64,000 nt of DNA from Iphione sp. A-MEVVRFRX5 (taxonomy: Eukaryota): positions 84,382,001 to 84,446,000 of the forward strand of contig OZ320315.1 of assembly GCA_976226885.1 (NCBI GenBank), written 5' to 3'. Shown piece by piece: positions 1 to 64,000 of this stretch. The notes beneath the pieces are model-generated. The model ran no database searches. It was not told the DNA's origin and worked only from the letters and a program-made list of their open reading frames with translations. Position 1 is the first letter of the stretch. Each line of letters starts with the position of its first letter. Made by a program: the position numbers and the translations under genes.

Positions 1-2680
1 TGTGAGCAGGTAAACCCCCGCCACGTGTCATTCAACCGTGTGATGCTGCTTTCCAACTTGAAGCCAATGATGTGTTTTCCTAACCAACGGCCGGACGACA
101 AAGACCCCCAACATCGCCCACGTGCCATTGTTTGTCCAAATGTATGCGTGCAGCCCGCGCATGCGTGGGCCATCAGCGCCGGAAGGCAGCGACACAAAGA
201 AGCAGAACACTAGCCAGGCACTGCAGGGGGTATTGTTATGGAGAGCCCAACAATTAAGCAATCTCCACCTACTCATTTAAAGCCCTCTGCTCGGACCATT
301 GTCCACGCAGTGAGAGTCGGTTTTCAGCGGAACCAGGAGGCGGGATTCCTCTAACTCTCCTGTGTGTCTCACGACAACTCTGACCCCACGAGGAGCTAGT
401 TTTATTGGTCATAATTGAAATGTTAGAGTCCCGCTGATTAGATTAGTTTGGGAAGCCATTAGCATGCTGGCGTATCAATTGCCATCTGACGTTTGATTTA
501 TGGAAGAGATTCGTTTCCTGAGGCGAAATGTAAAAATGTAAGCTGTTATTCGGGACAGTATTTTGGGGGGATATTTGCGTATAACTCAAATGCTTTTCAG
601 TAAAGTCACTAGAACTTTCTCATTGTAGATCTTTATTACATAAGTCAGTTATATTTAAAAGATCAAGAATGTGTGAGTTAATTTTTCTAGACAGTGAATC
701 ACAAACATGATGTTACTGCCAGTTATCAGTCTACGCATGGACATTCTGTCTCCAAGAGCAGAATGCATAGTGCACTTATTGGTACGGCCTGATAAAGTAT
801 CACTTGCAATGTGTCTGAACGATACATTCGATTTAACTTGTAGAACGTAACGAATTGCATTTGCTATTACTAAACAGGTCTGAATTTCGGAGAAATATGT
901 CTGACTTAAAGATCAATTCAATAGACTACAGACAACGTCTTGGCTCAAGACCGGTACAGTGTGGTACATATGAGCACGCTTGTTTGAGAAAGAACCGTGA
1001 TGACTAAATCGCATGTGACATACTGTGGCTGTCAGGTTACTGAAATACATGCCAGAAGGCAAATCCAGCCAGACAGGAAGACGCCTGCACATGTCCAAAA
1101 CGAAATCTACAACCGTCGACTGAACGAGTGTAGAAGGCACATTGCCTAGTGGAAAATGTCTCAAATAGATATCTGTTACATACAAGTTGTTCTATTTAGG
1201 GTATAATATGCCTCTTTCAACAATCAGATGATGACAATAATGGAGCACATTTGTTGCGAGGGAATAAATGACTGAAGCAATTGACATGACATTAGCTATC
1301 CAGAGCCAACAATTAATAATTCAGTCTAATTAACAATTAGGATCAATCATAATTAGCGCAAGATGGCAACATCGAGATGTAGGCAGAATCTTACACTCGA
1401 GGTTGTCAATATATATAACCATTTAGCGGTCCGGGCATTGGACTGTACACGTGTCATTCACCATTATACTGGAAACGCTCAACAATGATGGAACATCCAA
1501 GAGGGTCTCTGGAACCCAAACTCGCTCTTATTTTCAAAGAACCTGCAAGGACTTTACATGGGGTGTGCGTACAACACCAACAAGAGTATGCATATACCCA
1601 CAAAGGAACCATTATTTCAGTTGCATATATGTATCTCAGATATTTGCACAGTAACTGAGCACAGTTACTCCATGGGAATTACAGATTATTGGTGACTCCT
1701 CATGAAACCTAATGCTAAAGCAAGCATTTAAGAACACTGATCATGTTTAGTCTTTCCAATTCAAACTAATACCACTATCCCAGCAACCAAGAAACCTTGT
1801 TTAGGGAATTCTCAGATGTGTTCTTGCGAGTACTAACCACTGGAGTACGGGATGCCCTGAGGGTCATGGGCCAAGGAGATAGACCTCGTGAGGGAAGGAA
1901 GTGAAAGTGGGGCTGGGGTTGCACACATTCCATTGCCTTTGGGTGAACCCGGTTCATCTCGATCCTCCTATACCCATCCCCCCAATCCTGCCATCCCCTC
2001 CCTCCTCCCTCCTCCCGCCCTCGGCAGTGCACGGGCCTCCGTCACCCCTTTTACAAGATGAGCAGGACCACTTGCTCTCGGTCCGGCTCCTAGAGCTGGA
2101 GGGTCCCATCGTCTTCGTGTTCACATCCACTTAATTTGGTTTAACGTCAAAACTGCTCGGCTGTCCAATCGCTCTGAGCCCGTGTAGGGCGCCTCGAGGA
2201 CCCTGCTATAGCCCCCCCCCCCGCCCCCCTTGCGGTAACAACCCCCACCCCACCCCAACTACAACTGCAAGCCCGACGTTTCCGCCACCCCCAACCCTTG
2301 GTTGTCCCGAGTCAGAGGGACTGGCCTTCGCTCTAAGCTGACGGGCCCTGCATTCCCGTTAAGGCCCACGAAGGACGAGCACATTTGCCACTGGAGGCCG
2401 CCACTCGAGCACATGTCAGGCACGCCGGGCGGACAGGCAGTGCGCATGCTCGCAGAGGTCTCGAGTCGACTCGTAACAGTCTTGTAAATGACACCTGTCA
2501 ACCGGAGAGGGACGCGAGGCGTCCGTCGATGCGACCTGGGAACGTGTATCAAAAGTTTTAGTTGTTGGGGGTTTAACCTCCCCAAGGAAAAAGGTCCGAC
2601 TTGAAATATCGCGAAACAACCGGTAGAGTATCGGAGACGTACAACTACGTGTCTATATACATTTTAATTGATACACTCAC

Positions 2681-2702
2681 CAATTCATTGCATACAAGAA
2701 AA
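2681..2702 (-). CDS. Candidate 22-nt microexon (phase 1 to 2, V-FLYAMN)
   Basis: Minus strand: acceptor ttgtttattgtag, exon TTTTCTTGTATGCAATGAATTG, donor gtgagt. Phase-compatible with the 5098-5125 exon. Splice signals only. Confidence 0.3.
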
Positions 2703-5097
2703 CTACAATAAACAAGTACCTCTTTAAAGAATGCTCCATTATCTGTTTACATTTATTCTAAGTGGAAAAGAAATGGGCAATGATGAAGAATCAAATATAA
2801 GTTGCCTTCGTGTGGGTATTACTCATGCGTTTTTTTATCGCTCATGACGACATATGCCCAGTCCTGCGTCAAATTTATAACCATATATATTGCAGTCGAT
2901 GCATCTATCGCAGACAATCCCGGCGTACTTATCATAACAACGTAGTACATAATTCAGAGGCAATTCTGGTGACGATTGAAAACGTGCTCTTTCATACGTA
3001 GAATCTAATTGTGAAAAGTAATAAAGTATGCACAGTTATGGGCGATCGGCGGCGAATAGCTCCCATTGCATACGGCTGTACAGTTTCCATTAACTTCAAT
3101 CCTGTTGATACCCGCCACCTTTCATGACTTGCTGCCGTTAAACTGAATCATCACGGATCCGAATACAGTGCTTTGGCATTTCTGGCTGCCAAACGGAATA
3201 CTACTGCTCCGCGAGCTTTGCTGTCTCTGCGGCAGTAAATAATCCACGCATTTGGGTGCGTGCTCAGGACGGACTAATTTGTCCCTTCCTTCGACTTTCC
3301 TCGGACAGGCGATTTGTTATCGTACAGCTTTTGGCACGAAAGCTCCATATATCGTCATTCGCTATCCGTGTGCATGTCGAGTGTATATTGGTTGAAGTAG
3401 TGTGAATATTGGTGTAAAATAAGAAATCACTTGTCTGATCCTTACGATTTAGTATTTATAGTGTACCACAATTAGGTAAATGAAATCCTGTGTACATACA
3501 TGTACATTGTACTTCGTGTACACATCCAGGCACATGCACACGATCTGAATATACAGTGAGTGTATTATACAATGGCAGGATATGTAAAATCAAAGACTTG
3601 TCATTTATCACCAATACTGGACGACACTGTGAAATATGAACAGATAAATGTGTTGTTTTCCTTTAGATTTCCGTGACCTTGTCAAGGTAGCCGACGTGAT
3701 ACCTTATGCTGTAACTTCAAACTTATTGTCAAAATATGACACATGGTAACGGGGCATAGGTCACAGCGTGGGGAAATCTGGCGATGGATCTTTTATTTAA
3801 CCAAGAACTACGCCAGGAGCCCGTGTTACCTTGACAGCGAGCCAACAATTGGCAGTAAAAAACGTCCATTGTGGACCTCACGTCCGGCTCTTCGCCATGA
3901 CCTTGACACGGGCATTTGACCGATGGAACACTTCATAACGAGGCGTCTTGTTTGGGCGACAGTCACGTTTTGGTCATGGAAAAGGCCACATTCACAAGGC
4001 CTAATGTCAAGGGTCATTCTTAAACAAACCGCACAAAACTAAAGCGGGCGACTGATTGACTTTTAGTGGTACTTTTTCTGCATTTGAAAGGTACTTCGCA
4101 CTTTCGTTTGAGCATTAAAGCTGCTGCTTTTCCACGGTTCTCCGTAATTTACAAGGAAATCACAATTGTTGGAGCATGCTTTCCACACTCCACCTTTCCC
4201 CTCCAACGTCCGTCCCTCCCTTCCCACGAGGATCCTTCCAATAACATCCTGGTTTGAAAGGCGAAGGGTGAAATGATGCCTATATAGAAGTGTACTATGT
4301 TAGCCACTCCACAGCCCCCTGGGTGATTCCACCGATATACCCATGTACACAGAGAGCGTGGCCGTGAATGTCGAGCGAGGGAAATGCATTAATAAATGGC
4401 ATCACATTGCGCAGGCCACACGTCCGGAGCGGGGTATTTCGGCATGTTCCGTAAACACCCGACGTACAGCTGGCCATTTGGTGAGCCGCCGAACCGTAGT
4501 CGCCATTGTCAACAGTGGGCCGAAATGGCCGCCATTCAGGAAAACCCCCGATGGCATAATAGCCGTTCGCACCAAGGCGCGGCAATTTTCTTGTCTGTCA
4601 GATAACAACAGCTGTGCTATATGATGGCTCGGTGTGAAGGAGGGAGTTGGGTGGTCAAGTTCTGGGTAGCCTAGGAGTTCGTCCAATACACTATCATCAC
4701 CTCGTTTCCAACCATTTTGCGGATGCTGTAAGTTAAACAAGGGTGGCCGGGTCTTTTTATCGTTTCCTTCATGTCCTGAAGCCAATCGAAGCTCGACAGA
4801 TCCAACTCTTTACCGAAAAGTGATTGCTCGTGAATCAGGGTAGAACAGGCATCAGCTGTGCTCTGACACTTTTTTCAATACTTAGAGACGCCATTGATTT
4901 TTCATGAGTCTTATAAACGTAATACATTCATTAATGCATACTTGGGGGAGAGTAGAATTCTCGATTCTGCTACGTCAGTTCAGCAGAATCATGCGTACAT
5001 ACACATAAATACACTTGTACAATACACTTAACAAACTACAAAGAATTATTAGGGTACGGAACTAATACATATGCTAAGAATACCTAGGTACTGTGAC

Positions 5098-5125
5098 CTG
5101 ATTCAGGTTCACTCAGTGATCTTGA
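5098..5125 (-). CDS. Candidate 28-nt coding exon (SRSLSEPES) of the unnamed minus-strand gene
   Basis: Acceptor ttttttttctaactgcacattccttttcacag includes a CTAAC branch point and is open in phase 0. The donor CAG|gtcaca is only moderate. Confidence 0.5.
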
Positions 5126-5301
5126 CTGTGAAAAGGAATGTGCAGTTAGAAAAAAAACTACAGATCTAGCACAAGGCAAAACCTGCAGCAATAATACTAT
5201 ACAATTTATGGATCTGATTTTAAAAACTTCTCTTAACAGACATGATGAAAGGACTGTCAGAAGTACAGTCTACTCATGTTGTGTGCATACTTTTACCTTA
5301 C

Positions 5302-5320
5302 CTTTAAATTGTCATCATTT
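5302..5320 (-). CDS. Candidate 19-nt microexon (x-NDDNLK)
   Basis: Acceptor ttttattttcacgtctcattttccgcag, exon AAATGATGACAATTTAAAG, donor gtaagg. Only the phase 2-to-0 frame is open. Confidence 0.55.
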
Positions 5321-6901
5321 CTGCGGAAAATGAGACGTGAAAATAAAATTGTTTCTCATGGACAACAGAGAAACTATTAAGGGCTGTGCACACAATTTGG
5401 CAATCACTGTCAGGAGGGCGTACGTTGCAATGAAGTTGCCAATTTTACCGACATGGTTAAATGGGGGCATTTTTCTGGGGCGAGAGATCAAACGTTTGAG
5501 CCTTGCACCCTCTCACCCTAACCCTGTCCTGGCATTCGCAGCCCGCCGGAAATGAGGCCCACCATCCAATCAGACCTCGCGACACAGATAGCGTGCATCG
5601 TGTCAGGAGTAGAAGATGATTTGTCGGACAGTGAAAAATGTGCAACAGTGCCCTATTGATAATGGCCTAATAGTAGCCAGGAAATTCTATTAAATACAAC
5701 AGGAGGTTCTATTTATAAACGCAAACTAGCGACACATGTTTTGGAAATGGAATAATTAGGAAAAAACAGATGCTGCACCTGTACACAGGGCCGTCAGTGG
5801 AAGGAAAACTAGTGTGATAGGCTAGAGCGTGTCGTGCTTTTCGGTGGCCTAGAAGAGAACCGAAGAGTCCTTCCACTAAGCGGTTCGTTGATTGAGTTTA
5901 TGGCTGATCCTTAATTACAAAAATCGTCAGATCCCTGCCGCCGGCCCACCCCTGGGACGCTCCACGCTAATGGCACGGGCCGCACCCGCGCGCTGAGCGT
6001 CTATTTCGGATCACAGGATGATCCTCTTGCGTCGAGGATGAGGTTTCTCTGCCCGGATCGGCCTCCATTTCGGTCTCTCTGACAGTTACATCGTCAGCTC
6101 ATACACTGTCTCCGGCAAGTCCAGCAAGATGAAGGGAAAAAGCCCTGCTCACGTCATAGACGACTCGTGAATTCGTAATAAGTTTTCTTTAATCTTTAAT
6201 TTCTTATCTTTTTGCCCCAGTAGGTGTGCTCCAGGAGATGGGATTAGCGGCATTAAGGAAGGAGGGGGGGGGGGTCTTTTGAAGGTGTAGTCACCGAGAC
6301 GGTGATTCATGGATAGCAGTTCTGAGGATTACAAGAATTCCACAGCAAGTGCTACACAGACGAAAAAACTTGTATTTCTAGTACATGTTTCTACCACGCA
6401 CCTCAATGAAAGACCTCAGATAGTACACAAGCGCACATATGACTGTTCATTAATGAAGAAACATTTACAGTCTTGCCCATTCTGGCTGATTACAATAGAT
6501 AGCAATACTTCGCTTTACTAATGTGACGGCGGATATGAGCCACCGCCTTATCGTTTTCGTGAGAATTGGCGGCCTGAAACCACTGAGTGCTAACTATACA
6601 TATTCCTGGTATATATTCCCCCCCCCCAATCTTTATGATTTATAGATTGGTGAGTGTCCAGACAATGTGGATGGATAAAGCGATTCCTTTCAATATGCTC
6701 CTGTCCATGTGCCTCCCACTCCCCCCCCCCACCCCACCCCCTCTTTCATGCTTGATAAGCGCACACGTCAGCGCCGCAGCCCTGATAACCTCCTCCGTAC
6801 GTCGTCTGGGAGCACGCTCTACCTATCAGCAGTCAGTGGAGCGAGACGACGACACAATAATGCCCATCATCTCTCCTCCATCAAGTGCCCATGACGACAT
6901 G

Positions 6902-6915
6902 GTTGTCATGGCAAT
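6902..6915. promoter_or_regulatory. RFX X-box-like motif
   Basis: GTTGTCATGGCAAT against consensus GTTGCCATGGCAAC. A strong plus-strand donor (agg|gtgagt) follows at 6944. Confidence 0.4.
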
Positions 6916-9900
6916 GGGATCAGAAGGATGAGAGCGGGAGAGGGTGAGTCAGCGCCCTGGAGGACCGGGCTCCAGGGCAGGTCCTGCTGGAGGTGGTAGT
7001 AGATGTCGCTTACGGGTGTTTAATTAAACGCCCTGATAGGCACCCCCGTCTCCTGAGTTTCTCTTACGCTCTGGCAGTTTCTATCAGGAACTAATGATCA
7101 CGTTAAATGTTAGCTGCAAATGATGGCACCGTTCGATTTTCTCGAAAGTTTGGTCAAAGCTCAGGAAACTTCCGCATCCGAAATATAAAAAAACGTTCAC
7201 GAAATTGGAAATGTGTAGAGCCATACATCGAAATCAACAGACGTGTGATAATTCGCATGCGCATGTTCACCGTGCTGTTGATCTTTCAGCGCGTAATTCT
7301 AAACACGCGTATTTCACGAAGGGAATGGTGATTACAAAAACAGGTTGTGACTCCAGCAGTTTTATTCATTCGTAACAGACTAAAAAGTCACCATTTTCAA
7401 GATTTACATTACACAATAAATTCTGTTCACTGTTGTCTTTCCAGTAGTTTCCAAGAAGCCTGCAAGAAGACTCCCATAGCTGTTTACTAGAGAATGAAGT
7501 GAGAGTGAAGAACACCTGCCCTCACACGTGCCGCTCTGACCCACTCGTAGCACATCTCCATAATGACGGTAGCCGCCCGAGCACCTGGCGGCAATAGCTC
7601 GTGTTGTGATCAGCTGATAACGAGAAGCTCAGACGTGGGCTATACGTATCCATGAAGAGCTCTATTCTCCGCTCGTTCTGCTCACAACTGCTCAGCCAGG
7701 CAAGGGTGCATTTGTACTGGTAGCGGATGGCCTGTCAGTCTCTGAGCAGCTCATAAACTGTTGACGCGGCATATCTGTGGCTTCATCAGCTCGGTGAGCT
7801 AATGGAAGCACAGGCCTTATCGGTGAACGGCGACTCTTGATAAGGAGCTTCTCGACGAAGGGGTGTTGAGGCAAAATGGATGAATAATGAGGGAATATGA
7901 TCAGGCAATCAGAAGTGATCAAAGTTTCAAGGAGGTGATGTGTTGGTGGATCTTTTCTGCAATTTGCCGCGCCCGACGGTTTATTTCAACGAGTATATTT
8001 TCGGATTGATTTGATATACATTCAATGCATGGCTTACATAATATATTTCCGAAGCTATTGTAGAATAGTTATAGATATATTGGCACTAAAGAGTCCACTT
8101 AACGATACTCACTTTGAAATACGATCGACATTCAACTTGTGTTTCATTTTGTGCGCGTAGTCGGAATAACCAATTTTGAAACCAACACTGCCAAAAATGA
8201 CTGCCAAAAAAGGTCTTCTTGCCAGGCCCAAGGGAAATAGTGCCCCAGCCATTTGTCGACCGGAATGTCTTCATGATCATAGCCGGCAGCCGGAAGGGGC
8301 TGGCCGCTAGAGGCGCCAGCGGCGCTGTCAAAACACAATTACCCTGACCGCATCTGTAGGTGATAAATCGACGGTCATTTCCATATCAACCAACTTGAAG
8401 TCAATCGCGATGCTGGCACACGTTGTGCCGCCACAGGCACTGGACATTTCTGTCTTAAAGAGTTCAGGTTATCCTCCGACCAGTGAGACACAATGATTCA
8501 ATCCTGGCCATACGCTTTTGCATACATGTATATGTACCACTTAAAACCATTTTTAGCTCTGTACTCAGTCACTCTATGCACTTTCAAGGAAGTGTGCCAC
8601 GTTATCTTGCGCACGGAAATTTGCCAGTCTGACAAATGAAAAAAGAATCCTCGGGAGTAAGCTATAGGTTGCCAGAAAAGACTTCGAGTTCAGCCAAAGC
8701 TTGGGCGTCGTGATCATGATCCCAAATTCCTTGTTTGTTTTCAGGTCACGAAAAAAATGCCGCCCCAGTTCAAAACTCACGGAAGGCAGCGAGCCCTGCG
8801 CGCAACCCTGCCTCATTAAGTCCACATTAGTCATGTCAATAATCACTTTCTCTAATTAAAAATCACGGCGCCCTATCTCGACGGGTTTCTCTCTGGATTT
8901 TTTTTCACACCCAATCACAACAGCATGAAAGCGGAAAGACGGCCCGCACTTATCAGACGGACTGCCTTACAGACATGACTGGGTGCGGCTAATTCTCATT
9001 TTGTGCTCATTAGAAATTTGACAAATTTTCGGCACCCTCAGACAGGGCTAGTAGGCTATCTCGGTTATTTATTGGCAGGCAGGACAATCGATAGGCGGTG
9101 AATCATTACTGAGGCTAGACAAGGTGAATGACCGGCTATGGCTTTGAATAGCAAACAGCCAGCGGGGGTGAGAACAACGGAGAGGGAGTTGTGAACGTGT
9201 TATCTCCAGGAAACACATTATCGCCCCCAACCTCACCCTTGGGTTGGAAACAAGAAACTTCTGGACCAGAGGGGTGGGTGGGTGGGTGGTGATTGGGGCC
9301 TAAATCGTGCACACAAGATCAGCGCATTTCGACCCTGGGATTTTCTCGGTCTCCATGGGAATGTCATTCACAGAAATATAACCGCACGCGGCACATCAGG
9401 AAAGCCCGGTGGTGTAAGCTATAGTCTCGTGCTGGTGCATTGTAAACTATCGATTGATCGGCTCTTTTTTTATATCTCGGCTGCTGCTGAGGGAAAAAAA
9501 ATACCTCCTTTGTCAATGGACAGTGAATTACAGCAGTTTTACATTCGAGAGGTGCACTTCCGGCACTTGGCTGTTGGCCCAACCAGGCATTTGACCATAT
9601 CAGGCTAACCTTTTCGACTAAACAAGGTGGATTGTTTGGCTGGACCAGAGAACGTTTTTTTTTATTATAGTAGATTTTATATTTGGTCATAAATCCTTGA
9701 TGTATCTTACGTTGTAAGATTCCCCCCGTAACTCATTATGATATTATGACAGACAAGTGGAACAACATGTACTTATGAGACAAGGTTGTTTTTTCCCAAT
9801 GATATGGAGATTCTCTCAAACAAACATAAACTGTGGAGCATTGAAAAACGTACGAGCCTAACCCCATGACAAGACACACAGCGTAGCCTAGTGGAAGGTC

Positions 9901-11231
9901 TTACATCCCACGCCGTACACGAAGCATTCTAATGTACCGATTTGGATGTCCAAGCAAGATGGCCTCCCACGACAGACCAATCAGAGCATTCGGTTTGTGT
10001 CTGGTCTCATGGGCTAGCTTATCAACTAACAACTACAGAAACCCCTGGTGGTGCCTGTGTAAAACGTATCACCGTGCAGGGGATCCATTGACAACTTGTT
10101 TATCTTTATGGCTCGTTGGCGGGGCAGACTTGGCCGTACGTAGCGCAAGTCTCGCCGGGCCTCGCGTTACTTCGATCCACACGGAACTTCCGCCTACTTC
10201 GTCGGCATGCCCAGCCACAACGTTTCCGGTCCGTGGCAAAGCCTTTCAACCGACGTCATTGATTATGGAACCAAGTTCCATTCTGATGAAATATTTCTTA
10301 CGTGAACCGCAGGACACGGAGAATTGCTAACAAACGGAAATAGGCATCTTTCTAAGTGTGTGAGGATAGTGGGTAATACGCATCTATCTCTGCTTATGGC
10401 TATTTCGGGGTTACTCCCTATAAGTATGCGAATGTCTACATTTCAATTGCTCCTGTGTACCGGTTTCCCTGGTTCTTCCATCGTTTACCTCCAAGCTTTA
10501 TTATGATTGTATCTGAAATTACCGACTTGAGTACCAAAAGGAAAGAATTTAAATGCACATGTATTTGTCACAGGGGACCACTAAATGTATAAAAGAGGCC
10601 GGTGATATATATTCCTTAAAGGAGTGCCTAAATTGCCGTCCATAGGTATAGAGGGGCAGGGTTCTTACGTCAAGCAGTAGCAATTTAGCTTATAAAATAT
10701 TGAAAGCTTTATACTTTAAAGGATGGAAGTATAGCACGATAAAAGATGCCAACTACAACAGATAAATCACGGCAAAAAGCCTGGGCTGCACTTGACGGTT
10801 TTTCCTTCTAACATGTTCTTCCCTTTTTCTGAACAATGAACCAATAGTATATACATTGTATAGCAGAGAACTCAAATCATATAAGGAGTAAGAATAGCCA
10901 ACGGTCTTTTCATGCAGGAATCTTGACATTCTATGCTCACATCACCACCAGGACGTTTGCCTCCAAACGCAATGCTCCATTCCCGCCCATTCCTGGTTCC
11001 TTATCTGTATTGTTTTAAATTCTCGTTGGTGTCCTGGAAGATGATGACCAGGCGTCGTCATCCATAAAGTCTACACCATCGGCGTGTGACACGTTTATAG
11101 CCATAACGACCCTTCGTCCGGGCGGCGCAAGTCGTGGGGTTAATTGAGAAGCGAGCTGCGATACCCAACCTTAAAGGCGATGGCCAATCAATCGAGCGAG
11201 AGACGCGCAATGTAAATACACAGACCATCCC

Positions 11232-11270
11232 ATGGCGGAAGCAGGCGAGGCTAGCGAGGGCGGGGGCGAG
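11232..11270 (+). CDS. Candidate first coding exon of an antisense plus-strand transcript (MAEAGEASEGGGE)
   Basis: CpG-rich segment, CCAAT at 11184, cccATGG context, donor GAG|gtgaga at 11271. An alternative donor gtaagt lies at 11341. Confidence 0.25.
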
Positions 11271-11860
11271 GTGAGAGGAGATGGAGAGGGGGAAGGGGGA
11301 GATGCTAGCGGGGATCATGTTCTTGATCGGGCAATACCAAGTAAGTGATCGGCATGTGCTCTCGCGGGGAAAAAAGAAGGGTCGAACAGCGTTTTGCACT
11401 TCTCCTGTGAATGAAATACGGAGGTGCAGCGAGAAATGACAATGAAAGACATTTGCCGTTTTGTTCTTTTGTGCCAAGTCGCATTAATGTTGCAAACCCC
11501 TTTCACGTGTAACCTGAACAACATCAACGGTTTGGGATTTTTAACAACAAAAAATGAAATGTCCAAATTCTTTCAACAAATTATATTAATTAATCACTGG
11601 CCCTTTATTTGTTTCCAAAATACCACAAAATCAGTTGACAAAATGAAATAATTGGGCACCTAAGCATAAGCCACTGATTTCAAGAAAGACAAGGTAATGT
11701 TGTGGTAATGTCTTCTCTTGTTCACACTCCCTTGTTTTCATTTACGAATGGTGACTGTGCAAAATGATTGAAATTACAAGTCTGCTTCCAAGGCTTTGAC
11801 CAGATGACCCATCCTTCACCCCATTGTGACCTATGACCCAGCCACTGCGATAGGAAGGCT

Positions 11861-11877
11861 CTGTCACTAATCAATCA
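11861..11877 (-). promoter_or_regulatory. Pbx/Meis(TALE)-type composite site
   Basis: Minus strand reads TGATTGATTAGTGACAG, which is TGATTGAT plus TGACAG. Confidence 0.35.
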
Positions 11878-12407
11878 CATGGCGATCAATAGTAGTCTAT
11901 GATAGACTTCGTTCAGTCCCTTCAATATGGGTAACATTGTTACAAGGTAGCTCTGCGATGTCCTTCCAATTGCATTTTGTCATTGGACGAGCACCGTGTT
12001 AGAAACATGGATAAAGAATAAAGAACAAAATATATGTAGACTCAATGTAAAATGTTTTATAGCCAGCGGTTCTATTTGCAAGGCACTAAATTATACACAC
12101 TGCTATTACCATCAGACTAAAATGTATATACGCAGTTGTTTGTCAGGTATGTATGCAGACTACAGCATCCATTACACGTAAACCATCTCTCATAGTTACT
12201 ATGTAAGGTACCCATCAGTACAACAGTGAGAAAAAAACAAAGCACCCAGAAACGGCTAAAAAAAAGCTTACTTCGCTCTAAAGCTAAATTCTATGGAAAT
12301 TTTGCTGAATAGAACCATACGTATATAGACCGAACGACCGATGCAGAGAAATACAGCTACATTTTAAAAGTCTGTAAATTATTGAACTACATTATGTCAC
12401 AACCGAC

Positions 12408-13745
12408 CTGAACCTTTTTCTCCCACAGGAAGTCCACTCCTTTGACAAGGCCACAGCAGATGAGGTCCATGGCATGGTTGAGGTAAGCCTGCTCAGACCA
12501 AGCACCTGTGTGTCTCCAGTGAGTAGCTCCAGCAGCACCACTTCCACCTGTGCCTCCCCCTCTTGGATCTAAACTAGTCGGTTGACGACCACTGCCGCAT
12601 GCACCATCGTCGTCGCCGCCACCACCGCCACCGCCTTTGCCACTGCTGCTACTGCTGCTGCTGCTGATTCCAGCAAATGGCTGCTTGTTGTACATAAGGC
12701 AGAGTTCAGAGGTCATTGGAGGGTAGCAGGCCTCCATCAGCTGGGGGCTTCCGGCGCCTTCGACGCCACCCGCAGTCGAACCTAGCACGAGGTCAGACCC
12801 ACTGAGAATATTCTCAGCACCACAGAGAACTTGGCAAGGCTCGAGGAGGGCTTCCTCCTCCCGTAAGGCCTCCAGGGGGGTTTGCAGGATGCGAGCACGA
12901 TACATATCAGATAAAGCCAAGTGATGTGAATTAACCGAAGGGTCAGGCTCCTGAAAGCCGGACCCGCCCGCTTGAGGAGTTCGACAGGTGATGGGCAGAC
13001 TGGTGCTATCACAGTTACTGTGGTCGGCTGTGTGGGCAGCTTGTAAAACACTACTGTCCGCCAGGAGGACATCACTGTGGTAATTCCTGTGCCCCTCCGG
13101 CTGGTTTACCACGACAGTAGCCAGCGTTTTGTTACCCCGCCGTGGTCTCTTGTGAGACACTTTTACTCTCCTCTCAGATACCGACGTCTCCCCTACCGTA
13201 CCTTTGCCATGCGGATGCACCTGTGCGGTTGGGGGTAATTGATCCAAATGTTCTTCGAATACGCCCGAGTCTCTGAGGGTGGCAGTCAGGGCGGTGCCGC
13301 CTATGTCCACGTCACCGTCACGGTTCATTTCGTCCGGTTTCAGGAGAGCGACCGCCGAGTCCTTCATCCCTCGGTGGCCTTTCACTGTTCCCACGCTGCC
13401 CTCCTCGCCGAGGCCACCCCTGTCTCCCCTACCCTGGCCATCTAGAGCCCCTCCTGTTGGGGTTGCCCCAGGTGAACCCATCCTCTCGACCACGGTGTCG
13501 GCGCTCATCCATGCGTGCACCCCGTACAAGGAATCTGGGCGCGGGTCGCGGCCGGACGTCGTCAACGTGGAGCAGCTCCGGTCACCGTCAGTCACCAGTC
13601 GCTCGCTCTTTGCCGGGGCCCCAGCAATCGATGCGCCCGGCGGTGGTGGTGCTGGCTGTGGTTGCAGTGGTGGCGGCGGCTTTAGCGGGATAGCAATGCC
13701 AGCAGCGGTGGTAACCGTGTCTGGAGTGGCGGCATTCAACAACAG
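12408..13745 (-). CDS. Large low-complexity coding exon (about 445 codons) of an unidentified multi-exon gene
   Basis: By far the longest stop-free frame in the window (track ORF 12387..13742, 451 aa). It is Pro/Gly/Ser-rich with poly-S and poly-G codon runs. Probable donor CAG|gtcggt at 12408/12407 in phase 0. The 5' boundary is uncertain: weak acceptor aagcag| at 13746, first ATG at 13508. Confidence 0.75.
12429..12482 (+). CDS. Candidate 54-nt plus-strand exon (EVHSFDKATADEVHGMVE), antisense to the large exon
   Basis: Acceptor aacctttttctcccacag, donor GAG|gtaagc, open in phase 0-0. Confidence 0.35.
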
Positions 13746-14313
13746 CTGCTTAGCTTATACAGCCATTGTTAACAACTGCTGAATACGACTTACTCTGCCT
13801 CTCTTCCCCGCGACTCATTAGGCTCGGCGGGAGTGTTTTCAGCAGCAGGTGTGCTCTGTCCGATAGCCGTCCTCTACTGCTCTCCTCAACTTCTCATCTC
13901 GAATGGCTTAGTTTCTCACCAAACATTATCAACGGGGAAGTTTCTGGAAAGGCCTCTAGATTCGAATCCGCTTTCAGCCGAGCAAATCGTTGATTACACT
14001 GGGAATACCCGAAGGTGTGTCTGGTTACCAGTTGAGCTGCTCCAAAGTACCAGTGGCAGTGCCTCAGCCATGCAGAGGCGGCTTGTAGTCGTATATCCTT
14101 TTGGCAATCCTGGGCTCTTGCCGCTGCTGCCGGTGGCCAGGCCCACAAGGAAAGATACTGCCAGACATCTGACGAATAAGGTCCCGCAGTGTCATCGATG
14201 TCCTCATGTTGCGAATATTTGCGCGTGGCTGAACGGTCCGTTACGTCTACCTCTCTCTTACGGAGCTGCTCTTACCCCTTTGCCCCCTGATCTTGCCTTT
14301 TTCACTCTACCAG

Positions 14314-14543
14314 AACGGTGATTATCAAAACACCCGCTTTTCTATAGTGGATCCAAACAAACGCATACCATTGTACCAGGCATGCGGCGTCCAAACGCCA
14401 GCACACCGCCCTCCTACTTTCTGTGCAGCAGAGTGTGATGTGCGTGTGTGTCTGGAGGCGTCCCACCCTCCCCTGTACCTGTCCGGCGTGTGTGGACCTC
14501 GTAAAGCACGTTAGCAGCTAAGTGCGTCCCAGCCCAGACCCAG
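14314..14543 (+). CDS. Candidate plus-strand exon containing the stop of the antisense ORF
   Basis: Long pyrimidine tract ending tcttgcctttttcactctaccag. The phase-0 frame is open for 66 codons to TAG at 14512-14514. Donor CAG|gtgagg at 14544. Confidence 0.3.
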
Positions 14544-16839
14544 GTGAGGGTTCAGGGCGTGTGTCTGTGTGTGTGTGGAGACGGGGCGAGAGGCGGGTAA
14601 CAGTACATTTGTATGATCCACGCCCATAAATAACAAGACGGAGGATGCAGAGGGGGACGTGTAGTTGGGTGGCGACGGTGGAAGGGGGGGGGGGGTAAAG
14701 GGTTACCACTACCAGTCCCAGGCGACTGTGATCACTCGGATCCTATAGGCTGTGTCCATGCCGACGCTAACCAGTTCTACTATAAACGATAAACCTTGTT
14801 CTATCCCGCATACAATTCGTGCTCTAATGCCTTAATCCCTAACTGTCACGGAGAAATCAAGGGAGCCATTTCCTCCTATTTCCATCTACTACTTGCACAT
14901 ACCAGACACTGGAGTATCAATACATCTGCTCCTCCAGGTACATCCATACCGGGATGCCATTGCATTGATGTCAATTAAAAGTACCTGCCATGCCATGTAT
15001 TTCTGCCGATGGTATCATGACCGATATACATATAACATCTTGAGAAAAGGCCACCCAGCCTTGACTACACCACCCTCAATGATTTATGTATGCCTCCGTG
15101 TTGCGTTTTTTCGTTGTTGTTGTGCCTGTTACGTCTGGACTAGCCACCAAAAAGGCGAAACCTTCAGGCAAAGGGCTGGGATTATCGTCAGGTAATTATT
15201 TTGCTATCAAGTACCAAATTATTTCAGAATACTTACAACTTATATTGTCTGTGTAGTCAAAAAGATAAATAAACAAGGCGCTTTTTGGTTCCACTCTAAT
15301 ATACCTCGGGCATTTACTCTTGACGCATGTTTCCTCACGGAATAGATAAGTCACGGGTATTGGCCTATTTCCTGGGTATTTTAAGTCGTTGAAGATATTG
15401 TAAGATTTTTTTCCACTTCAATATACATAATAGTGTAAGTAATGATTGAGCAAATACATGCCAAATGTCCGTTCGTCAAAAATGAATGATAAACACTTTC
15501 ATCCACAATGTCCTCTATTGAAGTTAAATTATTTCTATATTCATATCAAGACTATCCATCTCCATAATGTTTCCTGTTACTTCAGAATCTATTAAAGGTG
15601 CATCACGAGACTAGGCATGTCGAACTGAAAACACGGGTAAGCCCTCACGGAATGGGAAATAGGACCGATGTTTTTTTTCTCAAATGAGTAAAGGGAAACC
15701 TGTTACGTGGTCAGCTTCGTGTCCTTAATATGTTAGTATTCCCATGGGAAAATTATGTGCTTCTAGTCTATGTAAATGTTTCTGGTTTTGAACTTGAAAC
15801 ACGTGTCTAAGTCTCAGGAGTTACTGTTATGATTAAATGCTGATTCCCATCTGTAGGCGATGCTTTATCTGTCAAGCTGTCAAAACTAGTTACCACATCG
15901 TGCACATAATAATCCAAAATTGGTTTTCTGAAATGCCCAATCAAATGATTTCACCATCATTGGATGTGTTTAATTAAGTTGGGCTTCAGGGTAGAACCGT
16001 TAGAACCTGTCGACCTTAGTGCAAACCGTTTGGGGCTGGTAATATCGTTTTTCACTGTCAGGGCCCGAAATTAATTTCCGAAAACAATAAGTAGCTTGGA
16101 AACGGTACTTTCTGAAGAATCGCACAGCGCAACATTGCACAATAAGAAGAGAAAATGGCTTAAAACAACAAGAGGAAGAGAGAGACACTGGGAAAAGAAA
16201 ACGGAGGTGAACAGCACATATGTGGCACAAAAGTACAAATCAACATGTTGCACTTAGATGTATGTGCATTTACATTTGCGAATAGGTATACCTTCATCCC
16301 TCTAAAGCTCCAAAGGCTTTGGTTTGTATTTATTTCAAGAGGAGTGTGACATGCATGTCAATGTGACATTTTAATAGATTAATTTAGTATACTCCTCCCA
16401 CCATGCACCGCTATCTCAAACTGCATTCGTATACACATGGGTAGGCATACGTGCATATACATTCACATAAGCTACATTTATGCATGCAACCAATATTTGC
16501 CTGTAATTCTTTGCTAGTAGAAGAACAAGAGTACTACGTGGCATAAACAGTCTGGGATTGGCCTACGCACCAGGAAAACGTGTTTATATACATCTACTGG
16601 CCCTCACTAAACATCTATTATTGATGGCATCCAGTTAAAAAGCGGACTTCCTACCTCGTTTTTACGAGGCTCTCCTCGGAACTACAATCTCATTTGGCAT
16701 GTAATTCCGGTCAAGGACTTCACTTGCCTCTCGTACTAACAGTGTTCTTTCATTCACTACTGCATATGCCACGTTATGACAAATCTTGATCGTCTTGGTG
16801 ATGATAGAATTGTAGCATCTTTTCCCAAAAAAAACTTAC

Positions 16840-17050
16840 CATGCAGTTTTTCTTTTTAGCAAATTTCGAAAGTGAGAGCTGTAAAATTGCGATCTGGGGA
16901 GGGGAAGGGAATGGCGACGACACTGTCACAATCTCAAGCCACACATACCCGGTGTCCATTCATATATGCCTCGCTTTCGGCACCAGGCGATACCATGGCA
17001 CCGGGATGAAATACACGGCCACCTCTCCGGGGACCGATGATGGTGGCCAC
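16840..17050 (-). other. Candidate alternative first exon ending in ATG|GTAAGT
   Basis: ATG at 16842-16840 is followed directly by a perfect donor gtaagt, downstream of a motif-rich GC segment. The 5' end is approximate. Confidence 0.35.
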
Positions 17051-17057
17051 GCTCTCT

Positions 17058-17082
17058 GTTGCCATGGAGAGGTCACGTGACC
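17058..17082. promoter_or_regulatory. Adjacent RFX X-box and palindromic E-box (USF/MiT type)
   Basis: GTTGCCATGGAGA directly followed by GGTCACGTGACC. Confidence 0.5.
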
Positions 17083-19538
17083 TCGTAGGATCTCCGACGA
17101 AGAGCACCACTGCCTTCTTGGAGGTAGCCCATGGGCGGTGAGAAGGGAGCGAAGAAACGGGTGGGAAGGGGGGAGGGGGCTGCGTTCCGTGTTCCGCACT
17201 ATGTTATATTATGTCAAGTAGCGGATCTTAGCTCTCTTGATCTCGAATGTTCCGGCAAACCGACTCCTTTCTCGGATGTGATCCCCACTCATGGAGGCGG
17301 ATGTAGAGCCACTACTTCGATATTATACCACCACATCGCAAATGGGGAAGCGGCCATGGATAAGATGACTGGCAGGCAGCCCGGCGGCAGGTGGGACGTC
17401 AGATATAGCGTGCTAGACACATAAGATAAGCATGACAGTAGGTTGTCGTTCACGCGCAAAACCACACACGTCTCTGCAGCAGGCATTAGCAGTCAAACGA
17501 CCAGGCTGGGATCTACAAAGAGGTTCCCTGTGGGAAGCTATGCCTCAGGAGTATAATTAAAGAGGATATCCATCAGTGCATTGTGTCAAAACCACACATC
17601 CTCCAGTCTAATCTGGGCTATTAGGCGTTGTCTGAATAGTCATTGGAGTCCCCTGACCGAGTTAGTCGTAGTAAACGTGGCTCCGGGGATGGTGTACAAT
17701 ATGGAGCAGAGCAATATATTGCATTAATAAGAGCACAATAAAAAAAAAACAAAACTACTGTCAAGTGGAGAACAATATACACACATATTTTGGACACGTG
17801 GCTATGAAACAGGAAAGCCTTAACCTGCAGGGCTGTCCTTTCTTAAACCATTTAACTTTCGATTGTTACAATCTTTAATTCCATTTCGCTCTTTTAAATG
17901 TTTAAAAGTAAGCGACACTGTTCAATATACCCAGTAATTACAGTAAACGTAACGTCTGCACTCTGTGCAGTATATTTACAAACCCATATATATGTACTCT
18001 ACTCTAAGATCAATGTGTGTTCTTCACCTGGTTCATCATTTTATAATCAGATACAATTCAGTACGTATTGCAGGAGAATAATTCCCATAAATACATGTAA
18101 TAGGACCTATATGCTTAGACCGACAACCACGCAGTTAATTATCTAGACGACGTATAATCCATCTTGTGTGATTTGGATTAAATCCTGCTGGACGCTGAGT
18201 TCCAAACAAAAAAACATCCTGTGATTCAGACGAGAGAAATTCGTATTAGGCCCGCGGGTATGCGGCCCGGACGGTGAGTCCCGGGTCAGTCCAATAGGCT
18301 TCCATATGCAAAAACCAAATCATTGGCCCATCCGTTTTTTGTGAATGGCAGACTGTAAAACAATTAGCATGCTATTTGCATATTGATAACGTCGTGTACC
18401 TAACCACAAGAGATGAGAATCTGCACGTGTGTCTTTACTATGACAAGATGTTTATGTAGATGCTTCCATTTGTTTTATGGCAACATACGCTACGGTACTT
18501 AAATTCGGACTTGCTCCATCACTACTTAAATGGAGGTTTTTGCAGTGACTATCAATATATATCTACTTTTGACGTGCTTTCAAATCGCAAGGTCATTATT
18601 CTATGCAAAGCGCAAATAAATGAAAAAGAATCGGAAGTTTTGCAGACAGACAAAACAAGTTCATGTAACATTACTTTCATCAACGACATAATTCATTCTA
18701 TGCCTGATGCCTTATGCCTGAAAGTAGCACAAAGAATCCAATTATATTATACCTAAACATTTACTGGTTGTTCTTTCCCACACTTTTGCGGTGGTTCAGA
18801 AATTAGACTCAGCCTAATTGCTATTTTTGGGCCCATATTTTAAGTTCGGATTCAAGTAAATGGCGCCAAAAAGCTAGCCGTTCGTAATTTTCCAAGGAAA
18901 AAAGGGGTTAGATTCAATATGCATCCTGGCCTAATTGCGTAATGACTGTAATTATTTCGTAAGCCAACGCTTCACGGTAGTAGGTATTTATGCATTCTGG
19001 GTGATTTTATGGGCTGTTACTTGGGCAGCTAATGTCAGACAAGTTCGTACCGTCCCAGAGGCACCCCGCATCAGAGGCAGAAATGTCCCCGCCTAACCAG
19101 AAACGATGTTCATCAATCGACTGCAATGTTGGGTTAATCCCTGTCCTTAATCCCCTAGCCTGATGAATCAGACAGGCCGGGGATCGGCCTGGGTCTGGCT
19201 AGATCCCCGATGAGGCCCCCATCGCTGTCTGGGATGCAGACTATTCGCCGCATCCTAGCCTCTCTCCTAACCTCCTCAACCTCATTCGACCCCTTAACCC
19301 CAACAAAGAAACAGAGGTCTGGTTGTATGCGTGTCAGCAAATGTCCCTTACAAATATAGGGGAGGGATAGAAGATAGATAGCCCGTCTGCAATACATCGG
19401 ATACGACCGACCCTTGTGGACCATAGGGATATGCAACTACCCTGACAAGAAATAGAGTGATACAACAGGGACAGAAAACATTTAAGTAACGAACATCAAA
19501 AGATGGCATTTTTACAAATATTACATTTTCTCCCTTAC

Positions 19539-19556
19539 CATAAAGGGTTTCTTGTT
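19539..19556 (-). CDS. Candidate 18-nt frame-preserving microexon (E-QETLY-G)
   Basis: Acceptor ctctcttcaaaatttgtcag, donor TG|gtaagg. Open in phase 1-1. Confidence 0.3.
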
Positions 19557-22500
19557 CTGACAAATTTTGAAGAGAGTACATTCTTCAACAGTCACCAAAT
19601 AGTTTCTACTGAATAGCTTACCCGTGGGAAAGCAACAAAAGGAAAACTTTATCTAATAGCATCCGTATATTAAAAAAAAGTATCGAAACCTTGTCCCAAA
19701 CTGATAAGCATCGCAGCATTCTGACGTGTGATGCGAAGCTTCAAATGTCCAGAATCAATTAGCCCGGCACAGTGACGATCTGCTGGCGTGCCTGTCCACC
19801 ATTAAGACAAGGCATCATTTCGAAGTTATCCACATGCAGACGACATTTAATTTACATGAATCATAACCGTAAAGAATGGGGTGGATGTTTCATTGAAGGG
19901 TGAGTTGTTTGTAGAGCTTTTCTCCTGGGAATATGACAATTACCGGCAGCTTCTACACCATAAGGGCGCCTTAAGCACTTCAGTATGGTGTGGGGAGCCT
20001 TCGTCGAGAAGGGGAGGGAAAATGCGACAAGGGATTATGAATATGCAGCTAATTACCCCTCTCTTCCTGCTTTGATATTCAAGCATTATTTTCTCAGCTT
20101 CATGAGGTCATTCAAGAAGGAATTGCCATGAAGCTAGCCTGCAGCGACATCACCTTCTAATCGCGTGAAACCAGCATCTCCATTTGTTCATTTTTGAGTA
20201 TGAGATATGCTACTTGTTCATGCATGCATACAATATGGCAGCGAAGGTTCGACTATCTGTTGTCGCGTAAGGAAAAAGGGGATCATACTAAGGACCTATA
20301 CATTCGATGACAAAGAACAGTTTATCGAATAACAGCATGAGCAATTCATCATGGAGCATACGTATAGTTTTACGTCTGAGTCGATAAAGAACTGTGACGT
20401 TGCTGTTACCCTACTTTATTGAAGTTCAGCTCTTGGATTGGACCCGGAGTCTCCACTGAATGTTTTATGAATATATCTCCTACAATTGACCAACTTGTGC
20501 GTCTTTGCATGGCTGTCCTTCTCTTAAGGAGCATTTAGATTTGGCCCGGATCCATGTCACTCAATGTCGGGTTGGCCAGTAAGTGTATCTGGGCCATGGG
20601 TGTGAGTGTTGGCTGAGCAGCTCAAGGTCTGCAGACTAATTGAAGTAGAGCGGGCCTTAAATTGGCCAATTACAGGGCCTGCTCCGAACTCGAGATGATT
20701 CCGGAGGGCAGCGATCTATGCATTGATCCTCTGTATCCCATCGGATTCTTAAGTCTGTGGACGATGCATTCAACCAGCACAAGGCCTGGATCTATTTGCA
20801 TTAAGATCCACCCCCACCCCCGTCCCCACTTTCCCCCTTAACTCTAACCCCGCATGGCCGATGGCTGTTATAAAGTTCCCTGCATCCTTCGACGAACCCC
20901 AATATCTGGCTATCCCTGTAAAAAGACAGCTAGGAAAATAAAGAGACATCCTAATTATATGAGAATACCTCCAGGCATTACAAGTGTAATTGATTTCAAT
21001 TAGGACATATTTTCCGATCGGCAAACGGAAAAACGGATGGGAAACGAATTTAATAAATCATGGACGAGACCATGCTGCCGCCTCCCACACCGTCTTGATA
21101 CGGGTCGCTATCGGGCGCGTTAGGGCCACGGCCATGCAGAGGCCTCCTGCATTTTTCTTCATTGGCCTTGGGCATTGATGAATCATCAGATGCATTTGTG
21201 GCCGTGGCGCCATTAACTTGGCATTGGATCGGCTGGGCAGGAGGGGGTTCCCATCTACTCCAATAACTGCCGGCGGAATTCCTGCAGGGCACTGTTGGGG
21301 CGCCTGGTTTGAAACTGAACAGAGCTAATTTAAGGCGAACGTCTGGATACGATGAAGCCGAGCTGGACTTGCTGCCCCATCGGCCCTGCTAGACTGAGCA
21401 TGGTACGTCGACATTCGCCAAAGTCGTTCAATATCAATTTCAGATATTTGTTGCCGCCATTGGTCACTCATTTTCGACCCCCATCAAGACCAGCCAGACA
21501 GGGGGGGTGCGGGGTAATGTGAAGAATACAACGAGCCAGCCAATAAAGACAGCTAAATGGCTACTTGGAAGATCTTTCTCATGGACAGGAGATTGGATAA
21601 GGAAGGGGAATGGAATGAAAGCCAGGGGGCTTCTGGCTTTGGTCCGAGCCCTTTTCCTCTGTAATTGCCTCATCATAGCAGTGTGCCTTGTGTATGTATC
21701 TAAGGCCAGTGGAGTGACCAGCGGCTACCTCGCCAACTTCTGCACGCTGACAATACTGCTGATTGGGTACTTTTCTTACAGGTCGAAATGGAAGGCTGCC
21801 AATCTGTTTAGATCCTCATTCCATGACTAGAGACCTACCGCTGTAATAGATAAGTGATTAGCCTTGAGATAATACTTTGACATTTCTATCAAGTTTTTCC
21901 CCTCCAAGAATATGCACCTGAACGACAGACCTGTCTGTCCTCCTTCCAGCATCTCAAAGGGGCCTCCATCGCAAAACTCACATCTAATCTCCTTTGAAGT
22001 TCATTGAATGACTTAAGGGAATATGCGCGTTTTTCCCCGCCTATCTTCATGTACAACTGTGACATGTTGCCGTAGTGTATATTCATCTCCTGAAGCCAGT
22101 TTGGCTTCCGATGTGGCTTCCCCCGCCGCCTTCTCTTTACAGGTGTGTCGCTGCCAAACAACGCCATCAAACATTTTCTATGTGTCCTACACACGCAACC
22201 GTTCTGTGAATCATACCCAGTCGGGAGGCTGGGACCCTTAGTGATGAGAATAAAAAAAACAAACCGCGCCATCGTAGCAGATATGGCGTGCGCAGAATGT
22301 CCTTATTATTAAGAAGTTTATGGCTCGCGTCCTTGGCACAAACAATTTGGCCACACAGGGGGATTCCTTATCTCCAACGCATGCTGTCAGAACAATGTAA
22401 ATATGAGTAAATAAAAGATGGTGCTGGGGCGTGAAATACTGCAGAGACTCCCTCAGGGGGAAGTGCAGGATATGCAGAGCAGATCACTTCTCACCAGAGC

Positions 22501-22806
22501 TACGGGACTGTTCTTCCAGTACATGTATTAGTTCTCATTAGGAAGGAGCTGTTTGTTGTCTAATACGTTACATATGTTGAGGATTCAGATGATGAATTCA
22601 CTAGTCCTTTTACTTGTATAGTCGGACTGAAGGCAATGATTATATAGCAAATGCAACTTTATAACGGCAGCTACATACATGCTGTATCAAGCAATTTATT
22701 GCGCGTGGAACAAACATCCGGAGAGAATTAAATAGTCAGTTATTCCTATACGTTGTAAAGAACGTTATTGAAATCAGAGTTAAATCTATTCCAGATACTG
22801 GCTTAC

Positions 22807-22867
22807 CTGTTGAAGAGACTTGTACCCTGTGGATGTTTCTCGCAACAAGCATAAGGATCGAACTTAC
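22807..22867 (-). CDS. 61-nt exon beginning with a 5' splice-site sequence (RS-exon-like; KFDPYACCEKHPQGTSLFN)
   Basis: ttctctttctcgttttag|GTAAGTT...TTCAACAG|gtaagc. Two of three frames are open. Confidence 0.55.
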
Positions 22868-24132
22868 CTAAAACGAGAAAGAGAACATATTCAAGTTGCT
22901 GCAATAGGCGTACTTTGAAAATAGTGTTATAGTTGGGAGTGATGCTGAATTATGTTTGCTAGAGAGTGTGCATACGTACATCTATCCATACAATGTAGTT
23001 TAAACACATTTAACATTTAAACATGCAACATATTATAAATGTGCCAACGGACATCGTATTCGGTTTTCACTTTGATATATGGAGGACGATATATAATGGC
23101 TGTGTGGGAAAACCCTAAACCCATACTTCACAATTTGCTTTCCAAGTGCCTTTTGGTAAAGGTAAATAGTCGTCGGCGTTTCAAAATGCCAAGTAAAGGC
23201 GAAACTGGAATACTCGAGTGAAGGGGGCTGTTGTTCCAGCTGTGACCTGGTACACTACTCTGGTTGCCTGACCGACCGAGTTACCCGTGCCAAGGATATG
23301 TCTCTACTAATAGGCGGTTTCTTTGATTTCCGAGTTTAATTACAAAAACATGTCAGGTTAATTTGTTCGGTAAACAAACCGGACACGAGTTCATTATAAG
23401 AGTGCAAACTAATACACTGAGAACGTGAAAACCTCTCAGAAAGCGACAGGCAAACGAGCACAGGTTACTTCCATTTACAATCTGCCCCGAAATTCTCATG
23501 CACCTCCTCATTTACTCTCACACAGGATAAAGCACAGCAGCAAAGAGAGGAGTGACTCATTCTCATACTCGTTGCCGCCTGGAACCTGAAACATACAAAT
23601 ACATTGTACATGTATATGTGCACAATAGGTGCACCATTAATACATTATGTATAATCCTGTAGCGTTCTGTCCCGTAGGACAGAACAATGAAGTCCATGCA
23701 AAGTGAACTATTATCATGATTCATTTGTTCTATAGGGTGAGGTTACATTGAACGGACCACTCTGAGAAGGATAAAGGTAGGTTCAAAACACAAGATACGT
23801 TGCTGCATGTTTTGCGCAGGGTTGCAACGACGGTTCGTGTGTCCACCGGCAGACTGCGCCTCGGGCGAAGCTGGGCGGAAGGATTCACCAAGCGATCTCT
23901 AAACCGTCAGGCAGCTGTCGGAGGCTTCCTTCCTGTCTCCTCTGGCCATTAAACTTCTAGAGGTTGCCAGATCAAAGCGGAATAGCCTTTCGGGCATGAA
24001 TAGATAATTAGGTCAAGGCCGCACTTTGGAGATGGAAGGATAGTGGCCGGACCACAGTGGACACCAAGGTGAAATGAAGGTCACTCAATATCGCCTATTG
24101 TCTCGGGCCAGCCATAAGTTCCTTTGTCATAG

Positions 24133-24162
24133 TCCTTCAATGATGTCGTTCTACTCCAAAAG
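24133..24162 (+). other. Candidate 30-nt plus-strand exon (SFNDVVLLQK)
   Basis: Acceptor ttcctttgtcatag, donor AAG|gtaagt, open in phase 0-0. No partner exon established. Confidence 0.25.
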
Positions 24163-24832
24163 GTAAGTTTTCAGTCTTTAAATGGAGCACTTGCAAGTGA
24201 TTTGGAAGGACCCGTTTTTCCCTCTCAAATTGAAGAATGCGAATCTGCCTTTTTGACCTTCGGTGAAGGTCAAGAGTGAACTGATCAAAAGATGTCTCAT
24301 GTTCGAGCCGGGGATGCCGTTTCTTCTATCTCCATCCTGCATAATTTGACCTCTCCTTCATCAAAGCATCAAACATTACCGCTAATGAGAACTATCAATA
24401 ACTGAAGGAGGTCAACATGCTAAACAAGCCATCACGTGGGCAACGTTACTTTTGCATCAGCATGGTACATAGTTTAATGCTGTGTTGTTTGGGAGAGAAG
24501 GCTCCCTCGTGATGGTGCATTTTCAAAGTGTACATTTACAAAACTCCTCCCTTACTGAAACATCGAGGCACGAATGGGCCACAAACAATGGACTTCAATC
24601 TTACAAATCTCCACCATGAAATGTGATCTCAAAGTTCCATGCCCTTTTGAGCTTTATCGGTGTTACCGGATAGGATGTCTAAACAAAAGATCAGTCGGCA
24701 ACGTTCCGCTAAACCAAGGGTACTCTATTTGTTCAATTATCGGCTTGATACAATATAACCGGCATGTTGCTCATAGTTAACACGGTTCTCGCGCAATATC
24801 ACCCGATTATTCGTCAAAATTAATCACCTTAC

Positions 24833-24839
24833 CGAAAGG
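24833..24839 (-). CDS. Candidate 7-nt microexon CCTTTCG
   Basis: Very strong tract tttgttctctctgttctcttttcag, then 7 nt, then donor gtaagg. Confidence 0.5.
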
Positions 24840-25987
24840 CTGAAAAGAGAACAGAGAGAACAAATACGCCGAGATTAAAACTGTTTCTTGTACCGAACAT
24901 CAAAACCTAGGGTCGGTGGGATTTCACTTTTCCTTTCTTTGGGTCAGTGATTAAAGACATTTTTGAGTCGGCGGGAGGGGCATTGCTCTAGCTGTCCATG
25001 CCCATCAGGGAGTATACATACATGAGTATATCCCTTGGAGGAGATGGTGGGCCTCTCGAGGGCCGAGTCATAACGTTCCCCACTCGATGGCGGTTACGCT
25101 AACACCATTTATAGAGCAGCGCCGGTCCATTTGGAGAAGCAATAAGGACGATGTTTCTAGTGTGTTCTGTTGCACAAGGCGCACGGCCGTGTGTTTGTCC
25201 ACATGCTGGGGCCGGCCTTGTCGCACCTGGCAGCCCCCTGACTGGCTTCTGGCGTGAGAGGCGCTCGTTTGGGTCTTGAGGTGAACGTCAGGAGTGCTGC
25301 TAAAGTGCGGGAGGGCGGCAGGAAGACATTCAGGGGGATTGATTTTTTTTCCTTGGCGGTGTGGTGGTGTTGGGGTTGGGTGAGTTGCTGGTTCCAGAAT
25401 CAGTAGCATAAAAGTAAAAATGGTAAGTACCACTTGTGTTTCCGAGTGTTATGTCTAGACGCAGATGTGGAGACGTGCAGACTCTGAACAACACAGGACG
25501 ATGTTTCCAGACGTTCAAATACAGTTTAAAAGAGAGTAAAGAAGCGTCATTCGCATACCTTCAATCACAAAAAATTTTTGAGGATCCTACTGTAATGTAA
25601 AGACAAAGCGTCGGGTTTTTGAAGCCTTAAGAACCACCTTTCGATCGTCTTCGGCCGTCACTGATTTCCCACGTAACTATGACGTCGCCATGACAACGGC
25701 ACCGTTCCTCATGGACCTCATCAGTGGCCATGTATGGCCAAGTCAGAAAAATGTCTGTCTTTTTTTTGTCATGTAGGAGGGTGCAGGGCGGGGGGGTCAG
25801 TCTCCCGAATCCGACATGTTCATAGCGTGACGTCACGACACGTCATTTTACGTCGACACAAGGCAGGCCTCTTTCATTGAGCGATCCTCTGAAAGAAGCT
25901 GGTTTTCTTTCGGCCGGCGGCAGATGAGCTAAACTCATTAGTACCATTTACCTGGCGCACAATGGCGCCCAGTAACGAAAGGCTAAT

Positions 25988-26001
25988 CACCAGATGGCGC
26001 T
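25988..26001 (+). promoter_or_regulatory. CTCF-like motif
   Basis: CACCAGATGGCGCT matches the CTCF core CCACYAGRKGGCR. Confidence 0.4.
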
Positions 26002-28116
26002 CCGGTCATAAAGGCGCCAGCGAAGACGACGACCAGAGAGACAGTAAAAAGTAGAACGTCAATCACCACTTCCGTATCCTGCGTGTTTCAGCCATGCTAT
26101 TTTTTTCCTATGCGGTGTGACTTTTTACGTACACAAATAAACGTCAAATTCCTTATTACCCCAGTTTCCGCCATTGAAAAGGTCACACGCCCTAAGGATA
26201 AATAAGGGGGCATAGTGTTGCCCCTGGATGTATAACCGAGGAGGCCATGTCAATTAGATTCCAGTTTATATTTGCTTACATATACAAATATTTTTAAGAT
26301 GTGATGCATTTAGTCCATGGCAGTATGCCGTTTTCTATTAGTTTTATGCTTGTAGGGGGATTTCACGGAAATCATCGAGAGCAGATATGTGCAATAAACT
26401 CGAAGACTTATAGAGTCATGCATTCATGTAGATGAAGAATTTCAAAGTGTACGTTCCGTCCTGCAAGTTCATATAAACTTTATCGCAATATCATCCATTT
26501 TTGACATGGAACTGACAACTAGATGTGTGCATCGTGAGAGCCTTCTGGGAAGTTACGGTCTCTATCAAAACATAGTATCATTCATAACCGTTCACTTTGG
26601 GAGGCGTGTTACTATCTAAGCTCAGACGACATTGCTCGCAGCTCATGTAGCACGCCACATATATTTCTAAACGGTTTTAAGTACATCTGTTAGCCGACTG
26701 GGCGTCTGCTGGTTTCAATGTTAAGTCTGAAGTCATGGGTTTCTGATAACCCACAAAATACGCGTCTAATACCCAACAACAACATGGAAGGGCTTATTAA
26801 AAGCGTTGAGGTTGTCGGTAAATATGGAGATGACTACACAGACACGACCGATGAGTCGAACTGTTTTCACTTAACGTAACCCAGGCAGCAGCATTGTCGG
26901 CACTGGAGTATTTGATCGGATTAAAGGTGGCCCGACGGCCATGATGGATGCCCGCCACAATGGGCGCTGATGAAAAAGTAATGTCCGATGTGAGCAATAG
27001 ATGGCGTAGCGGCACGAAGCACGTCAGCCGACGACAGGAGCGCGGCCCGTAACGAAGTCGCTGATTTAGTGGCAAATCTCACGCAGCGGACGGCCATGGC
27101 GGTCAGCGGGCCAGCGGGAGAATGTGAGGACCTGTTACAACGACGTGTCAACGTTCAGACCATTGTCGTTCACACACTGACTACTTCACGTAACAAACAA
27201 CTCCATCTTTCGGGACTGCCATCTATCTCGGGCTAACATTCTTTCCCACGACTTCCGAGTACATGTACTTATTGATCCACGGAGGCTCGTGTGTATAATA
27301 TAGGAAGTACATGTAATTGGTAACAATTGTTGTAACGTAGGGAGAGAATATGTCGTGAAGCACTTTGATAAGTCGTGTTTCAATGAAATTCAAACTTTCG
27401 GTAGAACCTTTTCTCGCAGCATGCGTGAATGTTGCTTTCCTTTAAATAAATACAACTTCCCTCCGAGAAAAAGATCCTTTCATCAAACAATTAACTGACA
27501 AAAGAAAAATATCATCTGCCTTTTGAACCGAACGGTGTTAGGGAACAGTTGTGTCCAGACAGCTGTAGTCCAGACAGTTAGTCACGAGAATAAAATATAT
27601 CTTAATCAGATGTTCTTAAGTAGGCAAAGTTTAAGTGACCTGGAAGTGAACTGGTCTACTACGCAGCCTCATTATAACGTCCCAAGTTGTAATTGGTACA
27701 TTGGTCACACCCTGCAGGGCATTTTGAACAGACTCGGCTGGCACTGAGCCCAGCTTTCTGGCTGCCTGCCAGGCTAAAATGTCACAATGTCGAGAAGGAC
27801 GGTTGACCATCATACCCAGCATTCTACCCGCTATTTACTTAGCGCTCTACATCATCTCACCACACGGCTACACACGCGAACAATGTATAATGGCGGTAAC
27901 CGTATAGTGATATCCATGCTTTGTGTTTCTGTGATGTATATATTCCTTTAGCTACTATGTATCGTCCAAACTATCTCATGATCATCTAGATACACATGAC
28001 GTAATCTAAATTCGATTCTAAGTTGTCCACTCTTCAGAATGTAATTGTAGTCAAGGCGACGAGCAGGCAACAGACACGCATTTTCGAGACAAATCAAAGA
28101 CGTTGAGAGCTTGCAA

Positions 28117-28165
28117 CCCCCCCCCCCAAAAAAAAAAAAAAAATAAATAAATAAATAAATAAATA
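28117..28165 (+). repeat. Poly-C, poly-A and (AAAT)n simple repeat
   Basis: Read directly: a C run, then an A run, then AAAT units. Confidence 0.85.
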
Positions 28166-31100
28166 GTTGTGTCTCCTTCGTGAACACTGCAAACATAATT
28201 TCCTGCCTCATACGACAGCGACATCACCAAAATGAATTTAGGCATCAGACACACGGTCCAAAAGTATACCATATGTAACGCAGGGACATATGTGTCGTTT
28301 ACTTTGAAGAAACAATTGAGGAGCGGTTCATGATATTGTTTAGGACAGTTTACAAACATGTAAATTGCCACGGTTACTTTAAGGCACTGTGAGTGCCTCA
28401 CAGCATGGTCTAGCTAAACTCCCTAACCACAACAATGTGAGTCATGTTATACTATATGGGGGTTCGCTTATAGCTTTCATATATCTGTATACATAGAATG
28501 TGTTCAGCACGAGATTAACGAGGAGAAATCGTTCTGAAGACAAGAGGGTTTTTGACTGAAGAGTGAAGTTCGAATCTAATCAAAGCCTAAAAGAAAAAAC
28601 AGAACTCAGAGCGACTGTGTACACGCTAACTGTCTTAAAGTTTATGGACTGATTTTCATGGGAAAGGATGCACACCTATCTTAGACAATGCATTCCCAAG
28701 GAAAACACGCAGCACATCCCCTATATTAGGGAACCTGTTAGAGAGTACACGCGTATGTTACACGCATGCCGATATTTTGAAAGTGTCCCAGTCTAAAATA
28801 ACAGGTATGCACAAATCCTTCTCCATTGCCTAATGCTAATTATAGAGGCGTTATTGCCACTCGCACAGTTCAGTCTACAACCACGCCTTGCCATACGTGC
28901 GGTATGACTCACATGAAACCCACACGTGACATACTGGCAGTGTATCACATCCCACCTCCAACACCGCTTCCAACTTTTTTTAGGCGAGGGGCGCCGGCGA
29001 CGTACCTTATTGTCTCCTGCAGGAGTCGATGTGCATTCTCCTCTCACTGACTCCTGACGGGTGGCTGGTAAAGGCAGCAGCAGCTTCCAAGCGACAGTTT
29101 CAGCCATCAGAGATCTCCAGAAGTCCTCTGGGTGTTCCTCCACCAGAGTATCCTACGCTTGGAAAGAGTCTTTCGGGAGGGGGGGGGGCGGCTGACAATA
29201 GCAGATGGACGTTGATGGAAGAGAATCGAATGGACCGCAAAATGTTTACATTTATGGTCCAATATCAGTTTTAGTCGCGTGTGCAACACGTGACTTTTGA
29301 TGAAGTTTCAATCTGATTTAACACTCCACCAGAAGCAGCCAAGTTCCTAGTCGGAGGAGGGGGTACCGGTATGCGTGTCCTCTATTGCATCGAAATATAT
29401 CTGAACAAGAAGAATGGTCCTGATATCTGTTTCGTGCCCATTTGGATAATAATAACGGTATGCTGTGTGTTTCGTGCGTAGGTTGAGCGTCACATGCGCC
29501 GGTTTTCTGAACCGCCTGGGATGTAAACAGCGCGGCTTGGTAAAGAGTAAACTACGCCGAGCCCGGCGATCCGTGTAGCATTCAATCAGATGGCAAGAGC
29601 GTGTGGTCAGATCGCGGGTCCCACAGGGCTGTCCGCGCGCCGCTTGATCACAGAGCGGCCGGGTTGTGTTAGATAACTTGCAGTCGGGCCTCCTCTTTGC
29701 GAGCTGCTCGCCTCGGGGCGCCGGGCGACGACGACGGCAGAGTGCCTTTGTCTGAGCGACTCAGCTCGCACGAGGCGACCTGCGCTCTGGAGCTGTAATG
29801 AGATTGACTGAGGAAATCACAGCAGAGGTAGAGCTTCCGCGTATTAATGGGTCATGCAGTATGTGACAAAATGAGGCAAAATGGGAGAAAAAAAATATGA
29901 GAAAGAACACGCAAAGAATGCCAGCCTGTGATCAACTTTCCAAGGGAAGCACAGATAGGAGAAGCTAGAAACAAAGGACCACAGGACCCTTGTGCGAGGT
30001 TGTCAGAAATAGTTGCCACCGCGGGCTCTTCGCGCCACAGACCTTACCAGCCGCACATGCGGTTCATGATGAACACTCATGCCTGTACTGCTCACAAATG
30101 CGCGTCCTCATTCGCCGAGCTGCTCGAGAGGCAAGCGACCTGTAATGGGACAGATCAGCAATGCCCCAGGCTTTAATGATAACTACTTGCGGGATGCTGC
30201 TCCTCCCATCTGCAAACCACCTCCGTCGCCCTCCCCCAGCCCTCACCCTCCTTCCAAAACATGATCCTGCACCTCAAGCTTTCTTCATGAAGAACAGCCC
30301 CTTTCCTCCTGCAACCCCCGTATGATTGTGTCAAACAGCCTCAATCAATCCCTCCGATACTTTAACTCGTTGTTGTCTGCCCCATTCCCACCATTATGGG
30401 GAATCACGGTAACTGCTCCAAAAAATGAATAAGACACGTTACAAATGGGGCCCATTGAGCACACCACAGCAACGGCAGCGGAACATTTCCAGCCGCGTCG
30501 GATATAAAACTCTTTAAGAAGCCCCAATGACGAGCAGCCGAACGGTGCGACGTGTGGAGATCAATATAGTTCGATCGCTCAAGGCTTCCTTAAAGACAAG
30601 CTTCGGCTAGAGTCATTAGCCAGGTTGGCAACGGTGGCGGGCAGTGGGGCCGGCGGTTGGGATTCGGAGGGGGAGGAAGGGAGGTGGGGGGAGGGGAATG
30701 AGCTTGGGGCATTGGAAACGGTATGGCCTTGAGGTGGTGAATCACAGGTCTTCCGGCCACTGCCGATACAAACCATACCCCGTGATCATTCTATCGCGCT
30801 CATCCGCCGACATCAGCGAGGTCCTGATCCCCTCACAAAGGCAGAACCCACTCATCCACAGCCCCAGGTCAGCCACCAGTACATTTCTGCCACAAAGGCA
30901 TCGGCGGTCGTAAGAAATGGGGCCAATGAATGTCTCCTCGAACCTAACCGAGCGTTATTTATGTCGGCTAATATAGACTGCGCGGGAAGGGGAGGCCCCG
31001 ACATAAATTTTCTAGCTTGTTGGGACGACGGAAATATTGTAATTCGGTTGTACCACGAACGAACGATATACTCCACTGAATAAAAGTTAAATTACGACCA

Positions 31101-34100
31101 ACAAATTCTCGCCCTACGTGTCATCTACTTCAACGGTCTAAAAGGGTTTATAAAGACCGGTCAATAGTTGCAATTGCAAAGTAGTATGTACAATGTCCGT
31201 GAGAATGCTTACACTCTCCCCCCATGCAATCAAGCTTGTTTCGTTCTTTACACCTTTTCTCTTTCCCGAATGACATATAACCCATCGTTAGGTTTGCAGC
31301 TCGTGAAGGTCCCAAGAATACTTTATATGGAGGAAACGTACACGTAAGAAACTGTTGCCGAACGAGGTCTGTCGCCTTGAAATGAAGAGCGATTGCACTG
31401 TCTCTGAGCCACATCGAGTATACGAGTAGACCCAGTAACCACTGCACATGACCTGCCTTCCTGATGCCAACTCCAACCTTTTCTCTCAATGCTGATGGGT
31501 ATATACATGTATATAGTACCACGCGAGTTATTCCAAACAGTCTACAATATATTGTATGTAAAGTTTGAAAGGGTCGCAAACAAGGAGAAATGACTCTTTA
31601 CCTCTAAGATGTGTTTTCGTTTTTTTATTCGTGACAGCCTCTCAAAGTGAGACTTTCTAATCAAGCACATACTGTGCACTCCCTCCGTCAAAAAAAAGAG
31701 GTTTGGGCTTGGACTTGCACCAGGAACTAAGACAGGAATTAGGCGCTCCTCTATACCCAATGTCTTGAGGGATCGTCAATCCACGAGGCGTCAGAGCTAG
31801 TTGCCTTTGTCCGGCATGCGGTTTACCAGCCTCCCATTTGCAGGCTTTCCGCCCCTGGGTGCTGGCGCCACCACAATCCCATCAGGAAATCCGCAACTTT
31901 CAGTGTTTGCACTATTTGCTGTTCGGCCGACGTGCCACCTGTCCGTTCCGTTGGCCCCGGCCGTCTTTTATCTCCCACTTCCTATCCTGCCTTTCCCGTT
32001 TCGGTGTCCCACGAGTCAGGCTTTTCCCTTTTATCTACTTCCCAGGTCTGTCTCTAGCTTTCTCTCTCTCCGCATTCTCCATCACAGTTGCGGGGGTCTC
32101 CTGCGCCCCGCGTTTCCTCTTGGTCGAATTATCTATCCCAGCCCTGCTCTCCGCCAGGGCGCGCCAGCCTCGGCGAATAGGGGGATACACGCCCCCTTCT
32201 TCTTGGGGGGCGCCACAACCGCCACGATCTGGTTAGAACAGCTGATGAAAAATCAGCCCTGCTGACTAATATTGAGGCCGCCCTACTTCACAGCCCGGTC
32301 GCTGCTAAACTCATCAAGGCCAATATGTAAGCCTAATGGGAGGCAAACTGCCAGGACTAGAACGAATGCATTGTTACACCATATGGAGAACAGGTAAATT
32401 GAAAAATACTGAAAATAATAGGTACATGCCCCTTTCAGCGCTTATATAATCCACTTTCATTGCCCTGGTTCTATTCGCTGCTCCTACCTATGCCCTTACT
32501 CGACCTTTCTGACTCCGCTGTTGTTTCTTATAATGTTACCATGGATATTAGTACTCCACCTTCACTACAGTCAACAGTCCATGTGTGCTTACCATAGAAC
32601 TTGTCATAATTCAACCCTCCCATCCTCCCCCCCCCCCCCCTGTATTACGCCCGGAATCAGCTCAGGGAGGCTGACTTGCTTGTTGTTTAATACTGGCCGG
32701 TTTCATCTGCCTTACATGTTGCGAAAAGGCCACAAGTCAACGGATGGAGGATTGGGATCAGAGGCGGCACGTGCCTCGCTCTTCGTCTGCTGTGCAGCAA
32801 AGTCAAGGTAGTCATGCGGCCGCGGAACGTGGTGCCATTTTCCTTTTTGCCGGCTCCGTTTTGCTCGAGATTACGGCGAACTAATGGGCAAGCCATTGCC
32901 GTCGTGCCACGTGCTGTTGGGACCATCAAGAGCGTGGAGGAGGAGCGGGCGCCACTAGATGAAAAGGGCGAAGTTCTAAAAAAAGCAGATCACTTCCAAT
33001 GTGAACCATGGCCTGCAAAAGATCATACGGATCCGGTAACAAAGAGGAACGCTTTGAATTAAATACAGCCATGCCTCTTGTGCTGGGTGATTATAGAGCT
33101 AGCGCCCACCTCCAGGTTGTAGCTTAGACTCTCCTTGCGGCAGTAGGGGCCAATATGAGTCGCATCCATCTCATCTCTACCGTGAACATTACAGAGGGAG
33201 TACAGTTCCTGAAAGCATGTGCGTGCTGATCCGTTCCCCATGTTAGTTTGCAGCAGCCTGCAGCCTGTGTCTCCTGTAATCGACACAACGATGAGATGAT
33301 GGTATAGCGACGCTTCTCCGTGTGGGTAAATACAGGAGGCAGGCCCTGACATTATGGAGTCATAGTCAACAGTCAGAGGATGCCAGTTATCATCTATAGT
33401 CGCCGGCTTTGGTATGACTGTCTTGACAAAACGGAAAATGCAGTGTTATACAGAATATGTCTATAGTTGTTCCAATGTAATGATATGAAGTGACATTTCT
33501 TCGAGCAGAACTCAGAACATCCATACTTATTATATCTGTTACAACATGTTATTAGTTCACATGCAGATACAAATACAATTATTTCCGTGCCTCATGAAGG
33601 TTTCGCAGATCCAAAACAAAAGGTTATAACTCAAACATTTTTGACCTTTGTTTAATAAAAAATACGCAGTTTTCATGTAGCATCATCATTTACGTGCAAT
33701 AGCCATCTGCGTGTAACAATGCAGAAAATGGCTGTAACTGGCTCTCCTGGGAATCTATGTGATTTACACCAATGTGCTCATCACTATACCATGCTAAGGA
33801 AGGCGACAAGTAGGCGACAGCTCCCTTCTCTTCAACTCATGGGTGATTATCTCCCCCTCTCTCCACCGAAGAAGCTGAGAAAATGAAAGACAAAGGTGTG
33901 GAAGTGTAGTTGGACCACTCTCCCTCATTCAGCGAAAAAGAATAGGTCGAAGGAAACTATAGGAGGTGTACGTAAATTGTATTGACTGTAAATACAATAA
34001 AGATAGAACAATATTATAAATCAAATTGTCCTTTTACTTCAAGATAACTGGACAGAAGTTCTAACTCCCTAACGCCGTTTAGTCCATAGAAACAATTGTT

Positions 34101-34618
34101 CTTGATGGATTTTGGTCAGGGGACTAATTCGCAAATAACATTTGAACGGGAGAACATAATTGACTTGCAAAAATCAAAATGATGGGTGCTTGACGACTCG
34201 ATTCACAACTTTGATATGGAAATGCTATTGAAATACAGACAGAAATGACTTGTAAATGCTATCTAAATATAAAGTCATAAGTAAAAAAGGAATTTTGAGC
34301 TAAAATATATACAAAATGGTTGTCAAATCCAATATGGGGGTTTTCTGTTTTCATGTCACCAAAACCGGAAAAAGACCACATGACTCAAAATAACTCAGAT
34401 CCTTTCTTATGCTCTCATATGATCTTCATCCTATCCAATGAAATGCTTCTGCTCAAACTTCAAAAGGTATCCGAAAAACCAACATGGCAGTCCTAGACAG
34501 CATTTGTAGCGAAAACTGAACAAGATGCTAGATATTTTGGTAGGATTTCACTCTTTTCCCTTAACTGTCATTGCCAGTGTTTAATTATGGATTCTCACTT
34601 TTGGTGCTGTAGTCTTAC

Positions 34619-34632
34619 CATGTCGCCCAAGC
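34619..34632 (-). CDS. Candidate 14-nt microexon (G-LGDM)
   Basis: Acceptor ccattttctccctcgacctccag, exon GCTTGGGCGACATG, donor gtaaga. Confidence 0.4.
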
Positions 34633-37600
34633 CTGGAGGTCGAGGGAGAAAATGGTTATACGCCAGCACCAAAAGTTTAGAATCCTTATGTAAAACCCCT
34701 AGTCCAAAGCTAGCTGAAACTGTCCAACATTTTAACCAAACATGGCCAAAATTAGCTGCCTGGGTCCTTCGATTTAGGACAATGGCCGGAACCTTTAGCT
34801 ACATGTATCCTTTTCCCAAGGAAATCTGTGCAAAAGAGATACAGATGAAGATCCCAAGTTGGAGAAGGACAAAAGGGAACCGGATAAAGAAGGGCTGGCA
34901 GCATGTATTTAGAGTGGGATGCCTCGTGGCACAGTGGATAGGGTTTGGGATTACTCATATCCAACAGCAGGTGAACAAGTCAACGTGTTGATCCAAGTCG
35001 GAACCTGTAGTAGGAACCAGCAAGAAGTGTTTTACATTCAACATAATGACTTGCACAGCAACTTAGAATAATGGGACTCGGAGTTCACACGGGGACAAAG
35101 CGAAAGAGAGATGGCGGCCAGGATTTAAACGCTTGTTGCTTCAAAATTCTATGTAAAATGCAATGTGAGCGTACGTAACAAATCGAAATTTTTGCGCTGT
35201 ATAGAAAGAAGGATTTAGTCTTACAGATGTTCGTTGAAGATATGGAAGCTGGAGACATCGATATAAGCGAGTTAGCTGGAAAAAAAGCATTGTTAAATCA
35301 CAAAGGAGAAGGAGAGGACTTGTTGGCGATTGAAGGCGGGGGAAAATGAGTCACTTCATGGACCGAGGAGAGCGCTATTGAAGGCCCGCAGCGGGCTGAG
35401 GGAACGTGGCCCGGTAGATCTGGATAGTCGTCCAAACGAATGGGCCTCTAACGGACACCAGGCGGCGTGGTATGTTGGCTGGGATTGAGGGGCCTCAGAC
35501 GACACGATCAATGCGCAAAGGAAAGGTCCCGATGGTGGGAGTGTGAGCGGTTTGGTATCACACAGCATGAAAGGCCAACTCATGTAACAAGCCAGTAGTT
35601 CGTCGTGATACATATAGTCATCAAAAGTGGCTGACATATGGTGGTTGGTCGAACCTGATTGGAATTTTATTATTGCTGATGGTGTTTTTCAAAGTCGGCG
35701 CTCAAAACAGCTCCTGGCCAGCAAAGCTCATGTTTGGACTTTGTTATCTGCTGGTGCTCTGCCAGATCAAAGGCAGTAAAGTTCCGCTCTGGGCCTCTGG
35801 CTCTGTCCGGATCCCCCCTAGATACTATCAGCACATCATCTGACAGTGTAGGTAAGGTCGCTGCAAGCCAAGGTTATCAGTGGAGCGCTCCGAGTGAGTC
35901 GATTATAGACAAAGGTCCCGGTAGCGAGCTAACGACAACATCCCAAAGCACAGACGAGACTGGCATGGTGCACATACAGCAAAGCCCATTAAGTCCGATT
36001 CGCTTTGAACAGTCTCTAACATGTGGTGAAAAAAATTACTTTTGGACAAGACGTGTTTTATTATCCCGCTTATGGCACATTGACCCAGGACAGAATGTAT
36101 TTTGTGTTATTTTAATCATTATCCGTAGAAACGAACACCTCTCATATGCATACGTGTGTATTTCCGTGAAGAACATGGTTTATGATTATATCAGGAGGCT
36201 TCGTGAAAGTAAATAATTAAAACAGACTAAGGTTATTCAAACCTAATCAAATATACTTCAGGTACCCCGATGGAAAGGGCGGAGTCTCCATTAGCTCAGG
36301 CAAACAAATTGAGACTGTGAAGCGACTAAAAGTTGCTGCTGGCACTGGGTGCAGGGGTCTGGCCGCCGGGCTGGAATTCGTGCTAACAGCTCATAACTGC
36401 TCCAACTATCGGCCTTGCAGTTAGATGCCGCCACTTCATCAAATCGCTTTCCATAGCATAGAATGGAGGCGGAGGCATGGCCATCCTCTTTAAGGCAGCA
36501 GTCATAAACAACTGACCATTGCAGGCTGCTATGAAAAGAGTGCATCGGGGTCGACACTTCATACACACATCAAAACATTACCCCGATGGAGGTATACAGG
36601 GATTTTGCAATAAGAGGTATATATTTCATCATTATTTTCATATCAAGGGTATATAATCGTTACTGCACTACGTGCTGTCTAGGAAATTATATCTCAAAAC
36701 TTTCAGCCCTCTGATGAAACTCATATCAAATGACAAAGAACTTCATAACCGAGAGATTAGCGCCCTGGGAGGAATTTAACTACAAACGTCAAAACAGAAC
36801 AAAAACGACCTTAGAACACGACAGGATGGCTTATGCATGGATTATGATGCTGTTCGTGATATTCAGATGGGAATGCTTTTTGTCTGGTGGGATGTGACTT
36901 GGCATGGTTCTACAGCCGCCCTCTCTCTGCCTTCTCGCCTCCACTACTGCCAGCAGAAAATGGGCGGCCACTCAGTGTCATACGACAGAGTGAGTGGCCA
37001 TGGAAATGGGAGTTTTACTCCTCGGTCTCCTTAATAAACACGGCGCATTCTAGAGAGCTGTGCTTCCACAATTGAAATGATTTGTCGCGAGGAGCAGTCA
37101 AATATTAGACCATCGTGAAGGCTGGTGACAGCTACAATGGCCAGGGGCCTGGCATTGCATGTGCCCTTCTGGTAGACACGAAGGACGATGGAAGTCGTTC
37201 ATGACTTGTTGGCTTGGGATCCACTAACACAACACGTTGTTTTTTTATGGACGCCAAGTCCGTTGCCGACTTTATTATATTAACTGAATGTACGTTTGTT
37301 TAACGTATCACCACTGCGGATAAAGCATTTTACCGTTTATAATACAGTGCTTTGCACTTAGATAGGAGCTCAATTAATCTACCACAAGGATTTACTTATG
37401 ATATTGCTTTGCGATAAATAATCGTGCTTGAAATAAGAATGATGGCTACAACTAACTAGGAAGATTGTACCGTGCTGATTCGTAGCACTTTTAATATCAT
37501 GTCCAATTTTGGATCCGACATATGCCCACTCTAAAAAACTAACTGACTTTACTTTTTATCTGATGATCTATTTTGAAATCTACGTCCCATATCACGGGAA

Positions 37601-37923
37601 TATACTTGCTCAAAAGGGGAATTTTATAGGTTTACTACAAATCCTACAATATGAATTGTATTCTTTGTACATAATTGTGGAGATTGCGTCAAGCACAGAT
37701 TCTGATTACATAATGAAAATAATACAAAACTGAATTATCTGAAACGTATCCCACACATGATGAAACGCCTTTTTCCACTTACAATTCCAAAACGTCCGGG
37801 GGGAAGAAACAGATGTACGTAGGCTAGTTCCCTGGTCGAAGCCACTGATCCCCAGGGACCAAGGCGAGTAAGTACCGATTATCATTGGATGACCACGGCT
37901 AGGTTTGATGGGCGCTATCTCAC

Positions 37924-38000
37924 CTTTGGAGGAGATAGAGGAGGAATGACCTCGGTAGCCGAGGAGGACCAAACACGTGCCCGCGTCCAGTCGGCCTCAT
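37924..38000 (-). CDS. Candidate alternative first coding exon in a CpG island (MRPTGRGHVFGPPRLPRSFLLYLLQ)
   Basis: Very GC/CpG-rich 37.9-38.25 kb, gccgcATGA context, donor AAG|gtgaga in phase 2. This phase does not fit the microexon chain. Confidence 0.2.
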
Positions 38001-38748
38001 GCGGCGGTCGTCGAGCGGGCGGTCACCGCCGCCGGCGCCGCCGCCGTAAGACGTGACCAGTGAGTCGGTGCTTCTCCACGGCGACCAAGATGGCCGGTGG
38101 TGATACACGTTCTGAATTGACTGGTCAGTCGGTGGCTGTAAAAGGCACACAGTAATGGCTGATCTTATCGGTGTCATGGCGGGGCCGGTTGAGGTTGTGG
38201 AGGGGGGGGGACTCTTATTCTCCGGCTTTATCGTCCCGAGCATGGACCTGTCTGTCCATACAGCGCATGTCCTCCTTTACTTCTCCAGAGGACCATGATA
38301 TATGATCAATGAACGGACGCCTGGTCCGCTTGGTTGCGGCCATTAACAGAGTCCAAACGAAACGGCTGTCTGAACTAGCCTTGATATACGTGTGCACACA
38401 AATACACATGTAAAAGGGGAATGTACCCTCTATACATAACTTCTCCACCTAATAACATGCACTGCTGAGTGACATGCGAGTTCTTTCTGGTCATTCCATT
38501 TTGACTAAAATGGCCGTATGAAAGCCTCACTCGAATCAGTGACCTTTACAATAATGACTTTTACGCGGCATGATATGAAAGAGTGACTGTAGGATAAACA
38601 TGAAATTGTAGATCCTATACATGAACACGAATGGCTAGGGAGTGAACAAACGGGGTTTTCTGTTTCACTACTAGCCATTTTGGCGTGAGCCACGACTCAA
38701 ACTGAACCTCGCTAAGCCTTGTCTGGATCCACCTGAGCCATGGCTTAC

Positions 38749-38800
38749 CCTCCTTGCCAACCTCTTCATGAATATCAATGAGCAGGCGGGCGTCATCCAT
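38749..38800 (-). CDS. Candidate first/upstream coding exon (MDDARLLIDIHEEVGKE-G)
   Basis: Protein-like frame ending at donor GAGG|gtaagc in phase 1, which matches the 34632 exon. Confidence 0.3.
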
Positions 38801-40014
38801 GATCTTGGAACATGACAACTAGGCGCTGACACCTATTCGCTTTACATCTCCGGTATGTATCAAACTCCTCCCCATGACCGAACCATTTCGATAACCGTAC
38901 CAATCCTCTTTAGATGAAATGGTGTTGAAATACGATTCAACCGAGCGTTCTGTCTATGACCACCAATTTCGATTATAACCACAAAGGTCACAAATGGGGA
39001 GGAACGAAAGTACATGTATTCGTTGACTTTTTCCTCTACAGAAGCTGGTGCTCGATAAACTTCTAAAGGTCAATTTTACCACCGACGGGAGTATATAGGA
39101 GCACCAGATGCACGCATAACCTTTAGTTTTATTCATCTATGTATTTATTCTAATCAGTATTCAACATATGCTGAAGGCAAAAAGGACACAGCTTCATTAA
39201 TTGAATTCCTGTGTTATTCCCCATGACATCCCGGGGCGATCATCGTATTCCTGATGTACTGGGTAGGCAGACAGCAGTCAATGTGATTTGGAACCAGCAG
39301 ACGACAAATAAAAGAAAAAAGTGACACACATTGGGACACTCTGCGTCTTAATGATTAGCAGGTCATCCTGCCCATGCAGGCTCTCACCATTGATACCTTG
39401 ATTAGCAATTAATAATAATTAGGCTCGATGACAAGGAACACTTGTGGTTCTGGATTCTATTTCCACACAAGGCGCCATAACACAGACACATAAATTTCTC
39501 TTCCTCTCACGATCCAAACCGCTATAATGTCTTCCCGTGCGACCCAGGCAAATTACGTAATTCCGAGAAAATTAGGACAAATTTCTCAAAGTGGCATTGA
39601 TGATATGATCGATGGTTTGATCATTTGGACTCGTGTTTCAGACCACCAGGAAAAAGTCAATCTAAGCACACCAGATCCAGCGCTGACTCATCTGGGATTT
39701 TACATCATTTAGTGCTACATGAGCATGGAATCATCCACTTAGCCTAATGCTAGGAAAAACATGGAAGCCATTAATAATGCTTAGATTACAAGCCGACGGG
39801 TCAGCCTGTTGTAAAACAACACACAATCTGTATCGCTACGTAAAGGAGAACGTGCCACACGGTAATCCCTAAAAAAGAAAATAAGTCAATCGGGGGAAAA
39901 TATTAGGCGTACGCTGTTCTTTCCTGAAGCCCTCTGTATGCAAAGCCCGCGACTGTTCGCTCGATCGGTCACCAGGGTTTCATTGACTGATGACGTTGCC
40001 TGCGTTCCCTGACG

Positions 40015-40022
40015 TGACGTCA
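40015..40022. promoter_or_regulatory. Full CRE (TGACGTCA) with neighbouring half-sites
   Basis: TGACGTCA at 40015, TGACG half-sites at 39991 and 40010, CACGTG near 40145. Confidence 0.35.
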
Positions 40023-41442
40023 CCTAAGGTTGTCAAGAACATGGTCATTATATTACAGCCAGCCATCATTAGCTCCTCCCGGAAGTGAGCAAGGCGCATG
40101 TGCACATGGCCGGTCTTCGGTCATGCGCCTGGCTTCTCTGTCATCACGTGACATCCGGCGCCGCTGTCATGAGCAGGAGACAACATGTCCTTTTCGCGTG
40201 GTGAGATGGGTGTCAACTGCTAGGTCAACAGGCATACGCCCTCTCACGGATGAGGGGATAACCAAGCACACCTCCATCAACTTTTGTGATTCTACTCATT
40301 TCCCTCGTTTTCAGTGCACCAAGAACAATTTCTTACGATTATATGCTACATGACATGGTGATACTGAGCCAATGGTGCCTGCAGCAGGATTTGTAGGTAT
40401 AGTCGACTTTTAAGCACCTGCTGATATCGTAGGTCGTAAAGGTACGTTATGGTTGCACAGTTACGTGGTCACTTTGAAATGTACATGTACATGTATATAT
40501 CGCATGGACACGCTTAAGATCCCACCCGTGAGACCAACTGACATCGAATTCAAGACTGCAAATCGATCTCAGCTACCGGATTGCTCTTCCTCTACCCAGC
40601 AAGGCCAATGTGTGGCGCCTTATTCTCACGGACAATTGCTCAACTTCTATCGAAGTCCATGCACGATAGGCGGGGATCCAACAACCAAGATGCCATCTTC
40701 CCGCGGCGCCAAGCCCGTGTTCCTACTTCCCCTTGATGCCCGCAAGAGACGCAGGAAGGTGTTGCCTGAAGATGGTCCTTCAAGCGAATGAGAGGTTTGC
40801 GTGTCTTGGCAGTGGCCGGCTTCGACCTTAGTCGCGGTGGTCAGACAGACACAGGGGGGGAGCAAGCTCATTATCCAACTATCACATCCTCGTTACAGCA
40901 GCTGCCGATGGCGTCCTTATTATCGGGGAGAGCAAGTGGCTCATTGACCGATGCGCCAATTACTCAAAGAAATTAGACATTCCGCTATAGGAAGGATGTT
41001 CACATCAATAAGTTGCTCTAATCACTTCTTCTTCGACATGAGCCAAATTATCGACTACAGACTTCATGTACATATATGGGAGGCGACGGTACAGCAGGCT
41101 GGCTGATTTTTTTGTAACAGGAAGATCTATCTTACCTGTTATTTTTACACAGTAGTGGTCAGAAGGCACACAACTAGTTAAGTCATTTTCTCAATAGTCA
41201 CATATTTCCTTTCAGTAAGATAAATGCATTGAACCAATTCCTTCTTGTTCGTGCTCAAGAAATGATGATATCGACAATTACGATACGAATGAACAAAATA
41301 CCATTTCACCATAAAGGCTACTACGGAAAGCTGATTGAGTGGGATCCAAAATCGTCCTGTCTCTCTTTATTTTGATCTTCTTTTTAAAATGCAGGTTTCT
41401 CCTTGGACGTCATCACAAAATGAAGATGGACGATGCTCCGTC

Positions 41443-41586
41443 ATGCGACCGGCCGCTGGGATTTGGCTATTTCTCCTGGCGCAAGCTATGGCCGCGTCCC
41501 AAGCAGCAGACGTTGAACTGCGCATGTCAGACGCTAAGCAGACCGGACGTGACGCATTGTTCGCCGCACGCAACCAGGGATTATAA
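41443..41586 (+). CDS. Candidate 47-aa small ORF with a signal-peptide-like N-terminus
   Basis: MRPAAGIWLFLLAQAMAASQA-ADVELRMSDAKQTGRDALFAARNQGL, downstream of a pyrimidine-rich acceptor at 41394. No homology recognised. Confidence 0.2.
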   Translation: MRPAAGIWLFLLAQAMAASQAADVELRMSDAKQTGRDALFAARNQGL

Positions 41587-43717
41587 GACAAATTCGAACT
41601 CGGGCGGTGATGCTCCATTACTCTTTATTTCGTTTATCTTTGTGGGAAGAATTAACGTGTACATTCTGATCGTCCGTTTAAAATTATGACCCTTTGCGGT
41701 ATGGCCACGGTTAAAAGCACGCCAGATGAAAGACTAAAATGTGTGGGGTTGTACATGCAAATACATGCACCCGTTTCCTAATGCAGAAGACACCATGCTT
41801 CATGATTAAATCGCCCTGTCCCCTTTCACATACACATGCGCATGCGATGAATCGAACAAACAAACATTGCACTTTTAAACCACTTACTGCAACGGATATT
41901 GAGAAAATACTGTTCCGGAAAGAATTTTTTTTAAAAAAAAGAATGACATGTTTTCATGTTCTTTGACGGTGAAGTTGCCTCATTATTTGGCCTAGCTACT
42001 TGTATAATAAGGCGAGCAGGCCATCTCAGGGGAGAAGGTAGTAACTGTTCTTGCTGCATGAGGTGCTTTTCGAGGCAGGGGGGGGGTTGAAGCAATTCGC
42101 TGTACCAGGCAACATGCACAGGTGAGGGCGACTCCACTCACAACCATTTACCAAGCTCCATTAGTCTGGGGCTTGCGTGCGCGGCGGCAAAAAGCGGAGG
42201 TGTTGAGGCCAAGACAGTCTGCGGCCATTTGTCCTTGCCGGCCGCATGACAGCGATGGTTCGCTAATGAGACAAGTCGGAACCAGGAAGATCGTTGGCCA
42301 CGTGGCCGCAAGACGTGCTCCCGCCACCTTGCCCCCCAACCCCCAACCCCCTACCCCCACCCACCACCCCCCACCCCCATGGCCCGGCGCACAGGAGGCG
42401 GTACGATCGTCAACCCACGTCCTGCGCGGCCAAAGAGGCGGAGCCATGGCGCTTTACCGCTGGCACATTGCTGCTTCGGTTTACTTTCACTCATCCAGAA
42501 GCCATCCACCCGCCCACCCAATTGCGAACGCCCATATAACTTGCCATACGACAGGCGGATTCACTTTGCTGCTCTTTTCAAAGTGTGCAGGTTTTTTTTC
42601 ACTGCCCACAGCCTTTCAATAGTACCAGATACTGCCAGGTCCCACACATTGTTGGAATTTTCTTTTAAACGGTTCTATTCATGCTTGTGCGTTTTTTTTT
42701 AAGCTGAGAAAAGGCTCCTGAAATATTGCTCTAAAATACGACAAGCATGCTGAAGATGACAAGGCTATTTCATAGGGATTCCTTTGCAATGACGCTGTAC
42801 CCTGTTAACAGATGACCTCAAAATTCGCGAAGCATTTTCTAAATCATATGAAGCAGAGCAAAAGGCATTTCACGTTCAATCCCTATATGTAAAAGGTATG
42901 TACTTAGTTGCAACAGTATTCTATTTCCGGGACTAAACCATCCTCAAAAATTGGCAAATTTTGATCCTTAGAAACTCTATATATCTGGAATTAAATCTCA
43001 TAATGTGTCCTCACTTGTATAACCATAGACCTGTTTTTTTCTGAGAATCCCAATCATTTTCTATTTATACACGTCTTGGTCAATATAAACGTAGTTCATC
43101 AGCTTTCCGTAAGAAAATCTATTCATGGAAATAAAGTGTTCCTGGAAATGGCTAAATTCGGGTATTATGAAACTATTGACTTGGAATGCAGTACGCGGAA
43201 GATCTAACGATGGGGAACGGCCCACACGTGAGAGCTGGAGGAAAGGCCAACAAGCCTCTATTGAATTCATAGTGACATCACGGGTGGCGAGGTTTATTTT
43301 CACTATGGCTTACACGTGTATGGCTGTGTTAACACTTAAGTTTTTAACATCATTTTTTCCACAAGGTTACATAACGAAGAAAGAGTAACTATCTACAGAA
43401 AACATGCAAAATGGCCGCAAGATACACAGCAGTTAAAGGAGATACTAAATAATCGTTGAATAGAGACAGATAGGTCCAGTGGATTAGAGCTATTGTTAAT
43501 ATTAAAACAGACGTATAGATGGGTCTGAAAACTTAGGAATAGCCTAACTGGTTGGCGGTGGAGAAAAGATCAGTGTCCAAGAAAAACAGAAATAAGAAAG
43601 AATTGGAAGGATAGTGGCCTGCGAATAATCTCGGAGACAGACAATGACAAACAGAGAGAGACAGACATAGAGAGAGAGACAGGGGGAGACAGAGAGGAGA
43701 TAGAGACAGAGAGACAG

Positions 43718-43719
<2 letters not shown>

Positions 43720-43779
<60 letters not shown>
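43720..43779 (+). repeat. (GA)n microsatellite
   Basis: Pure dinucleotide run. Confidence 0.95.
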
Positions 43780-43784
<5 letters not shown>

Positions 43785-43937
43785 CCAATGTTGTCCGTCT
43801 CGCCCTGTATAGATGGGTCTAAATACCTGGGAAAATTGGCTGGCGGTGGAGAAAAGATGTCAAGAACATCGTCAAGGAAAAACAGAAATACGCAAGAATT
43901 GGAAGGATAGTGACCAGGGAATAATCTCGGAGGCAGA

Positions 43938-43940
<3 letters not shown>

Positions 43941-44021
<81 letters not shown>
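43941..44021 (+). repeat. (GA)n microsatellite
   Basis: Pure dinucleotide run. Confidence 0.95.
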
Positions 44022-44023
<2 letters not shown>

Positions 44024-45149
44024 CTTTGCTCGCTGGGGCCAGTGTTGTCCGTCTCGCCTCTAATGATGTAGGGCGGAAGCGGCCTGCATTTCCGACACGG
44101 CTGCCAGTTGCGGGGCCCCGCTCTGTCGCTGCCGACGACGACCACACGCCTACCGTCGCCGCCGCCTACTAGGAGGGCGTGGTTCACATTACCAGCGCCT
44201 TTGATCTCGCTCCAACCGCCACCAATCCGGCCGCACCTCCTCCTGTGACTGGCTAGCGCTGACGGAATGCCTACCCGAGATCTGCTCCTTATTAACGCTC
44301 AATTTTAGCTAAAGATTGAAATTTTTATTTCTCCTTGCTCAAAAGAAGCAACAAAAAAACATGACGAAGTATGACTCTCTAAGGATTGATTCAGCAGTGC
44401 GAATCTTGTTTTACAGTAGAGGAACTGTTTACGTGAGTCCCTGCGAGGGAAGGCCATGTTTAAACCCAGATGTATAAACGGAGCGGTCAGTTGCACATAT
44501 GGCGGGCTGTAAATGTTACTTGTCAGTGTGTAACGTGTTACCAAGGCCCAGCCAGGCGATGCATCATCCCGAAAGCGACTCATGAGAAGGATAACATGGG
44601 GGCAAGCATGTAAAGGCATTAGTCACGCTTTGTGAGATGTAGCGTGTATCAATGTGAATACTGTGGGGACATGTCAGTGCAAAAGTTTTATCCCGGTACG
44701 CCATGAAAACATAGCTCCTCACTAGACTCAGCCGGGTGGAGAATCCATTTTACTATGTAGAATCTTGAGGCTTCTGCAGGAGCGTTTGGGAAACAAAACC
44801 GACACCTTGACAAAAGGTGTGTATATATCTTTGTAATATGAGGCCAATGTTATACGGTTCCTCCCCTTTCGCTTTGCTATAGGTTTTCTTCAGGGTCGAT
44901 TCAATATGCTGGCACCTCACTTAAGCAGGCCGTTACATTCGCCCTCTCGTCGGATGCTCTTTAATTTACATGAATGATCCGCGGTTGACGCCAGGGCTCC
45001 GTATCACCTTACAGCAGGCAATGTCCGGTCCAAAAAGAAGTGTCGCAAACTGTGCTGGCGCCCGGGCGTCGCCTTTATGGAGGTGGGGGGGGGGGCATGG
45101 GCGCCGCGAATGCTCGGCGCCACCGCCGCTGATGAAGAAATATATCCCA

Positions 45150-45163
45150 CCACGAGGTGGCGC
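45150..45163 (+). promoter_or_regulatory. CTCF-like motif
   Basis: CCACGAGGTGGCGC. Confidence 0.4.
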
Positions 45164-46004
45164 CACACACTCGCCGTCGGTGGTATATCCGGCTACCGAC
45201 GGGGGCTCGTGATCCTTCGCGCGCGGTCGCCAAGGTAACCCCAGAAAATGGCGCATTAGATTCATTAGTTGTGCTTGGCAGTGTTGGCACCGAGTAGGCC
45301 TGAAGGCGACGGAATGAAGGCGCTGGGCCGAAAAGGTTGCAGGGTGGGGTCCCCATCTAAGGGTTATTTGACTGGAGGATTTAGCGCGTAGGCCAACGGT
45401 GAATAAGGCAGTGGGGGTCGTCGGATGGCCAATCAGAGTCGAGCCGGTCCCCCCATCCCCACCCCAATCTTCCCAACACATACACCGACCACACCTAAAA
45501 CACCATTAGGGCCAGTACTTTGCCGTCTACCTAGGCAGGTAAGATTGGAAGCATGAGCTGTGTATATCACCTGGTGGCGGGCCGCCGAACCAGAGGATCA
45601 AAGGCGGTAACATCTGACAGCTGAGATGAGGGTTATTTCACCTGAGAGCGCTTTCCAAGAGTTGAGAGTACGAAAGGTGTGATGGGTTGGAAGTGTATAG
45701 ACACCTCCTAGGCGGTACCACGCGAGGTGGCCCTCGTCCATCCACACTCAGGCATCTCACCTTAATACCTGGAGTTAATCATCTTGTCTTGCCTCCAGAA
45801 ATGTCACGTCATCTGGAGTTACGGCGTTTATATGGGTCAAAACAGGAAACAGACTGATTGTCTTCTACCATTAACACCCCTCAATACATTTCTAACATTT
45901 ATTCCCTGACAACCAGATGCCAATGCTATTCGGAGAACGGATGGCCTTTAGAGAGCTGAACACGAAGCAGCGGGAGGTATCAGAGGAACCCGCCGACAAT
46001 TTTT

Positions 46005-46679
46005 TTAATGTGAGGATTTACATTTGAAGTGATATTGAGGTAAATGCGATGTTTCAAAGAGAACAGCTCTGGGGGTATGGCAATATTGACAACAAAAGCC
46101 TGGGAATTGCATCTGGTAGGTCCCCCGGGGGCACCCTATGACGAGCACTGCGCCTCTTAAGAGAAACGGAGGCCTGACCCCTGAGGTGGCCAGCCTCTCG
46201 CCCCGCCTCAGGCCGCTAGCGCCCAGAGGTGCGGCCAGGGACCACTCGGGATCATAATGCCATACCAACAACATCAATTTCTGGTATTTTATCAGGAAAA
46301 ACGGCCTTGGCTCCCGAAGGGGAAGGGCCAGTCGAATGTAGGAATGGCGTAGGGGAAGGATGGGGGTTAGCGCGGAAGGCCCCGGAGGCGGAGAGAAGGA
46401 GAAGAGCCAAGAGCCGCACTGCGCACGAGTCAATTTGGCGAAGAAATCAAGAGCGATATCCTCTGTTTCCTCCAGGGAGGGCCGGGAGGAAAGTGAATGA
46501 CGGTCGGAGCTGCATCCAGAGGAGCTGGGCGGCTGTGGCTCAGATAGACTCGGTCGAAATCCAAAGCCACGACCAGTTAGATGTAAAATGACCCATGTGT
46601 CATTATTTCCACTATCACTCTTCCTGGGGAAAATGCTGCTCCTTACATATTCCATATAAAACGCCGTAAAAGAAATCAT
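46005..46679 (-). CDS. 224-codon open frame; possible coding exon or chance ORF
   Basis: Second-longest ORF. The segment RPSLSEPQPPSSSGCSSDRHSLSSRPSLEETEDIALDFFAKLTRAQ looks protein-like, and there is a possible acceptor gcattttccccag. No family recognised. Confidence 0.2.
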   Translation of the reverse strand: MISFTAFYMEYVRSSIFPRKSDSGNNDTWVILHLTGRGFGFRPSLSEPQPPSSSGCSSDRHSLSSRPSLEETEDIALDFFAKLTRAQCGSWLFSFSPPPGPSALTPILPLRHSYIRLALPLREPRPFFLIKYQKLMLLVWHYDPEWSLAAPLGASGLRRGERLATSGVRPPFLLRGAVLVIGCPRGTYQMQFPGFCCQYCHTPRAVLFETSHLPQYHFKCKSSH

Positions 46680-48343
46680 GTTTAATACACGCTGCTTTGC
46701 GTATTTCTCATGAGAATTGTGTGATCACCTCATTATCTGAACCGGGAACTATAAAAACTGAGTGATTGAGATATAATTATTTTCATTTTTTAAAAGTGTT
46801 TTTGAGGGACGTCAAATGCGATACAGCGTTTCCAACGATTACAAACCACGAAGCTGAAATTGAATGTTTTTCTCCCTTCCTCCTGCATCAGTTATACATT
46901 TATCTCTGGTGATCCCGCCACCTTAGTATACTGTTCAGCCCTGGCTGGTGGATCCGAGCAACTCAGAGGCCTTCCGAGCGAAAATAGAGTCGATCGTTGA
47001 TCTGTCAGCCTTCGTCATCCGGTCATCCATCAATCACTAATTATTCACTCGTCACCCAAAGCCAACCGCTGCGTACACCTTCCTGCAGAACGACCGAATA
47101 ATGAGGCGCACCGAATAGTTCCCTTTTTTTGCTATTGGCGGGTTATTTGTGGCGTTGATCAGCGCGCGCGGCTCCATGCGACCCGGCTGACACCTGGTGA
47201 TGGATGATGTTTGCGTTGAGTACGGAGGCTTCCTGTGTGTATTTGTCTCCCCAATCACCGACGGTGCTTCAATGATCGTACACTGATGGGCGATATGATG
47301 TTATGAACCTCGAAAGCCCGTGGAAGGCTATACCTGAGGAGCTTCAAACATCAACTCACCAAGAGATAATGGCCATCGTGTGGATCACGAACCAAGAGGA
47401 AGGAGACGAACAGGATGGGGGCAGATGCTGAACAATTAGTGGAGTGTGAAGAAATACGTGGTTATGCCCTTCAGTGTTGAACACGAGCGCCCTGTTATGA
47501 CCACAAAAGTAGCGAGGGGAACTGGTCATTAGGTCTAAATAGATCCTGACCCAGGGCCATATTGACCGGTTTCCATGTTGACCAGGAACAGGGAAGCAAG
47601 GCACAGGGGGGTAGGGGGACGGGGGTACACTGCGCTTATACGACCGATTGCTTTAGGGCCTTGTATCACTTTCCGAATGACAAGAACATCGATATATCAT
47701 CTTGGCGGCGCCAGAAAGACACGCTGTCCTCTCGGAAAGCCAAAGAGTGATAGGAAGGGCTCGGAGGAAGGACTTGGCGCATGTTTTTGTTAGCCCTGAA
47801 TTTTATGGATTGCCTCATGACGATGAGGTGTGCTGCTACGGAGGAAGGGGTCTATGACATTCTTGATGGATCAGTCCGGAGGGGTATAGCTAGGACTGGC
47901 CGTCAAATTGTTGACCAACCTCACTGGCCGCACTGGCCGCCCAGCCCCACACCGCTTGAAAGAGTTCTCCGGGTGCTTTGATCTCCTGTGGGCATCACAC
48001 AGTCAAGGATAGCTTATCAGAGCACGGAGCTCAGGCTGCCTCCCCCTGGGTCGGTGCCCTGTTACTTTGGCTGTCTAGTTTATTAGGCCCGTGGCGGGTA
48101 CCAGTCCACTCTGGATGATTAGCCTCCTGTGGGGATTCTATCCGGGTACCCGGCGTCCATTCCACCCAGGTGGGCTTTGATCCTGGCGACTCCAGGTGGG
48201 TGCGGTGGAGACACGCTCCGTCGGGGAATTGGTTGCCATGGCGATATGGGGAACTGGCGGGCTGGTATCTATAACATTCTGTGGTGCCTGGACTGGGCAC
48301 TAGGGGGTCTTCTGATGTTTGCCCTCCAACTGTCATATTCTGA

Positions 48344-48431
48344 AGGTCATGTTACATGCACGATCGTGCTAATGCCTCTAGGGTGGCCCACCAAGGTCAT
48401 CTATGATCAGGAAAGGTCATGGCAAAGGTCA
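48344..48431 (+). promoter_or_regulatory. Cluster of four co-oriented AAGGTCA nuclear-receptor half-sites
   Basis: AGGTCA at 48344, 48394, 48414 and 48426. The last two are AAAGGTCA. Confidence 0.5.
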
Positions 48432-49557
48432 GACTGGAAGGCGTCACAAGCGACACTAAAAAAAGACACCCTCCCTGAGAACATAACAATACTTTAATTA
48501 AAACGTGCAGACATGTTGCTAAAAGAAGCATAAAAGGCTCGATGTCTTACATGGCACACATACAATTCCATAGATTTATGATAAATAAAATGGCCGTTGA
48601 AGGTGATGTACCATTATGTACGACTGTTCTAAATATAAATTCATTTAGGACAGACAGAAAAATATAGCTTGTACGAAGCCTACGCTTTGTGTTCTGATTA
48701 TATGAAGTTCTCAGATACATCCTAAACCTATACATGTAAAACCATGTTAATTATATTCAGATCTCTCCAAAATGAAACGTATAGACAAAAAATGTCTCTC
48801 TCGTCGGATCTGGTCAGCCTTGTGATACTTGCAGGAGGTGGTCTCGTCTATCCAGAGCAGCTCCAGGTCAAAGGGATGACATGTGGTGGTCTGTCTGCAG
48901 CCTTCACCAGATACATATTTTCAAACTTACACTCATACCAACACTCACACCAACCAACAACGATTTACAGGAACTAGCATAACCCAGGTCAAGGCGTCAA
49001 TACATGTTAGAACCACGTTGGGTGCGACGGGGAGCAGGTGTGAGAAAGATATCTGGGATCAAAAGTCGGCTACAGATTCCACCTATGTGGCGAATGTCCT
49101 GAATTTGTACCACACCCTGGACCATCAATTATGCGGCTAAAACTCAAAGCTAAATTATTGAGCGTAACTTTGTTATAATTTTAATAATCGGCTGAAGAAA
49201 TTTTCCACGTCAGGATTATGAAGACTGATTTTGCTTTTCAGACAGCAGTCATTACCCGTTTTGACTAGATATCCTCCACCATGTTTCGTATCATTTATAC
49301 CAATATATCATCGTGGGCTATTAATTAAAATCTAAAGTGACAACCAAAGCATGTCAGAACTGTCAAACATCTGTCTTAAACTTGGGCCAAGCAGTAATAA
49401 ATCACAAGAAAACATGGTTCACCACGTCAGTTATATCACCATATGCTTCACATGAAAAGGTATTTCGTCACCGAGTTTAATAAGCAGCGACATAGATAAT
49501 GCTTCACACAAGTTTTAGAGATATTTTTCAGATGAGAATTGCTTTCAAATTACTTAC

Positions 49558-49619
49558 ATCCACATGCGTTCCCCGACGTTGTTGAATCAGCGAACACGGA
49601 GGCAGAAATGGCAACTTAC
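49558..49619 (-). other. Recursive-splice-site-like junction with a 62-nt RS-exon
   Basis: ctcactgtctgtcatatttgtcttttcag|GTAAGTT ... GGAT|gtaagt. Confidence 0.5.
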
Positions 49620-52600
49620 CTGAAAAGACAAATATGACAGACAGTGAGCGTTGTAAATTGCTTTCCCCGCTCCATACAGAGAAAAGACATTCAGTAATGA
49701 TACACGTTCATGTAGGAGCAGTAATAGTCTCGGCTTACCACATAGACAAACAGGTCTGGTGAAATGTACATCTATATATGATTCGGAACTGTTTCTACTC
49801 AAAGGGTCGTGTCAAAATGGAACTTCATATTAACTAAAAAAGTAGACGTACAAACAGTTTTGCACGTCAGACACAACAGCTCATACGTCTCGTAAGGACA
49901 AAGACAGCGCAGTGAATTATTGCTGACCGGGCTTGAACATTTCAAGCTAATCATGAAGCGTATTTGTGTTCCACCTATGGATGATTGTCGCTGCTGTCCA
50001 GCTGGGCTGCTCGGTGTGAACACAGCCACACACCACTGCCTTTCTCCCTGCTGACAGTAAACCCTCGCTAGTCAGTCCTCCAACCGAAAGGCCCAGGCCA
50101 CCCACTGTTCCTCTTTTGTCCTAGGGAATATTAATCTTCAGCCACAGCCATGTGTGACCAGGCGCGGGGGATATTTCATTTTTTTGTCATCCACCTTAAC
50201 TCATCAATCAGGGATTAAACTGGGGTTAATGGCCGTGTCAGTTGGGGCCTTGCGGGCACCAAAGTTGCCAGCGGGTGACAGAGCAGCGAGATGAGACCAA
50301 ACCTTGTCAGTCTGTCCCAGCGTACCCAGGCATGGTGGCCAGCTGTACGCTCTAGAGCAGAATGAAAAGCATTCTGGCATTATTTGGCCGTACGTTTCAA
50401 GAGTGAATTGATTAAGCGGCAACTTCACCACCAACCGTCTATTGTAATCTCGTGAACCACTGAAAGAACCCTACAAGTGTGACAACAGCTTTTGTGCTGT
50501 TGACTGTAAAAAATCATATTCACTGAGCCGTAAGCAAGTTTTGAAATGAAATGTATGTATAAGTAATTTTTCAAGTCAAAATATTTTTGAAAACGAATGA
50601 TACTGCGTACATATATGTATATCAGCACATTTCTGCTAGAAAATCCTATTCCATATGCATCCATGCATTTTTTTCTATAAATATGAAACAAACCTATCAC
50701 AATTACAAATTGTTACTACCCAACAATGTCCACCTATTTCACATTCTGTAAGACGTCTCATCGCGAGTTGTGACGAAGAAGGTTCCACTCTATCGTACGA
50801 AGTTGGCGTGAAGATGCGTGTGAATCTATTATTACTGCCACGTACTTTAGCTATGTGTATGTACGCGCGGTTCCTTCATTTGCATACAGCCTGTGGTACC
50901 ATTCGCATCCTCTGTATCAAAGTAGTCACCGAGGTCAGCAAAGGTGGTCGAGGCGTCGGAGTAATACGTAACCTAGCATATGGATGTACAGAGCCTGGGA
51001 GAGAACCTCCTTGGCCAGTGTATGTATAGTGGGGCCAGCTGCCCCTATAGGGTTATGAATTCAAGGCAGCCACACAGGCGAACGACGTAGGGCGCCCTCT
51101 GACAGGCGCGTTCTGAAGCTGTCAGCTCTGACCAGCGTCTGCCATTATTCATCCGACGTCCGGGCGGGTGTGATGGACGAGTTGCCACACGGACAGCAGA
51201 TGTCAGCAGTGCTGAGCAAGTTAGAGGTACAAGTAAGACTGTGGCAACCTACTGGGTAAGTGGTGGGAAGGAGAAGGTGTCCCTGCTTCGTGTATTTCAG
51301 AATCAATCCCTTCTTTATGCACATAGCTCATACATGTTTCCCTGAACGAAAGAATCATCCAGAGTCACACCTCTAAAAGATAAACCATTGTCTTCAAAAA
51401 GAGAATTTCAGATGACCTACCAACGATATTTGGTATTGTCGTGCTTAATAAAAGATACGATGGCATAATTGTCGGTACTGAAACTATCTTAACTGCTATG
51501 TCGCCATTCAACCTGTCTAATATTTGATTGATCAATTGCTGAAAGACAGAATTTAACAAGAGTGCTTCGACTGTATATCCGTGATGGGGACACTCCGGAT
51601 TCAATATCCAATAAAGGAAACTTGGAAACTGAAAATATAAATGGGACACTAAACTGCGATTCAACGTGCTGATAATTCGTCAGCTGAGTTGTTAGGCAGA
51701 TAAGCTGTTAACCTATAAATGTCCTATCACCTGTGGCCTTGAAAGTATGGAATCCAGGAGAAAACATCTTAGTCATTATACTACTTGAATAGGCGCGTTA
51801 CATAATTTTCACTCCTTCTGCACATCCTGACGACATGCAGTCCAATTTCTCTTGTAAAACATCACCGTTTCTTCTGGGGAGAAAAAGCGGTCATCAGAGG
51901 CCATACGCTTTTATATTTATTTGTGTGGCATAGCCCCTCGGACCACAGCTGGGAAAACGTCCCTTCACCATTCCCTGTCAAACCGACACTGGTCATAAAA
52001 ATTGCAGGAGACTCAAAGAAATCAGTACCAAGGGTTTCCTTTGTCTTTTCCTTTCAGCAGCTCAGCACCGGAACTAACCTTTGTCAGAGCGAGACTGACT
52101 TCCGGCGTCCTAGGTTACGCATGCGCGAGAGGAGTCAAGTTGATTTAGCTGCGCAGATGGCAATTACAGTGTCATCAGCATTTATAATCCCGTTCCATTA
52201 TATCTTCAGAATTAATTTTTTTCTGCTTGGGTGGGAAGGATAACTTCGTTTGATGAGGCATCGGTTGCACTGGTTAAAATGTGTAGGGGGGAAAATGACA
52301 CGGGAAGAAAATTTTACTTCAAAATAGTTGCGAAGAACGTTCGCAGAAAATATATTCCGCATGGAAAGCACTATTTGCTGTGCACAATAATGCGAAGATC
52401 AGCATAATTAAAAAGGGTATGATTCATGTACTTTTGCAGCCTCCAATTAGATTAACATAGGTGAGGCTGTATTTAAAGTAATTGGAGAGTGTTCCGTTGT
52501 TCTTGCCACCAGAAGGAGGAGGAGCAGGAGAAGAAGCAAGGAAGCAAGAGGCTGATGGGTGTTGGAGGAGCCGTTGAAGAGCTGCTCGCCTTGACCAAAG

Positions 52601-53925
52601 TGAGCTGTTTTATGAGTGCTCTCTTTGCCTCGGGACTCGCATGAATCATCGGCAGCCGGCGAGTTCACACCTAGGCAAACAAGGTGTCCTAATAAAGGCA
52701 CCTTAATTAGATAGGTGGGACTGATTAGTTTTTAGATGAGGACATAATCACCGCGAAACCGAGCTATGGCGCAAGTCAGTGAAAGGAGCCCTACTAGAAA
52801 TACAAGTTAGGACACCTTTCGCCTGGATTAATACCATATTTATAAAAGAAAAAGGCATTTGTAGAGTAAGATCAGGACATTATCTCTAACACCCCTGTCC
52901 CTCTCCTTAGATCTGTGGAGAAGTAACGCCCTGTGGAAGGCATGCCTCCTAACGTACTGTTAGAGCCTGTAGGTGCCAATGTGAAGAGTCCATAGTAACA
53001 GGAGACGGCCATACAGCAGTACATGGAACACAGATAACGTCAGTATATCGTCAGGCTGGGGAGGATTGTTTTATGTAGGCTTTGATTTACAGCAGGCCGT
53101 ACGATAATCATGTAAGGGGGGGGGGGGGGCCCAGTCGAGTGGTGTCTTGCCAGGACCCTCTCCATGGCGGCAAGCTTTGATGATCCAGACAGGATTTATT
53201 ACTTTATAGGTCATCAGGTACGTCGGTGCGAGCTACTCAAGCCTACCTCTGACAGGGCCATAACCGGCGTGGAGATGGAAATGGAGAGGACTTTACATCA
53301 CTTGTCCCGGTGGTAAAATATGAGATGCTTGCTCTCGAATGAGTAGACAATAGGCTCAGCTACACGCAGTCGTGCGCCAGCATTCGCAAGTGTATCGTAA
53401 ACTGGTGTAGACGCCAATACAAATCTTTCAGTAGTTCTTTCTTTCTTTCATCGTCTAAGGCCCGTACGTGCACTTGGCTTCTATAATACATATGAGTTTT
53501 CAAGGACTGGTTCGTCCAGTGGGAAATAACATTTAGCGCAATATGTATGTTATTACGCATTGAGCCACTGGCATGCACGATGAGGGCGTGCTGTGAATGG
53601 TTCATCAATCAGGTGTGAAGAGAATGATACCGGGGACTGATGGACTAAAAATGGAATGTGTGCGTAGTAGAAACCCTTCCCGGAACGTGAACTTTTGTGC
53701 TCGGCCTCCCGCTCTGCCCCGACAGTTCCAAGCCAGGCAGGAGGCGGGAGCAGACGAAGCCCTGCGTGTGCGCCTGCCGCGTCCAGCGAGCAGCTCAGGG
53801 TGAGATCAACGTGCGTCGCCGTGTAAAACAAACATGGGCCTCGCACCATTACCCACCTCCAAACAGGACGCCCCCTGCGCGCGCTGGACGCCGCCTCGCG
53901 CCTCGCTCGTGGGATCAAAGGCGGT

Positions 53926-54604
53926 CACCAGGGGGCAGGCTGGGCGCCGGGCGCCAGAGGCACGCTGGGTAATTGGGGGAAGCTGTAAAGGCTAAGATTA
54001 GGATCGCCGAGTACGATGTGCAGGTCGAGGGGCTCCACTCGCAAGGATCCACGTCGGGCTTTCTCGTTCAGGTCAACTGGACTTGACAGGTCGGATGTGG
54101 TGCTGAGCCATTCGGGGAAGCAACATGAAGACTGCTACGGCTCTCTTGTATCAGTTCCGTGAACAATCCCAAATCATCTTGTTCATTCCGATCGGAAAAT
54201 ACTAACTCTTTGAGAAATCTTGTTTTCAGTGATTCATACACTCTCGATACTGTATGTTTCTTGTGGGTACATGTACATGTACATGCATTTGTATACACGT
54301 GCATTTTTGCATATTTTCAATGATCAAATGTACTTACTACAATTTGAATAAAAGTATAATATATTCGTACATTATTATATGCATATCTATGTAGATAATT
54401 AAAACATTTGTATCTAGTTATAATATAATCACGTATACATGTATATTAACAAATTATTGAAAAGTTTAAAAAAAAAAAAAAAATCCTAGTTTCCAGGCAC
54501 GTAACCCTGCAGGGGCGCCTACTGTGGCTTTATCAAATGACGGAAGAGGGCGCCATTGTCGTGGTAGTAGTGGATTGACTCGGCTCCTAAACACCAGGGG
54601 GCGG
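53926..54604 (+). promoter_or_regulatory. Pair of strong co-oriented CTCF motifs with weaker ones between
   Basis: CACCAGGGGGCAG at 53926 and CACCAGGGGGCGG at 54592. Partial matches cctgcaggggcgcc and gaagagggcgcc lie between. Confidence 0.5.
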
Positions 54605-54915
54605 TACGTGCCGATCTTGCCGTCCTGAGTTCTTCTCTATCGATGAACACCAAAACTGAATGAGATCCATAAGCTTAAGTAAAAAATATATGTAACATTT
54701 GACTATTAAATCTAATTACTTCACCTACTGGTTTTTGTGCGACGAGTGTTTTCATCCCGTAATTCACACATATATATCTCAGCTAAGGTATTAGGTATTG
54801 AATATTCCCGCAGCATTTTCCCATACAGTGTCATAAAAATGTAAAACAAAAATATAAACTTCCCATATTTGCCATGGGTGTCGGTATGAAGATTCTCAGA
54901 ATATGTCTCACTCAC

Positions 54916-54926
54916 CTCGTCTGGAT
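54916..54926 (-). CDS. Candidate 11-nt microexon ATCCAGACGAG
   Basis: Acceptor ctgatgtttttcctaccatag, donor GAG|gtgagt. All three frames are open. Confidence 0.45.
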
Positions 54927-55532
54927 CTATGGTAGGAAAAACATCAGTAGCAATTGCAGGCACGGGCGTGGGGCACTTGTTTTTTGGGTAGCTGTCCGCA
55001 CTACAAATTGCGTCTTCAACTTAGCCAAATCAGAAATCAGCTTTAACCTTTCTCACATTTCCTCGGCTAGGATTTAATCCATCAGAGGAGGACATTTTTC
55101 CTCTGAAGGGGGGAATGCTCGGTCCCTCTCTTCTCTGGTTGCACCTCGGGCGAGACTTTCATCGCCCAGACAGAATGACTCTTTTTTTCTCATAGCAGCT
55201 TTACTATCCATGGGGTGTACCTGCTGAATAGACATTACTTAACATCCCAAAGCGTAGCGTCCTGGTCTGAAATACTATAAGGCATGACTGGCGGTCGTGG
55301 TGGCAAGCGTAGTAGGTGATTTGGCTGTAGTTCCCAGTGGGTCTGTTCACTTTCAATCAACGAGGTCTCGCCGCTTCATTCTGCTGTTAAGGTTCTGTTC
55401 GCTGAAAGTGGTAAGCTGTGTTCTAGCACAGTGCAACGCCAGGCTGACTACAGCATGGCCCACTACTGGCCTCCACGCCAGGCACTACCACACCATTTAC
55501 CTCCAGTTGACCAGATTTTGGTCTCTGTGTAA

Positions 55533-56149
55533 GGCCCGGTTTCCATACCTGCGGCGATGTCTGTTGGTATACGTGTGCGTTTCAGTGCGGTAAACGCATC
55601 AATGGGGTGTACATGCCTGTTTCCGCACGGCAACGCAGGGGTGTCCCCTACCAGTGCGTAACGATGCGTGCGTTGGTGTGCGTATATCATCAGGAAAATA
55701 CGAAAAACGGCAAAAATGTGCGGAAAAACGGCTAAATTCATGCAAATTGTCCCGAAAACGGCTTATTTCATGCAAATTCGGCCAAAAAACAGCAAATTTC
55801 ATGCAAATTGTCCCGAAAAAGGCTAATTTCATGCAAATTGTCCCGAAAAATGGCAAAAATGTGCGGAAAAATTCGGGAAAAAGATGACATTGTGCGGAAA
55901 TGTGCGGTATCATCAGTCAAAAGTCAGTAAAAGTCAGTAAATGTCAGTAAAACCAAGGAAACCCCAGTGCGTTGCCCTGCGTGTGCGGTAAATTTACGGG
56001 AACGGTCCGAAAACCGGCCACGCACAGCCACGCACATGGACGGCAACGCACGTAAGGAACACCCCTGGTTAAAATGAACGGGACAGTAAAATCGGTGCGT
56101 TTCCCGCACCACAACGCACGCATAGCTACGCACATAAGGAAACCGGGCC
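55533..56149. mobile_element. Non-autonomous PIF/Harbinger-type MITE (617 bp)
   Basis: TIRs GGCCCGGTTTCC...GGAAACCGGGCC (12 bp perfect, 18/21 extended). TAA target-site duplication on both sides (55530-55532, 56150-56152). No coding capacity. Confidence 0.85.
55731..55850 (+). repeat. Four-copy ~30-bp minisatellite inside the MITE, each copy with ATGCAAAT
   Basis: Unit roughly ggctaatttcATGCAAATtgtcccgaaaaa, with octamers at 55740, 55770, 55801 and 55831. Confidence 0.9.
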
Positions 56150-58033
56150 TAATTGTAGTAACGTAGTTCGGACAGCGTGGGCGGTTGTTTTCTGCTAATG
56201 TCAAATAAGGCTACATAAAAAAAAACCGTAGGAAAGTAAAACTGAGTGCTCTGGGGTTTTATTTTTTTAGCATGGGCAATAATGGGTTCATGCGCCTATC
56301 TGAAGCTATATTTTTAAAAAAAATGACATGCAAATACATGTAATCTATATAAAGATTTATAGCACAGGATATGCCTGTGGCAAACTAATAACGGACTCCT
56401 GAGATACGTGTACAGGTTTCTACAGCACAAACTCTTCAACAAAGGCGAATCCGGCTTCTACACTGGGTCGGCGATAAGAGTACGTAAGCGATTGGACAAT
56501 TCGGCAACTTGACAAGGCAGCGACAAGACACTTTCAAGATCTTTCCCCCTGTCTCTAACTTGACCTCTTCAGCTCTTTGCTGCACCCATTCCACCAAAAC
56601 ACGGAGGTAATAACCGTTATGTAAAGAGACGCTAACTCTTTCTAGTATATACATGTACCGGTATATCGATCAGAGACTAATAGACCTACATGTACATGCA
56701 TATAATTGACTAGACCTTACAACAGTAAATTACTTATTGAATATGGATCAAACTTGGCATTTGATTCATTTTTTCCTATCTTATTTGGATTTCCCTGGTG
56801 CACCCCTGGCGACAATATAATAAATGGCTCAAGGGACTGGTTCACAGTGTGCCGGAGGGCCGCCAGGTGGACAAGTACTGACCACTCATCACGTGACCTG
56901 GCATGACACTTCAAAGGCCGTTCTGACCGAGTTCTGTCACCATAGAAACCTTCTGATTCACTAACGGTTTTAATCGTATCAGTCCACTGGTATGATGAAT
57001 TGTTTGTGGTGAGCGGAGAAAACGATAGCACCATGTTGCGGACGTGACAGGGCCTGGGAGGTGGATGGGGCGATGGGAGGGCGGGGGGTGCCGTCTGACT
57101 GATAGATCTATATGGTTGGTAATCTTGTTCATTGAGGATCAAGGTTAACATGTCCCCGTAAATATACATTCTGACCGACTAATAGATATCTCTCTTGACA
57201 TGTAGACCCTTTCAAATGTGTGTCAGAAAAGGGGTTCTGGGTCAGTGAACTGAACAACTGGAAATGTATACAGCGGTAATGTTGACTTCGTGGAAAGCAC
57301 TTTGTCCTGCGCATTCTAAAGCAAACAATATTTACTCCTGCGATGTGGCATTTTGCTAAAAATAAAATACATTGTACGCCACCTCCACCAACCTGTCAAT
57401 CTGGACATGTTTCCTCTTGTCTTACGCTTGTCGTTTTCAGTGTAGGTATGTATTCCCTGATTGTAACAGACAAGCACGAACCATAAATAAACTCGACTTT
57501 ATGCATTGATCTATGGGAAGAATGGCGAACTCGGCGATGAGGGTCATGCTTAAGGTTAGAATTGGGACTGGGAGTTTGTATTAGCATCAGGATGATGGTT
57601 GTGGTTCAGCACAATAGAAGTCGTGTTGTTGAGTTGTGTCACTGAGTTGCAGTGGCGATGAGTTGTCGTGTTTCCAAGTGGTCCTTGAACCGATCAATAT
57701 GATGTAGACATGGATATAGAATTCGTACACTCTGCAGGGGCCCCATAGAATTGATCATTATCATAGCCATGACGTATTCCTATATATGTGTTTTAGTATT
57801 TTCGCGTCTTGTCACTCACTTCAGTCGAGTGAGATGCTTTATAGATATCTTTTTGAAAAGGTGTCTTGTGAGGATTATATACACCTCTAAAAGGTTTGGG
57901 AAATGAATGGTCCAAGATGCAGGTGCAACGTGTTATCTCCGTATGTGGCGGTGCCGCCGGTCAGAGGTCAGGGAGTACTTTAGTAAATGAAGACGACCTC
58001 GCTAATCTCGGTTGGCGTTCTTCGGATGCTTAC

Positions 58034-58091
58034 CACCTCCGTGAGACTACCCACATATGTACAACCATCCAAATCACCGGGTTCACTGCGG
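58034..58091 (-). CDS. Candidate 58-nt exon (RSEPGDLDGCTYVGSLTEV)
   Basis: Acceptor tttatccctgattgtag, donor GTG|gtaagc, open in phase 2-0. Confidence 0.2.
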
Positions 58092-60630
58092 CTACAATCA
58101 GGGATAAACCTACATGTATTTCGTACAACAGTAGAACGGTATGTACATTGTACAAGTATGTACATGTATACCGGTTCCTATATTGATCCGTACAAGTTTA
58201 TGTGTAATAAATATATGCGTGTATGGTTTTTGCTTGTCCCCTGAAACAAGGCATGAACTCCTTGCAGCACTAGAAATCACATGAAGATTTATTCAGCCTC
58301 GATTTCGACCAAATATTATAATGTAACCTCTAATATGATAGCCTAAGGGTTAGTTTTACCTCGCCAAAACTCTGCCACAGACAGGTAGACAAATACAAGT
58401 CTTGTATGTCCATTTTAGCTATTACATGTATTTTTAGCATCAATCTTAAAGTGCGGTAAATTTTTGGTAATGCTGTAAGTTCGTACAGCTTAGGCTATTG
58501 CTGCAGTGCTGTCCGGTAAGTTCAGTTGAACGCATTCATTGTAAGTAGAAGTTCCATATTTTAAGTCTAGTTAAGTTATAATGTTGATCATTTTGGGAAA
58601 TATCTCCCTGAGCTTCACCAGTAGCGAGGCGAATGATGCAACTTGTTAATTCGAGGGCAAAGAAGCACACATTTGTTTTCGTCTGTACCAACAACACATT
58701 AACATACTATTCCAGAACTTTATTCATAAAACCCCGCTACGTTCTGTAGGAATGGAAGCAAGACTTTGCTGGATGGAAATGATTAACAGAATCCCAGGGC
58801 AAACATTATCTCTAATGGTGTCCATTGTCCCTGCCTGGTCACCTTGGCAGCACCCTGCCCACCAATCGTGGCACAAGCCATGCCCCGTGCATAGTGTCCC
58901 TGACTGACCGTCCTTCCTTCTCTTGTTACCATTGGCTACAATAGGGTGTCCAGACGTAGAGATAACATTGTGACCCCGGGGGTCAATTACCGTCCACCTC
59001 CAACATCAGAGCCCTTCTGCCGAACAATAACCCGCGTGGGCAAGTTTAACAGGAAAGAAGTACATGTAGCGTCAGGGTGCAACATAAACATACACATTGT
59101 TCCGATTCGTGAGCAGATATGTATTTGTCTTCTTTCTGATATAAAAAAAGTTTTTCCAGGGAAATATTTTCCGGAAGATTCAACTTTGGGATGCGATTTC
59201 TTCCACGGAGCTCCTATCGACGTCCAATACCGGATGTATTTAAGAACTGGCCGTGCTTGAAGCGATCTGACACCCTGACCAGCCCATTTCCAGCAGCGAC
59301 AGTCACTGTAATGTTCAAACATCAAAGGCGCGTTCAACTGGACCCAATTTCCAATAATACGGTCATTACGGTAGAGTACCCAGCGCCCATTGCAGGTCTT
59401 TCTGCCCTCAATCCCGCCACCTCGCGGCTTTTTGTTTGCGGCCCCCACTGGGCCCTGTCTGGAATTAGTGACGTGAGACCTCACGCTAGATGATAACCTT
59501 CATGCCGGTCTCTGACCTTGATCTCTGACCCCTGGTAATTGCTTCGTCGTTGACGATTGATTTAGAATATTTCACTTCCCTCAATACGAGCTGTCCTCGT
59601 GATGAATTCAACTTTCTATCATGGCGCTACTTGAAACCGTCTCTCGATAACGCACCGTCTTTGTTTATAGCAGAAGGTCCGCTTAACGGGTCGAGAGCAT
59701 ATCAATCCCCGACATCTGTAATTTGCACCGTCCAATGATAATCATAGTGTCCGAGCGGCGACGGTCATACAGCAGGTCAGACGGATACGCTTCACTAATT
59801 AGGAAGCAATTAGTTCACTAATTGATGGACTTCTTATCTCTCGTTACGCATGCATTGATCATGCGGACGGCGTAGCAGGGTCGGGGCAAGATCATCGGGT
59901 GATTCCGCTTTTGAAAAGTTCATGGCCTTTCTTCGGTAGACGCGACCGACCCTGACCAGGCAAAAACATCTGGAGTTTGGAGTGACATCGCCCCTCAGCG
60001 CGTCTAGGTTTGGGGAGGAAAAAATCTGTGATAATTTATTAAGTCTTGTAAAATTGGTCAACCTCACTTTACATTAAAAAATACATGGGAAACTTTGCAG
60101 TATTCGAGTAAAATTTTCAAGTTTAGACATCTCAAGTTTAACCATATCATCATTCCCTGGTATACAAATGATTCTCTATAAAAGGGACCAAAACCGTTCT
60201 TTCTGGAATAGCGGTTACCGGTATAAAGCTTTACAGAGAGGCTTTTAAGCAAACCCGGGCGCCAGTGATTTAAATGAATGCAGACGCAGCACGAGTAAGG
60301 AAGAATGTTTAAGTACCTTTCAGCATTAATCACTCACTGCTGACCAGAGTCCAAACAGCTGTCGCGTGTGGATGTCGCCAAGTCTCCTCACCAGATGTCA
60401 GTGCTTGTATCATTCCAGACGCGCCTTTTGCTTACGTCATGTTACGGTTAATCAACCTTCCACTTTCGTCAGACTAGACATGGACATCCGCAGATTTCCA
60501 ACGTACAAGACCATATGGTTATTTTCATCTGCCGCCTTGTTTAAGTGTTTAAGCTGGAGTGAATGCAAACTTGTCTCTGAATGTGGATGTGTAAATATCG
60601 AGAAATGCGATCGAGCCCTGGTAAATACAC

Positions 60631-60643
60631 GTCTGTCTGTCTA

Positions 60644-60720
<77 letters not shown>
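60631..60720 (+). repeat. Compound (TCTG)n(CT)n microsatellite
   Basis: Read directly. Confidence 0.95.
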
Positions 60721-60721
<1 letters not shown>

Positions 60722-63007
60722 TTTTTCCCTTTCCCTCCCCCTTTCTGTGTCTCATGTACCTTCACAGTTACTCCGGAGACCTCCCATTCATATGAAGTAT
60801 TGTTTTTATGCCCATCAACATCCTATGACTGGCTTAAAACATACATGTCTACATCTGCCCCAGCACTGAACATAACATGGAGAGGATAAAAACACGACTT
60901 CCTGTACACCCCAACGTGTGTGTGATGTTGGCCCAATCACATCGTAAGCGAGTGGATCATTTTATGGTCCCTTTGTCACCCTAGGCGCGAATGGTTGTCA
61001 CCCCCGCGTCATTTACAAAGCTTGTGAAGTATATATTTAGAACTATGGAGGACGCATGCATGTAATGACAATCGACAAACAGGAGCAGTGCAGACGGCTG
61101 GATGCCCTTAATTATATCTACTTTACCGCTTAATGGCTCGAATTTATCATGTTCAATCGGCTGTGGTGGATGTTTCTGTCAAGGCCTTTATGGCCTGTAT
61201 AAATCGTCATACAAGTGTTGCAGTTCTAACAATGCTAAAACACCCTGACCTAAACGATAGACTTTATCCCTTATACCAAGACTATCTCCCTCACAAACTC
61301 TTCTATAGCAACCCAGATATAAATATGCGGCAATGACTCTTGCTTTTAAATTAAATCAATACAATAGTCATTCATAGAAAGTAATAAACTTTATCAATTC
61401 TAACACTGAAATTGCTGCAATGCAGGACTTCCTTGGATAACAGTTATAACTATAAATCGGGAAAACTCTGTATGTTGCCCTCTTATTATAGATGAGATGG
61501 CACTGCGCCTACATGCAACTCAAATTTCTTTAAATCACAAACCAAAGTACAAAATATTAAAATTTGTCCTGCACCATTATATACATAATCAGTAGTCGTC
61601 AGTGCGCCACCCACATTTGTAGTCTATAAATCATGCTGACATTTCAAAATGTATTTGGATAAGGCCCAGTTTCTTTAGCTGTGTTTGTAACAAAGAACAC
61701 CACGAGCAGGTTCTTCAAATCGTCCGGCCTTTATTTCTGAAGCACAGCATCACAGGTTACACGGTCGTCTCTGGCGGGTCCTGACTAGGGACGCGCACCT
61801 CACTCCTTATATACCAAACAGTGACGTAAACAACGCTAACGAAAGTATGCAAAGCCCGCCGCACTATCAGCAGCGGAAGTCTCATTAGACAGCACACGAT
61901 TGATCACCCATTGTGTCGACTCCAACTAGCTACAATACCGCATGCTTCTACTGATAACACCTCGTTAATTGTAATGGTCACTTCGTTAACAAGATAAGGA
62001 ACAACCTGTTTACAAGTTGGGTGTCACGTACGCCAATCGAAAAATTTAACTGTGTCTCCAGTAAAAGGTCTTTCTTTAACTGCGTATATCTGTACACTAT
62101 ACAAAACACAGTACGCCCTTCTCTCATGCGTACATTCTTAACTCATTCTGGTACTGTGTTACATGTTGATGTCTGTGAGATTGTGAGAACCATCCAGGAG
62201 CAATCTGTTTTTTCATGCAGCCTCATGCACGGGGGTGTCCTTTGAAGCTGTGTTGGGGCTGCATGAAAACTGGCAAAAATGAAGAGAAAAAGTATGGAAA
62301 GGACAGATTGGACAGGAAAAGCTGTGAAAATGACAACAAATTAGGAAAAAGGATAATTTGATGGAAAAAGTGATGAAAAACAGGGAAAACGATGTGGAAA
62401 AGTATAAAAAAAAAAAAGGACAGATTTGTGTAACTGTATGTAATTAACACGGAAAAGTGAGTAAATGTGAGTAGAAGTAAGGAAATGTAAGGAAATCTGC
62501 CTGCAACAAAAGGTATATCCTATATCCTACTGTGCGTTTGTGCATTTGTGTATTCAATTATAGGGTTGTGTTCAATAATGGACAATAGATGCCCAATGCA
62601 CTTCAGCATACACATGCACACATTACCATATAAGACACTCCACACTCTAGACAACATGATCTATTAAAATGCACACGAATGCACACCAGCACACCCTAAC
62701 ACACATGGATATCAAATGCAAGTAAGGAAAGCGGCCATTATTTTGGCATATGGTCTTTGTCTATGCATGTGATCATGTTTGAAATCTGACAAATCTGTAG
62801 GGCCTATAGCGCCCACGTGTGCACTATGTGGCCCACACATCTATTCAGGGCCTGGTAACCATTCTCTTGTGTGTGTGTGATTGTGTGTCTAGTCTTGCAT
62901 AAAGCCAACAGCAAGCGGTGTGGTATATCTGAGGTCATATGTAAACAACGTACCATATAGATTGTGTACGGGAACATATAGATTCATAACAAACCGCTAT
63001 GGAAGAA

Positions 63008-63086
<79 letters not shown>

Positions 63087-63100
63087 AAAAGACAGACAAA
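63008..63100 (+). repeat. Compound (GA)n(GACA)n microsatellite
   Basis: Read directly. Confidence 0.95.
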
Positions 63101-64000
63101 CAGTGAAAGACAGAGAGAAAATTTGTAGATGTGTAAATGAATAGCTGTTTGTGTATTGCAACCTTGTGCAAAATAAGTGTATGAAACAGATATTATATAC
63201 CGAATTCAAGTAGACTGTATGCACAACGCAATATACAAAGTTACCCACAAATAGAAGAAGGGAATACATTTAGATATTTTAGGCATAGTCTACTACACCT
63301 GATATACAGTCAACTGTGATCATCACTTAGTTCCAGTCAAAAGTGGTTTTAGTGAGTTTGGTCGCAAATAGGTAACTTAATTATGGAAATCCATACTTCT
63401 GTTCCCATCTAAAATGGTCTGAAATAGAATTTGTCACGAATTGATGTGGTCATAAATAGAGTTTTAACTGTACAGATTTTCACTCACTGTTCCAAATAAC
63501 TAGGTTCTTTGTACAAGCATTGTATGCAGAGTATTTGTCTCATTCTTCAGTATTCTAGAGGTCCATCCATCCATGCAAAACTAATGGATGTAGCTTTTCT
63601 ATAACTAAAAAGTTGTGCCTTCACATTTCGATGGGATGTTCCTCTCTATGGACTTTGCAAGCAGACTTGAATTTGTAATGCCTGAGAAATCCATGATCCC
63701 CGGTAAAGATTCCTGCAGACAGGTTTTGAGAATTTCTATCAGATTCAACTCAAGTAACCTGCGAAGCACCACATTCCTCACTGAACCGAACATATTTTGG
63801 TATAGCAAATCATTGCTTCTCCTTCTCAGTGTTAAGATTATCTGAATTACACTGGCTTGTACCATTTACCCTGAAACACGCCGGGTTCAGTTGAGTGGAG
63901 TCAACTGTGAATTATGTCAACCTGTTTTCAAATTTCTCAACACTTAAAACATGACCGAATACTGCAGCATTTCTCAAACAGTCCCACACATCTGTAATTT

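Follow-up and report, generated by a model that had tools for sequence, protein, structure and literature searches.

A putative recursive splice site with a 61-nt cryptic RS-exon in a PDZRN3/4-like gene: one of at least five predicted within a single 224-kb intron

The 64,000-nt stretch of DNA analysed here, which we call the window and to which all coordinates refer unless another contig is named, is entirely intronic with respect to the gene that contains it. For the mapping of this host gene, 100 kb were added on each side of the window and the resulting 264-kb stretch was compared by tblastn with PDZRN3-like orthologues. A minus-strand ORF in the left flank encodes the second half of a PDZ domain, and an exhaustive protein search carried out with this ORF led to proteins composed of a RING domain, a Sina/TRAF zinc finger and two PDZ domains, named PDZRN3-like or PDZRN4-like and found in Branchiostoma, Glandiceps, a stingray and others; a Haliotis PDZRN3-like protein was recovered in a later search. 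Three exons of the first PDZ domain (PDZ1) are colinear on the minus strand, at about +157.8 kb, +138.5 kb and -85.7 kb relative to the window (Table 1). Judged from these three exons and from the best named matches, the host appears to be a PDZRN3/4-like gene for a RING E3 ligase of the LNX type. For the PDZ exon, as well as for an alternative first exon of seven codons described below, the best match is from Haliotis.

The giant intron splits the first PDZ domain in phase 0, between ...DDQILK and VNGQDL..., and the upstream exon terminates in AAG (...CTTAAG). At this place the orthologues of Haliotis (IIKVNGQDL), Branchiostoma and Glandiceps are contiguous over ILK/VNGQDL and carry no insertion (here and below, a slash marks a splice junction). 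In B. floridae, an intron of 56 kb occupies the same position and is the longest of its gene.

Several other features were observed within the intron and elsewhere in the genome. A short alternative first exon (L015:8389-8409, minus strand; window-relative -21591..-21611) reads ATG GAT TTC ATC ATC CTC AAA/gtaagtctc and encodes MDFIILK. In three Haliotis species, the annotated PDZRN3-like isoforms that are short and lack the RING begin with MDFMILK/VNGQDL, and the conservation of this first exon makes an internal promoter near -21.4 kb likely. On the sense strand of the intron, between sites 22867 and -9198, lies an ORF of 455 codons (12390-13754, minus strand), far beyond chance length, located in a stretch of 53% G+C and rich in S, G, P, A and T. 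It is single-copy in the genome, and no Pfam family, no homologue in a word search and no relative in the Atlas were found for it; it may represent a gene nested in the intron or an exon restricted to the lineage. Pfam searches with the ten longest ORFs of the window gave no match, and an Rfam scan of the whole window gave none either. An intronless Hsp70 gene is present at L026:1417-3339 (minus strand; G000:C15), with best matches that are 76-81% identical, the named ones coming mostly from molluscs, nemerteans, annelids and a brachiopod. The genome is accordingly lophotrochozoan-like, probably that of a mollusc or a near relative and not of a lancelet, and the protein collection searched holds no close relative of it.

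Table 1. Exons of the host gene and composite splice sites in the giant intron, in minus-strand order (window-relative coordinates; contig positions in brackets)
Feature	Position	Strand	Sequence and remarks
Start-of-PDZ1 exon	~+157.8 kb	minus	located by tblastn
Middle-of-PDZ1 exon (5' exon of the giant intron)	ends +138451	minus	...GATCAAATTCTTAAG/gtgagtaagc; CTTAAG/gtgagt
Window	1..64000	minus	wholly internal to one 224,164-nt phase-0 intron of the PDZRN3/4-like gene
Sibling composite site	49552..49641	minus	tctgtcatatttgtcttttcag/GTAAGTTGC; cttttcag/GTAAGT; GT at 49619; 62-nt RS-exon with in-frame stop; GAT/gtaagt at 49557
Acceptor half of the composite site	22868..22889	minus	22-nt tatgttctctttctcgttttag; 17 of the 20 bases before AG are pyrimidines; ends TAG; AG = 22869-22868
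Ratchet-point donor GTAAGT	22862..22867	minus	abuts AG directly; GT = 22867-22866; 9/9 consensus AAG/GTAAGT after joining to ...CTTAAG
Cryptic RS-exon, 61 nt	22807..22867	minus	open in frames 1 and 3
RS-exon donor CAG/gtaagc	22801..22806	minus	8/9 consensus; context CAACAG/gtaagcc; last exon base 22807
Sibling composite site	-9198 (L016:802)	minus	ctttcag/GTGAGT; decoy exon of 45 nt, open and frame-preserving; inclusion would add 15 residues to PDZ1
Sibling composite site	-41505 (L014:8495)	minus	ccttgcag/GTGAGT; without a good downstream donor
Sibling composite site	-59244 (L004:756)	minus	atttcag/GTGAGT
End-of-PDZ1 exon (3' exon of the giant intron)	starts -85714	minus	cttcgttgtgctacag/GTGAATGGCCAGG; ctacag/GTGAAT

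The initial annotation had described, in this part of the window, a 3' splice site followed directly by GTAAGT and, 61 nt further on, by a second donor; both the coordinates and the motifs proved to be correct, on the minus strand. Read on that strand, the sequence at 22868/22867 is tatgttctctttctcgttttag/GTAAGTTCG (also written tatgttctctttctcgttttag/GTAAGTTCGATCC). No nucleotide separates the 3' splice site from the 5' splice site (ttctctttctcgttttag/GTAAGT), 17 of the 20 bases upstream are pyrimidines, and the RS-exon is closed by CAG/gtaagc at +61. The 701 bases around 22867 are single-copy in the 1.18-Gb genome. Taken alone, the bare nine-mer YAGGTAAGT at 22867 is within chance: it occurs twice in the window versus 0.8 expected, and two or more copies appeared in 19 of 100 shuffles; when GTRAGT is allowed (YAGGTRAGT), there are again two in the window versus 1.8 expected. 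The composite sites in their context, however, are far beyond chance.

Strict composite sites, defined as YAG/GTRAGT preceded by at least 16 pyrimidines in 20 bases, were sought on both strands of the whole 224-kb intron. Five were found on the sense strand (49619, 22867, -9198, -41505 and -59244); the antisense strand gave none and holds one near-miss with 15 pyrimidines in 20. The random expectation is 0.027 sites per intron, and the maximum in 300 dinucleotide-matched simulations was two. The sites lie at intervals of 18-32 kb, and at four of the five a donor that agrees with the consensus in at least 7 of 9 positions is found 45-62 nt downstream (61 nt at 22867; 62, 45 and 56 nt at siblings); the chance of such a donor is 0.055 per random anchor, which gives P = 4.4e-5 for four in five. 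As the five sites have in common only the pyrimidine tract and the YAG/GTRAG core, and share nothing past these, they are not copies of a repeat. Inclusion would cause a premature stop for three of the four RS-exons, the exception being the 45-nt exon at -9198. Sites -41505 and -59244 are downstream of the MDFIILK exon and, judging from this order, would serve long and short transcripts alike. Downstream of the 5' exon, only weak candidates were seen over 88.8 kb, until the first strong site (49619) is reached; two weaker composite candidates on the minus strand, ctctgttgcag/GTGAGA at +92398 (L018) and cttcttttgaag/GTACGT at +71216 (L017), may be additional, less canonical recursive sites. The architecture of a recursive site with an RS-exon, as originally proposed for 22867, is thus present in its full anatomy, on the sense strand of a 224-kb intron, with four sibling sites and an upstream exon that ends in AAG.

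Throughout the genome, the strict pattern YYYYYYYYNYAGGTRAGT was found 426 times versus 328 for the reversed control, that is, 1.3-fold. Among the 100 pattern places listed, 24 pairs of same-strand neighbours are less than 200 kb apart versus one pair on opposite strands. Same-strand clusters of the strict pyrimidine-tract YAG/GTRAGT, with the sites within 75-300 kb, were observed in this genome (G000) at C1:129248029-129548885 (plus strand, six sites), C1:132867922-132983829 (plus, four), C2:11388703-11519461 (minus, three) and C2:19098182-19171139 (minus, three); judged by sequence pattern, they resemble additional ladders within giant introns elsewhere. In Branchiostoma floridae, the orthologous 56-kb intron contained no composite site under identical thresholds. 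Two related contigs, L022 and L023, align in the 3' exon only, the ~1.5 kb of sequence upstream being unalignable, and neither of them extends to any composite site; the transcript contig L025 aligns in the exon only, with a 5' end for which the intron offered no match.

We then considered whether the 61 nt could be translated, since the initial annotation had taken them for a required in-frame member of a microexon chain, read in frame 3, which is open and gives KFDPYACCEKHPQGTSLFN. The host intron is in phase 0 and therefore the host frame is frame 1, not frame 3. Read in that host frame, the 61 nt give VSSILMLVARNIHRVQVSST; their inclusion shifts the frame by +1, and in a local translation of the joined exons a TGA is reached 11 codons into the next exon. 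Residues that are neighbours in a single PDZ domain are encoded on either side of the intron, which leaves no place for an extra peptide in the PDZRN3-like protein, and the orthologues read across the junction contiguously, as described above. The peptide of the 61-nt exon found only itself, and no paralogue, in a six-frame search of the whole 1.18-Gb genome, and the sibling RS-exons, with 56, 45 and 62 nt, have no common phase. The region 5098-38800 contains 307 candidate microexons of 7-70 nt on the minus strand and 295 on the plus strand, counted when their splice signals were no worse than those of the 18-nt exon in the proposed chain, and the mean in dinucleotide-matched random sequence is 301. 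With about 300 candidates per strand and as many in random sequence, a phase-consistent chain is to be expected by chance, and the 7-nt and 18-nt exons that had been proposed alongside the 61 nt are left without support. Seen from the structure of the host gene, the 61 nt are a non-coding decoy exon, out of frame and outside the protein, and this structure refutes the claim of a required coding exon.

From these results, 22867 appears likely to act as an intronic recursive splice site, or ratchet point, that carries a cryptic RS-exon of 61 nt and belongs to a series of at least five in the 224-kb phase-0 intron that splits PDZ1. We consider it very probable that the site is a splice element kept by selection, and probable that the intron is taken out in steps. 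That splicing passes through the five composite sites is a well-supported prediction, drawn from what the analysis shows, namely the anatomy of the sites, the host gene, the phase of the intron, the statistics and the consequences for the reading frame.

The mechanism that we propose is modelled on fly and vertebrate recursive splicing. The short RS-exon, with its acceptor at 22868 and its donor at 22806, would be recognised via exon definition, and the upstream exon, or the previous recursive product, which would always end in ...CTTAAG, would be spliced to the AG at 22868. The intermediate junction would be ...ATTCTTAAG joined to GTAAGTTCGATCC, where AAG/GTAAGT is rebuilt; since the upstream exon ends in AAG, each recursive step would in the same way rebuild AAG/GTRAGT, a donor with 9/9 consensus. 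The rebuilt donor would then remove the next segment, of about 32 kb, to the site at -9198, and the 61 nt would leave with this segment and never reach the mRNA. If instead the downstream donor CAG/gtaagc wins, the 61 nt would be included, with a frameshift and a premature stop, and the product would presumably be a target of nonsense-mediated decay (NMD).

The competition between the two donors that the initial annotation suggested is reasonable, as they are near-equal in predicted U1 pairing: the ratchet-point donor, regenerated by joining ...CTTAAG to the site, has a predicted U1 duplex of -10.6 kcal/mol versus -11.0 kcal/mol for the RS-exon donor. The coding exon that had been offered as one outcome of this competition is contradicted by the structure of the host gene. 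As the RS-exon donor at 22867 is not weaker than its ratchet-point rival, complete skipping is not guaranteed; some leakage into a 61-nt poison exon is plausible, and 22867 could give the long isoform with the RING a tunable NMD switch.

Two strong splice sites, with a downstream donor as strong as the ratchet-point donor, would also be expected of a conventional regulated cassette that involves no recursion, either a poison (NMD-inducing) exon of the long isoform or a non-coding 5'-UTR exon of transcripts begun at alternative promoters within the intron, whose opening GTAAGT is donor-like by accident. Alternative first exons do occur within the intron, as the MDFIILK/gtaagt exon at -21.6 kb and its match to the MDFMILK start of the Haliotis short isoforms indicate, and in both Haliotis and Branchiostoma the VNG exon is joined in several isoforms with a shortened N terminus. 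However, that a GTRAGT should open five separate exons of one intron by accident is very unlikely, and in flies the same architecture is always skipped by means of the ratchet-point donor (PMC8605326). We therefore consider a conventional cassette unlikely.

Still less probable, and in our view very unlikely, is a chance co-occurrence of splice-like motifs in non-functional intronic DNA. The chance level of the bare YAGGTAAGT in the window, the genome-wide pattern at merely 1.3 times its reversed control and the antisense near-miss would all agree with chance; they are set against the five strict sites on the sense strand versus 0.027 expected, the donors 45-62 nt downstream at four of the five (P = 4.4e-5) and a genome-wide clustering that is consistent in strand. 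A required, translated exon of 61 nt, with the choice of donor toggling between a coding exon and zero-length recursion, is barely conceivable: frame 3 is open, and translated RS-exons exist in flies (Ubx m1 and m2, 51 nt each; PMC8605326) as annotated RS-exons do in mammals (PMC6224609), but here the exon falls inside a phase-0 intron between adjacent PDZ residues that are contiguous in three orthologues, has a length that is not a multiple of three and a stop in the host frame, encodes a peptide without a paralogue in 1.18 Gb, shares no phase with the exons of its siblings and stands among some 300 comparable microexon candidates per strand of the same span and as many in random sequence.

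The predicted recursive site with its cryptic RS-exon follows most closely the configuration of the Drosophila ratchet points. These lie in long introns, with acceptor and donor juxtaposed, and the short cryptic exon behind them (about 50 nt) is in most cases out of frame, is little conserved and is kept out by competition between donors (PMC8605326). As in Ubx, kuz and Bx (Hatton 1998; Duff 2015; Joseph 2018/2021; Pai 2018; PMC8605326, PMC6110457), a pyrimidine tract and YAG are fused to GTRAGT, and the very long intron contains several such sites on its sense strand; a second donor closes a cryptic exon of similar size, which is out of frame and gives no indication of being coding, and the competition of donors is expected to decide between skipping and inclusion. 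Unlike the fly cases, the host of 22867 is a lophotrochozoan-like animal and the gene is PDZRN3-like, the site is predicted from sequence, and the donor of the RS-exon is at least as strong as that of the ratchet point.

In vertebrates, recursive splicing with RS-exons in long neuronal genes is said to have been described by Sibley et al. in 2015 (cited in PMC8605326). The vertebrate RS-exons share with the predicted site an exon-definition model and a premature stop upon inclusion of the RS-exon (Blazquez et al. 2018; PMC6224609), as well as a long host gene with intronic alternative promoters, which in vertebrates decide the inclusion of the RS-exon. However, only about nine fully suppressed intronic recursive sites are firmly documented in mammals (PMC8605326), whereas five are predicted here in one intron, which is closer to the fly pattern. 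Expressed RS-exons, such as the translated m1 and m2 of Ubx (51 nt) and the annotated RS-exons repressed by the EJC, also open with a donor-like GTAAGT and provide a precedent for the idea of dual use. In contrast to the 61-nt exon, they preserve the frame, are conserved and are found in the protein; the 61 nt are not a multiple of three, shift the frame to a stop in the host frame and are absent from all the orthologous proteins examined, those of Haliotis, Branchiostoma and Glandiceps.

The negative part of this work is of some general use, since chance alone produces phase-consistent chains of microexons when raw sequence is read, and the mapping of host-gene exons with orthologues settles claims of this kind quickly. 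On the positive side, the five predicted sites supply a concrete set of junctions to be sought in total RNA. To our knowledge, experimental demonstrations of recursive splicing are limited to Drosophila and a few vertebrate genes, and the papers searched contained no report of it for molluscs or bivalves, nor for PDZRN genes. It is somewhat more likely than not that giant introns of a lophotrochozoan (mollusc-like) genome regularly carry ladders of fly-type ratchet points with cryptic RS-exons. A 224-kb intron with five evenly spaced and strand-consistent predicted sites offers a clean, testable case in a third major animal lineage, and, if the prediction holds true, recursive splicing would be a general bilaterian solution for long introns and not a speciality of flies and vertebrates.
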